Shown here: piece after piece, positions 1 through 62,962 of the stretch
Position numbering within the stretch: the first letter of the stretch is position 1
How the letters are laid out: the number at the start of each line of letters is the position of its first letter
IMG/VR virus record: IMGVR_UViG_3300033559_000345
Location: 1-62,962 of that record
DNA length: 62,962 bases
DNA from: a virus
Lineage: Duplodnaviria; Caudoviricetes
Direction: 5' to 3' (one strand)
Program-made: the position numbers and the translations under genes
Notes under the pieces: model-generated
What the model was told of the DNA's origin: nothing
The model's database searches: none
Seen by the model: only the letters and a program-made list of their open reading frames with translations

Positions 1-900
1 CACAAACATCCTTTCTCCGGAATGATTTTCCGAGGTACACTCAGCTATAACACCATTCAATGGAAAGCCATTATAGGCAGAGTCAAGTGCTTCACCATTC
101 AATGACGCATCTTCTATGCTGCGATTTGTATCTATAACTCGAACTTCGATAGCGCCAGCACTCAGCGGTATAAGAGAGTTCAAGGGTACCATTTTTGCAT
201 CTATCAGATCAGCAGCTTTCATACCTTGAATCATATTATAGGGTTTAAACGGTATTAATTGAGATACCTGATCGATGTCAACCTTGTCAGAGTTAATTCC
301 ATTTTCAATAAAATCACGAATTGCTTCTCCGCTATTATTGATAAATGACTGTATCAGCCCGGAATCCCCCTCAACCTCATCCTTGTACGATTCAAAATCT
401 TTTTTCCCAACTGTCATCTGTGCTATTTTTGACAGATTCTCTGTAGCTCCAACCATCATTTTTGGAGCAACACCACCTGGGCTCTTAATAGGTGATCCGC
501 CATTAAGACTACTTTTTGCAACAGGCTCACCAAGTGATGTGCTGTTCAGAGCTTTTACTATAGCCTCATCCGTTGCGTGGTTATATACAGGATCCTTGCC
601 ATTAGCATTGATAACCATAACATCAAACGGAGAAAGCTTGAAGTCGTTTACAATAATTGGTATATTAACCTTTATGGGTGACACTCCCCAGAGTACAATA
701 GATCCCTTGGCATATCCTGTTGACTCATCAATATTTGTTATCATAATCTCACTATTGATAGATGGTGGGATACCAGGGAAGGCTTCTGTGAATTTATCAA
801 TAATTTCAGATTCCCATTCTGAACTGTCTGATGGAAGCTTGCTGCCAGCCACTTTTGAAAATTCAGTATTCTTTAATACTGCTGAATTAAGAGTTTTCAT
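1..900 (-). CDS. Phage protein, probably virion/head-associated; runs off the left window edge
   Basis: Not in the ORF track. I translated an open minus frame from ATG 900 (MKTLNSAVLKNTEFSKVAGSKLPSDSSEWESEII...) to base 1, with AGGGA upstream. Contains K-x-A motifs (FSKVA, LSKIA). Confidence 0.7.
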   Translation of the reverse strand, partial: MKTLNSAVLKNTEFSKVAGSKLPSDSSEWESEIIDKFTEAFPGIPPSINSEIMITNIDESTGYAKGSIVLWGVSPIKVNIPIIVNDFKLSPFDVMVINANGKDPVYNHATDEAIVKALNSTSLGEPVAKSSLNGGSPIKSPGGVAPKMMVGATENLSKIAQMTVGKKDFESYKDEVEGDSGLIQSFINNSGEAIRDFIENGINSDKVDIDQVSQLIPFKPYNMIQGMKAADLIDAKMVPLNSLIPLSAGAIEVRVIDTNRSIEDASLNGEALDSAYNGFPLNGVIAECTSENHSGERMFV

Positions 901-915
901 AGTAATCCCTATTGT

Positions 916-1821
916 TTATGTAGTTTTTTTATTACTGGTAAATGACACAATCTGTACCTGCTCTTCAATTGAGACGTTTGCCAGCTCTTTCGATGCCTTC
1001 TCATTTATGATAGTGACATTTTTCTTTGTATTAATGGAGTATAGCTTAGCTTGGTCAAAAATACCCTCAATCTTCTCTTTCATTCTTGTGGTATCAGAAT
1101 TTGACCATATATCATCATGTGTTACAACCATCCCGTATTCTCTAACTTTTGATTCCGACGTGCTTTCGATCGTGTTTACGCATTCAGTTATGCGTAATTT
1201 CTTATACTCTGTAAAGGCAGAGTCACTCATATTATCGAATCCATTTTCTTTACAAGCCCTTCTAATCACATCTCTTAATTTGTCATTAACCTCGCTCAAT
1301 GCCTTTTTATATAAATCATTTTGCACCACGCCTATTGATTTTCCATATCCGCATACCTTTTCCATATCATGCGAGGCACATGTGCATGGGTGCCAGGTAC
1401 GCAATTTATTTGCTACAGCGACCTCACAACCTTTTTCAAGGTATGACATAATACTTACAAGTTCAACTTCTGCATAATTCATCTGATTTCTAAGTGTTGC
1501 ATCCCTCTCCTGCTTAACCTCATATGAATACCTCTCTGTAATGCTATATGACTGCGATACAGCCCTTTGAATAGCCTTGGTCAGCATCTCCCTATAAGCT
1601 TCAGATCTTAGAAATTCAAATTTTTTATTCGAAGATCGCTTTGATGATATGTGAGAGATGATCCTAGAGAAGAGCGTTTGCCTTCCAAGTATAGTATATG
1701 GGAGTATATAAAGAAAAAGAACAGCCGCCACAATGACAAGTATCAGATCAACAAATCCAAGGCTAAGAAGCCATCCAAAAAACTTTGGCGATTCCTGCAT
1801 TATTGTTTTAATCATGTCCAT
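916..1821 (-). CDS. Membrane-anchored hypothetical protein (holin-like role possible, unproven)
   Basis: 301-aa ORF with an N-terminal hydrophobic segment FFGWLLSLGFVDLILVIVAAVLFLYILPY followed by a soluble helical region. Confidence 0.55.
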   Translation of the reverse strand: MDMIKTIMQESPKFFGWLLSLGFVDLILVIVAAVLFLYILPYTILGRQTLFSRIISHISSKRSSNKKFEFLRSEAYREMLTKAIQRAVSQSYSITERYSYEVKQERDATLRNQMNYAEVELVSIMSYLEKGCEVAVANKLRTWHPCTCASHDMEKVCGYGKSIGVVQNDLYKKALSEVNDKLRDVIRRACKENGFDNMSDSAFTEYKKLRITECVNTIESTSESKVREYGMVVTHDDIWSNSDTTRMKEKIEGIFDQAKLYSINTKKNVTIINEKASKELANVSIEEQVQIVSFTSNKKTT

Positions 1822-1895
1822 ATTACCTACAGATTGGAATTATTATTTATACTCTAAATAATATAAATAATGATATCGGATTATGGTATCGATAT

Positions 1896-2207
1896 TTACA
1901 TAGTTTCTGTAATAGTTGGCTTTAAGGCATTAAATGCGAGCTGCCCCATTGTCGGCAATCCAGCTGTAACAGCTGAAGGCGGCACTGGGGGAGGGGCTAT
2001 CATAACTGCTGTAGCTGCCTGAAGCTCAGAGCCACTCAATGCTAAGTTCAGAGCATAAGCTATTGCATGTGATATCGCTTCTGCAGCATCTTCAATCTTA
2101 CCCTCTGTTGCAGACGCTTGGAAATCAGCATTCGCTTTCAGAAAGGATTCTATTTTTGGCTGTATTCTTGCGCCAAGTACTGATGTGCTGAATTTTACCT
2201 GCGGCAT
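1896..2207 (-). CDS. Small putative virion protein, paralog of 2209-2511
   Basis: Collinear similarity to its neighbour: MPQVKFSTS/MPIVKMTTS, SHAIAY in both, FNALK...TETM/FNVLK...TEVM. Confidence 0.7.
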   Translation of the reverse strand: MPQVKFSTSVLGARIQPKIESFLKANADFQASATEGKIEDAAEAISHAIAYALNLALSGSELQAATAVMIAPPPVPPSAVTAGLPTMGQLAFNALKPTITETM

Positions 2208-2208
2208 T

Positions 2209-2511
2209 TTACATAACTTCCGTTGCTTGTGCTTTCAGGACATTAAAGATCAATGTTCCAACCGGGCCTCCCGCCGGTGCGCATATCCCCGCAGAAAAAG
2301 CACTTTGCATTCCGGAGCTCGCCAGTCCTTTAGCTAAACCATAGGCAATAGCATGGGATAGAACTTTTGCAGCGGTAGCAACAGGGTCGCTATCTTCAAC
2401 CCCAGCCATTGTATCAGCCTCAAGGGCTTTTGCATTATCATTAATGAAGGCTTCTATATCGGACTGAATTGAAAGGCCAATAAGAGATGTAGTCATTTTT
2501 ACAATAGGCAT
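2209..2511 (-). CDS. Small putative virion protein, paralog of 1896-2207
   Basis: Start overlaps the stop of the upstream gene at 2511; shares SHAIAY and both termini with 1896-2207. Confidence 0.7.
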   Translation of the reverse strand: MPIVKMTTSLIGLSIQSDIEAFINDNAKALEADTMAGVEDSDPVATAAKVLSHAIAYGLAKGLASSGMQSAFSAGICAPAGGPVGTLIFNVLKAQATEVM

Positions 2512-3863
2512 TATGCTATACTCCTATAAGTATCATCATCCTGAATTATTGCAACTGCAGGGCTACCCTTATCTGATGTGGTAAAACCACCAGCACTCTG
2601 TATCCCGCTATACCCAGGTGTAAACTCAGCAAGGGCTGCAGGGTTAATTGGAGCCGGGCCGCCAGGGGATGTAGTCTGACATAAAGCCGCCTGATACTTA
2701 TTCATCCAATCAAGAAACGCCTCCGTAACCACCGCCAATCCATTAACTCTGAACCCATTAACAGCTGTAACATCAATTCCGGCTGACGGATCCATTACAA
2801 TAGAGTTATTCGAATCATCATCATCACCATGGGTTAAGGTTATTTTACCAGAACCCTGAACCTTGAACTCACCATCCTTTGTGGCTGTAACGGCAAATTT
2901 ATTGAAGTTAGCGCCAGGAACAGCGCTTCCACCACCGCGGATAACCAAATCACCATCATCAGATATTAGAATTTTAAAGATGTTTCCACCTATTCCAGGT
3001 GTGGCACCACGGTCGTCGCCGGTGCTTCTTTCGTTCATGGTTACCTTGTCAACTCTGATGGTAAAGAACCCTTCACCAGCTTCTCCGGACTGAATAGTTA
3101 CACGCTTGTCATCAACATTGATAATCTTACTGAATACAACTTCACCCTTTTCATCAGGTTCAACATTTGAATTATTTGGCCCAAGATATGGATCGTAGGT
3201 ACCTTCGCATGTTGATACCCAATTTTTAAGACTCTGATTCTGTGATACAAATCTTCGATAGACAATTGGAACATTATCCGCGGCAACGCGTGATGCTTTG
3301 TCATCATCATCATTGCCAAGATTTATGCCAAAATGCTCACGAACCGGAAAGGATGGAGGGTTATTCGAAAGTATTCTATGAAAATTTTGCGCTGTATCGA
3401 TTGCTGCATTTTCATTTGCCCCATTTCCATACGGTGACTTTACTGATGATATACCATGAGTCTGCTGAGATATCTTGCCGTGCTCTGTAATTCGAATGTC
3501 AGCCATGCCTTTTGGGTGGCTGTATTTAATTTCATCTTCAAAATCATCCTCGTCAACAACTCCGCTTAATGGTGGTATCTCGAATTTACCAAGGATGACA
3601 ACCTCTGTGCTGGTAACATCACCCTCGTACGTGCCGGTATTTGGATTATAGATGAAATACATCAACACCTTAACTTTGTCACCAACTTTATAGTTTGTCG
3701 GCTCCCCGGTGTGAATCATCGTTGCCTTCATAGCTCCAGAAAACTGACCTAAAGGGGAATCTATAATAATGATGTCCCACCTTTTGCCAACCCTATCATA
3801 TGCAGAAAGCTCCGCCTCGCAGATTCTTGGAATTGGGATCGATGTTATTATTGGTATATTCAT
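2511..3863 (-). CDS. Putative baseplate central spike (gpV/gp5-like)
   Basis: OB-fold-like N-terminus (YKVGDKVKV...VVILG) and Gly/Asp-rich short beta-strand repeats at the C-terminus (ILISDDGDLVIRG, VTATKDGEFKVQG, IVMDPSAGIDV). ATG 3863 preferred over GTG 3905. Confidence 0.45.
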   Translation of the reverse strand: MNIPIITSIPIPRICEAELSAYDRVGKRWDIIIIDSPLGQFSGAMKATMIHTGEPTNYKVGDKVKVLMYFIYNPNTGTYEGDVTSTEVVILGKFEIPPLSGVVDEDDFEDEIKYSHPKGMADIRITEHGKISQQTHGISSVKSPYGNGANENAAIDTAQNFHRILSNNPPSFPVREHFGINLGNDDDDKASRVAADNVPIVYRRFVSQNQSLKNWVSTCEGTYDPYLGPNNSNVEPDEKGEVVFSKIINVDDKRVTIQSGEAGEGFFTIRVDKVTMNERSTGDDRGATPGIGGNIFKILISDDGDLVIRGGGSAVPGANFNKFAVTATKDGEFKVQGSGKITLTHGDDDDSNNSIVMDPSAGIDVTAVNGFRVNGLAVVTEAFLDWMNKYQAALCQTTSPGGPAPINPAALAEFTPGYSGIQSAGGFTTSDKGSPAVAIIQDDDTYRSIA

Positions 3864-3878
3864 GGTATAATAATTATG
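3843..3878 (+). promoter_or_regulatory. Putative phage promoter TGTTAT-N17-TATAAT (copy 1)
   Basis: TGTTAT 3843-3848, 17-nt spacer, TATAAT 3866-3871, then AATTATG; same architecture as four other copies. Confidence 0.55.
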
Positions 3879-3949
3879 TAAGAGGTTACAGTCACTTGGG
3901 CACACTTCCTACAATATACATTATTTACCATTTCAAAGAAAGGGCATAT

Positions 3950-4081
3950 ATGCCACAGGGATTTTGTTTTGATCACCTCTCAATGGACGAGATGTATAAT
4001 CATCGGTGGAGTGAGACGGGCATTACCGAGGCTCCAACCGCCATCGATGATGATTCCATCTGGGATCATCTTTTTGATTAA
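3950..4081 (+). CDS. Small acidic hypothetical protein (43 aa)
   Basis: ATG 3950 is preceded by the GAAAGGG RBS seen before many genes here and by the promoter motif at 3843; a hairpin follows the stop. Confidence 0.5.
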   Translation: MPQGFCFDHLSMDEMYNHRWSETGITEAPTAIDDDSIWDHLFD

Positions 4082-4117
4082 ATAAAAATGGGCAGCCTAC
4101 TTTTGTAGGTTGCCCAT
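4081..4117 (-). terminator. Intrinsic terminator after the RNAP gene (possibly bidirectional)
   Basis: ATGGGCAGCCTAC-tttt-GTAGGTTGCCCAT stem (4088-4117) with a T-run on the minus strand, between convergent genes. Confidence 0.7.
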
Positions 4118-4137
4118 GATAGCTTTATTTCTTTTAG

Positions 4138-7100
4138 CTATTCAACCATTCTATCCTTATTTGTTACAATAAGGTCAGGGAGCGGGTTTCCAGTATTATT
4201 CATAACATCTGTCATCCACCGCTGTGTAGTTCCCTCCATGAACACCTCTTTCAACCGGCTGTGAGCAAGGCGTCCAAGCCAGTCTTCAGACGCACCGGAT
4301 TTTCCACCTATTCCAAGAGAAACAAGCTTCGGGGTATGCTGAATAGGCTTTTTATCCTTCATATTCTTATTGAACCACTCAACAGTAGTCAGCGGAACAT
4401 TATCGCCAAAGGTAAAATTACTGTCACCAGGATCATCAATTTTGGTAGTATTAGTAATACCTCGCACAATTGTTTCAATATCACGCTTATCCAATTTCCC
4501 CTCATTGATATCTGATAACTTCTCAACAAGGAAGCGCTGTGTTTTCTTCATACCATTGAGATCGAGATATTCATGTGGATCAGGCGTCCCTTCGGAAATA
4601 ACCTCACCCTTTTTAACCTGCTGCCCTATTGTAACAATTGGCTCATTTCTATGGCCAACATAGTAAACCTCTTTAGCACCGTTATTGCTGACTGTTACAT
4701 CGTAACCTCCACCCGGCGACTTATCAATACCCTCAACAGTGCCATCCATACTGGCTAGAGTTGCCTTGTCAGGAAGCTTCTTTGTAAATCGCAATGTTCT
4801 ATCAAGAGCATCAAAGGCAGTCCCAAGGTCAAATCTTTTTTTCATCCCGGTAAAAGCACCTCCGGTATGAAATGACTTCATAGCAAGGTTCAATGATGGC
4901 TCAGTGATGGTGTGGGCTGATATCACCCCGATATTATCACCACGCTTCGGCATTTTGTGATTATTGTCCAACCCATACGAGTATGATGAAAACCCGTCTC
5001 CAGGTGTTGGGTCGGTCAAAGGTGATTGCACATTGATAGATTTTATATTGTGCTGATTAAATCTATTGACCATATCATCATTAATCAACTCATTTCGCTT
5101 TGCAACTATTTTCCCATTATCATCTCTTACATCTTTTGCAAGGAACCTGTCCTTAATAGCCTTGATATCATTTGTTTTATAATTCAGACCTTCCTCATCA
5201 AGAGGTGAATCAGATTCAATGCGAGTCTGGTACATCGATGATACAAGATCCTTTGTCATATACCCGGGGGCAAAGGACTGCACTGACTTTTTGATACTGC
5301 CACCACGAGCACCATGCGTAGATGTCCAATAGTCAGATATTGGCAAGCCTTCAGAATAAGATCTTGTTACAGGAATAGGGATCGGTCGATCTTCAGAGTC
5401 CATAAGTAGACCTGGCATAGATATAATCTGACTTGGATTATCAATATTTTTAGCCGCACCAGAATGAACTGCGATGCCAATATCATCATATTGATGTTTG
5501 CTAAGAAGTTCTTTTTTAATTTTATCCATAGTCTTGCTATATACTTCAATTACATCGCCTGTCTTAGCCTCTTTTTTAGCTTCTTTCAGATATTTGTCGC
5601 GAATATCCTTATCAACAACACTATCTGACACCCCAAAAGTAAAGCCATACCTGGAGGTGTGCTTATCACCAAGACTTCTAAGTCGATCGGCAAGATTAAG
5701 CGCATCTTTGCTACCAATACGCTTTGATGCAACGTCTCTAATCCAGCTGTTTACCCTATTAGCATTCAGCTCGACACCCCATTTCTGATCTTCCGGTACA
5801 AGGCCTTCGTTTGCTAGATGCATAATCGCCCGGTCAGTTCTACCATTAATGGTAATATTATCAGAAAGCTGAATGTCACCACGCTGGTAAGCTTTTTTCA
5901 ATTGGTCCATAGTTGATATATCAGAAACATCTTTTCCATCAACACCCTTTGAGGCAAGCCATGTTCCTGCAATAGTATCTTTGGCCGGAGCATTCAAAAC
6001 TGTATCATAACCTGTTTTTAGCATGTTTTTCGATGGAAGCCATTCGAGGGCTTCCTTTACTGCTTTTTCAGTAATTGGGGTATGAAGCTGCAAGGTATCT
6101 TGAACAATAATGCCATTAGTTGCCATGAATGTGTATGGCCCAGGCGCTGTGATATCATACATGTCAATACGCTCTGGATTCAGTTTTACTGTCTTTGCAT
6201 ATACCCATGTTATAGATTTATTCTTGACGATTTCAACCCATCTACTATCCAGGGCGTTATTTATATCGAGCCCTATTATCTTTTCAGCCGCTACACGTGT
6301 CATGTATTTGCAACCAGTCTTTTTAGAATCTGAGATTGCGTTGTATTCAGATATATTAACCTTATACTTGGCGAGTTGCAACATTGTATCAATGATACCT
6401 TTTGATACTGGGACAAGATCTTGTCTTGCAACTATTGACTGGCTATCTTTATACCCGGTAGAGCAAAATTCTTGATATGCAGATAGTTTATCCGGGTGAA
6501 TCAGTTTCAGATCTTTATCAATTACGGACGCTGTTGATATAATAACCTTATACTCAACACCTTTTCTCCCCTGGCTATACTTATAAGCCTTGAGACTTGA
6601 TTTAATACCAACAGCCCGGAGTAGCGTTACAAGCTCTTCCGCCAGTCTGATTGATATTGTTGAATACTGCATTGTAAATGTCTTTTTACCCTTTGACTCG
6701 GCTTTAGTAAATTGGCATAAGCCATCTGTATCCATTAAACCCTCTATCAAGCCAAGTTTGAACCCCTCATTGGCAGCCATATAAAAATCTGGCAGATGCT
6801 TATTTTTAGCCTTCTGACCAATCATGGTTGAGAAGTTGTGTGCAAGGTTTATGCTGGATTTTATATACTTTGTACTGTTGCAGTCAAAACCCTGGAATTC
6901 ATGTGGCGCATGTTGAACTGTACATGCAATATCTGATTCAAGTAAAGAATTTATAACACTTGAGAACTTTTCCCCTATTACTGGAATTATAGACGCAAGG
7001 CACACTGTCTTTGTTCTTGAGCTGTCTGACACCCAGCCATCTCCAATTATAGCGCCAATTAACCATCCGGTATCACGGGTTAATGGCATTTTGTCTTTAC

Positions 7101-10100
7101 ATAACATAGACCCCTGGCCACCAACATTAACTAAAGGTATTGAATTCAGGCTGCTATTAATATCTGTATTCAATACTTTTGCCATCATACGCTTATCAGA
7201 AAGATCAGAAGGGGCCACTCTCTCAAGTTCCCAAGTATCGGGATTAACAGCTATCGCACTTTGGTCTGACGATAGCACAAGTGTTTCTTTGTTATTACAT
7301 GTAACAATATAATTCTCTAAATTCTTATGAATTGAGAATTTTGTTACTGGGACCGTCAACACCTTATGTGTTTTATTATCAACTGTAATAATCTCAATTC
7401 CACTTGGTACATCGAATTCCTCATTGCCATTTTCTTTTATAACACGTGTGTGCTGCAGCCTTGGGAAATCCTCAAGATGAATATGTATAATCTTGTCACC
7501 ATCATCCATAAAAACAGGTAATTTTTCCAATGTTGGCATACTAACCTCTTTCGTTACAGTAAATGAATCAATATCGTTCTTACTGTAATATACCATATCA
7601 CCACCAAAGGAGCATGGGATTTCTGTAGAAATTTCGCAAAAAGATGATTTTTTGAGAAGTATCATAGTCGAAGTCAGCGCCGAGTCACCGTCGAAGTCAC
7701 CCCCTAGATTGCCAGCTATAATGTTTCCGCTCACATCGATTGACTTTTTATCGGTCAGAATAGGTTTGAGCGCAAGCATATTATACTTATGCAGTGACGG
7801 CGCTCTATTTGCGATAACAACCCTCTCATCAGCCACTATCTGCCTTGCCTTCCTGAAGGCTTCGCTGTCTTTCTCAACTTCTTTTTTTGCCTCAATAGGG
7901 CTATAACCCATACCAACAAGCTTCTGGATAATAAAAGGTTGGAATATTTTATTAGCCATTTCTTTTGGAAGCCCTATATGATCACTATCCATATTCGGGT
8001 CAAGTGTCACAGTAGATCTTCCAATAAGATCCTGGCGGCGCTGCATTACTTTTCTCTGGATAAAACCATACTTAGTCTGCTTATCGTCTCCATCCATCTG
8101 CCGGATGAAGCCCTTTTTATTCTTCATTTTCAACATGAAGCTTGTCGGGTCACCAAGTCCTTGAAGGGCTTTCAACTCATCGTATATCTGGCCGCGAACC
8201 CCTGCGAGTTCAATGTTGTTTACATCATCACCCATCTGTGATTCATCAAGAACCTGTTTCAATTCTGACATAGCATTTGAAGTCTGCGCGATAGACTGAT
8301 AAAGCTCGTTCTCATCCGATATTACAATTGTTTCACCGCCACCCATCTGAAACATAGGTCTATATTTAGGCGGGGTAACAGGGACTTTCGAAATAAGATA
8401 ATCTGTAGGCTTCATATTAGAATCATTTAAAGCTTTAATATAGCGCAGTGTTTTATGAGCCTTATTAAGATCAGTGGGGTTGTTTGATATCTTTACAACA
8501 CCTTCTGTTTTTGCTTTTAGCTGTTCAAGGTCAATGTTACTTAAAAGCAGCTCAACAGCCTTTCCGCCAGAAATAGCACCATGAGACCCTGGCGCTACAA
8601 TTTCACGGGTTTTCTCATCCACAAACTTCTTACCATGAATAACATCATCCAGAATCCCGCGGGATACGCCTGCAAGGGCAGCTGCTGCATTTGCTGTAAT
8701 TGGATTCAGGGTCTTTTCTGGAAGATCAATGTGAGTCCACCTGGTGCCTTGCATGCCACCGGTGCGCTCAGGATCAAACAACCCACCTTTAATTGGTTCG
8801 AAATTCTTTTTACGGTATGTCTCAGTTGGGCGTGTCAAAGCTCCAGCTGAAATTGTCTCAACATTCTTATCAGTCATAGGGTTCAGAAGGAGCTGTTTAC
8901 CATTCTGTTCCACATTTATCCCGGCACCTTTAAGGTCAGAAATCATCTTATCCCAGACATAGGCGTTTTTCAACGGTGGGGGTGTCTGGCCAGTCTCAAG
9001 AGCCCTCCACCATTCATCGTTTTTCTGACCTTTGATATCAAACATTTCACGAAGGTTGGTATACGCACCACGAGCAAGTAGTGATCCCAACTCCATGCGG
9101 CCAAGGTTTTTTCCACCCTCGACACCACCCGATGCAGCCTGCTCATAAGCATCATGTCCATCCCTGTACCTGGCGCTGAATTTATGGTCAACCTTATGCT
9201 CAAGCTTTAATATGTGCGACTTTCCAACCTGAATCTTTTTAACAATCTCTTTTCCAGTTTCAGGATCTATGAGTGTCTCTTTGTCTTCAAGCCCAAGCTC
9301 TTTCAGCTCTTCCATTATCTTTCGAGCACTGTCTTCGTCAGAAAAATTTTTAATTTTATACCGCTCACCTCTAGCTTCTGCTATTTTTCCGGCAGCATTT
9401 TCAAGTATCTGCGATGAGTTGATACGGTTCATGACACCAATCGGACTCATTGTAAGGTCAATATTCCTTCCGGTTCTTGGATTGAACGGCATCTCTGAGT
9501 CGGGGAGTATCTTTGATATGATATGCTTGTTTCCATGGAGGCCAACAATCTTATCAGCTTCCTTCATGGGCTCCTCAGTTTTAATATTCACAACAACATG
9601 GTTGCCCTTTTTCTCTACACCAGTAACAACCCCCCTGACATGCTTATCCCATACCTGAGAATTGTCACCCATATCTCTTTTTAACTGCTTGTCAAGGCGT
9701 CCTACAGCAATATCATCAGCGGTTGGCATTCTTTTCTCAAGATGAGCAACTACAACCTCACCAGGTTCAACTGTCTCACCCACCCTGATAACACCATCTG
9801 CATCCAGTTTCTTCTCATTTTTAGCCTTAAGCACCTCTGGAAAGTATGCTTTAAACTTTGCCCTGGAGAATACACCAGAGCTTGTACGCCTGTCTTTAAC
9901 ATCATACATGTGCTGAGATGTGAATTTCTTTGCAGCTGATTCTGATATTACTGCAGAATCTTCAAAGTTATACCCTTTCCAGGGGATATATGCAACATCA
10001 AGGTTAGCACCAAGCGCGTAGTGCCCACCATCTTTAGTAAAGTTATTGTCAGCAAGAACCTGCTTCTGCGTAACCTTATCCCCAACCTTAACAACGGGAT

Positions 10101-11898
10101 CGTTATGCAGGTAGGATTCACTATTCAGAGAAAAATTATTGTACAAATAGACATCATGGATTTTACCGTCATTGTCTTTTATTGTGATTTTGTCTTCTGA
10201 TATATCTTGTATCTCACCATCAACAGGTGACTTTGGGATGCCAATCATCTGCATCGTTTTGTCCTGAATGCTATTGCCTTTTTCAGAAACTATATCAAAT
10301 AATGGGACTTCACGATTCTTAAGGGATACAGCTTGCTCCTGCATTTTTGACGCTGTAAGACCACGGTTTGCCTGAATTGAATCAAGAAATGGTATCATAT
10401 TGACAGAGCTGTCAAAAACCCCCTGGGCAAACGGAAAAATATAGTCGATTTTTGACGGCTCAACCTCGACAATATCATTTTTGTAGATAGCTCTGATTTT
10501 TTTGTTTTTAGGCTTAGGTTTTTCCCCACTTTTAATAGAATACTGATCAGGGAAAGCCACATACTTATCAAACCGATCCTTTGCTGTTAATTTAACCTTA
10601 TTACCCTCCGGATCAAGGTGCATTGCAACAATATCGTTACCCTCTTTATACGCCATGCTGCTTAAATGGTTTGCTATACCAATACCGCCACCTTCCGGCG
10701 TATGCATAGGATCAATGTATCCCATTTCAGTGTTTGAAATCTGGCGCATGTGGGTGGTAATAGCCTGGCTGCTTCCAATACCACCCTCTCCAGTCAGTGT
10801 TATTTTAGTCCCTTCCCCGAGAATGGAAAGTGGATTCTGCTGAGTAGGGGGGTTTGACAGCTTTGATGTGGTAATAGTACCAGCTGTATGTGGGTTAAAG
10901 GTCTGTGGCGATATAGCTGAGCGAATATTTCTTGTTTTCTGAAGCTTATGCAGGGTGCTCGAGGCTATTTTCTTACCATTTTTGAGAAGATTATCTTTCA
11001 TTAATGTGTCAGAGTCATGAATTGACTTAAAAGCCAGGGATTCACGGTCATCCGGTGCTACGTCCCCGGTATTTATATCAATGATTTTCTTGGAAGTAAT
11101 CGCCAAAACATCAGAATTTACGTGGTCAAATGGCTTTCCAAGTGTTTCCTTGGTAACCTCCGGGTCAAGCTTTGTGGTTTTTAGGCGTTCTGTAATGATT
11201 TCTTTGACCTCATTATAACCCATGCCGGCATCTGGGCTCTTTCCAAAGAGCGCAAAATACATTGTACCCGCATCCTGCTCCGGGTTCTTGTATCTGACAT
11301 TATTAGCCTTGAAGACAGCATCCCCCCATTGGCTTTTTATTTCATCATCCGTCTTTCCAGTCATCCTCAAAGCACTTATAAGAGGGATGGTTCTGTTACC
11401 ATAGTTCACCTTGAATAACTTCGTCTCAGGATCAAAGTTTATCTTAAAGTCTCTGTTGAACCCTCGATCGAAATCAATTGTTTTATCTGCATTTATGAAA
11501 CTACTGATATCACCATTGGACTGGCGCTGGGTATAAACACCAGGCTTGAGTCTGAGCTGCTTTGTGAATTGGTATTCATTACCTTTTACAATGTATGTAT
11601 TACGATCGGTCATCTTTGGGATATCGGCGATTTTCATATTTTCTACAGAACTGACAATTTCCCCTGTGCTTTTATCAATAAGATCCATTGATGCTCTTAT
11701 TGGGATAGACCATATGCCAAGCTGCTGCTTTACCAGCTTCTGCTTTGGTATATCCTCATTAGGCATAGCGCTATCATCGGCCTCTATTTTTCTAACCCTA
11801 AGCTGAACATCATTATTTTCCATCTCTTCAAGTACCCTCTGAATAGCGGGAAGTGTAGCTTGAATATTACTTTGATTGGTTAATACAGGTGTTTGCAT
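4138..11898 (-). CDS. rpoBC: Fused DNA-directed RNA polymerase beta-beta' subunit, intein-containing
   Basis: Beta motifs: YIDPMHTPEG, IPFLDSIQANRG, GYNFEDS, DKIVGLHGNK, GGKNLGRME. These continue in frame into beta' motifs: GLFDP, PVTPPKYRP, NRAPSLH, GGDFDGD, bridge helix STHGARGG, trigger loop EPSLNLAMKSFHTGG. ATG 11898 (MQTPV) chosen as start. Confidence 0.95.
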   Translation of the reverse strand: MQTPVLTNQSNIQATLPAIQRVLEEMENNDVQLRVRKIEADDSAMPNEDIPKQKLVKQQLGIWSIPIRASMDLIDKSTGEIVSSVENMKIADIPKMTDRNTYIVKGNEYQFTKQLRLKPGVYTQRQSNGDISSFINADKTIDFDRGFNRDFKINFDPETKLFKVNYGNRTIPLISALRMTGKTDDEIKSQWGDAVFKANNVRYKNPEQDAGTMYFALFGKSPDAGMGYNEVKEIITERLKTTKLDPEVTKETLGKPFDHVNSDVLAITSKKIIDINTGDVAPDDRESLAFKSIHDSDTLMKDNLLKNGKKIASSTLHKLQKTRNIRSAISPQTFNPHTAGTITTSKLSNPPTQQNPLSILGEGTKITLTGEGGIGSSQAITTHMRQISNTEMGYIDPMHTPEGGGIGIANHLSSMAYKEGNDIVAMHLDPEGNKVKLTAKDRFDKYVAFPDQYSIKSGEKPKPKNKKIRAIYKNDIVEVEPSKIDYIFPFAQGVFDSSVNMIPFLDSIQANRGLTASKMQEQAVSLKNREVPLFDIVSEKGNSIQDKTMQMIGIPKSPVDGEIQDISEDKITIKDNDGKIHDVYLYNNFSLNSESYLHNDPVVKVGDKVTQKQVLADNNFTKDGGHYALGANLDVAYIPWKGYNFEDSAVISESAAKKFTSQHMYDVKDRRTSSGVFSRAKFKAYFPEVLKAKNEKKLDADGVIRVGETVEPGEVVVAHLEKRMPTADDIAVGRLDKQLKRDMGDNSQVWDKHVRGVVTGVEKKGNHVVVNIKTEEPMKEADKIVGLHGNKHIISKILPDSEMPFNPRTGRNIDLTMSPIGVMNRINSSQILENAAGKIAEARGERYKIKNFSDEDSARKIMEELKELGLEDKETLIDPETGKEIVKKIQVGKSHILKLEHKVDHKFSARYRDGHDAYEQAASGGVEGGKNLGRMELGSLLARGAYTNLREMFDIKGQKNDEWWRALETGQTPPPLKNAYVWDKMISDLKGAGINVEQNGKQLLLNPMTDKNVETISAGALTRPTETYRKKNFEPIKGGLFDPERTGGMQGTRWTHIDLPEKTLNPITANAAAALAGVSRGILDDVIHGKKFVDEKTREIVAPGSHGAISGGKAVELLLSNIDLEQLKAKTEGVVKISNNPTDLNKAHKTLRYIKALNDSNMKPTDYLISKVPVTPPKYRPMFQMGGGETIVISDENELYQSIAQTSNAMSELKQVLDESQMGDDVNNIELAGVRGQIYDELKALQGLGDPTSFMLKMKNKKGFIRQMDGDDKQTKYGFIQRKVMQRRQDLIGRSTVTLDPNMDSDHIGLPKEMANKIFQPFIIQKLVGMGYSPIEAKKEVEKDSEAFRKARQIVADERVVIANRAPSLHKYNMLALKPILTDKKSIDVSGNIIAGNLGGDFDGDSALTSTMILLKKSSFCEISTEIPCSFGGDMVYYSKNDIDSFTVTKEVSMPTLEKLPVFMDDGDKIIHIHLEDFPRLQHTRVIKENGNEEFDVPSGIEIITVDNKTHKVLTVPVTKFSIHKNLENYIVTCNNKETLVLSSDQSAIAVNPDTWELERVAPSDLSDKRMMAKVLNTDINSSLNSIPLVNVGGQGSMLCKDKMPLTRDTGWLIGAIIGDGWVSDSSRTKTVCLASIIPVIGEKFSSVINSLLESDIACTVQHAPHEFQGFDCNSTKYIKSSINLAHNFSTMIGQKAKNKHLPDFYMAANEGFKLGLIEGLMDTDGLCQFTKAESKGKKTFTMQYSTISIRLAEELVTLLRAVGIKSSLKAYKYSQGRKGVEYKVIISTASVIDKDLKLIHPDKLSAYQEFCSTGYKDSQSIVARQDLVPVSKGIIDTMLQLAKYKVNISEYNAISDSKKTGCKYMTRVAAEKIIGLDINNALDSRWVEIVKNKSITWVYAKTVKLNPERIDMYDITAPGPYTFMATNGIIVQDTLQLHTPITEKAVKEALEWLPSKNMLKTGYDTVLNAPAKDTIAGTWLASKGVDGKDVSDISTMDQLKKAYQRGDIQLSDNITINGRTDRAIMHLANEGLVPEDQKWGVELNANRVNSWIRDVASKRIGSKDALNLADRLRSLGDKHTSRYGFTFGVSDSVVDKDIRDKYLKEAKKEAKTGDVIEVYSKTMDKIKKELLSKHQYDDIGIAVHSGAAKNIDNPSQIISMPGLLMDSEDRPIPIPVTRSYSEGLPISDYWTSTHGARGGSIKKSVQSFAPGYMTKDLVSSMYQTRIESDSPLDEEGLNYKTNDIKAIKDRFLAKDVRDDNGKIVAKRNELINDDMVNRFNQHNIKSINVQSPLTDPTPGDGFSSYSYGLDNNHKMPKRGDNIGVISAHTITEPSLNLAMKSFHTGGAFTGMKKRFDLGTAFDALDRTLRFTKKLPDKATLASMDGTVEGIDKSPGGGYDVTVSNNGAKEVYYVGHRNEPIVTIGQQVKKGEVISEGTPDPHEYLDLNGMKKTQRFLVEKLSDINEGKLDKRDIETIVRGITNTTKIDDPGDSNFTFGDNVPLTTVEWFNKNMKDKKPIQHTPKLVSLGIGGKSGASEDWLGRLAHSRLKEVFMEGTTQRWMTDVMNNTGNPLPDLIVTNKDRMVE
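6097..7683 (-). mobile_element. Intein with LAGLIDADG homing endonuclease (529 aa) inserted directly after the catalytic DFDGD
   Basis: Removing S(7683)...VQD(6097) gives GGDFDGD-TLQLHTP, collinear with bacterial NADFDGD-QMAVHVP. LAGLIDADG blocks WLIGAIIGDG and LIEGLMDTDG; block F/G MYDITAPGPYTFMATNGIIVQD. Confidence 0.9.
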
Positions 11899-11982
11899 AT
11901 AAAGATCTTTCAATATGAGGTTACATCTTCTTATTCTACATTCTAAAATAATACTTGTGCACCACATTCAAAAGGGAGTAAA

Positions 11983-12018
11983 TGTTATTTTCACTTTCTT
12001 TCTGCAATAATTATCTTG
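11983..12018 (+). promoter_or_regulatory. Putative phage promoter TGTTAT-N17-AATAAT (copy 2)
   Basis: TGTTAT 11983-11988 and AATAAT 12006-12011, upstream of the helicase start at 12055. Confidence 0.65.
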
Positions 12019-12054
12019 GAAGAGTATTTATTTTTTTTATAGAAAGGGTCAAAA

Positions 12055-14997
12055 ATGAACATCGATGAGGATGAGTCCACCGATGTGGTTATGAACACAA
12101 CCGAAGAGGGGGTTCCTTATTTTAGCTCTGACGATGCCGATAAAGTTATAGCACAACACTTTCCATTTAAGGATAGTAATGGCAATCCGCTATACCGCCA
12201 GCATCAGCACGAGTCTATTAAAAAGGCTGTAACCACTAAAAAAAGATTTATCGTGATCAATGCCCCTGTGGGGTACGGTAAAACAGTTGCCGCATACACC
12301 TTTGGCAGCGCTTTCAACTCCGGAGCCTACATCACTCACCAGAAGTCACTGCAGGAGCAGATCCTGAAGGAGAAGTGGCCAGGCGTAGCCTCAATCAAGG
12401 GTGCCAATTCGTATTCATGTGTATTTGCCAATGAAACCCAGGTGATGCAAATCAACCGGGAGAAACTTGGCGAAGTCCGGTGTGGATTTGATAGTGAAAC
12501 CACACAGGTGTTGAAGTGCTCACCAAGTGGAGGGCTAACTGGCGGTGCTGATGCCGCAGCCCAACCAATACCGTCAGCGCCCGAGTATCGTGGTGAAAAC
12601 TATCTAAAAGGTAAGGTAAACGAGATTGCAGCCGACATAGCATATCACATGTCACAAGCCTGTGTTTCATATGCAAATCGTGGATTATCCTTTTCAGCGG
12701 CAACAAGCGTTGTTGGTTTTAATCAGGATATGACACAAAGCAAGATGCAGGAGTTTCTATATCAAGCATACACTGACACTATTCAAACTATGACGCAGCG
12801 GCTCATGCGGCAGGGTGACATGAAGTTTGATGATGCAGAGAAAAAGGCTATTGAATCATTTAAGTGCCCATACGCTCCGTATGAGTGTCCAAAAAAGATG
12901 GCAAAAGCCCTTATGGTTATGAGTACCATTAGAGTATTCAACCCGGATGTGTACGCTATATTTCGAAAATTCGGTATCCATGAAAGCATCACAAATAACA
13001 GAACCCTGATTATAGATGAGGCTCATTCGATCGAAGAGATTGTACAGCGTATACATGGATTTGAACTCCAGACTGACGCCTTCAATAATGTCCTCGGTGT
13101 GGATATCAGCACACTCATTAAGGGTGGTGACTATGCAATCAACCGGTTTATCCAGGTTTTTGAAGAGGATGTGTGGCCGGCGTATTTCCTGTCTTTTATA
13201 ATTAATAAGATTGGACATACCGCTGCGGCGGTACTTGCTGATTTTGCATCAAAAGACGGGCAGGAGGCAGCTGCAGCATTTATCAGAAACTCCTCTGATA
13301 GTGATAACCCTGATAAATTCCTTGCACAGTCAATCTGCAACCTGATACACTATATGGTTGCAAGATCTGATGAGAGCGCTGCAATGAAGAAGCGAATGGA
13401 ATCATTTGATCTGTTGAATGATCTGATTTTACCGTCAATCTCAAAAAACCTTGATGGCGTTGATGGATATGATGATTTCGGAGCTAAGCAGTTTATAGCT
13501 GCTAAGAAAAGCTGGATGGAAACTCCAGACCTCATAGAATCACCACTATCGCAGCAGTTTGATACGGAAGAGTTTAGAGATGTCATGCTTGCTTTGCGTG
13601 TAACATATAAAGCCGGCAGCATTCTATTTAAAAATTCTTTGAATATGTTGCGCAATAATGTGGCAGAAGAGTGGATGTATTTATTTGATAAAATGAAAAA
13701 GGTGGCACCATCTCTGTTTAAATCATCGCCATTTATATCAAACCTCAAGGATGGTACTGGCCATACACTTTTTGTTACAGCAATGATGTCAGAGGTGTAT
13801 GAGATATTGTCTCCAAATGCAATGAGCCTAAGGTTTCTATATGGAAACTTTGTAGAGTCAAGGGAAAATGGGTATGGTGTCCCATGTTTGTTTGCCTCTG
13901 AGTTTATGCGATTATCATCATCCGACTATGTTGATAAGAGTATTAGCACAGCAAAGGCGATACGAGAAAGTGAAGGTATGAATGTAATCAAGGTCGTCCC
14001 TGTGAGAATCAGCAATCTCATGGATTCGACATTTTATAGGCATGCAGACAAAATCCTTATGATGTCTGGAACATGGATTAATCGCCATGCTCTATTCAGT
14101 TTATACGGCATCCCCGAGGATGATGTAGAGTATATTGAGTTGAGTCCGATATTTGATGCGGCAAGGCGTCCTATTATTGTACTTGATCATGTCAATTATA
14201 TGAACTTCTCTCAGAAGGCATCGCTTAGTGAGAAGGAGTCTGAGTTAGACCTTGGAGCTGGGAGAAAAGCTCCGTCATACAGCTATCAAACAGCTGGTGG
14301 CATACGAAGATGGACTGCAGACTTGAAGTTCGAGATAAACACATTACGAAACCTTATAGCCACACATACAAAGGTTGAGAATGCAAATATCATACTGCAT
14401 GTTGGAACTACAATGATGCGCAATATGATAATGGAGTATATGGATAACCTTGATGAAAACTGGTTATTCCAGACACCTGCATCTATGGCGTCAAGGGTTA
14501 TGACAAACAGGCACTCTGGGATTGAATTCCCATATATCTCAAAGGATGATTTGGTTGAGATTATGAAATCAGAACCAAATACCGGGAAGACACTGGTGAC
14601 CTATTCAATGAATGAGGGTATTGACTTTAAGCATGGTGCAGCCAGGGGGCAGATCATTGTGAAGAGTCCAGCGCCAAACTTTGGAGATCCGTACATCTTT
14701 GCAAGATGCACAGGGGATGAAAGTGCAAGGATAATTCCTGATCGGGATTATTTCGAAAGAAAAATCTTAACATCCTTGACGCAGCAATACGGCCGAGTCG
14801 TACGGTCTGATGATGATTGGGGTTATACCGTGATTTTTGATCAGAAGTTGAAAATCCTGCTTAAGCAGGTGTGCCAGAAGAGTCGTATCAATATTAATAA
14901 GCGGGACGGCCTTGAATATCTCATAACAGGTATTCGAATGCGCCATATTGGCAATGTTCCACATTTCAATCAACCAAACAACGGAAGGGGGAAGTAG
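12055..14997 (+). CDS. DinG/XPD-family SF2 helicase
   Basis: Motif I APVGYGKT, II IIDEAH, III MSGT, V EGIDF, VI QQYGRVVRSDDDWG; several Cys between motifs I and II are consistent with an Fe-S domain. Confidence 0.85.
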   Translation: MNIDEDESTDVVMNTTEEGVPYFSSDDADKVIAQHFPFKDSNGNPLYRQHQHESIKKAVTTKKRFIVINAPVGYGKTVAAYTFGSAFNSGAYITHQKSLQEQILKEKWPGVASIKGANSYSCVFANETQVMQINREKLGEVRCGFDSETTQVLKCSPSGGLTGGADAAAQPIPSAPEYRGENYLKGKVNEIAADIAYHMSQACVSYANRGLSFSAATSVVGFNQDMTQSKMQEFLYQAYTDTIQTMTQRLMRQGDMKFDDAEKKAIESFKCPYAPYECPKKMAKALMVMSTIRVFNPDVYAIFRKFGIHESITNNRTLIIDEAHSIEEIVQRIHGFELQTDAFNNVLGVDISTLIKGGDYAINRFIQVFEEDVWPAYFLSFIINKIGHTAAAVLADFASKDGQEAAAAFIRNSSDSDNPDKFLAQSICNLIHYMVARSDESAAMKKRMESFDLLNDLILPSISKNLDGVDGYDDFGAKQFIAAKKSWMETPDLIESPLSQQFDTEEFRDVMLALRVTYKAGSILFKNSLNMLRNNVAEEWMYLFDKMKKVAPSLFKSSPFISNLKDGTGHTLFVTAMMSEVYEILSPNAMSLRFLYGNFVESRENGYGVPCLFASEFMRLSSSDYVDKSISTAKAIRESEGMNVIKVVPVRISNLMDSTFYRHADKILMMSGTWINRHALFSLYGIPEDDVEYIELSPIFDAARRPIIVLDHVNYMNFSQKASLSEKESELDLGAGRKAPSYSYQTAGGIRRWTADLKFEINTLRNLIATHTKVENANIILHVGTTMMRNMIMEYMDNLDENWLFQTPASMASRVMTNRHSGIEFPYISKDDLVEIMKSEPNTGKTLVTYSMNEGIDFKHGAARGQIIVKSPAPNFGDPYIFARCTGDESARIIPDRDYFERKILTSLTQQYGRVVRSDDDWGYTVIFDQKLKILLKQVCQKSRININKRDGLEYLITGIRMRHIGNVPHFNQPNNGRGK

Positions 14998-14998
14998 T

Positions 14999-15208
14999 AT
15001 GTCGCGTAAGACTATGCGCAATGTGGCTTATGGCCTAGTGTCATTATTAACAATGACATTGGGCGTATGGCTTTTCAGGCGTAATAAGTGTCCAAGGTGC
15101 AAGACCGGCATCCCAACATGGTCGGCTAAGGGTTATTACACATGTCCAACATGTCATTTGACATCTGACAAAAAAAACAGTTTTTTTAATCTTTTCAGAA
15201 AGGGCTGA
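14999..15208 (+). CDS. Small membrane-anchored zinc-ribbon protein
   Basis: Hydrophobic helix VAYGLVSLLTMTLGVWLF followed by CPRC...CPTC. Confidence 0.6.
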   Translation: MSRKTMRNVAYGLVSLLTMTLGVWLFRRNKCPRCKTGIPTWSAKGYYTCPTCHLTSDKKNSFFNLFRKG

Positions 15209-15212
15209 ACCT

Positions 15213-15716
15213 ATGCAGGTACAGAATTTTAATGCGCTTGTTTCGAACAGGCTGAAAGTTGTTGAAGCTACTCTTGTGAAAAAGGCGCAGGAGTATTCAG
15301 GGATCACCAAAAAGAACAGTGACGATCGACTGCACAACTTCAAAATTGCCGGTCGATTTCTCGATGATACGCCTAAAAGGGCGCTGTATGGAATGCTGAT
15401 GAAGCATCTTATCAGTTTTGATGATATGATCAATGGTAATACTCCCATTACCCAGGCACTGCTGGATGACAAGATTACAGATATCATTGCCTATATGCTG
15501 CTTGCAGAGGGGTTGATGGTTGAGGAGCTCGAGCTCACAGAGAAAATTAAGGTGATGCAGGAAGCGGTTAAAGGTGATATTACCATTGTCATCCCGCCAG
15601 CTAAGTCAGTGCCACCCGTGAATAAAAGCTCATCATTCAGGGGTTCTGTTCAATTATCAGCCACGAAGAAACCTGAGGTGAAAAAGCCTGAGGTGAAAAA
15701 AACCGGTAAGAAATAA
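15213..15716 (+). CDS. DUF1599-like / nucleotide-modification-associated all-alpha protein
   Basis: Pattern KKAQEYS...DRLHNFK...MKH...DKITDIIAY; Lys-rich tail with KKPEV repeats; GAAAGGG RBS. Confidence 0.45.
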   Translation: MQVQNFNALVSNRLKVVEATLVKKAQEYSGITKKNSDDRLHNFKIAGRFLDDTPKRALYGMLMKHLISFDDMINGNTPITQALLDDKITDIIAYMLLAEGLMVEELELTEKIKVMQEAVKGDITIVIPPAKSVPPVNKSSSFRGSVQLSATKKPEVKKPEVKKTGKK

Positions 15717-15732
15717 CCCGGTGTAACAAACT

Positions 15733-15760
15733 GGGGTAGGCGCCAAGCCTGCCCCTTTTT
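15733..15760 (+). terminator. Intrinsic terminator
   Basis: GGGGTAGGC-gccaa-GCCTGCCCC followed by TTTTT. Confidence 0.7.
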
Positions 15761-15773
15761 ATAAGGAGACATT

Positions 15774-16193
15774 TTGAGTAATACTAAAGATTTTGAAGTT
15801 GCACTAACCAAATGCTTCCTCTGCGGCGGGGATCATGAAATTATTATGAACACCCGGCTAACACCAAGGGATGCAGCTCAAATAAAAGAGATGCACGGTA
15901 AGGTTGTTACAAAAGATCCGTGCAATAAATGCCAGAGCCTTATGGAGCAAGGGGTTATTGTCATTGTATTTGATGAGGAAAAATCAGATGACATGAGCAA
16001 CCCGTACCGAACCGGTGGCTGGTTTGTTTTGAAGGTTGAAGCGATGGAGCGCCTCAAGGAAATACTTGATGAACAAGGTAAACAGGCGGTGCAAGCTATG
16101 ATAGATAGGCGCGTCGGATTTCTGCCGGAAAAACTCTGCAGGGGTGTTATGGGCCTTTATAATCAGATTCCCCAGAAAACACTGGAAGAATAG
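15774..16193 (+). CDS. Hypothetical zinc-binding protein
   Basis: CFLC and CNKC pairs; TTG start with an AAGGAG RBS. Confidence 0.65.
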   Translation: MSNTKDFEVALTKCFLCGGDHEIIMNTRLTPRDAAQIKEMHGKVVTKDPCNKCQSLMEQGVIVIVFDEEKSDDMSNPYRTGGWFVLKVEAMERLKEILDEQGKQAVQAMIDRRVGFLPEKLCRGVMGLYNQIPQKTLEE

Positions 16194-16253
16194 CTTGGAT
16201 CAAGGTATTTTACAGGTATTCCTTATGCTAACCCTAACAGAAAGGTTTCAATT

Positions 16254-16436
16254 ATGAAAAAGTTTCTTATCAAATTTGTAAGAAAACTGATTATAAGCGA
16301 GATTGAAGAGAATCGCCAGGCAATTATTGATGCTATTGCCGACAAAACTGACATCCCCCATCTCAATGAGGCGGAGGAAAAGGTGCTTGTTACAGCGGTT
16401 CTTGATGCGGCTGTAAAAATTATGAGTCGCGCATAA
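16254..16436 (+). CDS. Small hypothetical protein
   Basis: 60-aa helical ORF preceded by GAAAGG. Confidence 0.6.
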   Translation: MKKFLIKFVRKLIISEIEENRQAIIDAIADKTDIPHLNEAEEKVLVTAVLDAAVKIMSRA

Positions 16437-16521
16437 CACAGGGGGTTGTATATCCATGCGTGTGGGTATACAATCTATACTATATCTTGTGTTTTTTTGA
16501 AAAAAGTGAAAAAAATGCCTA

Positions 16522-16550
16522 TTGCTTTCTGGTTACGTGGTAACTATATT
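16522..16550 (+). promoter_or_regulatory. sigma70-like promoter TTGCTT-N17-TATATT
   Basis: TTGCTT 16522-16527, 17-nt spacer, TATATT 16545-16550, with an A-rich tract upstream; precedes the lipase gene. Confidence 0.5.
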
Positions 16551-16594
16551 TTATGAAACGCTTCGTAAAATGTAACAGGAAGGATAGTATAAAA

Positions 16595-17284
16595 ATGATT
16601 AAGAGCCCTCACTTTCTTGATATGGTTCAGTATGATAGGTTGTGTGACGCTGTTGAAGTTATGCATAAAAACAATGTTGCCATGCCTGTTATGACAAACC
16701 ATGAAAAGCCAATACCAACTATTATTACCGCCGCACAAAAAGGTGTAGACTTCTCTTTTTCCTCTGAAGAGGCTAATAGATTAGTACTTGCTTTCCAAGG
16801 GTCTGGGGCTAATATAAAAAGATGGAAGTCTAATTTTGAGCCGGATCTTATTAAAAATCCGGAATACCACGATGGATTTGCTGATGCTGCGCTGTTATTC
16901 AAGGAATATGCGTGCAGCAAGGCTGAGGCTGCCCTTGTTAAGGGGAAAGAATTGGTGGTGGAAGGGTATTCACGCGGGGGTGGTATCGCAATCTTTATTG
17001 CCATGCATCTCTATTCTGAGTTTAAGAAATATGTCCACTTAACTACCTTCGGGTCACCGAGGGTTCTTGGTGAAGCTTATCGTGATAAGTTCAATAAAAT
17101 GAACATCCATTATGATAATGTGCGTAACCATAAAGATCCTGTCACATATGCCGGAGCTCCTATCTTTAAGAACCTTGGATACATCAAAGAGCTTCCAATT
17201 CCAGCAAAGTGGAACCTACCATGGAAAATGATTCACAGACACACTGGTTATTATGAAAATATTAAACGTCTTACAACAGTTTAA
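16595..17284 (+). CDS. Class 3 lipase-like alpha/beta hydrolase
   Basis: Nucleophile elbow GYSRG, TTFGSPRV, DPVT and a C-terminal His (HRH); LAFQGS and HDGF also fit the family. ATG 16595 has an AGGAAGGA RBS (the ORF track starts at 16553). Confidence 0.8.
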   Translation: MIKSPHFLDMVQYDRLCDAVEVMHKNNVAMPVMTNHEKPIPTIITAAQKGVDFSFSSEEANRLVLAFQGSGANIKRWKSNFEPDLIKNPEYHDGFADAALLFKEYACSKAEAALVKGKELVVEGYSRGGGIAIFIAMHLYSEFKKYVHLTTFGSPRVLGEAYRDKFNKMNIHYDNVRNHKDPVTYAGAPIFKNLGYIKELPIPAKWNLPWKMIHRHTGYYENIKRLTTV

Positions 17285-17304
17285 CATAGAAAGGGCAAAA
17301 AACT

Positions 17305-17586
17305 ATGGATAAGCAAGACGGACTTGATCCAACAAAGATCTATGAAGACAAGATAACAATTGGAGGAACAGACCTCCCCATCTCCCTGCACCTGCAGACA
17401 TCCTTCACCGGGCGAAATGATGTTGCCTTAAAAATTAATGGCAAGATCTGTTCCGTGGGTGAAGTTGAATTTCGTCGTGGCGGTAATATTTGGTATTCAT
17501 CAAAGAGCCTTGGGGCTCGTATCAAAATTGATAGTAACGAAACACCAGATCGCGACAGTACAAATCCATTGTTGAGCGGCATGTAA
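17305..17586 (+). CDS. Hypothetical protein
   Basis: 93-aa ORF with a GAAAGGG RBS; hairpin follows near 17605-17638. Confidence 0.6.
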   Translation: MDKQDGLDPTKIYEDKITIGGTDLPISLHLQTSFTGRNDVALKINGKICSVGEVEFRRGGNIWYSSKSLGARIKIDSNETPDRDSTNPLLSGM

Positions 17587-17657
17587 CATTATTCAGGTAG
17601 TTTGAAAAAGCTGTCACAAATGTGGCAGCTGTTTTTTTCTACCTCCTGAGGACAACT

Positions 17658-20600
17658 ATGACTTCAAAGAATACAACTATACCACCAGAGCATTACCGTG
17701 TAGCATATGAACACTACAACAGGGCAATGGCTGGTAGATATCATGAAATTTATAAGGGAGTAGGGCTTATACAACCATCACGAAATGGTAACTTCAGATG
17801 CTTTAACGAGAAATATCATTCCGGGGGTGTGGATAAAAACCCATCAATGACAATTAATAATGAGAATGGTTTGTATTTCTGTCACGCATGTGGAGTTCGT
17901 GGTAATCTCAGAAAGTTCATTATTGAGGAAACTGGTCAGCAGCCAAAGATATATAAAAATATTTGCGAACACTACACCGGTGTAAGCATGATGGATGTTC
18001 TAAGCTCTTATTTCCCTGAATATTATGTCGGGTCAAAATCAGTTGATGGGTCTATTAAGGCTGTACAGAAGCTTTTTGATGATAAAATGTTGAGATCAAA
18101 AACAGAAAAGTCAAAGGGGTTTAAAAATAACGAAGCCGAAGCCGAAAGCGATCTTGATATAGATGATAGCCCGATCGAAGGTGGACTGCAGATGATTGGT
18201 GAATTTACCGCCAATCTTATGGCTGATCAATTCTGTCTCGACTATCTTGAGAAGGAGAGGGGTATCACCCAGGATATTATTAAGAGAATGAATATAGGGT
18301 TTGATAAAAATAGTGGATCCTTTGTCTTGCCACTGTTTAATAAAAAGCACGAGCTTGTTAATATCAAATTGTACAACCCATTTGGCCCGTCATCTCAAAA
18401 GTGGACTTATCCACTTCCAGGAAGGGCAACAAATATCCCATTTCCATATGATAGCTGTATGAATCAGATTATCTATCTTTGCGAAGGTGAGCCTGATACA
18501 CTTGCGGCGCAATCTATTGGATTAAACGCTGCTACATTTGGCGCAGCTTCACGATTTAATATATCGGAAATGTTTAACGCTGAAGATCGCGCGATGATCT
18601 TTGCGGATAAAGTTTTCTATATTATGTTTGACGCTGATGAAGCTGGGATGGCTGGTGCCCATAAGATAGCCGCTCAGATACACTCTTACGCAAAAGAGGT
18701 AAAGATTATCGATCTGCGGAAGAGTGACATTAACAAGAAAGGTCTTGATGAGACTTTAACCTATACCGATGCTGTCACTGGTAAGGTTAAGAGATCAGAA
18801 AAAGATTTCACAGATCTTCTGAAAAAGAACAACGCACTTGCAAAGGATGAATTTGCCTCATATATAAAGCAAATTGTCTACCAAACCCCGGTTTATGACC
18901 CGAATCCTGCGCGTAGTGACTCTGAAGTTCGTAAAAGCACACTTTCCTCAGCTGGTCATCAAAGCAATATTTCTCATGATGGTAAGATTGAACTTCAGAT
19001 AGACGCAACTGTAGGAAGACAGTCTGATGTTGCCTATGCTGTGCCGCGGGTTATCAGGTGCTCGTGCCCTGTAATGGAGGATAAGGAATTAGCAACATCT
19101 CTTTGCAAGGGGTGTCAGTTCTCTAATCGGGACGACTTTGGAAACGACGATCATCTTGATATGGAGATTATAAGCAGGAATTGCGATCCGGTGACAGATA
19201 AAAGTAAGAAGATCCTTCCTAAAGACCTTTTGTCCTTCATAAGAATTAAAGATAGCAATAAGAAGACTGCATTCAAAAGTTTATTCAATATACCGGCAAA
19301 ATGCAGTTTTATACGGTTTCTTGAAAAAGATAGTACAAAGGTTAATGTTGTGTATCTTACCCAGTCTGTGAGTGAACGCGGAGAATCAATGGAGATGCTA
19401 ACCTCTGATGTCGAAAGTGTAAACCATACCAATGTGGCATACGTTCTTGGAAACACACCAATGAAGCCGAGCCAGGAATACACTATGAGGGCAGTATCAA
19501 CATCTTCCCCGGAGGATCAAACTCAGTGCTTTGTGGTATATGATATCCAACCTAAAGATAGTCACATAGATTCATTCGTATTAAACGATGAGGCAATCGA
19601 GGCTCTAAAAGTGTTTCAACCAGAGACCCTTGGAGAAACATTGCGTGAACATCTTGAAAGGCGCTACACCATATATACTGAAGCTGCTGGGTTATACAGC
19701 AGAGAAGAACTTATGATGGCGTGTGATCTGGCTTACTCCTCGGCTTTACACATAAAGCTTCCCGGGGTAACGCCTGATAAAATTACACGCGGGTGGGTTG
19801 AACTTGCTATTATTGGTCAGTCAAGATCTGGTAAAACTGTCGCCATAAAGTCTATGCAGGACTGGTATGGATTCGGTGAGATAGTTGAATCAGCCGGCCA
19901 TGCGAGTGATGCTGGTCTTATAGGTGGTGTATCATCAGTTGGCGGTGTCTCATCAGTAGCATGGGGTGTATTCCCCATAAATGATGGTGGCATGGTGATT
20001 CTTGATGAGATATCGCACCTATCTACAGAAACCCTGAAGAACTTAAATACATTAAGATCAGAGGGTAAGGCTCATTTGGTAAAAATAGCGTCAGGGAAGA
20101 CAAGGGCTAGATGTAGAAAAGTGATGTTATCAAACCCCCGGGGTGGAGGCGAGCATGCTCAGTCACTCATAGGCATGGACTTGCTGCTAAATGTATTCGG
20201 TAGTGAGTCGGTTATCGCCAGATTTGATCTTGCTCAGATTGTCAGAAATGAGGATGTTAAGAAGGGTGAATGGGGTAAGGTGTACAAAGGTTGGCGTGAT
20301 GGCTTTTCGAAATACAACCTTAGGCTCTTGATTGCATATCAGAGGTGGCTTGATACCAGGAATGACAACGCTGTTTATGAAGATGGCATAGTTGAATTTA
20401 TTCATGAGGAGGCAATGCGCCTTAATGACATCTTTGATAGTGAAACAGGCCTTGTCAATGCTGAGATGGCAGTGAAGCTGACACGGCTTGCTGTTGCTCA
20501 AGCCAGGAGTGTTGTCAGCATAAAAGATGGAGATTACTCCAGGATATATGTGAAAAAAGAGCATGTTGCGTATATGTCAGAATTGCTCGAGAGAACATAT

Positions 20601-21014
20601 AAGGGCCCGCACTTTAAGCTTGATACTTATACCAAGGTTATCAGGTCAAAGCGTGTTCTTGGTGATATGCGGTTTATGGATAATATTCTACAATACATTC
20701 CTGCGGAAATGCTGTACTCAGTACCGCATTTTACAGAGCAGATTGTAGCTAATGTATTTGACAGGTTCATACACCGAGTGGCTGAGAATAAGTGTGTTAT
20801 CCCAATAGGGGATTATGATGATGGTCCATCAGTAAGAGGGGAGCACCCCAAGGTTGTTGCTGGAAGGCTCATGGGCCTCCTGCTTCAAAGGAAATGCCTG
20901 GTAGTCAATGATAAGGGCAGATATGAAAAGACACCCATGTTTAAGGCATGGTTGTCAGAAAGGGTTGAGGACAAGAATGGTCAGAGGTCAAACATACTTG
21001 AAGTCGATCGGTGA
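17658..21014 (+). CDS. Primase-helicase: DnaG-type Zn finger and TOPRIM fused to an MCM-like AAA+ domain
   Basis: Zn finger C...H...DKNPSM...FCHACG; TOPRIM LCEGEPD and MFDADEAG; Walker A GQSRSGKT; MCM-like GLIGG...WGVFPINDGGMVILDEI; Arg finger ARFD. Confidence 0.85.
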   Translation: MTSKNTTIPPEHYRVAYEHYNRAMAGRYHEIYKGVGLIQPSRNGNFRCFNEKYHSGGVDKNPSMTINNENGLYFCHACGVRGNLRKFIIEETGQQPKIYKNICEHYTGVSMMDVLSSYFPEYYVGSKSVDGSIKAVQKLFDDKMLRSKTEKSKGFKNNEAEAESDLDIDDSPIEGGLQMIGEFTANLMADQFCLDYLEKERGITQDIIKRMNIGFDKNSGSFVLPLFNKKHELVNIKLYNPFGPSSQKWTYPLPGRATNIPFPYDSCMNQIIYLCEGEPDTLAAQSIGLNAATFGAASRFNISEMFNAEDRAMIFADKVFYIMFDADEAGMAGAHKIAAQIHSYAKEVKIIDLRKSDINKKGLDETLTYTDAVTGKVKRSEKDFTDLLKKNNALAKDEFASYIKQIVYQTPVYDPNPARSDSEVRKSTLSSAGHQSNISHDGKIELQIDATVGRQSDVAYAVPRVIRCSCPVMEDKELATSLCKGCQFSNRDDFGNDDHLDMEIISRNCDPVTDKSKKILPKDLLSFIRIKDSNKKTAFKSLFNIPAKCSFIRFLEKDSTKVNVVYLTQSVSERGESMEMLTSDVESVNHTNVAYVLGNTPMKPSQEYTMRAVSTSSPEDQTQCFVVYDIQPKDSHIDSFVLNDEAIEALKVFQPETLGETLREHLERRYTIYTEAAGLYSREELMMACDLAYSSALHIKLPGVTPDKITRGWVELAIIGQSRSGKTVAIKSMQDWYGFGEIVESAGHASDAGLIGGVSSVGGVSSVAWGVFPINDGGMVILDEISHLSTETLKNLNTLRSEGKAHLVKIASGKTRARCRKVMLSNPRGGGEHAQSLIGMDLLLNVFGSESVIARFDLAQIVRNEDVKKGEWGKVYKGWRDGFSKYNLRLLIAYQRWLDTRNDNAVYEDGIVEFIHEEAMRLNDIFDSETGLVNAEMAVKLTRLAVAQARSVVSIKDGDYSRIYVKKEHVAYMSELLERTYKGPHFKLDTYTKVIRSKRVLGDMRFMDNILQYIPAEMLYSVPHFTEQIVANVFDRFIHRVAENKCVIPIGDYDDGPSVRGEHPKVVAGRLMGLLLQRKCLVVNDKGRYEKTPMFKAWLSERVEDKNGQRSNILEVDR

Positions 21015-21015
21015 C

Positions 21016-21663
21016 ATGAATGATGTCCTTAGGATTATACCAAAGGCATATCTATTCGAGCGAGCTATCGAGATGATGGGTGGCAACAATCGTGATTGGT
21101 GCATCCATCGCAAAGGTAGCCCTGACAAATCGCTTTATGACATTAACTTGAAGCAGTGGGAGATTTCAGCTATAAACAGCATGATCCAAACCCTTCTGAA
21201 GATAGGTTATGTTAAGGGTGATCGCTTAAGTCCAACTGATCAGATCCATGATGCATCAGAAGCTGCTATGCGTCTTGAGCGAACCTACGCTGATCTAATC
21301 AAGCGGAAGTTTAAAAGCAACCCATTGCTCGCATCGTATATAAAGTGTCATCTTGTCAATGATAATGATGAGACTGATAGATTCACCACGTCTATGACGG
21401 ATATTTTGGAGGAGTACCCTACCAAGTATTCGGCTGATGTGGTAAAGAATGATATTGGCGATGGGTTATTAAATCTTATTATAGAAGTATTCGATGGAAA
21501 ACTTGATCTCAGAATGTTTTCTGATGACATAGTGATTAAGCTTGGGTTTAAAAATCCACTCCCCATCTGGGTTGAGCCGTATGGAGACTTTATTAATAAT
21601 AAGGTTGTCAGTCAAGAAGAAATTGAGGATATGTTCCTCAAATGTCATGTTATTTACCTGTGA
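21016..21663 (+). CDS. Hypothetical protein
   Basis: ORF starting 2 nt after the primase-helicase stop (ATG 21016). Confidence 0.6.
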   Translation: MNDVLRIIPKAYLFERAIEMMGGNNRDWCIHRKGSPDKSLYDINLKQWEISAINSMIQTLLKIGYVKGDRLSPTDQIHDASEAAMRLERTYADLIKRKFKSNPLLASYIKCHLVNDNDETDRFTTSMTDILEEYPTKYSADVVKNDIGDGLLNLIIEVFDGKLDLRMFSDDIVIKLGFKNPLPIWVEPYGDFINNKVVSQEEIEDMFLKCHVIYL

Positions 21664-21683
21664 AAAGGGAAATAATAATAATG
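21648..21683 (+). promoter_or_regulatory. Putative phage promoter TGTTAT-N17-AATAAT (copy 3)
   Basis: TGTTAT 21648-21653 and AATAAT 21671-21676, upstream of the SSB-like gene. Confidence 0.65.
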
Positions 21684-21724
21684 TGTAATAGTACCTTTTA
21701 ACACCTAACTAATAGGAGTAGTGT

Positions 21725-22459
21725 ATGAACAGTGCCTTTAAAAACTCTGTGAAGCAGAGCAAAGAAATTCTGGACAATGCGGATGAACACGCTGGTGGGT
21801 CGGCTGGCGGTGAAAAGATTGACTTTGCCGGAATTTACCGTGTAAAACCCTCAACTGTTGCTTTCAAGAAGAAAGATGGCAGCGAATTTGTATCACCCCG
21901 ATTCGAAAAGGACGATAAAGGGAGATGGAAGTACTCAATGTCATTCGTGCTGACACAGGATGTTGGAGCTGTACCTGCCGGATCGTATTTTTATCACTCA
22001 TTTACATTTGCCCAGGATGAAAGTGCTGATCCGGATAAAAAACAGAATACAGCAAATCTTGCCAAGAAGTACATTCGTGAACTTGTTGGCCAAGGTGTTG
22101 AAATTGAAATGTCAAACCCTGAATGGCTCGAGAAAACCCTTGCTACAGTTTCCGAAGAGGGCAGTGATGGTAAACTTAAAGTGGTGCGAGCTGCGGATAT
22201 CTCCAACAACGAATATCGCGTTCGTTATGAAGATGATGGCAAGGGTTATGGTATGAAATGTACTGTTGAGCTGTGGGATGAAAGCAAGCATGCTGGGACA
22301 CTCAAGCTGATAGATCCGCCGGCAGACTTGACAGATGATTCCGGACTTGGTGTTGGAATAACAGCTGATACCAGTGCTACTGGTACTACTGATACCACTG
22401 AGCCTGTAACATCAAAAACCCTTAATCCCGACAACTACGATGACGATCTTCCGTTTTAA
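21725..22459 (+). CDS. Putative single-stranded DNA-binding protein
   Basis: Beta-rich core, flexible Thr/Asp linker and acidic C-terminal tip YDDDLPF typical of SSBs; replication context. Confidence 0.65.
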   Translation: MNSAFKNSVKQSKEILDNADEHAGGSAGGEKIDFAGIYRVKPSTVAFKKKDGSEFVSPRFEKDDKGRWKYSMSFVLTQDVGAVPAGSYFYHSFTFAQDESADPDKKQNTANLAKKYIRELVGQGVEIEMSNPEWLEKTLATVSEEGSDGKLKVVRAADISNNEYRVRYEDDGKGYGMKCTVELWDESKHAGTLKLIDPPADLTDDSGLGVGITADTSATGTTDTTEPVTSKTLNPDNYDDDLPF

Positions 22460-22478
22460 TAGTTGTAAGGCGCGCTAA

Positions 22479-22507
22479 CAGCAGGAGGGTGATGATGCCC
22501 TCCTGCT
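22479..22507 (+). terminator. Stem-loop after the SSB-like gene
   Basis: AGCAGGAGGGT-gatg-ATGCCCTCCTGCT region; only a weak U-tract follows. Confidence 0.45.
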
Positions 22508-22536
22508 ATATCAAGTTTTAACAGTAGGAGTGATGT

Positions 22537-23565
22537 ATGATTAACGGTTTAACAGCACAGGGTGGAGTTATAGTCCTGTCAGAGAAACCAGAATTTAAAG
22601 GGAAGATATCAACAGGTTTTGCGCCGGGTGAAGGTGGCAACAACACAAACTTCCCTAAAGCTGCGGGGTTTTTCAGAATACTGAAAAAAACCGTAAGAAA
22701 AGAGCGCCTTAAAAACTCGCAGAAAGTTATTGACAAAACTGTCTGGGTGGAAAACACTGAGGTTCAAGAGGCTATTGATCTGAAGAAAGACAAAGAGCCA
22801 AGACTCATAAAATGCGTATCATTTGTAGCTGAACCTGATCAGATGTGGTCAAGCAGGCTTATCATGTTTAACGCCAGAAATGAGATGGTGTGCTCTTCGT
22901 GCGGAGAGGGTTGTGTAGCTGATTTCTACCAGCAGCAGGGCGACTCACGCGTCCGAATTGATCGTGAGTGTTTATATCAGAATTGCCCGGACTACCAGTC
23001 TGGATCATGCAAAGAAAATGGTATGTTGATTGTATGGCCTGAAGCCGACATGGACCCGCTTACTCCATACAAATTTACAACAACATCAAAAAATACAATT
23101 GTTGCAATTGAAACAATGCTGCATAAACTTTATCAGCAGATGAAAATTGCACATATTGTTTCAATGCATAAAAATCCAGATACGCCTCAGATATTCATGG
23201 GCTTGAATGGCCTTGAGTTTTTCCTGAAGCATGAGCAAATCAACTCTGGAGGACGGACTGTATGGGTTACCAAGCTTATACCGTCAAAGACCACTCAGAT
23301 GATGATACGGGATGCAAATCAGGCGATAATATCTGACGGTGGGCAGCGGATGTTATCACAGGTAATGGCTCAATCAAAGCATCTTGTCTACGATGCTGAG
23401 TTCAGTGCTGTGCCTATGATTGATATGAATATGGAAATGTCAAGTGTAGACGATCTTGGGGTTACTATCCCAACAAGTGACACAGACATTGAAGAAGATG
23501 TAGTCATGGATGAGCCTACCCAGAAAAGGGTGGCACCTGATGCATCGGCCATTCTTGATGAGTAA
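22537..23565 (+). CDS. Gp3-like / recombination-directionality-factor-like protein
   Basis: KISTG...FPKAAGFF, Cys cluster (CSSC, CLYQNC, CKENG) and YKFTTTSKN resemble the phage gp3-like family; acidic tail. Confidence 0.55.
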   Translation: MINGLTAQGGVIVLSEKPEFKGKISTGFAPGEGGNNTNFPKAAGFFRILKKTVRKERLKNSQKVIDKTVWVENTEVQEAIDLKKDKEPRLIKCVSFVAEPDQMWSSRLIMFNARNEMVCSSCGEGCVADFYQQQGDSRVRIDRECLYQNCPDYQSGSCKENGMLIVWPEADMDPLTPYKFTTTSKNTIVAIETMLHKLYQQMKIAHIVSMHKNPDTPQIFMGLNGLEFFLKHEQINSGGRTVWVTKLIPSKTTQMMIRDANQAIISDGGQRMLSQVMAQSKHLVYDAEFSAVPMIDMNMEMSSVDDLGVTIPTSDTDIEEDVVMDEPTQKRVAPDASAILDE

Positions 23566-23618
23566 GAGTAATTGATTTGGTGGGTCGCAAGGCCCACCTT
23601 TTAACTGAAAGGGTTGAT

Positions 23619-24080
23619 ATGGAAAAGTTTGTATTATTCATAAGTATTACCTCCCCACTGTTATTGATTCTAGTTATTATTAAAGCCCACCTTAATAATC
23701 TTAAAATGCAGTCTCTGCTTTCTATTGTGGCAACTAAGTCACAGGCTATCAAATATTGGAGATCACGCGCTGAGAGCGTGGAAGAGGCTGTGGCAAAGCA
23801 ATATGCAGTAAAGATCAGGAAGACAATTAATAAGTACAACGCTCATTTTTCTGAATTTGAGCTTGACATGATTAAAATGGCTGTGCTTGATTCAATAAGT
23901 AAACTTGACCACCAGGCGCAAAGTAATAAGGTGGTTATTGCCTCGTCATTAATTAAAATATGGCATAAGGCTGAAAGGTATAATCAAGCACTTAAAAACA
24001 CTGCTAAACCAAGTTCTGTTATTGAAGTGGAAGAGTTTGACATTGACGGCTTACTGGTTGAAACTAAACCAATTGCATAG
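23619..24080 (+). CDS. Hypothetical membrane-anchored protein
   Basis: GAAAGGG RBS before ATG 23619; N-terminal hydrophobic helix. Confidence 0.6.
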   Translation: MEKFVLFISITSPLLLILVIIKAHLNNLKMQSLLSIVATKSQAIKYWRSRAESVEEAVAKQYAVKIRKTINKYNAHFSEFELDMIKMAVLDSISKLDHQAQSNKVVIASSLIKIWHKAERYNQALKNTAKPSSVIEVEEFDIDGLLVETKPIA

Positions 24081-24089
24081 GCGGTATTT

Positions 24090-26120
24090 ATGAGTCAAGA
24101 ATTTAAGTATGTATGTGCTGACGTTGAGACGACAGGTCTTAATTCATGGCCTAAAGGCACTGATGAGGTTATTGAGATAGCCGCTACAGAGTTTAACCTG
24201 GACGGCCGGAGGGGTAGAACTTTGCATTTTATGTGCGAACCAAAAATGGGGTACATCCCATTCGAGGTGTCTGAAATTAATGGTATTTTCTGGGAAGATG
24301 TTGTTGGCCATCCTAATTATTTAGAGGGCGGAGTTAGAGAGCAAATCGCTGAGTTTATTGGTAACAGAATCCTTGTTGGACACAATATTGATGAGTTTGA
24401 CATTGGGTTCATTATGATACAACCAGCAGTCACATTTGACACCTTGAAGTTATCAAGGGCATATTTCTCCGGGAAGCATAATCTACGTGTTATGTGTAGC
24501 AAGATGAAGATAGAGTGGGACCAGGAGAAAGCTCATAGGGCTACATATGATGTTGATAGAAACATTGAATTATTCATTAAATTACAAAAATTAGTTGTAC
24601 CTAATAGAGAAAGCTTGGATCTATTTATGAAAGAAGTAAAAGCAGTAAGTGGCATAACACCACTCCAGGAAGATGTTGACCGTATAAATAGCATGGTCTA
24701 TTCATACTCCCGTGTAAATTCATTTCAACAATGTAAATTAAAATGGTATTATAATTACCTCAGGAAGATTGGTGAGACTAAGCAAACTTACTTTGTTGTC
24801 GGGTCGACATGCCACCTGATCGCAGAGCTTTGCGGAAAATGGTGCCACAAAAAGAAGTGGGTTGACTGCTATACAAATTATAGCCAGATTAAAAAGTTGA
24901 AGGAAAACCCTGAGGCTGTAGCGATAGAGCTTTATGACAATAAGAAAAGTGTGGCCTCCAAAACTGGGTTCAGTAGTTTTTCAGAGCTGTATTATGAAGT
25001 TATCAACACGCTGTCTGAGCACAATGTTACAGTCGAAGGTCCGAGAATGCCGGATATTGCAACATTCAATAATTTCGTAACAACTGCTATTGCCAGAGAG
25101 GGTTGTAATAATCCTGATATGGTAAATGAAGTTAACTTTATTATGGGTAACTTTTATAAGACCCATGATTTCACAAGCCTTGTGGGTGAGGTATCTGCAT
25201 TCGAGCGTAAGATGGCCGTTGACAGGGCTGGTAATCCAGTTGATTTTGACAGTAAAAACGCATTCTGGAGAGGTATAGCCGACATGATTGATATCTATGA
25301 AGATAGCATTGTCATCACAGACTATAAGAGCTCGAGAACAATGCTGAGTCAGGAAGATATGGCTAATGATATGCAGACCAAGACATATCTTTATTTGCTC
25401 GCCAAGATATCCAAGATTGAAAATGATGATGGAACACTGAGATATAATCGAATTGTTTTCAGAATAGACTATCTTAGATTCAACCAGGTTGTTGAACACG
25501 CTGTTGAGGGTGTTGATAATATTAAAGCCCTCCTTGTTGAAGTTGAAACATGGATTAAGGAGTCCGCTGCGGCTATTGAATCTGAAGTGGGTAAAACCGC
25601 AAACGCTTTTATACCTGAGCGAAATGAATACTGCTCTGGATGTAATATTGCAGAATTTGGATACTGCAATCTATTCAACAACATGGCTGAAGGCATTGAT
25701 GACCTTGGAGAGTTTATCATTGGTGATGCTGAAGATTGTAAACGAGCATGGAAGCAAATCGAAAAGAATCAGAACGAAATAAAGAGACTTCAGTCTGAGG
25801 CTAAGAACTATGTCAAACTTTCGGATGAGCCCATTCTGATAGATGACAAAGCCAGGTTAAGCTTCTATACTACAGAAACGGCATCTGTCGATTTAGACAA
25901 GTTGATAAAGTTTCTTGACGATAATGATATAAGAAACAGCCTAGATCTGATCAAAAAGTATGGGAGTATGTCCAAAACTAATTTTGAGAAGTTGGCTAAA
26001 AGGATTGGTGTTGAAGTAAGCGATGAGGTTATGGAAAAGGTTGGTGTATTCAGCAGGCGTACTGAATTCAAGGCCTTGACAGAATCTGAAATCGAGAGCG
26101 GTAAATATCTTAATGTATAG
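24090..26120 (+). CDS. DEDDh (DnaQ-like) 3'-5' exonuclease fused to a RecB/AddB-type PD-(D/E)XK nuclease
   Basis: DVETTG, GHNIDEFD and AHRATYD (DEDDh); SYSRVNSFQQC, GIADMI, DYKS, QTKTY and CSGC...C (PD-(D/E)XK with Fe-S-type Cys). Confidence 0.85.
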   Translation: MSQEFKYVCADVETTGLNSWPKGTDEVIEIAATEFNLDGRRGRTLHFMCEPKMGYIPFEVSEINGIFWEDVVGHPNYLEGGVREQIAEFIGNRILVGHNIDEFDIGFIMIQPAVTFDTLKLSRAYFSGKHNLRVMCSKMKIEWDQEKAHRATYDVDRNIELFIKLQKLVVPNRESLDLFMKEVKAVSGITPLQEDVDRINSMVYSYSRVNSFQQCKLKWYYNYLRKIGETKQTYFVVGSTCHLIAELCGKWCHKKKWVDCYTNYSQIKKLKENPEAVAIELYDNKKSVASKTGFSSFSELYYEVINTLSEHNVTVEGPRMPDIATFNNFVTTAIAREGCNNPDMVNEVNFIMGNFYKTHDFTSLVGEVSAFERKMAVDRAGNPVDFDSKNAFWRGIADMIDIYEDSIVITDYKSSRTMLSQEDMANDMQTKTYLYLLAKISKIENDDGTLRYNRIVFRIDYLRFNQVVEHAVEGVDNIKALLVEVETWIKESAAAIESEVGKTANAFIPERNEYCSGCNIAEFGYCNLFNNMAEGIDDLGEFIIGDAEDCKRAWKQIEKNQNEIKRLQSEAKNYVKLSDEPILIDDKARLSFYTTETASVDLDKLIKFLDDNDIRNSLDLIKKYGSMSKTNFEKLAKRIGVEVSDEVMEKVGVFSRRTEFKALTESEIESGKYLNV

Positions 26121-26130
26121 GGAGTCTGAT

Positions 26131-26616
26131 ATGTCAGATGCATCTGATGCCATTGGAAGCATGGCAATAGAGTACGCTCGATTGATATCAGAGATTAATG
26201 ATACTGAACACAGTCTCGCCTTGAAAAAGCGGGACTGTGATGCGCTGAATCATTCAATTTCTTCATTTGAGTATGAACACGTAGATGCTGTTGTCCTTGA
26301 AATGACAGATCACGGGTTTTCCCAGGCGATGAACAGGTTTGAACGGGCTATAATGATGCGTCCATCAGCATATGATGATGTGTATAATGAACCCGTTCAC
26401 TCATCAATACTGTCCCCATCTGGGTTTAAGTCGTATATTATAACTATACTTGCAAGCTCGTTTCAGAATGGTAATTTTCAACCAGAAAATAAATCCGAAG
26501 GACTTCAGTATCGCTATAATATTAATATCAATCGATGGAAGGATTGTGGTCCACTTGAATTTGTGGCGATTGTGAAAAAGAATAAACTAATAACAGGCTT
26601 CTTCAATTGGAATTGA
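26131..26616 (+). CDS. Hypothetical protein
   Basis: ORF between the nuclease and SNF2 genes; AGGGAG RBS before ATG 26131. Confidence 0.6.
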   Translation: MSDASDAIGSMAIEYARLISEINDTEHSLALKKRDCDALNHSISSFEYEHVDAVVLEMTDHGFSQAMNRFERAIMMRPSAYDDVYNEPVHSSILSPSGFKSYIITILASSFQNGNFQPENKSEGLQYRYNININRWKDCGPLEFVAIVKKNKLITGFFNWN

Positions 26617-26617
26617 T

Positions 26618-28465
26618 ATGGATATAAAAATTGTAGAAGGAAGACATGACCGAGAGCTTTGTGCATATTGTAATGATGAGCGCATGCTGAAAAAAATAGA
26701 TGCGTATGCCGACGGCTTTATTCAAATGAGCAAGATGAGGACATTCTTTCCTGTTGACTGTGCGATTAATGTTTTGCGCGCAGTAAAAAATGATCGTGTA
26801 ATAATGACTGATGATGTTAGGTCAAAGGTAAAAAATGCAATAGCACGGTATAAAAAGAATGTTGAGAAGATTGAAAAAATAGTCTCTCAATATGACCCTG
26901 AGGTTGTAAAGCGTGTTAGGGATGAAGGTGGCGATGACGGTATTTACTTTGACTACAAATACAGAGGTAAGTACCCTCATGTTCTTTCGCATCAGAAGAT
27001 TATGTACAACATGATGCGGTATTGTGACTGTGCAGCTCTTCTGTCAGATCCGGGAACTTGTAAAACAGCCCCGTATTTATGGGCAATTGACACAAGGATA
27101 CAGCTTGGAGATGTAAAGAAGGCGCTCATAGTTACACTTGCCGCGCTTGTACCAAACATAAGGCCTGAGATTGAAGTACAAGCCCCACACCTTACAAGTG
27201 TGCCGCTTATAGGCGGGGCTGATCGTGTGAGCAAAATACTCAATAAGAGCTTCAGTGTGCGGAATAAGAATTCTGATTATGATATCTATATTATGTCGTA
27301 TGAATCAATACGGGCGTATAAGGACATCATACCTGATGATTATTTTCAAATGGTCATACTTGATGAGGCTCATAGAGCCGGAAGCCCTGACTCCCAGCAG
27401 ACGCAAGCTATCATCGATAAGTTTAAGTATACTCCATATAAGTATATTGCAACTGGGACATTGAATGCTAATAATCTGATGTCATTTTTTATGCCATATA
27501 GGTTTATGGCTGCGTGGGCTGTTCCGATATCGAATTACTTTGCATTCCGGTCATACTACATGAAAGCCGTAGACGAAGATCAGCACATCTGGGTTGAACG
27601 CAAAGGGTCACGCGAAATAGTATCCAAGATAATAAGTCGCATGGCTGTTGTATTCAAGAAAGAGGACTGCCTGGACCTGCCTGACCTTATCTATGAAAAC
27701 ATTGATGTAGAGCTTTCAAGTGAAGCTCGGCAGTTTTATAATTCAATCGATGACGAGCTTCAGGCTTATATGCATGATATGTGTGATATGTGTGACTCGA
27801 GAGACACATGTAGTCGGACTGTATGTAATAACCAGGTTGCTATTGAGCACACTCAAACTCGATTAATTAAACTGAGGCAGATTACATCTGGCTTTTACAA
27901 GAACACTGTTGTTGAGGAAGATCCTATTACCGGCGAAGAGATTGATAATTCGAATTACATTTGGTTTAAGGATAACCACAAACTGAATGCTATGATGTCT
28001 TACATCACCACTCTTCCAAGTGATAAGACTACTAAAATTATCGTATGGTGTACATTTGTGAAAAGTGTTGAGGCCGTTGCTGAAAAGTTGAGAAAAGTAT
28101 ATGGCGATAAATCAGTTATCACATGCTACAGAAGCGATAGCGCCTATGACAAGGAGCAGGAGTTCAAGCATGGTGATGCAAGATTCATTGTTGCTATGGA
28201 CAGAAAGCTTGGTGTTGGACTTAATATGCAGTATTCAAATTATATGCTCTTTTATGAAAAAGATCATTCATTGATAAAGAGAGAGCAGCAGCTTGGAAGG
28301 CAGCATAGAAAGGGTCAACTCCGCAAAGTGACGGCAATTGATTTTAGTTGCACCGACACAACTGATAAGGAGATAACAAAATGTCTCCAGAACAAAGTAG
28401 CGCTAGCTTCTGAATTAGAAGCGTATGCTAGAGTGGCAAAGGCTAGAGTCATACCAAGACATTAA
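26618..28465 (+). CDS. SNF2-family helicase/ATPase
   Basis: DPGTCKT, ILDEAH, ATGT, LRQIT, GVGLNMQ and QQLGRQHRKGQ; Cys-rich insert CDMC...C...C. Confidence 0.85.
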   Translation: MDIKIVEGRHDRELCAYCNDERMLKKIDAYADGFIQMSKMRTFFPVDCAINVLRAVKNDRVIMTDDVRSKVKNAIARYKKNVEKIEKIVSQYDPEVVKRVRDEGGDDGIYFDYKYRGKYPHVLSHQKIMYNMMRYCDCAALLSDPGTCKTAPYLWAIDTRIQLGDVKKALIVTLAALVPNIRPEIEVQAPHLTSVPLIGGADRVSKILNKSFSVRNKNSDYDIYIMSYESIRAYKDIIPDDYFQMVILDEAHRAGSPDSQQTQAIIDKFKYTPYKYIATGTLNANNLMSFFMPYRFMAAWAVPISNYFAFRSYYMKAVDEDQHIWVERKGSREIVSKIISRMAVVFKKEDCLDLPDLIYENIDVELSSEARQFYNSIDDELQAYMHDMCDMCDSRDTCSRTVCNNQVAIEHTQTRLIKLRQITSGFYKNTVVEEDPITGEEIDNSNYIWFKDNHKLNAMMSYITTLPSDKTTKIIVWCTFVKSVEAVAEKLRKVYGDKSVITCYRSDSAYDKEQEFKHGDARFIVAMDRKLGVGLNMQYSNYMLFYEKDHSLIKREQQLGRQHRKGQLRKVTAIDFSCTDTTDKEITKCLQNKVALASELEAYARVAKARVIPRH

Positions 28466-28481
28466 TAAAAAATAAAAACCG

Positions 28482-28517
28482 TGTTATAATGGCTTTAAAG
28501 TTGAAATAATTACTTTG
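28482..28517 (+). promoter_or_regulatory. Putative phage promoter TGTTAT-N17-AATAAT (copy 4), overlapping a terminator-like hairpin
   Basis: TGTTAT 28482-28487 and AATAAT 28505-28510; inverted repeat 28488-28501/28512-28525 followed by a T-run. Confidence 0.65.
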
Positions 28518-28546
28518 AAGCCATTTTAATTTTTTTAGGAGGTATT

Positions 28547-30310
28547 ATGGAAATTACAGAAGAGATGATCCTTGAAAGTGCAGAGGCTAAATTAGAAATA
28601 ATTAAGCACAGAGTTAATATGTCGCATGAAGAATTGATTACGTCAACAATTCAAAACATTATTGCTACAGGTGAAAGGTGTGGATCTGAATCCCAGGTTT
28701 CAAGAGTTGAAATTCCAAAAGTGTTACATACAAAATTATTTAATGACAGGTTTGGCAATGACTTTACAGTATATGCTTACGCCCACCCTGATCATGCAAA
28801 TAGTTTTATTATCACACTGGAGGGTACTAGTAGTATTGCCAATCCGCGCGACAGTGTTATTCAGTCTTTTTCTGAAATTATTGGCGTTGCACATAATCAT
28901 AATATTGTGTTCATAAAGCCTGGCAGCGCATCGGTGACTGGGAAAGGATCTGTTGCCATGCTGCTGAGCGGATGCGACCCCATTTCTTATGTATTGATCG
29001 AAAGGTTATATTGCTCGCCCAGTACTACGGATAATGTTGATGTGGTAAACCCCATCAATGACTATGAGACGTATAATAAGATAGTATCAATATCATATGT
29101 AATTAACTCTGTTGTTGTCAATTTTAATAACTACAGCAGTGATAATATGATTAAGACAAACTATGATATTAAATCTAATTACGTCGGTGTAATACCAGCA
29201 TTAATGGTGTATAACAAATCTGCAAGTGCAATGACACCGTCTGGCGGTAGATCGTGCTCTGTTCAATTCAAAAATCCCAAAAACAATACCGATAAAATAA
29301 ACAGCATCAGTAAGGTTTACAAGGATCTTATCACAGATGTTGTGTATGGCATTGAGATTGTCGATCAAGAGTTACATATTATTATATGCTCATTTGGTGA
29401 TGGAACATCTACAATGCAGTTTCACGGCGTGATGAAAAGTATCATAGAGCAAGTTAGTCTATCAGACAAACCTCTGGATGAGGTATATGCGATGCTTGGT
29501 GATAAGTATAAACATGCATTTGATCGCTTTTCAGCAGTATCTGAGTACAGTCTTAGATATGGCATACAAGGCGGTCTTGAGCAAAGGCGCAATGAGTACA
29601 ATGTGCTCTATAAGGATATTGAACGATTGATTACTGAGTTGTCCTATCTCAAAACAAGAACAAATCAGATTAATCGTGAAATAGAATTACTTTCAAAAGG
29701 TGAGCATGGGGTTAATTTTGGAGCTAAGATTGATCTTGTTAAAAGGAATCCAAAAATAAAAATGGTCACGTTTACACTTGATGGAAACCCTATTGATGAT
29801 GATTTTGACCCGTTAAAGGCTAGTGGGAAAGTTGAAATAAATATTTTCACTAATAATATTTATATCCACCACCAGGATGAGTGGTATGATATTGGAACAT
29901 TTCACATATCCCTGCAGATGACGCCTGACAGTAGCAAGGGAACATTGAGATATAAATTGAAAATTTTCAATACCAAGCATACTATTGATGCGTTCTGGGG
30001 TGAAAGTCAACATCCACATGTTAATTCCGAAGGTAATCCATGCCAGGGTGATGCTGTCACATCTATTACAGATGCGCTTGCATCTTATGATTTTGCGGCA
30101 GTTGTTCTTATCTGTGTGAACTATGTATCTTCATTTAATCCTAATGACCCTGCTGGGCGAAGTATAACAGCATGGCCCACGGTTCCCGAGAGCGTAGTTT
30201 ATGACAACAGTGCGGCAGATGTATCAATAATTGATACAGAGCGATTTATGGCTGCTAGAAAATCTGAATCAAATGCTTTACAAAACGCATTTGCTAACAG
30301 GATGGGATGA
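28547..30310 (+). CDS. Coiled-coil protein with a C-terminal prokaryotic E2 (UBC-like) domain
   Basis: QHPHVNSEGNPCQGD matches the E2 HPH/HPN...C catalytic signature (Cys codon 30041-30043); preceded by a heptad-like helix; adjacent to JAB, E1 and Ubl genes. Confidence 0.75.
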   Translation: MEITEEMILESAEAKLEIIKHRVNMSHEELITSTIQNIIATGERCGSESQVSRVEIPKVLHTKLFNDRFGNDFTVYAYAHPDHANSFIITLEGTSSIANPRDSVIQSFSEIIGVAHNHNIVFIKPGSASVTGKGSVAMLLSGCDPISYVLIERLYCSPSTTDNVDVVNPINDYETYNKIVSISYVINSVVVNFNNYSSDNMIKTNYDIKSNYVGVIPALMVYNKSASAMTPSGGRSCSVQFKNPKNNTDKINSISKVYKDLITDVVYGIEIVDQELHIIICSFGDGTSTMQFHGVMKSIIEQVSLSDKPLDEVYAMLGDKYKHAFDRFSAVSEYSLRYGIQGGLEQRRNEYNVLYKDIERLITELSYLKTRTNQINREIELLSKGEHGVNFGAKIDLVKRNPKIKMVTFTLDGNPIDDDFDPLKASGKVEINIFTNNIYIHHQDEWYDIGTFHISLQMTPDSSKGTLRYKLKIFNTKHTIDAFWGESQHPHVNSEGNPCQGDAVTSITDALASYDFAAVVLICVNYVSSFNPNDPAGRSITAWPTVPESVVYDNSAADVSIIDTERFMAARKSESNALQNAFANRMG

Positions 30311-30322
30311 TTTTTTTGTAAC

Positions 30323-30350
30323 GGGTGGTCTATACCACCCTTTTCTTTTT
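30323..30350 (+). terminator. Intrinsic terminator between the two E2-like genes
   Basis: GGGTGGT-ctat-ACCACCC followed by TTTTCTTTTT. Confidence 0.65.
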
Positions 30351-30371
30351 ACTTAAATATATGGAGGTGTT

Positions 30372-31766
30372 ATGCCAGCTCAGAAAATTATGATCAAGAT
30401 TATTGACATTGATATTGGTACATGTACTGATTATCAAGCACAATATTCAAAGCAACTGGTTGTTGCTGCAACCAAAATAACTGGAATGATTCTAGATAAA
30501 ACCTTGTTCGAAAATCTTTCAGTACATATTGAGAATGGAGCTATAATAATTGAGTCAGAACATCATATTGGTGATGACTTCATTAGCACGCTTAATTCTG
30601 CAATAGGCTTTGGAACGAGATATGGAAATGTTATAGAGCATTTCATTGCAAACCCCTATAAGTCAAATTCTGATAATGAGTCACTTGCAAGTTTTGTGTA
30701 TAGCCATATAGTTGGCTCATGGGAAATAAGAAGACCCCTTGAGCATCTTTCAGAAATGTACACAAATTATGTTATGCATCGCACAGGGGTGGAGAATGAT
30801 GCTGACTATGACTTGGATGTTGAAGAGGAAATTGAGGATGATGACACAGGGGACATCGACCTTGATGATGTTGAGCCAGAGCCAGTGCAAGTTACAGAGC
30901 CGGCTCAAACTAATGTATCAAACATTGGCCGTAGAATGTCACAGATCTTTGCTGAAGACAGTTCACTGTCAGCTTATTATGATATGTACAAGAAAAGCAT
31001 AGAAGGCGTTGTTATTCCAGAGGATTGGTATAGATCAGTTGCCAATGGCGATCTTATGAATAAGATTCATGATTGGAATGGCAATGGTATCTTAACAGGT
31101 ATACTTGATCCTGTTAAAAATGATCCCATGATGCCGAGTTCTGCAAATTCAACATCTGTACAATTCAACGAAAGAATGGCTGCAATCGATAAAAGGATTG
31201 CTGAATCAGAGAATACAATAGTGACTCTCAAGAAGGAAAGAAGAGCAATGGTTGATTCCAGATTGTACATGGACTCATACATTAATAATGTAAGAAATTT
31301 CATGATACAGGTTAAATCCATGGATATTGTAAAAGGTGTAGACCTTGTACTTCGTGATAATCGGCCGAAGACCGCTGTTGTGCATCTGGTAGACATGACT
31401 GTTCCATATGAGGGTGCTGAAAAGGTTTTGAGCGGATTATCCATAGAAGTTAATCTCAGGATTTTTACGCCGAGCAATAGCAGTCGGATGAAGGCGTCGA
31501 GTGGTATACACATACTTGCGTCAGATCCGATTTCTGTCATGGATGATTATAAAACATTCTCTGTGTGCCCTCATGCAAGAGCTTTTAAGGATGCAACTGG
31601 AAACTGGAATCTTGCAGCGTGCTTTGGTGATTACGAAGATTGCATTAATCAGGCTATTATGGAAAATGCTTATGAAGACCTGATAAGAACAATCGCCGAG
31701 TTCATACGAAGCTATAATGAGAACGACTGTTTTGGTGAGTCTATCAAGCTCTACCCTAACGCCTAA
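30372..31766 (+). CDS. Second coiled-coil protein with a C-terminal E2-like domain
   Basis: CPHA...ACFGD (Cys 31620-31622). The last ~46 aa align without gaps to the first E2 (CFGD...SYNENDCFGESIKLYP vs CQGD...SFNPNDPAGRSITAWP). Acidic linker and coiled coil upstream. Confidence 0.65.
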   Translation: MPAQKIMIKIIDIDIGTCTDYQAQYSKQLVVAATKITGMILDKTLFENLSVHIENGAIIIESEHHIGDDFISTLNSAIGFGTRYGNVIEHFIANPYKSNSDNESLASFVYSHIVGSWEIRRPLEHLSEMYTNYVMHRTGVENDADYDLDVEEEIEDDDTGDIDLDDVEPEPVQVTEPAQTNVSNIGRRMSQIFAEDSSLSAYYDMYKKSIEGVVIPEDWYRSVANGDLMNKIHDWNGNGILTGILDPVKNDPMMPSSANSTSVQFNERMAAIDKRIAESENTIVTLKKERRAMVDSRLYMDSYINNVRNFMIQVKSMDIVKGVDLVLRDNRPKTAVVHLVDMTVPYEGAEKVLSGLSIEVNLRIFTPSNSSRMKASSGIHILASDPISVMDDYKTFSVCPHARAFKDATGNWNLAACFGDYEDCINQAIMENAYEDLIRTIAEFIRSYNENDCFGESIKLYPNA

Positions 31767-31792
31767 CAAAAAAATTCCAGATAGTGATGTGA

Positions 31793-31828
31793 TGTTATTT
31801 CACATCGCTATTTGGAATAATAATATTG
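31793..31828 (+). promoter_or_regulatory. Putative phage promoter TGTTAT-N17-AATAAT (copy 5), within a 19-bp hairpin
   Basis: TGTTAT 31793-31798 and AATAAT 31816-31821; arms 31774-31792/31800-31818. Confidence 0.65.
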
Positions 31829-31844
31829 AAGGAGGATTTTAATC

Positions 31845-33512
31845 ATGAATGTTGAAATTTGGAAAGAGGCTATTAAAGAGCCTGAGTTAACCTTCACAGT
31901 GAGTGCCGATGCAAAACTTAAAGCTATGCTGAAGCACCATAAGAATGAAGTGATGTTTCTTTTACTCATCAAAGAGCGCAAGCCCCATGTTCTTGAGGTG
32001 TATGACATCCTTTACCCGAAGAATACCACTATGGATGGTGCATTCTGCAAGATTGATCATGATGATCACAGTAATAGTTTCTATAACCGGTTTGTTCAGC
32101 TGTATGGCTCTGATAGAACACTTGAGATATGGCGCGATCAAATAGGAATTGCGCATAGTCATGTCAATATGGGGGCTAGCTTCTCCGGGTATGACAATAC
32201 ATTCATTGATGACTATTTGAAGCAGTACCGGTCAAACTATTTTGTATTCTCAGTGTTTAATAAGAGTATGCAGCATACAATTCATCTGTATGATTCCGAG
32301 CAAAGGGCTAAGTTTCTTATGCCATATATCGTACAGCCATCTGAAAAAGAAATTGCAGCATGTATGAGCCGAATTGCACGGGAGTCATCTATGATACTGC
32401 AGGATATTGCAGGGGGCAGTGGTGACCTGAAGTCTGGTTATCAGCGTTTTGTAAACCTTATACAGAGTCCCGTTGATGAAAAGGTATTGTCCAGAATTGA
32501 CAAGAGCATTGAATATCTTGCTACACGCAGAATGAATGACTTGGATAACACTAAGAACGGCCATCTAGCTAGATTTCAATCTGCCTATGACGGCTATGGG
32601 TATAATGGATGTCAAAACAACTCTGAGTACACCCATGGTGGTTTATCCCGAAACATTGAGCGCGATATGTTTGATGAAGTAATATACGGCTCTAAGCAGC
32701 CGGTTAATACTAAGAAGTCAAAACCAAGCAGTTCAACCGCTGTTGTGTCAGATGAGTTTGCAGAAATTGATGTAGACTCAAATATGATTCTTGATAGTCT
32801 GGATTATATAATGGGAGTAAACTATCCTGAGCTTGTGCATGTATGGTTTAATTACGGAGCGCCAGGTGCCCAGGTGATACCCAGAATTTTCAAAAATATG
32901 CCTATTGATAATGTCAAGGCTATGGTTATACAAAGGCTAATTGACATGTCGTTCTATGATGTTGGTGATTCAGTATTTGATATTGCATCGCTAAAATCAA
33001 TATATGATAGTACCAATGAGTTTTCTGCAAATCTTGTTGCGAATAATCCTAATGCATATGTGAGCTGCGTAGTTGACGGTGAGGCTCATACTGCCGCCAA
33101 ATCTATAATCATGAAGCTTGTAGGTACAGGGATGTATGAAGAGGCTCTTGATGCTTTTATGCAAGAGTCTTATCTGGAAATGTTCGCCGACTATGTTGAT
33201 GACTGTTCTACAGATGGCGGCCTTGATAATAGTGATCTCAACTTTATCGGCACAATGTTTAAAATGTATGTCAAGGGTTTGATTCTGTGGGTGATTACAT
33301 CAGCAATATTTGATGGTCACAACCCAAAAGAATTTAACAAGTCTGTTAATAAGGTTATCAGAGACAGTAATATTGCAGATAAAAGCAATATTGTCGATCT
33401 TGTTTATGATAATAGTAGATCTGACGATCCTCAATATGGAGCTGCTTATTTTGATGGGCTGTTAAATGAAAAGCTAACAGCGTTGGATAAAACAGGTTTC
33501 TCTATACATTAA
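31845..33512 (+). CDS. JAB/MPN+ (JAMM) metallopeptidase with a long C-terminal extension
   Basis: Exact HxH-x7-S-x2-D motif HSHVNMGASFSGYD (32154-32195) with an upstream Glu (KNEV). Confidence 0.85.
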   Translation: MNVEIWKEAIKEPELTFTVSADAKLKAMLKHHKNEVMFLLLIKERKPHVLEVYDILYPKNTTMDGAFCKIDHDDHSNSFYNRFVQLYGSDRTLEIWRDQIGIAHSHVNMGASFSGYDNTFIDDYLKQYRSNYFVFSVFNKSMQHTIHLYDSEQRAKFLMPYIVQPSEKEIAACMSRIARESSMILQDIAGGSGDLKSGYQRFVNLIQSPVDEKVLSRIDKSIEYLATRRMNDLDNTKNGHLARFQSAYDGYGYNGCQNNSEYTHGGLSRNIERDMFDEVIYGSKQPVNTKKSKPSSSTAVVSDEFAEIDVDSNMILDSLDYIMGVNYPELVHVWFNYGAPGAQVIPRIFKNMPIDNVKAMVIQRLIDMSFYDVGDSVFDIASLKSIYDSTNEFSANLVANNPNAYVSCVVDGEAHTAAKSIIMKLVGTGMYEEALDAFMQESYLEMFADYVDDCSTDGGLDNSDLNFIGTMFKMYVKGLILWVITSAIFDGHNPKEFNKSVNKVIRDSNIADKSNIVDLVYDNSRSDDPQYGAAYFDGLLNEKLTALDKTGFSIH

Positions 33513-33534
33513 TAACCTTAAAGAAGGAGCTGAT

Positions 33535-34287
33535 ATGAAGATGGTGAGTAATTTCACCAGACAGATGAGTTTTGTTCCACCGGAGAAATTCGATGGAACA
33601 TGCGTATCTGTTATTGGTGTTGGAGCTGTAGGTTCCAACATTGCAATGTTACTTGCGCAGATGGGGTATGGTAGGCCAGGGTGTGGCGAACTACATCTGT
33701 ATGATTTTGACATCGTGGAAGAGCACAATCTGCCTAACCAGGCATTTTTACTCGAACACGTTGGCATGAAAAAAGTCGATGCTATGAAGGATCTTATCGA
33801 GAAGAAAATGGGCTTTTCCGTAAATGCTCACGATCGTAAGGTGACCGAGGACATGGCAGATGACCCGTCAATACGTAGATCTCACTACGTATTTATGGCT
33901 GTTGACTCAATGGCGGCTCGTAAGAGTATTCTGAAGAGCTTCCTGGAATTCAACATTACTACCAGGCTCATGATTGAGTCTCGCATGGGTGCTACTGATG
34001 GTATGGTTTTTGCCATTAACCCGCAGGACTACAATGAATGCCAGGTCTGGAGCGATAAGTGGTATACTGATGAAGAGTCAGTTGCTGGAGGGTGCGGAAC
34101 ATCAGCAAGTGTTGGTGTGACTACAACTTTCCTGGCTGCTTACAATGTCAGTACGATGATGCATCATTTCAGGGCAACTGATATACAGCACATCAATCCC
34201 ACAATCAGGAACGAGCTTCACCTTGAGCTCAATCCGTTCAATCTGATCAGCTTTGACTATAAAGCTGGATCAACAAAAACTTTTTAA
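33535..34287 (+). CDS. ThiF/MoeB/E1-family ubiquitin-like activating enzyme
   Basis: VIGVGAVGS nucleotide-binding loop, YDFDIVEEHNLPNQ, KVDA, AVDSMAAR and a candidate catalytic Cys in GGCGTS (34093-34095). Confidence 0.92.
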   Translation: MKMVSNFTRQMSFVPPEKFDGTCVSVIGVGAVGSNIAMLLAQMGYGRPGCGELHLYDFDIVEEHNLPNQAFLLEHVGMKKVDAMKDLIEKKMGFSVNAHDRKVTEDMADDPSIRRSHYVFMAVDSMAARKSILKSFLEFNITTRLMIESRMGATDGMVFAINPQDYNECQVWSDKWYTDEESVAGGCGTSASVGVTTTFLAAYNVSTMMHHFRATDIQHINPTIRNELHLELNPFNLISFDYKAGSTKTF

Positions 34288-34320
34288 TTTCCAAACAACC
34301 CAAAAGAAAGGTGCCTAATT

Positions 34321-34812
34321 ATGGTACGTGTAACTATTGTTCGTATGTCTCAGGACGCTCAGACCCTTGAATTCAATGAACCCGCCTATGTCCGTGATGC
34401 TTTCGCCCGCCTCGGAGTTGACCCTGCAAACTACACCAAATCGATCAAGGGTCGCAGTGTTGGCCTTGATACCCAGCTTATCGATGGTGATACTCTGGTG
34501 CTTGGTGTCAACAAGCTCTCTGCAGCGTTTGACTACATCATGGTCAGCTTTGTCTCCTCCGGAACAGGTGGATATGCACTTGAACCTATTAAGGTTCCCG
34601 TGTCACCTGCGGATGACGGCGTGCTGACAATTCGGGATGTCTATAACATGAAGAAAACTGAAATCGATTCTTCGTATTTCCGCCAGGCATCAGCTGACAA
34701 CTTCAAAATCTCCATGAATGGTGTCAATGCAACATTCGATACCAGAATCCGTGCAAACTATGCCGGTGAGGTATTTGTTGTGTTCAGCAAACCTATGAGT
34801 GCTGCGAAGTAG
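34321..34812 (+). CDS. Tandem ubiquitin-like (beta-grasp) protein with two Ubl units
   Basis: Unit 1 (aa 1-69): VRVTIV...VRDAF...IKGRSVGLDTQLIDGDTLVLGVNKLSAA, a ThiS/MoaD-like LxDGD motif. Unit 2: IMVSFV...TIRDV...MNGVNATFDTRI...VFSKPMSAA-K. Lies directly after the E1. Confidence 0.8.
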   Translation: MVRVTIVRMSQDAQTLEFNEPAYVRDAFARLGVDPANYTKSIKGRSVGLDTQLIDGDTLVLGVNKLSAAFDYIMVSFVSSGTGGYALEPIKVPVSPADDGVLTIRDVYNMKKTEIDSSYFRQASADNFKISMNGVNATFDTRIRANYAGEVFVVFSKPMSAAK

Positions 34813-34853
34813 TTTGATCCATAAACCCGTTTGAGTAGCTCCTTCCGGGTTGG

Positions 34854-34887
34854 AAGACATATCACTTTTGTGATATGTCTTTTTTTT
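34854..34887 (+). terminator. Intrinsic terminator ending the ubiquitin-like operon
   Basis: Perfect stem AAGACATATCAC-tttt-GTGATATGTCTT followed by a T-run. Confidence 0.8.
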
Positions 34888-34895
34888 AGCTATTA

Positions 34896-34926
34896 TAAAA
34901 CAAAAGAGGTTCCCGGGGGAACCTCT
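34896..34926 (-). terminator. Intrinsic terminator after the portal gene
   Basis: AGAGGTTCC...GGAACCTCT stem with TTTTGTTTT on the minus strand. Confidence 0.7.
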
Positions 34927-34962
34927 AATGCCATGATCAAAACACGAAAGGGCCTAAGTGTT

Positions 34963-37092
34963 TTAGATCGATGGATTTTTTCTCCTTGGAGGCATAACCT
35001 CAGGATTAGGCTTTGCTGCTGCTGTGTTATTTTTAGATATCGCAGCCGCCTCATCGCCTGCGACCCCTGGCGATGCAAATGACTCAACCTGTGTTGGTGC
35101 ATCAGTTGCTGTCTGATCACCCTGGACGTATTGCGGTATCTCCCCTGGTGTCTTATCCTGTGCCATCGCAAGGTTAGGGATAAGATCGGCTTCAATAAGA
35201 TTCTTTTCACGAAGATTATTGTACACCTCTTCAAATAGTGTTGGTGTAGAAGCTTTCATGCTCATCATTCTCATTGTAAATTCATCAGGCGCAACCTTTG
35301 ACATTACTGCAAATCGCTCCGTAAGCCTCATGATAAGGTCAGGTATAGAAACGGATTCTGAAGTAATACCCGACTGGCCAGCAAGGGTGTTGACCTCCTG
35401 ATTGATATAATCAGCGTTCTCACGCTGACGCTTCTCATTCATCTTCATCTGCTGCTCATACTTCTTACGCTCACCAATCTCTCTACGATTCTGATTTTCC
35501 ATATCAGCTTCTGCGGCGAAGATGGCATCAATAATACGAGCTTCACCAGTTGCTTTTGCATTACCCTTAGACTCAGCAATACGAAGTTGAACCATATCAT
35601 CAAGCTCAGACTGACGGCGCTCATATTCTATATCCGGATCATACCCCATCTCTTTAACTGCAGTGTGCTTTGATATAACAGCATCTGATGGGGATCCGGA
35701 GGCTGCACTCAAAATCATCTGCTTCCTCTGCATATCATCAGCCATTTTAAATTCGCTGAATTTTACTCTGATATCAGGAATGCTATATTGCGCAGATATT
35801 TTCTTTTTAATGAAGTTTAAGACATTCTGCATGTCAGTTCGGTAGTTCAGATAACTGTTCTCAACAACTCTTAATGAGACATTACTTCCAGACCAGGACG
35901 CCCCACCCTTTATGATTTCCGGAATAGTACCCATACCTATGATAATATCATTTTCAACCATCTGGATCTCAGATGAAACAGAAAGTGATTTAGCATTTCC
36001 ACCAAGAAGATGTACACCGACTGGTTGTGGAATCAGAAGTACCTTGTTTTTATCCTTACGCCAGGCGTGTATAGCCTCTTCAACCTTTGTCCTCCAAAGA
36101 CCAAGGTCCATTGATATATGAGGGCTAACCTCACCCTGCTGAAGTGGATAGAGCATTCTCAATGGAACAATATATTCCATTGCAATCATCTCGTTACCCT
36201 TCTTAAGAATCTGATTGTGCACTACATTTTTAAGGACAGGCATAACAGCTGGTATACCATAACCACGTTCAGACGGTACAAGGTATGATATATTATCGCG
36301 CTTTAGATGAAAGAGGTTATCACGATTAAGCTTTAATCTTTTATTAGCGTTAATAGCAGTAAGCACTTCTTTCGGCGTTGAGTTAATGATGTCCATGTTA
36401 CCGGATGACACAGCCTTCTTCATAACCTCCGGAATATCATAATAGTAAAATGAGTCACCGGTGATATTGTTAAAAACAACATCAACATGCAGGATGTCCC
36501 AGTGAATAATATTTACACCGCGATAATCCTTTGTGATGATATCTTCAAAGTCAAGATTGCCATCGTATCCACAAGATGTGCACTTCCCCTTGTAGTGCTT
36601 ATTGGAATACTTCAACCCTTTTATAGATGTTATGTTTTTTTTGGTTTTACATTCAGGACATGTAATATTCCTTTTAAATGGAAAATGTACTGAGATATAA
36701 CTGTTGCCATATCCATGATAATTACTCCCGGCAATAATAAGTTGTCGGCGTATATCAATGCATTCTTCAAGAATTAATCGCCATATCTCTTCTGGTTCAC
36801 GATCAGTCTTTATAGATGTCTCCCAATCCTCATACACTAGTTTTGTAATTGGATATTCAGACATCCTTGTGATAATCGTGTTAATCAGAGAGTCTCCAAA
36901 AAGAAATGATCCTATAAGCTTAAAAATCTTCTTCAAACTAGTTGGAAGATATGTACTGGTCATATCAAGAAATGGATTGTCATACTGTAAATCAGCATCA
37001 TCAAGTGAGAATTTTATGTTACCACTATTACTTCTACTTGAAGTCGGTGTTGCAAGTCCAGATCCAGCGGTCAAGGTATCAAAATCTGCCAT
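34963..37092 (-). CDS. Putative portal protein with a zinc-ribbon insertion
   Basis: Portal-like pattern YHGYGNSYISV...LFHLKR...GYGIP...I(I)GMGT.PE; CPEC...CTSC insert; C-terminal coiled coil; located in the virion block. Confidence 0.7.
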   Translation of the reverse strand: MADFDTLTAGSGLATPTSSRSNSGNIKFSLDDADLQYDNPFLDMTSTYLPTSLKKIFKLIGSFLFGDSLINTIITRMSEYPITKLVYEDWETSIKTDREPEEIWRLILEECIDIRRQLIIAGSNYHGYGNSYISVHFPFKRNITCPECKTKKNITSIKGLKYSNKHYKGKCTSCGYDGNLDFEDIITKDYRGVNIIHWDILHVDVVFNNITGDSFYYYDIPEVMKKAVSSGNMDIINSTPKEVLTAINANKRLKLNRDNLFHLKRDNISYLVPSERGYGIPAVMPVLKNVVHNQILKKGNEMIAMEYIVPLRMLYPLQQGEVSPHISMDLGLWRTKVEEAIHAWRKDKNKVLLIPQPVGVHLLGGNAKSLSVSSEIQMVENDIIIGMGTIPEIIKGGASWSGSNVSLRVVENSYLNYRTDMQNVLNFIKKKISAQYSIPDIRVKFSEFKMADDMQRKQMILSAASGSPSDAVISKHTAVKEMGYDPDIEYERRQSELDDMVQLRIAESKGNAKATGEARIIDAIFAAEADMENQNRREIGERKKYEQQMKMNEKRQRENADYINQEVNTLAGQSGITSESVSIPDLIMRLTERFAVMSKVAPDEFTMRMMSMKASTPTLFEEVYNNLREKNLIEADLIPNLAMAQDKTPGEIPQYVQGDQTATDAPTQVESFASPGVAGDEAAAISKNNTAAAKPNPEVMPPRRKNPSI

Positions 37093-37095
37093 TTA

Positions 37096-37860
37096 TTAAT
37101 CCTTCGTAATATCGTTACTGAAATATCTATCAGAAGCCTTCTCAGCCCTATACATGCGCATTGCCTGTATACTTTCGGGTGAGTCATCCTCAAAGTTTCC
37201 TTCTGATAGTTTTTTATGAGCATCAACCCAGAGTCTAACTGTATCCTTATCAACCATATGGGCCATTTCTCTGCCAATGTAATGCATCACTGACGGTGGT
37301 GGTGTATATATACCATCATTTTTTAATACAACAATGATGAATTTTATCACCTCATCACCAAAGTCGGCATCCATTTCAGGCCTGACATAATTCATAACCT
37401 TTACAGCGTTGATTACCGCCCCTGGAGATGCAAACTTTACATTTTCAAAATCAGAAATTGACCCGCTGAAGGAGAGCGCCAACTGATTGAACATGTACCA
37501 GTCGTCAAAGGATTCAGCCCTATTGCATAAGTGCCTGAGTGCTGATATCTTATCGCGCATGACCGGGTGCAGCTTTGTTTTTATCTTATCTTCTACAATC
37601 TTGAAGATAGTGTCAAGTTCCCATTCCCACCAGTCATCATTTACTTCTTTTTCAAGATAGTCATAAACCTGTGGTGTTGGAGTTCCAGGGTTATTAATAA
37701 TGTGGGATTGAATAAGGGCTATGTCACCCCTATTTCTACTACTGTAAGCCTCGTTGATTTTCTGCTGATTAGCTTCAATTTCATCTTTAATCCTCTCTGC
37801 CTCTGCGCTGTCACCCCGCAGGATTGCATCAAAGATCTGCTGCCCTAAACCTGTAGACAT
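37096..37860 (-). CDS. Hypothetical head-module protein
   Basis: 254-aa ORF with a GAAAGGG RBS, immediately upstream of the portal gene. Confidence 0.65.
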   Translation of the reverse strand: MSTGLGQQIFDAILRGDSAEAERIKDEIEANQQKINEAYSSRNRGDIALIQSHIINNPGTPTPQVYDYLEKEVNDDWWEWELDTIFKIVEDKIKTKLHPVMRDKISALRHLCNRAESFDDWYMFNQLALSFSGSISDFENVKFASPGAVINAVKVMNYVRPEMDADFGDEVIKFIIVVLKNDGIYTPPPSVMHYIGREMAHMVDKDTVRLWVDAHKKLSEGNFEDDSPESIQAMRMYRAEKASDRYFSNDITKD

Positions 37861-37884
37861 AATTTCACGCCCTTTCTATGAAAA

Positions 37885-38571
37885 TTAATGTCCAGCTTTA
37901 CTGTACTCAGATGCTAATATACTTCTTTCCTCATTAGACATGCATGCTACAGCACTAATTACATCTTCACGAAGATTTTCTGCAGTGCTATCTTCGAACA
38001 CTGCGGCTATCTTCTCGATAGCTTCGCTGTCACATCTTAGGTCCGCCAGATCATAGGATGTAAAACTACCGGCAATCTTGATCCCGTCGAACTTAGGGCG
38101 TACATTAGACCCTACTACACTCATGATCGGGTCGCTGATGTTGACATCATACTCCTGGTCAAGTCCTGCCAGTTTGTCAAATTCTGCAAGATTCTGAACC
38201 ATAGTAACCGGCTTCCATTCATCTTTGTGCTCAGCAATCTTATCAAGAAGCTGCTCCGCGTTAATAGGGAGACCCTGGCTGGCAACCTTCTCAATACCAT
38301 GTGTACGCATAAAGTCTTTGCGGCGCTTAATAGCTGCTTCAAATTCCGGAGAATAAGCCGCTGCACGCTTTTCAATGCGTGAGTAGTTATGAATCCACGG
38401 CTTGTCCGCAGAAACCTTCAATGCAGCGGCTTGCTTCTTGATTCCGCTTGCAATGACAACTCGATCGTAAGGGCTGAATTTCTTCAGATGGGCATCAAAA
38501 TAGTCCATAGCAAGCTTGACCTGCTCCTTAGTGTTGATGGGATACTTATTCCCGATTGCAAATTTAGACAT
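37885..38571 (-). CDS. Head-module protein rich in K-x-A motifs
   Basis: KYPINTKEQVKLA N-terminus; KKQA, EKRA, EKVA, DKIA, DKLA, IKIA and EKIA. Confidence 0.65.
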   Translation of the reverse strand: MSKFAIGNKYPINTKEQVKLAMDYFDAHLKKFSPYDRVVIASGIKKQAAALKVSADKPWIHNYSRIEKRAAAYSPEFEAAIKRRKDFMRTHGIEKVASQGLPINAEQLLDKIAEHKDEWKPVTMVQNLAEFDKLAGLDQEYDVNISDPIMSVVGSNVRPKFDGIKIAGSFTSYDLADLRCDSEAIEKIAAVFEDSTAENLREDVISAVACMSNEERSILASEYSKAGH

Positions 38572-38597
38572 AGTGACAGTTCCTTTATTTTAAATGT

Positions 38598-39380
38598 CTA
38601 TGATTGGCTAGCAGTTAATGAAATTGTATCCCCACCGCTTGATGTTGCAGAGATAATTACATTAGTTGATACTGTGCTATTTGATTTTTGGACAATTAGT
38701 CCATTTATTACTTTGACTCGGTTAAATTTAAGTTCTACCTTTGCAGTATCACCAACAATACTTGTGGCAACAGATGCCATAATATTCATATAGACAGGTG
38801 TATCAAATGTCCCAACAAGATCATAACCTATACTTTTATATCGTGGTTTAAAGAATGTTTCTGTAGATCGTGTTTGTGTATTCTCCTCTGACACAACCTT
38901 TCCAAGCTCCGCATAATCACCTTCAGTGGGAAGTGTGGTAGTAAGAAGATCATCTACGCTTTCTGCTATCCACGATTTTTCATCCCTTATTAATGGCTGG
39001 CGACTACTATTTTGAATATCAACAAGTGTATCTGTATCATTCATATCTTCATATTTATAATAAACAATATTTCCAACTTGCAGCCCGCTAATAATGGCAT
39101 CCTTACCAAGTAGTATAACTCTTCCACTATAAGTAATAATAACAGTTCTGCTTTTAATGGTAAGAGAGCCGTCGCTATATGAATATGGAACACTACCATT
39201 ACTGTTACCTACAATGCACCCTTTTGGATTAAAGCCGCTCTGACCGTATCCATATCGCTGCATATTAGATCTTACGGTATCTTGGATGCTATCATCTACA
39301 ACACCATCACTATCGGTAGTCCACCCCAAGAGGTCATTCATTCTTCTTTTGATGCCTATAAATGCATTTACAAATTTCAT
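38598..39380 (-). CDS. Putative virion structural protein
   Basis: Beta-rich ORF; ATG 39380 with a GGAGGAG RBS, coupled to the upstream stop. Confidence 0.55.
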   Translation of the reverse strand: MKFVNAFIGIKRRMNDLLGWTTDSDGVVDDSIQDTVRSNMQRYGYGQSGFNPKGCIVGNSNGSVPYSYSDGSLTIKSRTVIITYSGRVILLGKDAIISGLQVGNIVYYKYEDMNDTDTLVDIQNSSRQPLIRDEKSWIAESVDDLLTTTLPTEGDYAELGKVVSEENTQTRSTETFFKPRYKSIGYDLVGTFDTPVYMNIMASVATSIVGDTAKVELKFNRVKVINGLIVQKSNSTVSTNVIISATSSGGDTISLTASQS

Positions 39381-39381
39381 A

Positions 39382-40614
39382 TTACTCCTCCGCCAACTTT
39401 GACAGAACTTCCTGTGAATACTCATATGTGTACATCTCAGATCCATTCTGTAGCATAATATCAGAAAGAGGGCATCTGGTTACGGAGAATCTCATATTGA
39501 CATCATCAGTGAGGTGCAGCATTGAACTGAGCATGCCGTCAAAAAGCTGCATGTATAGGTAGTCACCGGTTTTAAAATTAGCATCCTCATCAGCTGGTGT
39601 TCCACCAAGTATCTCTGATACGAGAAGGTTTTCAACAGGGTTATTAATTGTGCCCTCATCCATATATCTTGAAGAGCGTAGTGGTTCAAGCCATATCTCT
39701 GTAGAAGACCTTCTATAGAGGATGCCGATCCAGTACTTTTGCCACACCCTGTTATTTTCTGCACCCTCAATTGTCTGCGCACCATTAATCATTTTAACAA
39801 CAGTGCCAAGCGGGGCTTGGGTAAACAACTCTGTAGCAGCACTGCCGTTATCGCCACCTGGTGGATTTTGAAATCCATCAATTTTTATTTTAAGTATACC
39901 TTTAGCCAGCCATTCAAACTCAGCGGCGTCATTTGTAACCGGTTCAATATATGATGCGTATGGCACACGGGTGATCCATGAAAAATAATCAATAGGTAAA
40001 AGTATAGGTGAGTCATCTGTATATTTTATACCAGGGACGCCGCTCCACTGTACACTTCTGATTTTTCTGCTGCTACTTTGAGATTCGAAGAAATATTCGA
40101 TATTATATCTGGATGTTGTGAATTTACCTTCACTGCCAAGCTGAAAAAATGATGCAGCATAAGATAAGTCACCCTTAAGCCATTCAAAGCCGGCTGTGAT
40201 TTCATTTGGTGGTGTTATACCTTGTACTGCATTTGGTGTAGCGAGGATATGGGTTGGCTCATTCTCATCAATCTGCAGCATAACTTTGAATTCAGATGCT
40301 TTTTGCTCATCAGCATAAACGCTGAACTCTTTTATGATCGAGGAGTCTATATACTCCTCCTGGGAGGCGTATACCGGTATTGTACCTGATAGTCGATGCT
40401 GCCTGGATGTTACAAATACACCGGAGTGATAGAAATTATAGTCACCATCCGGAAGTGGCTTGGTTACAAAATAACCGTTACCATTAACCACTAATGAATC
40501 TACAACAATGCTTCCGCTGGGTGTGACCATGCGGACTTCAACGGATATTCCGGGTAGTGTATTTCCGGCACTGTCTACCAAATGTCCTGTAATAGGCTTT
40601 GTTTTTGCAAACAT
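39382..40614 (-). CDS. Putative virion protein with an N-terminal carboxypeptidase-regulatory/Ig-like domain
   Basis: ITGHLVDSAGNTLPGISVEV...NGYF...LPDGDY pattern. Confidence 0.55.
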   Translation of the reverse strand: MFAKTKPITGHLVDSAGNTLPGISVEVRMVTPSGSIVVDSLVVNGNGYFVTKPLPDGDYNFYHSGVFVTSRQHRLSGTIPVYASQEEYIDSSIIKEFSVYADEQKASEFKVMLQIDENEPTHILATPNAVQGITPPNEITAGFEWLKGDLSYAASFFQLGSEGKFTTSRYNIEYFFESQSSSRKIRSVQWSGVPGIKYTDDSPILLPIDYFSWITRVPYASYIEPVTNDAAEFEWLAKGILKIKIDGFQNPPGGDNGSAATELFTQAPLGTVVKMINGAQTIEGAENNRVWQKYWIGILYRRSSTEIWLEPLRSSRYMDEGTINNPVENLLVSEILGGTPADEDANFKTGDYLYMQLFDGMLSSMLHLTDDVNMRFSVTRCPLSDIMLQNGSEMYTYEYSQEVLSKLAEE

Positions 40615-40708
40615 CTTACATCCAATGATTTAGTGGCTACTAATTAGATTAATACTTTAACATTCACTTGATATTTAAAATAAATCAATTACCGCACAAT
40701 CTCAATAA

Positions 40709-43700
40709 TTACTTTGAAATTATATGAAAATTCTTGACTGTAAAATTTAATACCGCATTTCGTCCTATGATATTTTCCGGATAATATGCCAACTTATCTG
40801 TATCATACCTCAGAACTGGGAAGCATGTATCAATATCCGGGGTAATGCTTGATAGCGGAGTCATCTTACGCATCTCAAATGTATTACCATGTGTTTTTAC
40901 AGGCATCATATCGAGGGTTGGTAGAAATCTTGGCCTTATTCTAATATGTGAGTAATCAATATCACCCTCAGCATTATAATAAGCCCCACCCCGTATATCA
41001 AGGTATTTTGATGTCAAGGTTGATACCTGGTCAGCTGTAGTTTCTCGGTATGATGTTACATCATAACCTACTCCCTTTACGCCAAATATTGAAAAGTCAC
41101 CGCCAACAGGGTATCGATCTGCATAAGGACTTGGAATGATAAGGGTGGCGTTAGAAATAACACTGTCATTTGGGTGTGCGATATACAAGATGGGAGCCAT
41201 ATACCCGGTCTGATTATTCAGAATATAGTAATCAGATGGATTTATAATCTCTCGCATAAACTCGTCAAACTGGTTTACGCTCCCTGGTTCCAGCGTGGCA
41301 ATATCTACTATGCTGAGCTCATGCATGTTATATAAATCCGGAGATGGCACTGATGCTGTTAAGTCAATGTCAGTTAAAATCTCTTCAGTATTATTCCGTA
41401 AGAAGTCAAATGGCGCATCAGAAACCCTCTCCCACTGCTCAGTTGTTTTATTATAAACTTCAATAACGCACTGTACATCTGCAATGCCAGTTATAGTGCC
41501 TGAAATATCACACTGATCGACATGCTCGCTACCAGATTGGTATATATTTTCCGGGTCTTCAGTATTAATTTTTAATTCTTCCACTGAACCTTTTACACTA
41601 TTTGATATATGATGAACACAATCAAGCTGCAGTATGGGATAATCAGCATAAATAAATTTAGTTTTAGCACTAACCCGGGCCTCTGGACTCATAAATATCT
41701 TTTGATCTGGTAATGATGCAAACTCAGGATCCTGCATATCCTTAGCCTTAGTAATAGCTGAAATATCAAACTTACCTACCATAGCGGGGGTTTCATGCGG
41801 GAAGGAATTTGTTACAGTACTACCATTATAATACCTTGATGTATTGGGTGTGAAGGCCATTACAAAGTCAGAATTACTACCATCATCAATGTTTATTACA
41901 AGCTTTATTCTATTGTGATATGACAACATTTGACTGTCAGGTGTATATGTAAAGTTGCGGCGTGTAATATACGCTGTATACTCCTTTATAGTGCCTTTCC
42001 TAAATAGGAAATGACTTGGTATATCTCTTACTGACGCGGGGACACTTGACTGGTCCAAATCTTCGCAATCCTGGTATGCCATAGGGTTTTTAATCAGCTC
42101 GCTACCATAATAAGCGTCTCTTTGATTAAAGATGCGCTTGTGACCATTAGCATTAATAGCCTCAGACCCGGCTGGAATATACTGCGAAGTATAACTAACC
42201 TGAGAGTGAAAAGGTTGAGAATAGGCGATTTCAGAATGTACTGATGAGGCTCCAACTGCATATGGTACTTCTATCTCATAAACAGCTGTCGCCATCCCAT
42301 TAGGCTTCTTGGATATTTTATGCGCAGGAAGACTGCTAACCTTCATAATTTTTATGTTCCCCTTATATCCTGGGAAATGCACCATAGGCCTAAGGAGTTC
42401 GCCATCTTCGACGTTGATCACTTTTAAGTAGCTAACCTTTTCAGCGTCATCTGGATCAAAATTAAATTCCATTGGAATCATGAATTCCTTATAATCATCA
42501 TTGTACGCATTATGATTAGTCAGGTACAAATTATAAACAGACTGCCGTGAATTAATAGCACTGCTAATCTCGGCAATTCCCGCTATGACGCATTTATCAT
42601 ACTTACTGGTGTCGATCATCCTGTGTACTGGGAAGTCATATGAAGATCCGTCATTAACGCCTATCCCGGTATTTGATAATAGAAATCTTGTTGGTATTTT
42701 TGCACCACCATCACCATTGATGACATAGTCTATATCATTATCATTGCGTTTATAGTATATATGCCCAAATCTCCAATATGGAGACCCATTGGGTGGTGTG
42801 GATTTTATAGAGTAATTCTGATCAAACATACACTTAACAGTATGTATTATATCAGTATTATAATCTGACTTTTCAAGCAGCTGATTAAGCTCTCTGATGA
42901 AGCTGAATGGGGCCTCTATACTTAAAAAAATTGGCTCACCATTACCGCTATACCCGACCGGAGGCCTTGGGTCTGGCTTAAGATTATCTTTATTCACAAA
43001 CCTACATGCAACAACTGCCCCGTCAGATATAGGTGTCATCTCATGATATGGTTCGCAATTCAGCGTGCCAGTATAACATTTATGGTACTTATCATACATG
43101 GTGATACTATCATATAGCAGAGAGCTGCTGGGAGATGTAGGAGGATAATCCCATCTTGCAACCTGGCCCTTGGCTATTCCACGACTTACATAATTATTAT
43201 CGGATAGTTCATATTTTGATATCTTATTTGTAAAACGCTTTCCAGTTACATTGTAGCCAATACCAGCCTGACCATTGCCATTGCCCCATACAACTTCCAT
43301 ATGTGCCAATTTCACACTTGATCCATTTTTAGTCTGGGGGGCAAAGAAGCATTCCGGGTATTCAGTATAATCAAGCATGCGATTATTGATGTCGGTAAAT
43401 ATGGGTGTACCAATGTATCCATGCAATGTTTTCTTTGCACTAACTACATCCATACTCCATTCTTCAGCCTTCTCAAAAAATGGTGTTGTATCATAGTAGT
43501 CCGGTTCAATAAACCAGTTCATGGTCAGGTAATCTGTTGGTAACGGTGTTGAGTTTGATAGGCTTTTTATTTTTACAAAACTCTGCCTACGTAATAATTG
43601 AAAGCCCTCAAGTTTATAAGTATCACCATTATCCATATCTGGCATAATGGGTACAAAGCTACCAACAATACTAGACATAAGGAGGTTATTAGTATTTTCT

Positions 43701-44203
43701 ACAACTGCAGTAGTGGTAGCAACAGTGTGTAGAATTGGAGACACGCCAAACGCATGATATAAACTCATTTTAATAAAATATTCATCATCACCTGAGTCTT
43801 TATGTAAATCTGTGAATGGGTATATTGTCAACCATTGTTCTGGATTGCTATAAGATATACTCGCGGATCTACCAGTTTGGTCACCCAGTGACTCGTAAAT
43901 CTCCTCGGAAACCTCTTCAGCATTATCTGTAAGTAGCTCTTGGTTATAACCCCAAATAGTCTGATTAAAGAAATCTATGGGTGAATATTCAGTGTTGGCA
44001 ATATCATGATCATTTAGGAAATCCACATAGGCAAGATTGTTATTCGCCTCTACATCACCCTTTATTTTATGCTTGAATGATGCGTTGGCCTTCATTCTGC
44101 TTTTAGTATACGCCCTCACAGTGACTGCGCATGCGTGAGATATCTCTCGGGGAGTACTTAACAGCACCTCATGTATTGAATCTTTATTTGTAACAGTATT
44201 CAT
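40709..44203 (-). CDS. Large putative virion/tail protein
   Basis: 1164-aa ORF in the tightly packed structural operon; no catalytic motif recognised. Confidence 0.55.
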   Translation of the reverse strand: MNTVTNKDSIHEVLLSTPREISHACAVTVRAYTKSRMKANASFKHKIKGDVEANNNLAYVDFLNDHDIANTEYSPIDFFNQTIWGYNQELLTDNAEEVSEEIYESLGDQTGRSASISYSNPEQWLTIYPFTDLHKDSGDDEYFIKMSLYHAFGVSPILHTVATTTAVVENTNNLLMSSIVGSFVPIMPDMDNGDTYKLEGFQLLRRQSFVKIKSLSNSTPLPTDYLTMNWFIEPDYYDTTPFFEKAEEWSMDVVSAKKTLHGYIGTPIFTDINNRMLDYTEYPECFFAPQTKNGSSVKLAHMEVVWGNGNGQAGIGYNVTGKRFTNKISKYELSDNNYVSRGIAKGQVARWDYPPTSPSSSLLYDSITMYDKYHKCYTGTLNCEPYHEMTPISDGAVVACRFVNKDNLKPDPRPPVGYSGNGEPIFLSIEAPFSFIRELNQLLEKSDYNTDIIHTVKCMFDQNYSIKSTPPNGSPYWRFGHIYYKRNDNDIDYVINGDGGAKIPTRFLLSNTGIGVNDGSSYDFPVHRMIDTSKYDKCVIAGIAEISSAINSRQSVYNLYLTNHNAYNDDYKEFMIPMEFNFDPDDAEKVSYLKVINVEDGELLRPMVHFPGYKGNIKIMKVSSLPAHKISKKPNGMATAVYEIEVPYAVGASSVHSEIAYSQPFHSQVSYTSQYIPAGSEAINANGHKRIFNQRDAYYGSELIKNPMAYQDCEDLDQSSVPASVRDIPSHFLFRKGTIKEYTAYITRRNFTYTPDSQMLSYHNRIKLVINIDDGSNSDFVMAFTPNTSRYYNGSTVTNSFPHETPAMVGKFDISAITKAKDMQDPEFASLPDQKIFMSPEARVSAKTKFIYADYPILQLDCVHHISNSVKGSVEELKINTEDPENIYQSGSEHVDQCDISGTITGIADVQCVIEVYNKTTEQWERVSDAPFDFLRNNTEEILTDIDLTASVPSPDLYNMHELSIVDIATLEPGSVNQFDEFMREIINPSDYYILNNQTGYMAPILYIAHPNDSVISNATLIIPSPYADRYPVGGDFSIFGVKGVGYDVTSYRETTADQVSTLTSKYLDIRGGAYYNAEGDIDYSHIRIRPRFLPTLDMMPVKTHGNTFEMRKMTPLSSITPDIDTCFPVLRYDTDKLAYYPENIIGRNAVLNFTVKNFHIISK

Positions 44204-44212
44204 AAATCCCTC

Positions 44213-46507
44213 TTAAGCAATGACGGTGTTTCCACCAAACTTGTTGATGTTAACCGGATTTCTTGGGCCGGATGCCCCTTTATAATATGTATTATTTATA
44301 TACACACTCAACTTAAAGTTGTCACCGTCATAATAATATTTATATCGCCCATTATTATATTGTGGAGAGAACATATTGGACAATGCTGATGATGTCTTTC
44401 TAAAAATAATCATTCTATTACCAGCATCAAAGTGCGCTTCGAATTCACCAATCTTAATATCTTCCTTATCATATTCAGCCTCAACAATACGGGTGAAGTC
44501 GCGTAATTGCATAATACATTTTGATCCACGAAAAAACTCATTCCAATAAGCATCCTTATCAGTAATTGACGAGTCTATTTCAATAGAATAATAGAGATCA
44601 TCCAGGTTATCCCCTGTACTCTTGATTGTGAATTTTGGATCAGGCACTGACGTGAAAATAACCTTATCCTGGAACAATCTGAGAATATCATCACTGAAGA
44701 AAAATGATCGTAAAATCTGGGACTCATAAGGGCTGCGATCAATATTTTTGTTCGTAAAGATGCGCATTCTCCCATCAATATCAAATCCTGATGATTCATT
44801 CTGATAGTACAAGGTATTATCACCACTATTTATCAGCGGTGAGCCATATACTGAGGTGTAGTCATAATTATATGGCTCACCAGCTGTATCGAATGGGTTT
44901 TGTAAAATCTTTGGATCCTGATTTATGATATTATCTCCACCCGGCATTGTTGGAAGCGCGACTGTATAGCCGGTCTCGTAGTTGTATGCAGCACTATTTT
45001 TTATAGAGTCTGATATCGCATTGTCGAGAAAAGATATATCAATATCAACCTGTTCAGATACTAACACAATTGAGTTAGCCATTATACTATCACCGCCAGA
45101 TGATTGGGTTATCTGTAGTGTATTAGAACTTGGATGTGCAATAAGCATAGAGTTAATAAATTTTACAACTGATGCTGTAGACATATCAGATGATAACCCG
45201 TCAATAACCTCAACAATAGAATTTGCAATATTCAACTCATCGATATTTAATCCATTTATAAGCGACCCCGGGATTTCTCCTGGCGTAAGAAAGAGTTTCA
45301 ACTGATCTATTCTTACAGAGCCGGTGGCCTCATCTTGATTAACCAGGCTTTTATCATACAGTAATGTAGCAGCCCCGCTCGACAGCTCTCTGCTATAGGT
45401 CATAAAATTAAAAGATTTTATAGCACTTTCTGAAAATCCGCTCAGGTTAAATGTTGTATCACCAACATCATATGGAAATAAAACATTTCCCTCAAGATGA
45501 ATATTAATATCAGCATCTTCATATGATGATGCGTTCTGAAGCAGGTATTGCATTAAATCAGTTATCTTTGAAAACTGTTTTGACTCTGGTATTCCGGAGA
45601 TATAGTTGATATTACCGCTACCATCTTTACTTCGTAGATATACATCATCTGATTTTATTATCAGATTGTAAATATCCGTCTGTGATGATAGGAATGACAA
45701 TGAATTAATTTCAGCATTAAGCGACACGTATGGTTGATCAATATATGCTGCATCATAGAACATCTCATGCTCACTTTTAAGACTTGCTGATACACTGTAA
45801 ATTGGAAGTGTCACCCCTTCATAGCCAAGTATTGATAAGAAAAACCCGGTGCTGATAGTTTGTAGAATAAAGTCACCACCAAAGCAGTTTGCTCTATCCA
45901 GTAAAACAATCAACATTCCAGGTTGATAAGCCGCCTGTAGATCGCTCCCATTATACCCAACTATAGACCACTGGTCTGGGTATCCAACGCAATAAAGAAG
46001 ACCTGTTCCACCAAGGAGGTTTGCGTCAAATATTACTGCTGTATTATTAACATTTAAACCCGGTGTTGTGTCTAATCCAAACGATGCCGCATTGACTGTA
46101 TTCCATGCAATTTGTGTTGCCATACTGTTAGAGTTCAACTCAATGTACGGGAATGGCTCAACAGGCACAACTGCCGGTGGGACAATGCTCTTAACAAACT
46201 CTTTAACAGCGACATTGGTTAAGTATGAGGCATTGCCTGTTAAACCATACGGGTGATCTGTGAACAAAAGGACAATGCCACCTTCAGCCATAAAATTACG
46301 AAGCTTTGTTCTATTAGTTGCAGTAGGCTCACCAGTTCCACCGCCAAGGGGGCCAAAGTATAACACCCAGCAATGATCATAGGTGGTTTTGGATATAGTT
46401 GTTGGGAATGATGTTGAGTTTATTACTGTGTGGCCATTTGCAATCAAATGGTTAGATATTTGAGCAACAAATGATGCGTTTTCACACAGTAATAATACTC
46501 TACTCAT
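44213..46507 (-). CDS. Putative tail/receptor-binding protein with a beta-helix-like region
   Basis: Repetitive I/F-x-N-S strands and GSPLINSG...DIDGRMR...DRSPYE, resembling beta-helix-associated C-terminal motifs. Confidence 0.5.
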   Translation of the reverse strand: MSRVLLLCENASFVAQISNHLIANGHTVINSTSFPTTISKTTYDHCWVLYFGPLGGGTGEPTATNRTKLRNFMAEGGIVLLFTDHPYGLTGNASYLTNVAVKEFVKSIVPPAVVPVEPFPYIELNSNSMATQIAWNTVNAASFGLDTTPGLNVNNTAVIFDANLLGGTGLLYCVGYPDQWSIVGYNGSDLQAAYQPGMLIVLLDRANCFGGDFILQTISTGFFLSILGYEGVTLPIYSVSASLKSEHEMFYDAAYIDQPYVSLNAEINSLSFLSSQTDIYNLIIKSDDVYLRSKDGSGNINYISGIPESKQFSKITDLMQYLLQNASSYEDADINIHLEGNVLFPYDVGDTTFNLSGFSESAIKSFNFMTYSRELSSGAATLLYDKSLVNQDEATGSVRIDQLKLFLTPGEIPGSLINGLNIDELNIANSIVEVIDGLSSDMSTASVVKFINSMLIAHPSSNTLQITQSSGGDSIMANSIVLVSEQVDIDISFLDNAISDSIKNSAAYNYETGYTVALPTMPGGDNIINQDPKILQNPFDTAGEPYNYDYTSVYGSPLINSGDNTLYYQNESSGFDIDGRMRIFTNKNIDRSPYESQILRSFFFSDDILRLFQDKVIFTSVPDPKFTIKSTGDNLDDLYYSIEIDSSITDKDAYWNEFFRGSKCIMQLRDFTRIVEAEYDKEDIKIGEFEAHFDAGNRMIIFRKTSSALSNMFSPQYNNGRYKYYYDGDNFKLSVYINNTYYKGASGPRNPVNINKFGGNTVIA

Positions 46508-46519
46508 TGTTTTCTCCGG

Positions 46520-47050
46520 TTATATTTCACTAAGCAGTCTTGTGTATTTTACAGGAATTCGAATATTGTCCGGAAGCATTTCAAGTGGAATGATATTCAA
46601 TTCAATATCAACGCTCTTATCCATAGCTATTCGGAAATCCTTCGAAATATCAGAATCAGCTAGTTTAACCATTTCATCGATATACGAATCTATAGTACTG
46701 CGATCTCTTACATCATACAGTTTAATAGAAGAAAGGCCGTCTATTTTGATAGCAATTCCCTGGCCGTTATCTCCAATCAGTTGGGTCGGAACAATCTTTC
46801 CATCAACCATATTACAATACTTTTCATGTATAGGCTTAGCCTGCTCCATGTACTGTCGAATAAAGTTTATAGATACAGACTCGCATCCACCACTAACCAA
46901 TGCTGACTTCAATATTTCCATATTGGCATCTGAGACGACAACAAACCTAGCACCAGCCCCGGTGCGCTGTAAAAGATCTACCGCATTAGCGAGGTGTATA
47001 TACATATCAGACATGTCTGAATATGTAATATTAATACTTTTCTTCATCAT
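46520..47050 (-). CDS. Hypothetical protein
   Basis: 176-aa ORF with a GAAAGGG RBS and its own upstream AT-rich promoter-like region. Confidence 0.6.
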   Translation of the reverse strand: MMKKSINITYSDMSDMYIHLANAVDLLQRTGAGARFVVVSDANMEILKSALVSGGCESVSINFIRQYMEQAKPIHEKYCNMVDGKIVPTQLIGDNGQGIAIKIDGLSSIKLYDVRDRSTIDSYIDEMVKLADSDISKDFRIAMDKSVDIELNIIPLEMLPDNIRIPVKYTRLLSEI

Positions 47051-47111
47051 AATAGTTTTGCCCTTTCTATTAATTATTTATTCACTCAATATACATTATA
47101 ACCACTGGTTT

Positions 47112-47543
47112 TCAAATGGTTAGGCTGATAATTGAGTACTGAAGATTGCTGATAACAATTTGCTTCTGGTATTCCCAGGTGGTCTGTGCGAACTGTATAT
47201 CATTATTAGCACTCATGCCAACAGACCCGCTTAATATTGTGTTACCACCAGCCTCATCCAGTATCCTAAAACTTGTAGCTGTAGCGGTACTTCCAGGTGT
47301 GCCGCCAACCCATGACGCTTCCATTTCAATTGTGGTATCTCCCGATGTTTTCTGAAAAGCGAGATACATACTGCCAGATACCGGTATTGAAATATGTGAT
47401 ATCTCCACAGATGCGATTGGCGTATTAGGTGTTGCACCTACTGTGCCTAGAATCTGAAGTACAGCATTTCCACCAGGGAGGTCAAATGCATTCCGTAATT
47501 GTGTCAGCATTGCAATTTCAGCTGTCGTGTCAATAGTAATCAT
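47112..47543 (-). CDS. Small putative virion structural protein
   Basis: TATATSFRILD...LSGSVG...DIQF pattern seen in small tail/baseplate proteins. Confidence 0.5.
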   Translation of the reverse strand: MITIDTTAEIAMLTQLRNAFDLPGGNAVLQILGTVGATPNTPIASVEISHISIPVSGSMYLAFQKTSGDTTIEMEASWVGGTPGSTATATSFRILDEAGGNTILSGSVGMSANNDIQFAQTTWEYQKQIVISNLQYSIISLTI

Positions 47544-47547
47544 CTTT

Positions 47548-49725
47548 TTACCGCCTATCGGTATAGGTTTTAAAGTCTACGGGTATATATTCGCCAGCAG
47601 ATGACCCGTGGTTTTCTGCTGTTATAAATAATGCTCCATATTTTTCATCATGATCATTATATAGATCAAAATTAATAAATCGGCCCCAGTTTGGAAAGGA
47701 TTCCCAGTCAAATTTATTTACATTTGTAGTTAAAAGGTCGTACATGGACACGGTATCTCCAGCCTCATACAAGGTGTCCATATTGGAATCAATATAGTAT
47801 CTTTCATACTTGCACCCACCATGATTAACCAGAAGAAACTTATGAGTCAACCATGGTATATGGGCTACTCCGGAGTCATTCGGGATATCCTCATAACCAA
47901 CGTAGTCGTTATACTCATTAATAAAATCATTAACATGTTTAAATAGTGATATATCTACATTTCCAGCATTATTTTGATTACGACCAACAGCTGTGATGTG
48001 GTGAATACCATTGTACGGCGAGTTGTATAGTATTATTTCTGGATACTTCCTGAACTCATTCATGCTCTGTACAAAATTAATTAATGATTGAATTGCATCG
48101 TGCCCTTGTTCAAATTGAATCGTTATCTGCGCCGGGGTGTCTGCTGTTTCATCTGTGTATCCTACTACGGAATACTTATTAATAAGCCTTGGATACACAA
48201 CGCCTAATATTGCGGGCACTACCTGTGATCCGGCAACTATAATCCTGATAACGCCGGAGTCACGGTTGATAACCCTCTTGATGTTCAGTATTTCATTAGC
48301 CGTCTCAGAGAGTATTTGTCCTCCGTCATAAAACATATAAGAGAGTTTCCCCGGAACCTTGAGTGCTATGTCATACTCTATTCCTGACGGTGTGGATCCA
48401 ACCTCTGTAACGCTGACTATCTCATACCCATATGATTCAAATAGCCCTACTACAGTTCCGCTATCGGCAGCTATAGGTGCTCCATATAATGCGTTAATAG
48501 CCTCGTCAGCTCTGTCAGGGGTTTGCAGGCCAAGCATGGTGGAGTTAATGGCTGTTTTCCCTGATGTATTAGAATGATTATAGCCTGACCACCCATTAAT
48601 ACCTACCATATTGCCATAGGCTTCATACAGGTACTGGTCTTTAATTGCTACATAGTCGCAATACACAGCCCCGGAGTACTCTGGCCTAACGTTGAATTCG
48701 ATAAAGCCATCTCGCACATCAAAATCTATACCCTTCTCAAAATATTGATCTTCCTTAGTGTCCGCATTAATAATTCTAAGATAGCCAATATCCTCTATGT
48801 TTGGATCGATATTATATGATAAACCGGTAGTGATGTAGAATGATATATCCTTATTAAGCAGTTCACCAAGATTACTATGTATCTCAAGTGCGTATGCATT
48901 ATTCTGAGTTGACTGAGGGTTGTAATCGCCGGTAAGACTCGAAACGATGCTGTGTATTTTGTAAAATCTCTTCTCATCATCCCCTTTTATGACAACTACT
49001 GCATACTTATCCACACCATCTTGAAATAAATCATAAATAGCCGAGTAGGCAGATTCGCTTACTGGGATATAATTAACATACTCAAGGTCGCCAGTTTCAA
49101 CATTGGCATTTGGCGGTAAGGCCACCACACTGCCTGCCGGAATAATAAGATACTTTATACTTCCGGATATTGGATCAAGCGGTATAGGAGTAGAGTTTAA
49201 AACGCCAATATCAACAGATGACATATAGTCATACACTTCCGTTTGCGCCTTCTCTTGATTAATTACACTTCTATATCTGCCTGCATATAAGAGTATTTTA
49301 TGATTAACCTCGCTCAGTGTTGTCCAAAAAGCTTCAAACCAATTAGTTAAATCCTCAGATTTCAAATTCCAGAATGTTGATATGTAATCCCAGAATTTCC
49401 AGTAATTGATTGACGGGTATTGAGGTCCGCACACCTTTCCTGTGACACTAACATCACTCAGTGCTGCCTCAAAAAATGATAGCGATCCTATCTTTCCATC
49501 TCTTGCGACACCGTCTATTCCAAATTGATACAAAGATTCAGATTCACTGCCATTTTGTATTGGCGCTACTTCTGAATATTTGAATAAAGATATAGCATCA
49601 TCAATTGAGTATATACTGTCCGCAATTCTACTTCCAATGCTTGATTCCCAGGTGGTATTGATTGATACAACACTACCTGGGTTTTGTATAGTGACTTCAC
49701 TATTCTGAAATGTTAAAGTCGACAT
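47548..49725 (-). CDS. Putative baseplate wedge protein
   Basis: Downstream of the baseplate J-like gene; FWDYISTFW and AINALYGAP motifs. Confidence 0.45.
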   Translation of the reverse strand: MSTLTFQNSEVTIQNPGSVVSINTTWESSIGSRIADSIYSIDDAISLFKYSEVAPIQNGSESESLYQFGIDGVARDGKIGSLSFFEAALSDVSVTGKVCGPQYPSINYWKFWDYISTFWNLKSEDLTNWFEAFWTTLSEVNHKILLYAGRYRSVINQEKAQTEVYDYMSSVDIGVLNSTPIPLDPISGSIKYLIIPAGSVVALPPNANVETGDLEYVNYIPVSESAYSAIYDLFQDGVDKYAVVVIKGDDEKRFYKIHSIVSSLTGDYNPQSTQNNAYALEIHSNLGELLNKDISFYITTGLSYNIDPNIEDIGYLRIINADTKEDQYFEKGIDFDVRDGFIEFNVRPEYSGAVYCDYVAIKDQYLYEAYGNMVGINGWSGYNHSNTSGKTAINSTMLGLQTPDRADEAINALYGAPIAADSGTVVGLFESYGYEIVSVTEVGSTPSGIEYDIALKVPGKLSYMFYDGGQILSETANEILNIKRVINRDSGVIRIIVAGSQVVPAILGVVYPRLINKYSVVGYTDETADTPAQITIQFEQGHDAIQSLINFVQSMNEFRKYPEIILYNSPYNGIHHITAVGRNQNNAGNVDISLFKHVNDFINEYNDYVGYEDIPNDSGVAHIPWLTHKFLLVNHGGCKYERYYIDSNMDTLYEAGDTVSMYDLLTTNVNKFDWESFPNWGRFINFDLYNDHDEKYGALFITAENHGSSAGEYIPVDFKTYTDRR

Positions 49726-51239
49726 TATGCGGCCTCATAGGTGCTAATATTGGTTATGCTATCTTTTATTAAATGGTTCGCAGTGAGTGCGCCGCCCGAT
49801 GTAAGCTTATTAGATGATATTATTGATCCTGCAAATTCAATATCGTGATATGAGTGTGATAAGTCAATGTGACCAGCTCTTACCGGCGTTCCACCTATTG
49901 TAAATAAGTTACAATGAATATTGGTATTTAAAAATCTAATCTTACCACTACCACTTGATGACTCGCATGGATAAATGTTGAAATTAGCGTCAGGGGTATT
50001 GGATATCAAGATGAAATCTTTTATATCTACAATATCAGCGCTTGTTGGGAATGTTATCCGTAATGCTCCGCACAGTGTTACGACCCCGGTTAATATCAAT
50101 CCCCACGGACCATGCTTTTGTAGATCCCATGATTCAAACGTCATATAGTTCTGGTCTGCTATGCCTATTAAAAGACACCCTTGAACACTACCCATCTCTT
50201 TCAAGCCTTTAATTTTAAATACAGCTGCATATGGATGTGTTGATGGGGCATTCACACCTGCAAGATCTATAAACTGATCTCCACTCCAAGGGTCATACTG
50301 AGACCCTGACCCGTTAGATGCCTTTGTCAGATCAACATATATCCTTGCACCTGAGTAATAAAATGCCCCGGGGCCAAGCCGTGTATTGCCAGCAATATCT
50401 ATCAGTATCTCACCAGATAAAGTTGTTGTGAACAGTGTTATCTTTTTATAATAAGCAGTTTCGATCGAGGCACCTGATGCAGCTATTCCAGTAAGATCAT
50501 AGGCAGACAGGAAGGATGCAGAGAATATAACATCCGCACCTATTTCACTAGGGTCAAACCCTGGGTCTGCCAGTTCAAACTCAGAATGATCAATTATTAA
50601 GTTTGCCCCTGTAATGGGTGATGTTGTGTTTCTGAAAATTGCATCATAAACTGTAGTAGTTGATCCAGAGCCCGTGCACGCATTAAGAATCATATCGAAA
50701 CCATTAAAGCTGCACCCGAGATATCGTACATTGCAATGTGAAGTTTCAAAATCTCCAACACCAGCATCACTTGTTACCATGGTAAGCTCATTGCTACCGG
50801 CTATACCAGTGATAAGAAACGAGTTGATGAAGTCAATATCATAATTTACATCAGCGTTCATAACCTCAAATACAGACGAGGTGTATGGCGTCCCCGTATT
50901 ATAAGCTGCCTTGAAAAATGTAGAATTAATAATAATTTTGGTGTTATTAACTGGATTTAAAACAAATGCTGCTGAAACCTCAAAGTGTAAATCAAGCATT
51001 CCAACGCCACCATCAAACCCTGTGATAGTTAATTTTGTAACATTAGATGGTATAATAATACTTTCTGAAACCTTGCCTGCCGAAAGGTTATCATGGATGA
51101 TAATCTTTATTTCATCGGCAATAGAGTTTTCTACAGCGTTCTTAAGCTGGCTCCATGTGGCATACGGATATAGCTTTGTACCCATTGGCACAATACCATT
51201 CTCAAGCTCTGAGTATCTATAATGAAATGTGGCTTCCAA
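49725..51239 (-). CDS. Putative virion protein with beta-helix-like repeats
   Basis: Two related starts of repeats, GTKLYPYATW and GSGSQYDPW (IYVD...G.GS..DPW type); TTG start coupled to the upstream stop. Confidence 0.5.
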   Translation of the reverse strand: MEATFHYRYSELENGIVPMGTKLYPYATWSQLKNAVENSIADEIKIIIHDNLSAGKVSESIIIPSNVTKLTITGFDGGVGMLDLHFEVSAAFVLNPVNNTKIIINSTFFKAAYNTGTPYTSSVFEVMNADVNYDIDFINSFLITGIAGSNELTMVTSDAGVGDFETSHCNVRYLGCSFNGFDMILNACTGSGSTTTVYDAIFRNTTSPITGANLIIDHSEFELADPGFDPSEIGADVIFSASFLSAYDLTGIAASGASIETAYYKKITLFTTTLSGEILIDIAGNTRLGPGAFYYSGARIYVDLTKASNGSGSQYDPWSGDQFIDLAGVNAPSTHPYAAVFKIKGLKEMGSVQGCLLIGIADQNYMTFESWDLQKHGPWGLILTGVVTLCGALRITFPTSADIVDIKDFILISNTPDANFNIYPCESSSGSGKIRFLNTNIHCNLFTIGGTPVRAGHIDLSHSYHDIEFAGSIISSNKLTSGGALTANHLIKDSITNISTYEAA

Positions 51240-51240
51240 A

Positions 51241-54201
51241 TTAAGCCCCTTCTATTGTTATAGTATCAACATAAAAGAATTCGATCGGCTTAATAACCAG
51301 GGTGTACCCGCTACTGCTGTCAAGCTTGTAATTCTCAGGTTCAAATCTACTATTCAATTTTGTATATTCAATAGATACACTGCTATCATTAACACTGATA
51401 ATATAACCCTCGCCCCGGAGATATTCTATAAGTTTCTCCATACTGAAAACTGTCGTAACCATTTCATCCATAAACAGCGCAACAGCTGACCTGACATCTT
51501 CGGGCTCTGAGTTTCCAGAGTAAGCAAATGCTATTGAAATTCTTACAGGAAAAGCGTGCTTAACCAGATATGATCCAAAATTCTGCTTATAAATAGAGGA
51601 TGAAAAGAAATCCTGAATATTAGATATCCTTGGATATGTCGCATATTCAACCTGTATTGTATTCACACCTTGATCTTCAAGGGTTATTCTGATAACCTCT
51701 TGGACACTGTTTCTATAGTCATCAGATTCATACTGTGTAGTGTATTCAGATCCAGATATCCTTATAGCCCCCTGGATAGGAGAAATCACAGTAATACCTA
51801 AAATATTGGCCACAGGCATATCTGCGCCAGCTGTCTTACTGAGTGTAAAATATGATTCTGTAGACAGTTTCGTAAGCTCAATCGTTGATGCCGGAACCTG
51901 CTCGATGTTATAGTATGTTGTCGCATAGACATCACATTCAGTGTTAGAATGGTAATACTTCGTACTCTTATCACTCATTGAAATGTATCCAACATTCAAA
52001 ACAGCCTCTACATCAGCAAGGTTTCCCCCGGCATATCGCGAAAAAGCCTTCGATGCTCCAATTGACTGCACCATAATCATTACTCTGCCCGAGAACGCCC
52101 CGCCAAGAATGTAATTGGAAATATTTCCAATTTCATAGTATGCGGGTTTATTGATGTTTGATGCTGTACCAGATAACTCAGGTATTAGTTGCCAGTTTCC
52201 AGAGTTGAGTGATGAGGACGGATTAAATATAGGGTCGCCATTCGGGTTCCAGATATACACATTAACACCCTCAACGGATGTTGCACCACGATATCCTGAG
52301 CCATATGCTGACAACTTCAATTCAACATTACCGGTTAATTTTTCAACATCAATAGCAAAGTATGCTTGAGCATGACTCTCTGCTATATCAACAGCAACTA
52401 GGTCGGATACAATCCACTGACCTTTGTTGTTAGCATTGCGTGGGGTTAATGATATCTTAACGGACTCGCCAAACATATAATTGCTATTATCAACAAATTC
52501 ATTCAGTATAGGCTGAAAAGAGGATGTTGGCGCCGATAGCTTTATAGGCGTTGTAACCTCTCCAACTGCTGATAGTACAAGTGTTGCACTGACATTTCTT
52601 TTACTATCACGGTTGTCGCCATTAGATGATCTATCATTCAAGAACAGCTCGAATTCATACTGTTTTGCATAATCCAAGGTTGCCGGGATTTCAATAATAG
52701 CGTTCCCGTCAGCGGCGGTTCCACCGTACCAGTCTGGGGCTGCATATACCTGATCTTGATCATAAGATGTTCCGACATAGATAAAAATTGCAGCATTATT
52801 AGTCGAGTTATCGTATGGCTTATATGAATGTATTCCAAAACCTATACCAGTAAAAGCTTTCATAGGATTCCTACTATTATCCCCTGCAACCCCTATCTGT
52901 AATGTGCTGTTATAGTAAGCCTCATCATCATCTGGGTCCGGGAATGATATCTTCCCTGTAAGCTTCACACCGCCACGCTTTGAAATATTCGCCATAGCCA
53001 TGATAGTTGATGCTGTCTTGGTAATTGCCGAAAGTATTATTTCACCGTTTTCCAGTGATACTGGTGACGGGGTTACTGATAGGTCACTATCACTACCAAG
53101 CTCTTCAAATACGCCGGCCGGACGATAATGGTTTCCAACAACAAAGCTATCAAGACCATCGAGAAAGGTGTCAAGAATAGGCTCTGTCTGCTGATTCATA
53201 TTATTTGTGATATCATCAAAATAAAGCCCAGTATACTGCTCTATGCTCATTTCACTTTCCAGTGCCACTCCATCAAGTCCAGGGTCTTCTATTGTATCGC
53301 TTTCACTATCAACAGGTGATATTGTTACGGGGAATTCATAAGCCGAACTCAGTGTAAACGGTTTATAGTTCACATATGACAATGATCCTATACGTGGCGG
53401 GAAGAAGTCTACATATCCAATATGTGGAACAATGTTATTTCCAGGGGTTTTACCAAGATAGTTAGCTTCAGAGTTGCCTCTGGTTACACCATAAATGAGG
53501 TCTCTCTGCATGTACTGATCACCAGCACCAGCCACATAGACATTTCTAACGATCGGGAAAAACTCAGGCAGCATAGATATAATAGACCTCTCATTAGAGA
53601 GTGACCGATCATTAATCGCCCTTCTCATGCGGTTGTATAATCTCTCATTATCCTCGCGATACACTCCGCCAGACACAATGTTCTTATTTGATGCAAATTT
53701 ATAACCTACAGAAAGACCTCTTACCTCAGTAATTGTTCCAGGTTGCTTATTCCCGCTAGTTCCGGGTAATGTGGCAACAATGGGCAGTGTAACCTCATAT
53801 AATGCATACGGATTATCAGACGCCTTCAGAAAACCCTTTGTCACAGTAATAGGTTGTGCTATATTGTATGTTGTGCCGTCATCCGCGGCGAATATAACGT
53901 CACTATTAACATCAAATGATGTTGTAGTATCAAAATAAAGCGTGATGGTTCCAACTGCCCGGTTACCCTCTGCTCTCTTAATAAAGAACCTTGCAGCAAA
54001 GTCACCAAGCTGTTCCTCTGTCATATTTTGCCAATTATTGATATTATTGGTCATCCTGGCATCATTAAGAGCATTATAGAAATCAGATATAATAATACCA
54101 GTCGGCTTTGTTGCCAGCTCGTCAACAAAGGTTCCGCGCTGACCAGTTGCCGGAGATACCTGACTCCACCTGTCTCTGATGTATTGGATCATGTTAAACA
54201 T
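51241..54201 (-). CDS. Baseplate J/gp6-like wedge protein
   Basis: FIKRAEGNRAVGTITLYF...IVATLPGTSGN...GGVYREDNERLYNR matches the Baseplate_J pattern. Confidence 0.8.
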   Translation of the reverse strand: MFNMIQYIRDRWSQVSPATGQRGTFVDELATKPTGIIISDFYNALNDARMTNNINNWQNMTEEQLGDFAARFFIKRAEGNRAVGTITLYFDTTTSFDVNSDVIFAADDGTTYNIAQPITVTKGFLKASDNPYALYEVTLPIVATLPGTSGNKQPGTITEVRGLSVGYKFASNKNIVSGGVYREDNERLYNRMRRAINDRSLSNERSIISMLPEFFPIVRNVYVAGAGDQYMQRDLIYGVTRGNSEANYLGKTPGNNIVPHIGYVDFFPPRIGSLSYVNYKPFTLSSAYEFPVTISPVDSESDTIEDPGLDGVALESEMSIEQYTGLYFDDITNNMNQQTEPILDTFLDGLDSFVVGNHYRPAGVFEELGSDSDLSVTPSPVSLENGEIILSAITKTASTIMAMANISKRGGVKLTGKISFPDPDDDEAYYNSTLQIGVAGDNSRNPMKAFTGIGFGIHSYKPYDNSTNNAAIFIYVGTSYDQDQVYAAPDWYGGTAADGNAIIEIPATLDYAKQYEFELFLNDRSSNGDNRDSKRNVSATLVLSAVGEVTTPIKLSAPTSSFQPILNEFVDNSNYMFGESVKISLTPRNANNKGQWIVSDLVAVDIAESHAQAYFAIDVEKLTGNVELKLSAYGSGYRGATSVEGVNVYIWNPNGDPIFNPSSSLNSGNWQLIPELSGTASNINKPAYYEIGNISNYILGGAFSGRVMIMVQSIGASKAFSRYAGGNLADVEAVLNVGYISMSDKSTKYYHSNTECDVYATTYYNIEQVPASTIELTKLSTESYFTLSKTAGADMPVANILGITVISPIQGAIRISGSEYTTQYESDDYRNSVQEVIRITLEDQGVNTIQVEYATYPRISNIQDFFSSSIYKQNFGSYLVKHAFPVRISIAFAYSGNSEPEDVRSAVALFMDEMVTTVFSMEKLIEYLRGEGYIISVNDSSVSIEYTKLNSRFEPENYKLDSSSGYTLVIKPIEFFYVDTITIEGA

Positions 54202-54202
54202 T

Positions 54203-54664
54203 CTAAAACTCCTTAATATTTATGACAGGCAGGTTCAGTTTCAAGTCTGATTCCGGCTCTATTTCCTCTGGCACGACATTAACAACGGCTACAACTCTAT
54301 CTCCATATGACTCAAGGCTTTCAATTGAGGCTGAAGAAAGCCGCTCGGTACTTAGCAGTATTCTACCAGCCTGATCAGATTTGATTGAAATAACAGCATT
54401 TCTGATTGCAGCAGTCATTGCGGCGGCTATCTCCGCTTTATTATTAACATTCATAACCGATGATCCGCCAAATATTACATTTCCACCGAATCGCTCCTCG
54501 ACAACCTGCTTTGTATCAGGGTAGAAATACTGACGCCATGAAGTTAATAATGTTATCTCAAACTGATTCAATAAAGCCCTGTTACCTGATACTGACCTTG
54601 TACCAGGCTCAATTGAGATATCGCCATTTTTAATATCCAATGTTGTTGTAAAATCAATATCCAT
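54203..54664 (-). CDS. gp25-like baseplate wedge / sheath initiator
   Basis: VSGNRALLNQFEITLLT...RFGG...ERL pattern, directly upstream of baseplate J. Confidence 0.6.
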   Translation of the reverse strand: MDIDFTTTLDIKNGDISIEPGTRSVSGNRALLNQFEITLLTSWRQYFYPDTKQVVEERFGGNVIFGGSSVMNVNNKAEIAAAMTAAIRNAVISIKSDQAGRILLSTERLSSASIESLESYGDRVVAVVNVVPEEIEPESDLKLNLPVINIKEF

Positions 54665-54732
54665 TATCTTACCCCATAGAAAAACGCTTTATAGTTAAAA
54701 TATAATATGGAAAGCGTTTTATCCACTTCAAT

Positions 54733-56844
54733 CTATCTTGTTGGAACAGCTTCTGGCTCAGAAAAGATAGGTGTACCCATCCCTTTATTCGACACTTTTC
54801 TTAATTCGTTGTTTGTACTATCAGATTCAGCTTTAAATTCAACCCTTTTTTTGTGGCGTTTGGTTTTAGCGTCAGGGTCAGTAACCTCTATATCCTCTAC
54901 GGAACCTGTAAAGCTATACTTCTGCTTTTTAATATCAACATCTGTAACAGACCCATACCCCGGGAGCAACCCGGCTTCAAGGCCTTGCTCAAATGCATTA
55001 TCGCGGCACTGTCGCAGATCTTTGTAATCACCAACCATGTCTACGATATTTGCAATTAAGCTTTTTAACCCGAATCCAGCCGCAAATATACTTAAGAGCC
55101 CAGCGGCTTTCAATGCTTTTTCCAACCCAGCTACAACAGGGTGTTTTGGCACAATATACGAGTTAAGGGCTGAATTTACAACACTATTATGAAAGAATAG
55201 GCTGTCAAGGATAGTATTAAATTCGCGAACTTTTATTTTAGCCTTTTTTCCAGACCTTATAAATAGAGCTGGTGGAAGCAATAGTGCCAGAATGGCCGCT
55301 TTTGGGACAACGGTAGCATATGGATTGCCAATCTGTACTAATGACAGTTTGGTACCCCATTGATCGATTTGCCCCTTCCAATCCGGTATCTTCTTTATCT
55401 GCTCAAGGAGCTTATCCATATCAGCATCGGATGCAAGTAGTAATTCATCAGCATTAATTAATTTTACCAGCTCGTCTGTTGATCCCGCCACCATCATAGC
55501 TTTTGAGAAATTTAATAATTGCTTTCCAGCTGATAATTCTGCAATCATCTTGAATCTGTTTTCATCATCACCGGATTCAAGTGTTTCTGTAAACATCATT
55601 TCGACAAGCTCCATTTTTTCATCAGCCTTTTTAAGAAGCTTAGCTGGAGCTTTTGCAGCTGCATTCCCCATATTTCGAATCAGGTCTATCAGAAATCCAA
55701 GCATATTTGAAATCATAGTTTTATAGTTGTATACTGACAATGTATACATCTGACTCTTTTTATTATACAGATATGCATGGTACATATTTGTTGTAAACTT
55801 ACTCGCATTCTCAAGGGCTAAATCCAGATCAGCTTGGAATTCATCGGCAAATGAGGCTCCGGCCATGCTGTACACAGACTTATCAATAGCCGCCTTGGCT
55901 TCCGCCCGTGTTCTGGCAAGGCTTAGGGCTCCTTTGTACTTAGCCTCTATAAAATCACGCTGCTCCTTATACCACATAGCTGCAGCGTCGCCTTTTGCCG
56001 ATGCTATACCCTTTTCAAATGATGTTGACTCTTCCTGTCCAGCGTCTATACCGGTGCCACTCTTGGCTTTTTCATAATACTTATCGGACAACTTCTTAAG
56101 CTCATCTTGCTTGTCCTTCTTTATTTTTTGCTCTTCAATACGATAAAGTTCATCGGCTTTTTGTTTGCGAGCCTTATCGATGTTGTCTAGTATCTTTAAT
56201 GATGATCCTACATCAATTGTATCAATAGCAGCCTTTAAAAAAGATAACGCACCCTGAAATCTATTATAATCAAAATAAGCACTCTGCTCATCTTGTGGGC
56301 TATTATAATTAACATCAAGCCGTTGAATAACAACTGACAATTCTTTTCTTGCCACTCCCAATAGGTTCACAACCTTCTGCATTTGATCTGTATAGTCATA
56401 CCTATTGTCAGCTCCACTCCATTTATAAATGATACCCGAAATAATAATAAGGTTATTCTGGGCTTTATTCAGATATTCACGTTCAGATGCTACTGCGGCA
56501 ATTGCGCTATCCTGCGGAATCCTTACAAGTGACATTAATGACTCTGGAAAAGCTAGTATCAATTTTAATAGTGGTGCTAAAATAGCTTGTATCATAGCCA
56601 GTGCCGCTTGGCTTGCGTTACCAACCAAAGAGCTGGCTAGATCCGCTGATATCTGCATTGCAGCTGCCAGTGCGGTTGCAAGGAGTGTTTTGGGTATTGT
56701 GCTCCATTTTATATTTTGAAATATTTCAACTATTTTTGTAATAGCATCGCGTACTGATTCTTTTATCTTCTCTAACGCTATTCGCTGGGCTATTATATCT
56801 AGTGCAATCCCGCACTCACCCTTAAGATAATCTTTTTTATCCAT
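54733..56844 (-). CDS. Large helical hypothetical protein
   Basis: 703-aa ORF with coiled-coil and hydrophobic segments. Confidence 0.6.
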   Translation of the reverse strand: MDKKDYLKGECGIALDIIAQRIALEKIKESVRDAITKIVEIFQNIKWSTIPKTLLATALAAAMQISADLASSLVGNASQAALAMIQAILAPLLKLILAFPESLMSLVRIPQDSAIAAVASEREYLNKAQNNLIIISGIIYKWSGADNRYDYTDQMQKVVNLLGVARKELSVVIQRLDVNYNSPQDEQSAYFDYNRFQGALSFLKAAIDTIDVGSSLKILDNIDKARKQKADELYRIEEQKIKKDKQDELKKLSDKYYEKAKSGTGIDAGQEESTSFEKGIASAKGDAAAMWYKEQRDFIEAKYKGALSLARTRAEAKAAIDKSVYSMAGASFADEFQADLDLALENASKFTTNMYHAYLYNKKSQMYTLSVYNYKTMISNMLGFLIDLIRNMGNAAAKAPAKLLKKADEKMELVEMMFTETLESGDDENRFKMIAELSAGKQLLNFSKAMMVAGSTDELVKLINADELLLASDADMDKLLEQIKKIPDWKGQIDQWGTKLSLVQIGNPYATVVPKAAILALLLPPALFIRSGKKAKIKVREFNTILDSLFFHNSVVNSALNSYIVPKHPVVAGLEKALKAAGLLSIFAAGFGLKSLIANIVDMVGDYKDLRQCRDNAFEQGLEAGLLPGYGSVTDVDIKKQKYSFTGSVEDIEVTDPDAKTKRHKKRVEFKAESDSTNNELRKVSNKGMGTPIFSEPEAVPTR

Positions 56845-56852
56845 GCTCAGGC

Positions 56853-57545
56853 TTACCTGGCCTCTCTAAGCATTTCTCCGAGCTTTTTTTTCATTCTGGA
56901 AACAGCCATCTCATTTGTATTCAGCTTTGCAGATATTTCTTTATTATTGAGTATTGACTTTCCACCGAAGCCAAATGTGTGCTCCATAACAACCCTCTCT
57001 TTATCAGATAGGCCACTATGGTAGATGTACTCAGCATTGGCAAGATCTTTGTTTTCAAATTGTACAGAATTACCATAAAACGGAAAGTCAGCTCCAGATG
57101 CTGTTACTTCTCCACCTATTTCTTTTTCAAGAAGTTCTAATGACTTCATAGAATACCCAAGTTCATCAGCTAACTCTGCGGCGCTTGGTTCTCTGCCGAG
57201 GTTGTCTTCAAGATTGGTGCGCACTGTCATGTATGTTGCCATTTTCATATTGCGGTGCTCAGGTATCCGTCCTGATGATATGGATTCAGTTGCCTGGCGC
57301 TGAGTTTTCCTGAGGTGGTTGTATATATGAGTAATCGGCTGAGTATTAAAATCTGGATTATACGTGTTCAGGGCGTTAATAAAATTTGACCGAGCCCTCG
57401 CTGTGAGAGTTGGTGTTGAAATTCCAGTTGTACGGTACTGATTCACAGTCTTATGTACAAGTGGTTTAAACTGCTGTGTCAACTCGAGAAAGAGTTTTGG
57501 ATCTCGAGTTTTCTGCCATTCAACAATTTTATCAGAATCATCCAT
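56853..57545 (-). CDS. Sigma70-family RNA polymerase sigma factor (FliA/SigF-like architecture)
   Basis: Region 2 FKPLVHKTVNQY...ALNTYNPD, RIPE, region 3 LGREPSAAELADELG, region 4 LSDKERVV...NKEISAKLNTNEMAVSR. Confidence 0.85.
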   Translation of the reverse strand: MDDSDKIVEWQKTRDPKLFLELTQQFKPLVHKTVNQYRTTGISTPTLTARARSNFINALNTYNPDFNTQPITHIYNHLRKTQRQATESISSGRIPEHRNMKMATYMTVRTNLEDNLGREPSAAELADELGYSMKSLELLEKEIGGEVTASGADFPFYGNSVQFENKDLANAEYIYHSGLSDKERVVMEHTFGFGGKSILNNKEISAKLNTNEMAVSRMKKKLGEMLREAR

Positions 57546-57546
57546 A

Positions 57547-57939
57547 TTATACTGACGCTCCAGGTGTCAATCTGCTTTGTGTCCGTATATAGTTACCAAC
57601 TTTTGCTTTTGTTTCATTCCATTTAGCTTGAAATGGTTTTGACTGGACTAAACGCCTTCCACCTCCAACAGCACCTCCAACAAGTGCCCCTTTTACTGCG
57701 CGCTCCATAAAACCCTGGTCCTTATCTCCAACTGCAATATTCAACCCGGCCCCAACCATAGCCCCTTTAGCTACCGGGTTGGCAAAACTTTTAGTGGCAT
57801 TATACGCTTGTACACCAACCGCCTGACGCAATCCCCTTCTTGCGCCAGTATACGCAAGTCTAAGGCCTTTGAATATATTAGCGTGCTTCTCAAGCTCATC
57901 ATTAAATGCATCATTATAAATCTGATCAATACTACGCAT
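57547..57939 (-). CDS. Small Gly/Ala-rich putative internal virion protein
   Basis: Acidic leader AFNDELEKHA followed by a basic region with glycine-zipper-like helices GAMVGAG/GALVGGAVGG. Confidence 0.55.
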   Translation of the reverse strand: MRSIDQIYNDAFNDELEKHANIFKGLRLAYTGARRGLRQAVGVQAYNATKSFANPVAKGAMVGAGLNIAVGDKDQGFMERAVKGALVGGAVGGGRRLVQSKPFQAKWNETKAKVGNYIRTQSRLTPGASV

Positions 57940-57942
57940 AAT

Positions 57943-58188
57943 TTACTTCCTTCTGAATGGCAGTGGCGGAGTTGGAGCTCTTGGTGTCAACTTTGTAACA
58001 CTGGGGCTTGGTTTTATATAATTTGGTGACATATCTCCAGTAAACTTACGGCGATCAGCTGTTGGTGTTTTTGCCCCGGCAGTTGATGCCGATCCGGATG
58101 AGGATGTTGATTTTGATGATGTTGTAGACTCAGTTACAGTGCTGTCACTGGACATTTCTGCTATTTTTTGCAACAAAGAATTTTTCAT
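57943..58188 (-). CDS. Small low-complexity putative virion protein
   Basis: GGAGG RBS before ATG 58188; short leader ending LQKIA, then a Ser/Thr/Pro-rich region. Confidence 0.55.
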   Translation of the reverse strand: MKNSLLQKIAEMSSDSTVTESTTSSKSTSSSGSASTAGAKTPTADRRKFTGDMSPNYIKPSPSVTKLTPRAPTPPLPFRRK

Positions 58189-58250
58189 CAAAACCTCCAT
58201 TTCTTGTATCGATTAGTAAAATATATCTAATCCCCGGTAAATACAAATTA

Positions 58251-60896
58251 TTATATCTGAGAGCTTTTTGTAGCCTCTATTTTGTAGCGGCGTATGGCAG
58301 TTTTTCTCTCCTCAATCAAAGCTGTAGCCGGAGATCTCTCACGAATAGAGCTACACTTACCAGGCTCAAGGTTGCGGTCATTATAAAACCCCTTCTTGGA
58401 TTCATAATCATCAGTTGCTACACCGTAATATTCCTGATCCATTTTCTCTCCACTTACATTTGCTCCATCATATTTATTCGAATATATGATTTCGTTCAAC
58501 AAGGTGGAGGATCTACCAGATGTCTGCACTCTATCCCTTGTTGTTTTTCTGGAGTAATTCATAATTCCAACCATAAACTCGTTTGCGTTGATTACTCGAC
58601 GGTATGTATACCTAACAGCATCTTCATAATTGTACAGAAATGATGCATGGTTCTTTCTTAAATTTACAAAAGCCTCATGCATTGAGTCGAATGCAAAGAG
58701 TTTACCAGGTTTATCGCCAGCCTCAACCATGAAGCTATGTGGTATCCCGAGCACATGTTTGTAAAAATTTGGAATTCTTGATGGTTCATACGCCGCATCA
58801 AGGTAGGCTCTATTAGTAATCCCATTCTGCTTTTGGTCATTGGTAATACATGTCAAATCTTTGACGTATTTATACTCACCAACCGACCCTGTATCGATAT
58901 CAAGATCAAATATTTCATTGTTCTTGGTTCTAAACTGATTTCTGGATTTTGGTGGCGGCGGAAAATAAAGGCTATTACTGTATTTATATTCAGGGTTTAC
59001 AGCGGCAAGTGTCTTGTCAGTAGCCTTCATATATAGTGGCGAGCCGCTATCATCCATGTCGGTTGGCTCATCCTCGAATCGCGCATTATTCATCATAACA
59101 GATGTTGTGGCGCTCCCCCCAGTTGGCATAACTGTTATAATGTGTTTTACCTGTTGAACCATTCCAATAATTGTTTTGGCTTCACCAGCGTGGAATGCAT
59201 TCTCACCTGACAGTACGGCCCCGGGGAATCCAGGCATAATAAACGGATTAAAAGTCATTTCAATACTGCATGCCCTACCATTAAATCTCGAATTAAAAAA
59301 TTGTAATCTAGCATGGTGTTTTATAGCGTTTGTTCTACCAAAGTAACTCTTATTATTTAATTGGTCAGCTTCTTTTATAGCTTGTTCAAGCCGTTCTATT
59401 TTAGCTTTTATATCAGGGTCGTTTGTGGCAGCTTCATTGGCTCCATCGGATTCTACCTTCTTGTCTTTAAGCTTGGAAATAATCTTTTGAGCCTCTTCAT
59501 AACTTTCAGCTCCATATGTTGTATTTAGAAATGATGACCTTGCATCTTCATCTATCAACTCATTGGATATGCGGCCTTGTATCAGGTTGGTACCAACATA
59601 CCTTTCGCGCTCCGTAAGATATAATCCACCCTCACCAGCTAAAGCATATGGTAAAGCTATTGTGCTTTTACCAATATCATTGCTATTAGTTGCAAAATAG
59701 TTATTAAGACCATACCGCGCTCTGGTAGCATCTATATCAAAATCATAATCCCATTCAACTCGGCTATACATACACGGCATAATCAGATTGCAATTCGGTG
59801 GTGATGTAAATTCCATTGGTGGAAGTATCATACCTTGATTTGTAATTATAGGGGCGCCGAACTGACTTTCCTCCTTTAATAGGAATTTCCTGGTTCTGCC
59901 ATCCATTGTATTATTAACCGTTTCATTGGCCCCGCTCACATCGATTCTTGAGGGGGTTGCACAGGAGTATGGGCTGGATGAAAACACTGCAGCGAGCCGC
60001 ATAATTACAGCTTCAACAGAATTGTAATTAGATCCACCAAGGATTGTCTGCATTAATGCGTCATCATGCTCGCCAACGCCATTAACTTGTTTTCTGAACA
60101 TGAATGTTCCAGCTTCATTTTGTGGTATAAATAGGTTTTTCTCCATTCGAACGCGTTTATTAAAAAATATAGCCGCTGACGATGAGGCTACAGACTCTAA
60201 CCATATCCCACGAGCTATTGCATCAAGAAAGAATCCATATTGAAAATCTTTACTACTATCAGTGTCTTTCTTTAATAGATCACTTATTAAGGATTGATAA
60301 CCTTCGGTATTATATATATCATAAGAGTCTCCACCCTCCCCCATTGATACGCCGGCTACTCTTGCCAACATAAACCATAGCTGGTTAATAGCTTTATTCT
60401 GGACTGATCTTTTCCCCGCGGTGATAACAGCTGTGTTTGACCCGTTGTAATTTATAGTGTATTCACCTCTTAGACCCATGGTGTTATAGTCATAAATGCC
60501 AAGTGTTGTATTAGCAGCATTAATCAAAGTTGATGGTAGCTTTCTTATGTCAGAGCGAAAATCTCTGCATATCAATGAGACCATTCTGTCCGATTGGGCC
60601 TGGTCTATTTTATAGAATTTACAGAAATTTCCATTAAATAGGAGCCTCCACTTCTTCTTACCATCACCTTCACCTTCTTCTTTTCCAAAATCCACCCAAT
60701 CACGGTAGAACAGCTGCACTGTTGTCTTTGGTTTTATATCGTAAACACCAGCACTTTCATGGATGTTCACCTGGGCCTCCACACCATTTGGTGTGGCAGA
60801 AATATTAGCTGAATAAAATGGAATCTCAATACCCTCAAGAAAGAGTTTGAAGTCATAGTTATATGCTTTATTTGAGCCAGGCTGACTACTTGCCAT
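58251..60896 (-). CDS. Putative baseplate hub protein
   Basis: FKLFLEGIEIP...LLFNG...VSLICRD N-terminus and CSIEMTFNPFIMPGFP...VQQVKH; located downstream of the tape-measure-like gene. Confidence 0.55.
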   Translation of the reverse strand: MASSQPGSNKAYNYDFKLFLEGIEIPFYSANISATPNGVEAQVNIHESAGVYDIKPKTTVQLFYRDWVDFGKEEGEGDGKKKWRLLFNGNFCKFYKIDQAQSDRMVSLICRDFRSDIRKLPSTLINAANTTLGIYDYNTMGLRGEYTINYNGSNTAVITAGKRSVQNKAINQLWFMLARVAGVSMGEGGDSYDIYNTEGYQSLISDLLKKDTDSSKDFQYGFFLDAIARGIWLESVASSSAAIFFNKRVRMEKNLFIPQNEAGTFMFRKQVNGVGEHDDALMQTILGGSNYNSVEAVIMRLAAVFSSSPYSCATPSRIDVSGANETVNNTMDGRTRKFLLKEESQFGAPIITNQGMILPPMEFTSPPNCNLIMPCMYSRVEWDYDFDIDATRARYGLNNYFATNSNDIGKSTIALPYALAGEGGLYLTERERYVGTNLIQGRISNELIDEDARSSFLNTTYGAESYEEAQKIISKLKDKKVESDGANEAATNDPDIKAKIERLEQAIKEADQLNNKSYFGRTNAIKHHARLQFFNSRFNGRACSIEMTFNPFIMPGFPGAVLSGENAFHAGEAKTIIGMVQQVKHIITVMPTGGSATTSVMMNNARFEDEPTDMDDSGSPLYMKATDKTLAAVNPEYKYSNSLYFPPPPKSRNQFRTKNNEIFDLDIDTGSVGEYKYVKDLTCITNDQKQNGITNRAYLDAAYEPSRIPNFYKHVLGIPHSFMVEAGDKPGKLFAFDSMHEAFVNLRKNHASFLYNYEDAVRYTYRRVINANEFMVGIMNYSRKTTRDRVQTSGRSSTLLNEIIYSNKYDGANVSGEKMDQEYYGVATDDYESKKGFYNDRNLEPGKCSSIRERSPATALIEERKTAIRRYKIEATKSSQI

Positions 60897-60902
60897 ATCT
60901 GT

Positions 60903-61664
60903 TTATCCTTTATATTTAGCTGAAGCTGTTGATGGGAATCTATGCTTGTTACTGAGAATATTCAGTCTTGGCTCATTATAATTATGTGTCACATGTCCAT
61001 CATTAAACCTTATAGAAGAAATATTATCCCGAACCCACACCTCTTCCCTTACCAGTATCTGAAATGTAAATTCCTTTAGTAATGGGTTGTTAGCACTTGA
61101 TGTCACACTTACAGTTGTCAGGTACCCCGGGACAACTTTACCCTGATAGGAAATAATCATCTCCATTTCATTCTCGACACACTTTCTTCCTCGCAGGAAT
61201 TTCTCATAAGCAACCATAAATTCCTGGTAGTATGGAAATTCCCTACTATCAAGAAAGTAGCCCGAAAATGAGTAGAGTTTAGGTGATGCTCCAAATAAGA
61301 ATAAGTTCCAATGCTCACTAAAATTAACATGAAGCTTTAATATGTCCTGACTTGACTCTGATACATTGATTAATGCAAAATTATTGAATATACCATAGTA
61401 CGGAGTTGGAGTTATATCGTCAAGTTGTATTTGGGCAATACTTCTTGATGAGAAAGATGAGATAGGGGCTGCAACTTGCGATTTGACGGGGTATGGGTTT
61501 ATAGTGCTGATATCAATCTTATCAGCATCATCAATAATATCAGTACTGCCAGTTTTTGCTGTTTGGTAAAGTACTATAGCTGCCAGATCATAATCATGCT
61601 CTGACATTGGTCTACCCCACGGGCGTATGTTTCCATCCATTTCTGTTCTCATTATAGTATCCAC
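60903..61664 (-). CDS. Putative tail tube initiator / baseplate protein
   Basis: LFLFGASPKLYSFSGYFLD...FTFQILV tube-like fold; located between the tape-measure-like and hub-like genes. Confidence 0.45.
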   Translation of the reverse strand: MDTIMRTEMDGNIRPWGRPMSEHDYDLAAIVLYQTAKTGSTDIIDDADKIDISTINPYPVKSQVAAPISSFSSRSIAQIQLDDITPTPYYGIFNNFALINVSESSQDILKLHVNFSEHWNLFLFGASPKLYSFSGYFLDSREFPYYQEFMVAYEKFLRGRKCVENEMEMIISYQGKVVPGYLTTVSVTSSANNPLLKEFTFQILVREEVWVRDNISSIRFNDGHVTHNYNEPRLNILSNKHRFPSTASAKYKG

Positions 61665-62962
61665 CTATTGTTCCAATAGTTTAAAATCGGGGGTGCAGGA
61701 TTAATTGCCTGCTTCGAATCCGCTGGGTCCCCAGAGCTCTTTTCCATTCGTGTTACAAATTCTGAAAGCTTTGCGCGCTCTTTGTCGCCTACATCGGCTT
61801 GCCCTTTGCCATCCCCAGCATCCTTCTTTAACTGGCCGTTTATTACAGAATAAGTAGTTCCATTGATCTCAACAGGCTTTGCTGTACTGCCCTTTCCAAG
61901 TTCCATACTTAAAAGTGTGTTATATTTTTCAGTTATACTACCCTGCATAACAGCCTCTTTGCCAGATCCAATTAAAATCTGGGAGGCGGTTTTCTGCAGG
62001 TTGTTATCTTTCATAAAAGACTCGTATGTCATTCCCATAAGGGCTTTTTTATCAGCGAATTGCCCAGCATCTGCAGCTGCAGCGCTTTTACTCCACTTAT
62101 CCCATGATTGCACAGCGAGGCTCTTAATATTTTTAAATGCCTCCTCAGACATTCCTGACGCTTTAGTATAACCACTTTCAGCTATCATTATTGCTGAAGC
62201 GATTTGCTGATCTGATGCAGTTGTTGAACCCTTCAAGATGGCAGCCCGCTCCTGTTCCAAGGCTGTCAACCCTCTACTAAGGCCTTTTTTATCTACTTGA
62301 CCATTAGACTTAGCGATAATATCTTCAACCCTTTTTTCTTCAGCTTGAATTTGTTTATCAATATCATTTGTATCAACTAATCTGGATCTAAAGCCTCTAA
62401 CTTTACCTTCCATTTCAAGTTTCTTTTCCTGATTTGCTATACTGGACCTGTAGTTTATATCTGATTTAATTGTTGTCATGTCCAATTTTTTAATAGCGTC
62501 AATCTGGTTTTGTATTCTTTCAACATCTTTACCACGGGCTGTTGTTAATTGTTCCGCAAAATATTTAACAAAGGCATTTTTCTGTCCATCAGTGGTTAGT
62601 GATTCGAGTTTTTGTATACCTATGTTGCCAATGGCTTCCTCATAAGTTGCCTGCGATCCGAACGCTTTGTGGGCAGACTTCATGCTGTAACCCTTGTTAA
62701 CACCGCCTAAGACACCTGCGCCAGTAGCGCCAATAATAGCCCCCGCTATAAGACCAACTGGAACTGTAACAGCAGATAGTATACCTCCACCAGCCATACC
62801 GGCAGCAAGCCCTAACCCGCCAAAAGCTACTGCTCCAGCCATTGATCGCGCAAACCACCCCTCGCCACTAAACTTTTTCTGTGTGAGTTCTGCGTGTTTT
62901 TTACGAAGGTTTACAATATCGGATGCTGTATTTGATATTTTATCACCAGTAACATTCTCAAA
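61652..62962 (-). CDS. Tape measure protein-like C-terminus (partial)
   Basis: Frame stays open from 62842 to the window end; Gly/Ala-rich hydrophobic helices plus charged coiled-coil regions; upstream of baseplate genes. Confidence 0.55.
   Translation of the reverse strand, partial: FENVTGDKISNTASDIVNLRKKHAELTQKKFSGEGWFARSMAGAVAFGGLGLAAGMAGGGILSAVTVPVGLIAGAIIGATGAGVLGGVNKGYSMKSAHKAFGSQATYEEAIGNIGIQKLESLTTDGQKNAFVKYFAEQLTTARGKDVERIQNQIDAIKKLDMTTIKSDINYRSSIANQEKKLEMEGKVRGFRSRLVDTNDIDKQIQAEEKRVEDIIAKSNGQVDKKGLSRGLTALEQERAAILKGSTTASDQQIASAIMIAESGYTKASGMSEEAFKNIKSLAVQSWDKWSKSAAAADAGQFADKKALMGMTYESFMKDNNLQKTASQILIGSGKEAVMQGSITEKYNTLLSMELGKGSTAKPVEINGTTYSVINGQLKKDAGDGKGQADVGDKERAKLSEFVTRMEKSSGDPADSKQAINPAPPILNYWNNRWIL

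Follow-up and report, generated by a model that had tools for sequence, protein, structure and literature searches.

A cysteine-free bacterial-type RNA polymerase with beta and beta' fused in one chain, encoded by an uncultured large phage

The 62,962-nt window analysed here, which constitutes the whole viral record of an uncultured large phage, carries beta and beta' of RNA polymerase (RNAP) in one open frame (4138..11967, minus strand; 2609 codons plus a stop), comprising in turn beta, the N-terminal part of beta', an intein and the C-terminal part of beta'. Judged from its sequence, the product is the phage's own bacterial-type two-barrel RNAP, with beta and beta' in one chain. The best explanation, which we regard as reasonably probable, is a self-contained, sigma-dependent RNAP that has neither alpha nor omega and is probably carried in the virion; we infer its independence of host alpha, its lack of zinc and its packaging.

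Within the 2609-residue translation, Pfam places Rpb2_3 and Rpb2_6 of beta at residues 376-935, Rpb1_1 and Rpb1_2 of beta' at residues 1162-1429, and Rpb1_5 at residues 2207-2373. Rpb2_6 (181 bits, cut-off 23.4), Rpb1_5 (56.8 bits, cut-off 28.5), Rpb1_2 (49.7 bits, cut-off 25.3) and Rpb2_3 (43.9 bits, cut-off 21) score above their cut-offs, and Rpb1_1 scores under its own (31.6 against 39.7 bits). Translation likely starts at M24 (11896..11898, minus strand), near the point where relatives begin, rather than at M1. Counted from M24, the spliced protein has 1405 + 652 = 2057 aa, corresponding to 75% of Salmonella beta plus beta' (1342 + 1407) and 86% of the B. subtilis chains in the PDB (1193 + 1199), in agreement with the original prediction of one ORF that would measure about 2060 aa without its intein and be shorter than the two bacterial subunits summed. 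A start at M1 would add 23 unconserved residues, three of them Cys.

The beta module (residues 24-1045; 8833..11898, this and all following features being on the minus strand), delimited by Pfam and alignment, retains the active-site motif HGNK and the conserved Lys pair (ADKIVGLHGNKHIISK), and the rifampicin-pocket positions D516, H526 and S531 align with T, E and T. At the beta/beta' junction (8818..8850), AGINVEQNGK is followed directly by QLLLNPMTD with no linker, and beta' lacks the ~14 residues with which the bacterial subunit begins. The N-terminal module of beta' (residues 1046-1428; 7684..8832), defined by Pfam and the structure model, includes the clamp helices (residues 1218-1269; 8161..8316), where sigma region 2 is predicted to dock, and ends in the catalytic Asp triad D1424-F-D1426-G-D1428 (7684..7698), directly after which the intein begins. 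The C-terminal module (residues 1958-2609; 4141..6096) carries the bridge helix, a trigger loop without the SI3 insert, and the former second zinc site. By sequence, the catalytic residues, the clamp helices and the flap tip are all kept in the fused chain. Structure modelling, which had been proposed together with the original prediction, gave a pLDDT of 86.1 for residues 860-1428, rising to 94 in the blocks that cover the junction and the point at which a zinc-binding domain is deleted, and a pLDDT of 83.3 for the C-terminal part of beta', whose best PDB match is T. thermophilus beta' (5x21_D; E 1.2e-37, TM 0.71). Segments of at least 12 aa in this protein (P0001) all have a Salmonella counterpart except for the intein, a single stretch of 17 aa and the ORF's initial 15 residues, which lie upstream of the likely start M24. 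What the protein lacks relative to Salmonella is the zinc-binding domain, lineage-specific inserts and some of the C-terminus of beta'. The earlier description of the enzyme as minimal is fair.

The fused layout extends far beyond this phage. Long relatives number 315 at E <= 1e-3, of which the best 120 are listed, and a query placed across the beta/beta' junction matched 544 cluster representatives at E <= 1e-30, the best 150 of which all span the junction (150/150). The chain is likewise unbroken across the junction in 123/123 aligned rows, which comprise 121 family proteins together with those of phages Arash and D69. These alignments show that the fused beta-beta' layout is no peculiarity of this phage but is standard across a very large family of phages. 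In addition, three more runs, from two more studies, yielded low-depth contigs that match the RNAP gene at 99% identity or above and contain no insertion, deletion or joint. A frame break at the beta/beta' junction, named with the original prediction as evidence against it, finds no counterpart in these contigs, which are free of indels on the gene, but none of those listed spans the junction itself.

No alpha or omega was matched by Pfam in the window, as the original prediction had already stated for alpha; because CheckV estimates the record to be 35% complete, this absence says little by itself. The wider search that had been recommended was carried out in three complete relatives, namely G001 (186,450 bp with terminal repeats; RNAP 55% identical to P0001), Arash and Vibrio phage D69, and the Pfam profiles for alpha (PF01000, PF01193) and omega (PF01192) matched in 0/3 of them and in 14/14 control genomes. 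Each of the three encodes a single beta, and the alignment of P0001 to Salmonella contains no extra domain that could stand in for alpha. There is a precedent in the solved structure of the nvRNAP, or non-virion RNAP, of AR9, which passages of PMC9209446 describe as free of alpha and omega with no compensating domain. We infer that the enzyme is independent of host alpha: its core would work without an alpha dimer or omega, and the covalent link between beta and beta' would assume the role of alpha in assembly. The earlier suggestion of possible alpha-independence gains indirect support from the three relatives and from AR9, although use of host alpha stays compatible with the same observations, and an assembly subunit that is highly divergent or of unrelated origin could escape the Pfam profiles.

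Such use is the substance of the foremost alternative, which appears unlikely. Here the fused chain would be made in the infected cell and would assemble on the host alpha dimer, perhaps with omega, to form a hybrid enzyme in which the phage substitutes the catalytic subunits alone and contributes its sigma. Phage genomes without an alpha gene are a prediction of this hybrid as well, and the beta and beta' regions are of bacterial type throughout. However, solved jumbo-phage RNAPs function without alpha and omega according to passages of PMC9209446, and segments 1130-1160 and 1181-1206 of beta and 1290-1306, 1348-1375 and 1394-1407 of beta' (Salmonella numbering) are missing here, as read from the alignment. 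Dependence on the alpha of one host would also be awkward because the known hosts and settings of the family differ widely (Salmonella, Vibrio, microbial-mat organisms), and an enzyme carried in the virion would have to act before assembling with host parts.

For promoter recognition, the self-contained enzyme would rely on a sigma-70-family factor of 230 aa without Cys (56853..57545), the probable specificity subunit of the phage RNAP. This ORF matches phrog_351 (E 3.7e-12) and is homologous to gp10 of Arash (E 2.3e-14); a profile built from 26 sigma relatives reaches PDB sigma factors with a best E of 2e-14 over positions 7-230, aligning to known sigmas through regions 2-4, and the single sequence scores 21.4 against Pfam Sigma70_r3, under the cut-off of 25.3. 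A model of the sigma/RNAP complex scored 0.75, compared with 0.00 for the best of three controls, at a mark that 116/157 solved complexes and 2/215 mismatched pairs attain. Contact agreement between runs was at least 53% and partner pLDDT at least 68, and the modelled interface pairs residues 1224-1264 of beta' with residues 14-60 of sigma. The factor would recognise promoters while docked on the clamp helices. The model favours such docking, but sigma and beta' are a textbook pair whose complexes have already been solved, and the passing score may reflect likeness to them rather than binding.

By analogy with Arash, RNAP and sigma are probably carried in the virion. In the passages available from the Arash paper (PMC10585845), gp206 tops all proteins by spectra in purified particles, and gp216 and the sigma gp10 are detected too, with the authors cautioning that proteins abundant during infection may be carried into such preparations as contaminants. 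If RNAP and sigma are packed in the same way here, transcription could begin on entry with no need for host RNAP, and would therefore be expected to be insensitive to rifampicin. Downstream of the RNAP gene lies a 464-aa gene (2511..3905) that is syntenic in G001 and for which Atlas gives a baseplate hub/spike-like lead. As to accessory subunits near the RNAP, the 464-aa and 301-aa neighbours had no match among GenBank phages, and Atlas returned nothing usable for a 100-aa ORF, every score being below 0.9.

Both canonical zinc sites of beta' have been lost. The ligands of the first site in Salmonella (C70, C72, C85 and C88) lie in a domain that is deleted in the phage: 14 aa take the place of the 46 aa of Salmonella beta' 60-105, and Salmonella residues 68-99 (32 residues) have no counterpart at the deletion point between G1074 and T1075 (8743..8748). 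In 122/123 rows this segment is 14 aa long and free of Cys, the odd one having an intein inserted there. At the second site, P2255, D2319, S2327 and S2330 (4978..5205) stand where Salmonella has C814, C888, C895 and C898, leaving none of the four Cys; the positions are assigned by alignment, and the model reaches a pLDDT of 90-94 in their blocks. Both the missing N-terminal zinc domain and the substituted second site had been recognised in the original prediction. The loss of Cys extends to the whole spliced enzyme, which has none in 2057 aa compared with 166 in 17,499 aa (0.95%) for the 41 other ORFs of the window (P ~3e-9), where the Cys share is 0.58% in the virion-side block and 1.40% in the replication block. 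All ten Cys downstream of M24 fall inside the intein. Among the 121 family members, 74 have no Cys in the core alignment columns, and those that keep the second zinc site mostly have none beyond its four.

Absence of the second site marks a clade of 75 members and a separate clade of three. A FastTree tree of 121 tips, with P0025, P0075 and P0078 left out as truncated, and a quick IQ-TREE tree of 35 chosen rows, from which the zinc-site columns had been removed, agree on these two separate Cys-free clades (75 tips, support 1.0; 3 tips, support 100), and the starred branches of the tree impose two changes. The residues standing in for the four Cys are not the same in the two clades (P-D-S-S versus P-S-Y-S). 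However, an AU test does not reject a single Cys-free clade (lnL difference 19.85, p 0.24), and two independent losses were accordingly dropped as a firm result. On these trees the second zinc site was lost at least once, and probably twice, in the family.

These losses suggest that the enzyme binds no zinc. An improbable alternative is that zinc is still held through non-cysteine ligands or by a partner protein, leaving the enzyme Cys-free yet not metal-free: the spliced protein has 41 His, and His, Asp or Glu could in principle bind zinc at places other than the two canonical sites, to which the examination was confined. Against this, P, D, S and S at the former second site form no zinc site, the first site is wholly deleted, and sigma is likewise free of Cys. 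Loss of the zinc sites and of every Cys would fit a protein that has to survive extracellularly and refold without cofactors or partners.

Formation of the active site would depend on the intein. Compared with the intein-less relative P0002 (65% identity over 2063 aligned columns), the phage protein has a single insertion of 529 aa, S1429..Q-D1957 followed by Thr (6097..7683), located between the third catalytic Asp and Thr inside DFDGD-TLQLH, so that GGDFDGD (residues 1422-1428) is joined to TLQLH only once the intein is out. The insertion includes a LAGLIDADG homing endonuclease (residues 1736-1815; 6523..6762; PF14528, LAGLIDADG_3, 36.8 bits, cut-off 22.5) and scores 17.5 bits against Pfam Intein_splicing, under the cut-off of 35.8. 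Its nucleophiles, S1429 at the N-terminus and T1958 at +1, are as required, and its C-terminus is atypical, with Gln-Asp where His-Asn is canonical. Inteins with a C-terminal Asp are able to splice. An insert occupies the same site in 45/121 relatives, whose 28 full inteins start with C or S and end in (Q/F)-D ahead of Thr, indicating a conserved type. No joint of an intein-less DNA form occurs among the contigs of four runs, whose cover is fragmentary, with neither the junction nor either end of the intein spanned by any listed piece. Splicing, which is presumed to occur, would join DFDGD to TLQLH and so form the active site, and it has to work because the complete relatives possess this single RNAP only. 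That the gene is instead dead or crippled, its intein splicing poorly or not at all and the ORF being a decaying copy or an assembly artefact, would suit the missing His-Asn and the low splicing-domain score but is highly improbable in view of the stop-free frame of 2609 codons, the 28 like inteins of relatives, flanks 65% identical to the intein-less relative over 2063 aligned columns, agreement of independent contigs without indels, and the single RNAP held by complete relatives.

More tentatively, one adaptation to packaging may underlie the fused chain, the absence of alpha and omega, the disappearance of the two zinc sites and the removal of every Cys, a possibility we hold to be doubtful as a whole. 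The enzyme would ride in the capsid, be threaded through the tail in unfolded form along with the DNA and have to refold by itself in the host, where it would need neither to find partner subunits nor to take up metal again and would have had no thiols open to oxidation extracellularly. Selection would then have favoured losing the last four Cys, those of the second zinc site, maybe twice in the family. If so, this would be the smallest self-sufficient cellular-type RNAP core known, and nature would have provided a test of whether catalysis needs zinc and alpha at all.

For cellular RNAPs, textbooks describe the two zinc sites of beta' and the alpha-dimer platform as near-universal and important for folding and assembly. 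The phage enzyme is a natural and strongly conserved example that appears to dispense with zinc sites, alpha platform and Cys and, as a single chain of 2057 aa, can still be aligned well to bacterial beta and beta'. Were it active with the 230-aa sigma alone, it would offer a convenient minimal system in which to study the mechanics of transcription, a polymerase for synthetic biology that one gene encodes and sigma can programme, and a guide to what the cellular enzyme can do without. In a very large group of environmental phages, transcription is probably independent of host RNAP.

Fusion of beta and beta', in that order and in one chain, also occurs in the rpoBC of Helicobacter and Wolbachia, where the enzymes are full-size and cellular, retain the two zinc sites and function together with alpha and omega. 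The closest known systems are Arash, with gp206 and gp216, and the homologues in Vibrio phages D69, D148 and D181, which have the same direct junction and the same zinc-domain deletion. These Arash-like phages, with genomes of roughly 180-187 kb, share with the present phage a homologous sigma, a single RNAP per genome and the lack of alpha and omega by Pfam, and their RNAPs are about 29-30% identical to P0001. However, beta' of Arash is cut after the catalytic part (1525 + 606 aa, genes 4.7 kb apart) and the D69 RNAP likewise consists of two chains (1527 + 609 aa), whereas here there is one, and the second zinc site, lost here, is intact in Arash with all four Cys. The Arash paper labels the genes beta and beta', and its available passages do not describe fusion, zinc sites or enzyme activity (PMC10585845).

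The multisubunit-RNAP Caudovirales (mReC) of Weinheimer and Aylward (2020, PMC7481178) are uncultured large tailed phages with bacterial-type beta and beta' that branch separately from cellular homologues, and, likened by this description, the present phage most likely belongs to the same broad lineage. The contig number of G001 does not occur in the mReC supplements; in the main text, 'zinc', 'alpha', 'sigma' and 'intein' do not appear, and 'fused' or 'fusion' is used for crAssphage only (PMC7481178). In the literature outside subscription papers, nothing was found on fusion or on zinc or cysteine loss in such phages, by a key-term text check that included PMC7481178, PMC7598289, PMC7824862, PMC13282480 and PMC11835377. 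Among known bacterial-type phage RNAPs, the nvRNAPs of AR9 and phiKZ are, according to passages of PMC9209446 and the review PMC7598289, bacterial-type two-barrel enzymes free of alpha and omega with a phage-encoded specificity subunit, but they comprise four or five chains, use a factor other than sigma and have diverged much further, compared with the fused chain plus sigma here; 'zinc' is absent from the main text of both papers.

The virion RNAP (vRNAP) of N4, gp66 of crAss-like phages and the tape-measure-fused RNAP of P23-45 (PMC10770324) each consist of one large chain that enters together with the DNA to carry out early transcription, which is also the role proposed for the fused phage RNAP. 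The N4 enzyme is T7-like, in contrast to the bacterial-type RNAP of the present phage. The crAss-like and P23-45 enzymes are extremely divergent two-barrel RNAPs with no recognisable beta/beta' Pfam domains and no known sigma, whereas the fused phage RNAP aligns to bacterial beta and beta' without difficulty.

The RNAP is encoded on the minus strand by a single open frame of 2609 codons (4138-11967), best matched among solved structures by bacterial beta and beta' chains (E ~1e-72 and ~1e-71). Pfam assigns beta domains Rpb2_3 and Rpb2_6 to residues 376-935, beta' domains Rpb1_1 and Rpb1_2 to residues 1162-1429, a LAGLIDADG domain to residues 1736-1815, and Rpb1_5 (beta') to residues 2207-2373. 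Relatives begin close to M24 (11898), the likely start, and counted from there the spliced protein comprises 1405 + 652 = 2057 aa, in agreement with the original observation of one beta-beta' ORF of about 2060 aa without its intein. The 23 codons upstream (11899-11967, minus strand) are unconserved, contain three cysteines, and are probably untranslated. The beta C-terminal motif AGINVEQNGK (LGINIELEDE in Salmonella) directly precedes the beta' start QLLLNPMTDKNVETIS, which aligns with Salmonella FDAIKIALASPDMIRSWS, leaving a junction without linker. The alignment is unbroken over this junction in all 123 rows (121 family proteins plus Salmonella phage Arash and Vibrio phage D69). Searched exhaustively, a 301-aa junction-spanning query hit 1167 cluster representatives at E <= 1e-3, of which 544 reached E <= 1e-30; the best 150 all span the junction. 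Structure modelling, proposed earlier as a check, gave a confident junction and zinc-domain deletion (AlphaFold, residues 860-1428; pLDDT 86.1 on average and 94 in the blocks over both). Contigs of three further sequencing runs match the gene at at least 99% with no indels, with fragmentary cover. The four runs that contain at least 41% of the words sampled from the gene come from three studies, one of them possibly the source, and each is labelled as a microbial mat metagenome; contigs from these runs match the gene at 99% or higher.

The originally noted absence of both zinc sites was likewise borne out. Of the 123 rows, 122 show 14 residues, none a cysteine, opposite the 46 of Salmonella at the beta' N-terminal zinc-binding domain, and the remaining row carries an intein there. 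The second-site ligands C814, C888, C895, and C898 have given way to P, D, S, and S in the window's RNAP. All four second-site cysteines are kept in 40 of the 121 family proteins, as well as in Arash and D69, and none is found in 78 of 118 full-length family proteins. Phylogenetically, the cysteine-free second site defines a clade of 75 (support 1.0) that includes the window's RNAP; a further cysteine-free clade of three is separate and nested among zinc-site keepers, and a single origin was not rejected by the AU test (p 0.24). The beta' C-terminal model (pLDDT 83.3; 90-94 in the blocks with the four former ligands) matches the bacterial beta' chain 5x21_D by superposition (E 1.2e-37), which shows a predicted fold that is kept, the model being silent on the metal-free state. 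The spliced RNAP contains no cysteine and the intein contains ten. The 41 other ORFs in the window hold 166 cysteines in 17,499 aa (0.95%), a frequency at which 2057 aa would lack cysteine with P ~3e-9; at that of the virion-side block (0.58%), P is ~6e-6, and the replication block has 1.40%. Because the core alignment columns hold no cysteine in 74 of 121 relatives and exactly four, the second-site ligands, in most second-site keepers, the family appears to have been purged of cysteine down to its zinc ligands, which the window's clade has lost as well.

Compared with Salmonella, the RNAP lacks counterparts of the zinc-binding domain and of the lineage-specific inserts (beta ~230-419, in pieces, and 934-1037; beta' ~962-1184), and of segments near the C-termini (beta 1130-1160 and 1181-1206; beta' 1290-1306, 1348-1375, and 1394-1407). 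Its only additions are 17 residues and the intein. Alignment with its closest intein-less relative (2067 aa, 65% identity) reveals a single large difference, 529 inserted residues that follow the third catalytic Asp and precede a Thr (...GGDFDGD / S1429 ... IIVQ-D1957 / TLQLHTPIT). This insertion begins with Ser, is followed directly by Thr, contains the LAGLIDADG endonuclease, and ends in Gln-Asp instead of His-Asn. Since a C/S start and a (Q/F)-D end are common to 28 full inteins found at this position in relatives, this is, judging from sequence, a conserved atypical type rather than a product of decay. We infer that it splices, because it interrupts the catalytic centre and because only one RNAP is present in complete relatives, with one beta per genome in Arash, D69, and G001 (a 186,450-bp genome carrying terminal repeats, whose RNAP is 55% identical). 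At the same DFDGD/T site, 13 inteins of a more distant clade (P0079-P0119) start with E, Q, or M, end in S-N, and lack an N-terminal nucleophile, suggesting a splicing class unlike the C/S...Q-D type. Insertions of at least 100 aa occur in 49 of 121 family proteins, with three in one protein, at five recurrent sites in the family alignment (residues ~425, 643, 1074, 1429, and 2363 of the window's RNAP ORF), and P0118, another relative, carries a 462-aa insert exactly at the zinc-binding-domain deletion point.

Consistent with the earlier observation of no alpha subunit, alpha and omega profiles had no match in the window (an entire 62,962-bp viral record; CheckV completeness 35%) and, extending the search beyond it, none in the complete G001, Arash, and D69 genomes; all 14 control genomes matched. 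AR9 non-virion RNAP is described as a solved bacterial-type enzyme without alpha, omega, or a compensating domain (PMC9209446). Use of host alpha by the window's RNAP is possible. A sigma factor of 230 aa without cysteine is encoded at 56853-57545 (minus strand), within the tail/baseplate block; it matches phrog_351 (sigma factor; E 3.7e-12) and is homologous to Arash gp10, and its family profile aligns with sigma-70-type factors of solved structure across regions 2-4 (E 2e-14). In a complex model, sigma region 2 contacts residues 1224-1264 of the beta' clamp helices, with a score of 0.75 vs 0.00 for the best of three controls, contact agreement of at least 53%, and partner pLDDT of at least 68. 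Of 157 solved complexes, 116 attain the score mark, as do 2 of 215 mismatched pairs. As such complexes are already solved, the model shows only likeness to them. The identical sigma protein (P0122) occurs on two contigs of up to 116,982 bp, which means that the same or a near-identical phage has been assembled at greater length.

The window's plus strand carries phage replication genes and its minus strand tail/baseplate genes. The gene after the RNAP has a baseplate-hub lead and is syntenic in G001. In purified Arash particles, gp206 (beta + beta'N) is reported to have the most spectra of all proteins, and gp216 and sigma gp10 were likewise detected, with the authors allowing for carry-over of abundant proteins (PMC10585845). 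The lack of cysteine and zinc sites and the single chain would fit a packaged and delivered protein. Downstream of the RNAP and hub-like gene, two adjacent ~100-aa paralogous ORFs (1896-2511, minus strand), a pair kept in G001, gave no usable family lead. A 980-aa DEAD_2/Helicase_C_2-type helicase (12055-14997, plus strand) is encoded 87 bp from the RNAP ORF in divergent orientation; in G001, the 10 kb around the RNAP gene contain no such neighbour. Also on the plus strand are a class 3 lipase domain amid replication genes (16553-17284; Pfam E 1.2e-12; PHROG esterase/lipase) and a 555-aa ORF followed by a ThiF/E1-like ORF (31845-34287; E 5.8e-21 for the latter, and a weak JAB-like match below the cut-off, E 8e-4, for the former), which could form a phage ubiquitin-like conjugation/deconjugation pair.

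Collectively, the RNAP layout originally observed is confirmed, and alpha independence, metal content, splicing, and packaging are predicted properties. A key-term search of the literature, including reviews and comparative papers, found no description of this fused zinc- and cysteine-free form. Phage multisubunit RNAPs are already known: a lineage encoding them (mReC) was reported in 2020, in a text that makes no mention of zinc, alpha, sigma, or inteins and names fusion only for crAssphage (PMC7481178).

What the first reader, a model, noticed from the sequence alone, without database searches (positions are those of the whole stretch)
34321..34812. Polyubiquitin-like precursor with Ala-Ala instead of Gly-Gly ends
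Seen: both beta-grasp units end in nearly the same tail, NKLSAA (ends 34527) and KPMSAA (ends 34806). The first is followed by unit 2 and the second by a single Lys. No C-terminal Gly exists. Known: eukaryotic polyubiquitin is a head-to-tail precursor capped by an extra residue, and Cap2-associated CD-NTases can be conjugated through a terminal Ala. Inference: the JAB cuts after SAA twice, releasing two different Ala-terminated modifiers that may be orthogonal to Gly-specific host enzymes.
Basis: partly seen in the sequence, partly recalled or inferred. Interest (0 to 1): 0.9.

Follow-up and report, generated by a model that had tools for sequence, protein, structure and literature searches.

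The report
Phage two-unit ubiquitin-like precursor, alanine-ended
A large uncultured phage encodes, next to its own activating enzyme and trimming protease, a small protein made of two different ubiquitin-like units that both end in the same glycine-free Ser-Ala-Ala tail. This probably means a viral protein-tagging system with unusual chemistry, but no cutting or tagging has been shown.

Summary
ORF 34321..34812 (+) encodes 163 aa. Residues 1-69 end in NKLSAA, residues 70-162 end in KPMSAA, and one Lys and the stop follow. Neither tail contains Gly.

Both units are beta-grasp in predicted models. The gene closes a phage operon carrying an intact JAMM/JAB peptidase and a 250-aa ThiF-type E1.

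Only two relatives were found among billions of proteins. One (59% identical, same synteny) keeps both SAA tails. The other (34%) has YGA and HGA. The last Ala is invariant in both tails, and what follows it varies.

Related Ubl-X-JAB-E1 cassettes occur in crAss-like, Flavobacterium and jumbo phages. All 9 Ubls read there keep a Gly tail, and 8 of them carry a C-terminal extension after it.

My best reading is a JAB-processed hetero-di-Ubl precursor activated at Ala. Internal cleavage is plausible but unproven, and the cut could lie one residue earlier.

Rivals are an ISG15-like uncut two-domain modifier and a sulfur carrier. No E2 could be established. I class it as a new variant of a known kind.

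The parts
34321..34812 (+). ORF of the 163-aa two-unit ubiquitin-like protein (Ubl2), including the stop codon
   Evidence: The homolog P0002 is 59% identical and in the same synteny. pN 0.27 versus pS 0.83.
34305..34313 (+). Ribosome-binding-site-like AGAAAGGTG, 7 nt before the ATG
   Evidence: Read directly.
34321..34527 (+). Unit 1 (aa 1-69), a ThiS/MoaD/TtuB-like beta-grasp
   Evidence: AF2 model. VIA Z 10.5, rmsd 1.3, 62 aligned with TtuB 5gha_H. Z 9.8 with Mth1743. Homologs give sub-threshold Pfam ThiS hits of 19.5 and 21.0 bits against a cut-off of 22.5.
34510..34527 (+). Tail 1, NKLSAA (aa 64-69), at the unit 1/unit 2 junction; candidate internal cleavage site
   Evidence: pLDDT is below 50 for residues 65-70. 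K65 and A69 are invariant in 3 of 3 family members.
34528..34806 (+). Unit 2 (aa 70-162), a second beta-grasp with no sequence similarity to unit 1
   Evidence: DSSP order. Foldseek di-Ub/ISG15 alignments span both domains. ESM Atlas model, residues 71-163, versus RnfH (TM 0.65) and ThiS (TM 0.51) clusters. No BLASTP similarity to unit 1.
34789..34806 (+). Tail 2, KPMSAA (aa 157-162)
   Evidence: K157, P158 and A162 are invariant in 3 of 3.
34807..34812 (+). One-residue cap (Lys163) and the TAG stop
   Evidence: The cap varies: K, Q or DA in the three family members.
34852..34883 (+). Terminator-like hairpin that ends the + strand operon; it faces the terminator of the convergent portal gene
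   Evidence: 14-pair stem followed by a T run.
33535..34287 (+). ThiF/MoeB-type E1-like adenylyltransferase, 250 aa, single domain
   Evidence: Pfam ThiF 5.8e-21. It aligns to E. coli ThiF 1zud over residues 21-195, including DSMAAR against DNMATR, and a Cys in GGCGTSASVG against NCRTAGVVG. PADLOC E1-E2 and BilD partial hits.
31845..33512 (+). JAB/JAMM peptidase (N-terminal ~175 aa) with a long C-terminal region, 555 aa
   Evidence: Pfam Prok-JAB E 8e-4, 19.7 bits, below the cut-off of 25. H104, S105, H106, S114, G115 and D117 are invariant in an alignment of 6 phage JABs.
30372..31766 (+). Unassigned 464-aa protein 'X2', a paralog of X1 in its C-terminal domain (CPH...C-F-G-D at aa 399-420)
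   Evidence: No Pfam, PHROG, NCBIfam or PDB match. C-terminal similarity to X1 at E 5e-4.
28547..30310 (+). Unassigned 587-aa protein 'X1' (H489-P-H ... C499-Q-G-D502); possible E2-like or JAMM-like catalytic partner, unresolved
   Evidence: AF2 pLDDT 53.5. Foldseek gave no hit at E <= 0.001.

Best explanation
The gene encodes a precursor of two different ubiquitin-like (beta-grasp) units joined head to tail. It belongs to a phage-borne JAB peptidase + ThiF-type E1 cassette.

Proposed steps (all inferred):
1. The JAB metalloprotease removes the one-residue C-terminal cap.
2. It most likely also cuts the disordered junction after the tail of unit 1.
3. Each unit then has a free alanine carboxylate, after A69 and A162, or one residue earlier after A68 and A161.
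4. The E1 adenylates that Ala end with ATP for transfer onward.

Transfer is most likely conjugation to phage or host proteins, possibly through the two unassigned HPH...C proteins upstream.

Shown here: the ORF, the two folds (in predicted models), the Gly-free tails and their conservation, intact JAMM and ThiF motifs, and the operon context.
For: 1. Architecture and tails.

2. Both tails sit the same distance (6 residues) after the last strand of their unit, and both are low-confidence, flexible stretches.

3. Tail conservation:
- Both tails are kept in P0002 although synonymous sites are saturated.
- In the 34% homolog P0003 both tails change together, to YGA and HGA.
- The final Ala is invariant in both tails in 3 of 3 members. 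It is followed by variable residues and indels at the junction and at the C-terminus. This pattern is expected of two sites read by the same enzymes.

4. Unit 1 lines up without gaps with the single-domain Ubl of a related cassette (L005). There are 12 residues from DGD to the end of TGG (L005), YGA (P0003) and SAA (window). This gives a GG, GA, AA series.

5. In 9 of 9 related phage cassettes read, residues follow the Gly tail (KSG or TGG) of the Ubl.
- In 8 of 9 this is an unrelated C-terminal extension, encoded as a separate gene in cr106_1; in L005 it is only two residues, IV.
- In cr106_1 the Ubl and its extension are separate genes, split by an HNH gene two residues after KSG.
- Separation at that junction therefore seems to be the norm for this cassette.

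6. The partner enzymes look functional. The JAMM residues are invariant. The E1 aligns with ThiF, including the Asp of DxxxxR and the crossover-loop Cys region. The synteny JAB-E1-Ubl2 facing the portal gene is kept in L008.

7. Precedents, from passages read:
- BilC pre-processes BilA.
- The JAB of BubCD cuts a Ubl-E2 fusion.
- Ala-ended CD-NTases are conjugated by Cap2.

8. Complex prediction, JAB residues 1-200 with unit 1 residues 1-76, gave weak support only.
- Score 0.32, best of 3 controls 0.00.
- The mark was reached by 58 of 80 solved complexes and 2 of 110 mismatched pairs. At 0.60 or under it was reached by only 7 of those 80 and by both mismatches that passed.
- The runs agree in at least 74% of contacts, and partner pLDDT is at least 79.
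- JAB-Ubl complexes are solved, so this may reflect likeness only.
Against: - No cleavage, adenylation or conjugation has been observed.
- The family has only 3 members (two lineages), so the co-variation rests on one independent comparison.
- Two-domain Ubls that stay uncut (ISG15, type I BilA) are well known.
- No E2 could be established. X1 and X2 have no family match, the X1 model has pLDDT 53.5, and Foldseek found no hit at E <= 0.001.
- The E1 lacks the Arg of the ThiF/MoeB NLxRQ motif (NLPNQ), so its activity is not certain.
- The window's protein itself gets no Pfam hit.
- The cut register (68/161 or 69/162) is undetermined.
- The complex prediction is only weak support.
Confidence: 0.45

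Rival explanations
1. ISG15/FAT10/type I BilA-like modifier. The two beta-grasp domains stay together. Only the C-terminal cap is removed, and the whole 162-aa (or 161-aa) protein is activated at its terminal Ala. The junction tail would be a linker kept for other reasons, such as flexibility or a relic of gene fusion.
For: - Foldseek's best whole-length matches include ISG15 and FAT10, as well as linear di-ubiquitin.
- Type I Bil Ubls 'overwhelmingly' have two beta-grasp domains, and Ubl2 proteins behave as monomers (Gong et al., PMC11601603, section 5 read).
- Cleavage at the junction is unproven.
Against: - The junction carries the same tail as the C-terminus, at the same distance from the last strand.
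- The junction tail changes in step with the C-terminal tail in P0003, and its last Ala is invariant and followed by indels.
- In 8 of 9 related cassettes read, an unrelated extension follows the Ubl tail (only two residues in L005), and cr106_1 has the two parts as separate genes.
- From recall, not tested here: the N-terminal domains of ISG15 and FAT10 lack a modifier-type tail.
Confidence: 0.3
2. Sulfur-carrier system rather than a protein tag. Like ThiS-ThiF, MoaD-MoeB, TtuB, CysO-Mec or QbsE-QbsD, the E1 adenylates the tail. A thiocarboxylate is formed and delivers sulfur to a phage nucleic-acid or cofactor modification. The JAB only trims the carrier.
For: - Unit 1's nearest solved structures are sulfur carriers: TtuB Z 10.5, MoaD-type Z 10.0 and 9.3.
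- The E1 is a minimal 250-aa ThiF/MoeB-type enzyme whose best NCBIfam rows are ThiF. It has a Cys aligned with the ThiF crossover-loop Cys region.
- No E2 was established.
- From recall: JAMM + E1 + small beta-grasp trios without an E2 are the CysO and QbsE pattern.
Against: - No sulfurtransferase, rhodanese, desulfurase or PP-loop enzyme was found among the 16 neighbouring proteins scanned with Pfam.
- From recall: known sulfur carriers keep Gly-Gly.
- The cassette always travels with large X proteins bearing an HxH...C motif, and sits in replication modules.
- A two-carrier fusion has no precedent that I found.
Confidence: 0.15
3. No covalent chemistry. The protein is an unprocessed adaptor or scaffold made of two beta-grasp domains, and its place next to the E1 and JAB genes is incidental.
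For: Beta-grasp domains have many non-modifier roles. The window's own protein gets no family hit.
Against: - The JAB-E1-Ubl2 synteny is conserved in L008.
- Ubl + JAB + E1 co-occur in at least 9 other phage loci read.
- The small-residue tails with a variable cap are conserved.
Confidence: 0.05

Closest known systems
Bil (BilABCD) bacterial ISG15-like ubiquitination systems
   Same: Both have a Ubl with two beta-grasp domains (type I BilA), a JAB peptidase that pre-processes the Ubl C-terminus, and an E1. The gene set and order in crAss-like relatives (Ubl-X-JAB-E1) mirror BilA-B-C-D.
   Different: - Bil is a bacterial anti-phage defence; this cassette is carried by phages.
- Type II BilA has a universally conserved Gly; here neither tail has a Gly.
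- The BilD E1 has IAD-AAD-CYS domains; this E1 is a 250-aa single ThiF domain. The PADLOC BilD hit covers only profile positions 213-320 of 453.
- No BilB-type E2 could be recognised.
Eukaryotic polyubiquitin and ubiquitin-fusion precursors
   Same: Modifier units are arranged head to tail, each ending in a small-residue tail. There is one extra cap residue at the C-terminus, and release by a dedicated peptidase is presumed (the polyubiquitin facts are recalled, not checked).
   Different: - The units here are unrelated in sequence.
- There are two units only.
- The tail is Ala-Ala, not Gly-Gly.
- The peptidase would be a JAMM enzyme encoded next door.
- The nearest analogy is a hetero-fusion such as ubiquitin-NEDD8/RUB1 or ubiquitin-ribosomal protein genes (recalled).
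Type II CBASS Cap2/Cap3 conjugation of CD-NTases
   Same: It is the only documented E1-type conjugation through a C-terminal Ala. In 1,583 CD-NTases the C-terminus is Gly or Ala, the E. cloacae enzyme ends in Ala, and G-to-A is tolerated (PMC10097602). A JAB peptidase (Cap3) reverses it.
   Different: - The conjugated protein there is an enzyme without a beta-grasp fold.
- Cap2 is an E1-E2 fusion.
- The system is a host defence.
Bub (6E/DUF6527) operons and multi-ubiquitin proteins
   Same: [quoted passage not shown] A JAB domain cuts a Ubl-containing fusion protein to free the Ubl. Tandem Ubl repeats in prokaryotic operons were noted in 2006 (PMC1779556).
   Different: - Cleavage there is after a conserved Gly (G229).
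- The multi-domain Ubls are not reported to be cut apart.
- The operons are bacterial.
Sulfur carriers ThiS/MoaD/TtuB with ThiF/MoeB
   Same: These give the best structural matches for unit 1 and the best family matches for the E1.
   Different: - The window's protein does not reach the Pfam ThiS threshold.
- It has no Gly-Gly.
- It is a two-unit fusion.
- No sulfur-transfer partner was seen nearby.
Ubl-X-JAB-ThiF cassette of crAss-like and Flavobacterium phages (annotated only as 'thiamine biosynthesis protein' and 'metalloprotease')
   Same: - The E1 is homologous (25-30% identity, 79 phage records).
- The JAB has the same invariant residues.
- The Ubl carries a tail followed by extra sequence.
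- The cassette sits among replication genes.
   Different: - Those Ubls are single beta-grasp domains ending in KSG, followed by a long non-Ubl extension, and the Ubl gene comes first.
- Here the Ubl gene comes last, the 'extension' is a second Ubl with its own tail, and Gly is replaced by Ala.

Membership tests
Ubiquitin-like beta-grasp fold | Unit 1 adopts a beta-grasp fold (beta-beta-alpha-beta-beta) | tested here: met
   AF2 model, pLDDT 80-91 over residues 1-60. VIA Z 10.5, rmsd 1.3, 62 aligned with TtuB; Z 8.7-9.1 with ubiquitin entries. This is a predicted model, not a solved structure.
Ubiquitin-like beta-grasp fold | Unit 2 adopts a beta-grasp fold | tested here: met
   DSSP order E73-79, E90-94, H104-120, E129-137, E150-156. 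Foldseek di-Ub/ISG15/FAT10 alignments of 162-176 columns at E 5e-8 to 1e-6. ESM Atlas model, residues 71-163: TM 0.65 to an RnfH cluster and 0.51/0.60 to a ThiS cluster. The VIA rows covered unit 1 only, and unit 2 was not folded alone.
Pfam ThiS family (PF02597) | Score at or above the gathering cut-off (22.5 bits) | tested here: not met
   The window protein gave 0 families at E <= 0.1. The homologs P0002 and P0003 scored 19.5 and 21.0 bits, both below the cut-off. I therefore describe it as ThiS-like in fold and do not file it as a member.
Canonical conjugatable Ubl / sulfur carrier | C-terminal Gly (usually Gly-Gly), exposed or exposable | tested here: not met
   There is no Gly in residues 63-80 or 150-163. 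The tails are SAA. The relative P0003 has one Gly in each tail (YGA, HGA).
Polyubiquitin-type precursor | Head-to-tail repeats of the same modifier | tested here: not met
   Unit 1 versus unit 2 gave no BLASTP alignment at E <= 100.
Polyubiquitin-type precursor | Each unit ends in the modifier tail, with a short non-conserved cap after the last unit | tested here: met
   NKLSAA and KPMSAA followed by K. The caps are K, Q or DA in the 3 members.
Polyubiquitin-type precursor | Proteolytic release of the units | not testable with these tools
   Needs biochemistry. The only indirect result is complex prediction, JAB(1-200) + unit 1(1-76): weak support, 0.32 versus best control 0.00.
Bil (BilABCD) system | [quoted passage not shown] | tested here: not met
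   The E1 is 250 aa with one ThiF domain. The PADLOC BilD hit (38.6 bits) covers profile positions 213-320 of 453 only.
Bil (BilABCD) system | Separate E2 (BilB) | tested here: inconclusive
   X1 and X2 have no PADLOC, Pfam or NCBIfam hit. X1 carries HPH-x7-C-x2-D, which fits an E2 HPN...Cys pattern and also a JAMM spacing. The AF2 model has pLDDT 53.5. Foldseek's best E was 0.085, with Atg3 and Ubc12 only at E 0.28-0.54. hhalign against the phage JAB profile gave probability 0.1.
Bil (BilABCD) system | JAB/JAMM peptidase with catalytic residues | tested here: met
   H104-S-H106, S114 and D117 are invariant in 6 of 6 aligned phage JABs. Pfam Prok-JAB scored 19.7 bits, below the cut-off of 25.
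ThiF/MoeB-type E1 (PF00899) | Pfam ThiF above the cut-off; nucleotide-binding and Mg-binding motifs | tested here: met
   75.2 bits against a cut-off of 28.1. GVGAVGS, DFD and DSMAAR align with ThiF 1zud. Departure: NLPNQ replaces NLQRQ, so the Arg is missing.
Sulfur-carrier pathway | Sulfur donor or acceptor enzyme (rhodanese, desulfurase, PP-loop thiolase, synthase) in the neighbourhood | tested here: not met
   None was found among the 16 window proteins scanned with Pfam (6, 10). The window is about 35% of the genome, so absence from the whole phage is not shown.

The most novel reading that the evidence does not exclude
A lytic phage makes two different ubiquitin-like modifiers from one hetero-di-Ubl precursor. 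Its own JAMM peptidase cuts after each Ala-ended tail, and its own minimal E1 activates an alanine carboxylate on a beta-grasp protein. Neither a naturally Gly-free beta-grasp modifier nor a virus-encoded poly-Ubl precursor turned up in my literature searches. This would be the extreme form of an undescribed Ubl-X-JAB-E1 system that is widespread in phage replication modules (crAss-like, Flavobacterium and jumbo phages). It would tag phage or host proteins during infection, and its tail chemistry could keep it apart from host ThiS/MoaD enzymes and from host JAB-based defences.
Probability: 0.3. Interest if true: 0.85.

Novelty: new variant of a known kind. Interest (0 to 1): 0.6.

Why it matters
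Ubiquitin-like conjugation in bacteria has so far been characterised as host defence against phages (Bil, type II CBASS). This cassette is on the phage side. It has relatives in crAss-like phages, which are among the most abundant gut viruses, where the genes are annotated only as 'thiamine biosynthesis protein' and 'metalloprotease'.

If the two units are released and activated, three things would follow:
- E1 enzymes and JAMM peptidases can work on Ala-ended beta-grasp modifiers. That would widen the rule that such modifiers need a terminal Gly.
- The polyubiquitin-style precursor strategy exists in viruses of bacteria.
- There would be a small, tractable three-protein system (163 + 250 + about 200 aa) for testing tail specificity.

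It would also give a starting point for asking what phages tag during replication.

Tried and rejected
**More family members**

Every search beyond the two relatives came back empty.
- tblastn against 50,697 phage records: no match.
- Word-index search: 2 hits among 59 candidates, one of them the protein itself.
- Full HMMER scan of 1.84 billion representatives: 3 hits at E <= 0.001, namely the protein itself, P0003 and the distant triple-Ubl P0004.
- Profile search: 3 of 2,011 candidates.
- Locus scans:
  - 0 of 103 stretches in viral contigs.
  - 1 of 99 in metagenome contigs.
  - 0 of 55 in genome contigs.
  - 0 of 7 for P0003.
  - 0 of 8 for P0004.
  - 0 of 2 for the JAB.
- The listing of cluster members gave no names.

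**Identity of X1 and X2**
- No Pfam, PHROG, PADLOC or NCBIfam assignment; the only row was a PADLOC PbeC match for X2 at E 0.012 (12.1 bits), which I treat as chance.
- PDB by sequence: X1 had only 2 chance-level rows (E 0.17, 0.26) and X2 had none.
- No homologs of the X1 C-terminal part.
- No relatives in viral contigs.
- The ESM Atlas gave only unnamed clusters and ThiI rows at TM 0.20-0.30.
- The AF2 model of the X1 C-terminal domain has pLDDT 53.5.
- Foldseek found nothing at E <= 0.001.
- hhalign against the phage JAB profile gave probability 0.1.
- BLASTP of X2 against crAss001 gp78 gave nothing.
- I therefore dropped both the claim that the system has an E2 and the idea that X is a second JAB. 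Both remain leads.

**Other points**
- I first read crAss001's KSGA as a second Ala-ended tail. Eight KSG tails followed by G, G, A, A, A, A, K and I show that the conserved residue is the Gly, so I withdrew that reading.
- Portal relatives (Vibrio phage D69 and three others) do not carry the cassette next to the portal gene.
- The VIA searches aligned unit 1 only, so they say nothing about unit 2.
- Literature. Searches found no paper describing a phage-encoded Ubl-JAB-E1 cassette or an Ala-ended beta-grasp modifier. Searches were swamped by unrelated matches, because 'crass' also matches Crassostrea.
- The library lacks most subscription journals, and I did not open supplements. Table S1 of PMC11601603 and Supplementary Figure 4b of PMC10557695 could list Bil or Bub Ubls with non-Gly ends.
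Full report
**1. What is in the sequence**

The window is an IMG/VR virus record of 62,962 bases that CheckV rates about 35% complete.

ORF 34321..34812 on the + strand encodes 163 residues. An AGAAAGGTG ribosome-binding-like site precedes it. A 14-pair hairpin with a T run follows at 34852-34883.

It is the last gene of a + strand block and faces the convergent portal-like gene 34963..37092. That gene is 28-31% identical to the portals of Vibrio phages D69, D181 and D148 and of Salmonella phage Arash, all about 181-188 kb.

A script confirmed the tails:
- SAA at residues 67-69, ending at base 34527.
- SAA at residues 160-162, ending at base 34806.
- One Lys, then TAG.
- No Gly after residue 62 in unit 1, and none after residue 149 in unit 2.

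The two tails use different codons. The two units have no BLASTP similarity to each other. The repeated tail is therefore a protein-level feature, not a DNA repeat. Shuffling the protein puts the same tripeptide at both ends at a frequency of 2.25e-4. The positions were chosen after the fact, so this number is only indicative.

**2. Folds**

I ran AlphaFold2 on an alignment of the three family members. The model has mean pLDDT 79.5 and shows two beta-beta-alpha-beta-beta modules. Residues 65-70 (the junction tail) and 161-163 are below pLDDT 50.

- Foldseek against the PDB returns linear di-ubiquitin, ISG15 and FAT10 at E 5e-8 to 1e-6. The alignments span 162-176 columns, which covers both units.
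- VIA-align places unit 1 nearest the sulfur carriers TtuB (Z 10.5, rmsd 1.3, 62 residues) and MoaD-type proteins. Ubiquitin entries score Z 8.7-9.1. These rigid-body searches covered unit 1 only.
- For unit 2, independent support comes from the ESM Atlas's own model. Residues 71-163 match an RnfH cluster (TM 0.65) and a ThiS-type cluster (TM 0.51/0.60).

By sequence the window protein matches no Pfam, PHROG, PADLOC or NCBIfam model. Its two homologs give sub-threshold ThiS hits.

**3. Neighbours**

Directly upstream on the same strand are four genes.
- **ThiF-type E1**, 250 aa, 33535..34287.
  - Pfam ThiF scores 75.2 bits.
  - It aligns with E. coli ThiF, including the DxxxxR motif and a Cys opposite the ThiF crossover-loop Cys region.
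  - It has NLPNQ where ThiF has NLQRQ.
- **JAB protein**, 555 aa, 31845..33512.
  - The JAB domain is N-terminal.
  - H104, S105, H106, S114, G115 and D117 are invariant in an alignment of six phage JABs.
  - The Pfam Prok-JAB score is below threshold.
- **X2**, 464 aa, 30372..31766, unassigned.
- **X1**, 587 aa, 28547..30310, unassigned.

Upstream again are an SNF2 helicase and other replication and recombination genes.

X1 and X2 share a C-terminal domain (E 5e-4). X1 carries H489-P-H...C499-Q-G-D502. This pattern fits both an E2-type HPN...Cys arrangement and the JAMM spacing HxH-x7-[S]-x2-D. Neither reading could be confirmed:
- The AF2 model has pLDDT 53.5.
- Foldseek found no hit at E <= 0.001. 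Atg3 and Ubc12 appear only at E 0.28-0.54.
- hhalign against the JAB profile gave probability 0.1.
- No homologs were found.

**4. The family and its tails**

Searches over billions of proteins and three contig collections found only two relatives.

- **P0002** is 59% identical. It lies on a 4.4-kb metagenome contig in the same order: JAB C-terminus, E1 (199 of 250 residues identical), Ubl2, then a convergent portal gene.
- **P0003** is 34% identical, 164 aa, and on a 98-kb contig that I could not fetch.

The tails read as follows:

| Protein | Junction tail, then next residues | C-terminal tail, then cap |
|---|---|---|
| Window | NKLSAA, then F | KPMSAA, then K |
| P0002 | RKLSAA, then AK | KPMSAA, then Q |
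| P0003 | RKTYGA, then SG | KPYHGA, then DA |

Three points follow.
- The last Ala is invariant in both tails in 3 of 3 proteins.
- The residue before it is Ala/Ala in two proteins and Gly/Gly in the third, so the two tails change together.
- What follows the invariant Ala is variable and carries indels at both sites.

Between the window and P0002, synonymous sites are saturated (pS 0.83) while pN is 0.27. The tails are therefore held by selection.

A fourth, distant protein (P0004, E 1.4e-6) is a triple repeat of a Ubl unit. Each copy ends in VVGN or VKGN. Head-to-tail Ubl arrays with a repeated tail therefore exist in this neighbourhood of sequence space.

**5. A wider phage cassette**

The E1 has relatives at 25-36% identity in 6 IMG/VR loci and 79 GenBank phage records. 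These are Bacteroides crAss-like phages, Flavobacterium psychrophilum phages, and Xanthomonas and Erwinia jumbo phages.

I read nine such loci: L002, L005, L006, crAss001, Fpv3, DAC15, cr106_1, bajarodcaudo virus 1 and cr128_1. The order is Ubl, a 380-514-aa unassigned protein with an HSH...C-type motif, JAB, then E1. The cassette sits among primase, UDG and nuclease genes.

All nine Ubls keep a Gly in the tail:
- Eight have KSG, followed by G, G, A, A, A, A, K and I.
- One has TGG, followed by IV.

Eight of the nine continue into, or are followed by, a non-Ubl extension; the ninth, L005, ends only two residues (IV) after its TGG tail. In cr106_1 an HNH endonuclease gene splits the Ubl from its extension two residues after KSG. 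That is a natural demonstration that the two parts can work as separate polypeptides.

I did not examine L003 or L007. L004 (at a contig end) and PhiXhv-12 showed no clear Ubl.

Unit 1 of the window protein is the counterpart of these cassette Ubls. Counting from the shared DGD, the window (SAA), P0003 (YGA) and L005 (TGG) all reach the end of the tail after 12 residues. This gives a GG, GA, AA series.

**6. Mechanism**

The best-supported reading is that the protein is a precursor in a JAB + E1 Ubl system.

By analogy with characterised systems, the JAB should remove what follows the tail and the E1 should adenylate the new carboxylate:
- BilC cuts BilA at G97|A98 (PMC10557695, passages read).
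- The JAB domain of BubCD cuts a Ubl-E2 fusion after G229 (PMC11601596, passages read).

Here that carboxylate can only be Ala. There is precedent for this in Cap2-conjugated CD-NTases that end in Gly or Ala (PMC10097602, passages read).

Four observations suggest the internal junction is also cut:
- The two tails are identical and co-vary.
- The junction is flexible in the model.
- The related cassettes share a 'Ubl followed by something else' architecture.
- One complex prediction gave weak support, for JAB 1-200 with unit 1 1-76.
  - Score 0.32 against a best control of 0.00.
  - The mark was reached by 58 of 80 solved complexes and 2 of 110 mismatches. At 0.60 or under it was reached by only 7 of the 80 and by both mismatches.
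  - The runs agree in at least 74% of contacts, and partner pLDDT is at least 79.
  - It may simply reflect likeness to solved JAB-Ubl complexes.

None of this is a measurement.

The cut register is open. The L005 alignment favours Ala69/Ala162 as the new ends. The Ser-Gly|Ala pattern of crAss phages and of BilA favours Ala68/Ala161.

**7. Rivals**
- **(a) An uncut, ISG15-like two-domain modifier.** It is consistent with the fold matches and with type I BilA. It does not explain the junction tail.
- **(b) A sulfur carrier pair.** It is consistent with the TtuB/MoaD-like fold, the minimal ThiF-type E1 and the lack of a recognisable E2. No sulfur-transfer enzyme was seen among 16 neighbouring proteins, and the Gly-Gly end is missing.
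- **(c) A non-covalent adaptor.** It is unlikely given the conserved synteny and tails.

**8. Comparison and novelty**

Already known:
- Tandem beta-grasp Ubls.
- JAB pre-processing.
- E1-dependent activation.
- Conjugation through Ala.

I did not find the following in six literature searches:
- A beta-grasp modifier without any tail Gly.
- A hetero-di-Ubl precursor whose two units carry the same tail.
- The existence of this cassette on lytic phages.

The search library lacks many subscription journals, and I did not open supplements.

The protein fails the defining tests for Pfam ThiS membership, for a canonical Gly end, for identical polyubiquitin repeats and for a BilD-type E1. I therefore class it as a new variant of a known kind and do not file it under any named family.

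Noticed in passing
L009:2238-6648 (crAss001 gp79-gp76); L012:1607-5618 (Fpv3); L013, L015, L016; L002:3126-6666; L006:2874-6546: A conserved Ubl(+extension) - 380-445-aa protein - JAB - ThiF cassette sits in the replication module of crAss-like and Flavobacterium phages. GenBank annotates it only as 'thiamine biosynthesis protein', 'metalloprotease' or hypothetical. The Ubl tail is KKIKSG or KSGG. In the crAss-like members the extension ends in an acidic SEI-D-MF-FV-type peptide.
   Followed up: partly
L014:665-1868 (uncultured phage cr106_1): An HNH endonuclease gene (945-1460) splits the Ubl (665-943, ending KSGKF) from its usual C-terminal extension (1476-1868). The split lies at the presumed JAB cleavage junction.
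   Followed up: partly
window 30011-30052 (X1 aa 489-502) and 31566-31631 (X2 aa 399-420): X1 and X2 are unassigned paralogs. X1 has HPH-x7-C-x2-D and X2 has CPH...C-F-G-D. The 892-aa protein next to the E1 of Xanthomonas phage PhiXhv-12 has IHPHM...GSLCLG (L011:3238-5916). The motif could mark an E2-like or a JAMM-like active site; this is unresolved.
   Followed up: partly
window 33535-34287: The phage E1 and its relatives (L002, L004, L005, L006) have DFDIVEE-x-N-[LI]-x-x-[QS], without the Arg of the ThiF/MoeB NLxRQ motif. The window has NLPNQ.
   Followed up: no
P0004 (251 aa, 44-kb ENA contig, not fetched): A protein made of three near-identical Ubl repeats. Each ends in RPVVGN or RPVKGN, and the last copy ends the protein. 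It is distantly similar to unit 1 (E 1.4e-6) and looks like a true poly-Ubl array with a one-residue Asn after each Gly.
   Followed up: no
window 4138-11967 (-): A 2,609-aa ORF of unknown function. I did not analyse it.
   Followed up: no
window 16553-17284 (+) and 22537-23565 (+): A class 3 lipase domain protein (Pfam Lipase_3, 1.2e-12) and a Gp3-like recombination-directionality-factor-like protein (1.4e-11) lie within the replication block.
   Followed up: no
window 34963-37092 (-): The portal-like protein has no PHROG hit at E <= 1e-5. It is 28-31% identical to the portal of Salmonella phage Arash and to the unannotated portal-like ORFs of Vibrio phages D69, D181 and D148. The phage therefore belongs to a sparsely sampled group with genomes of about 180 kb.
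   Followed up: partly
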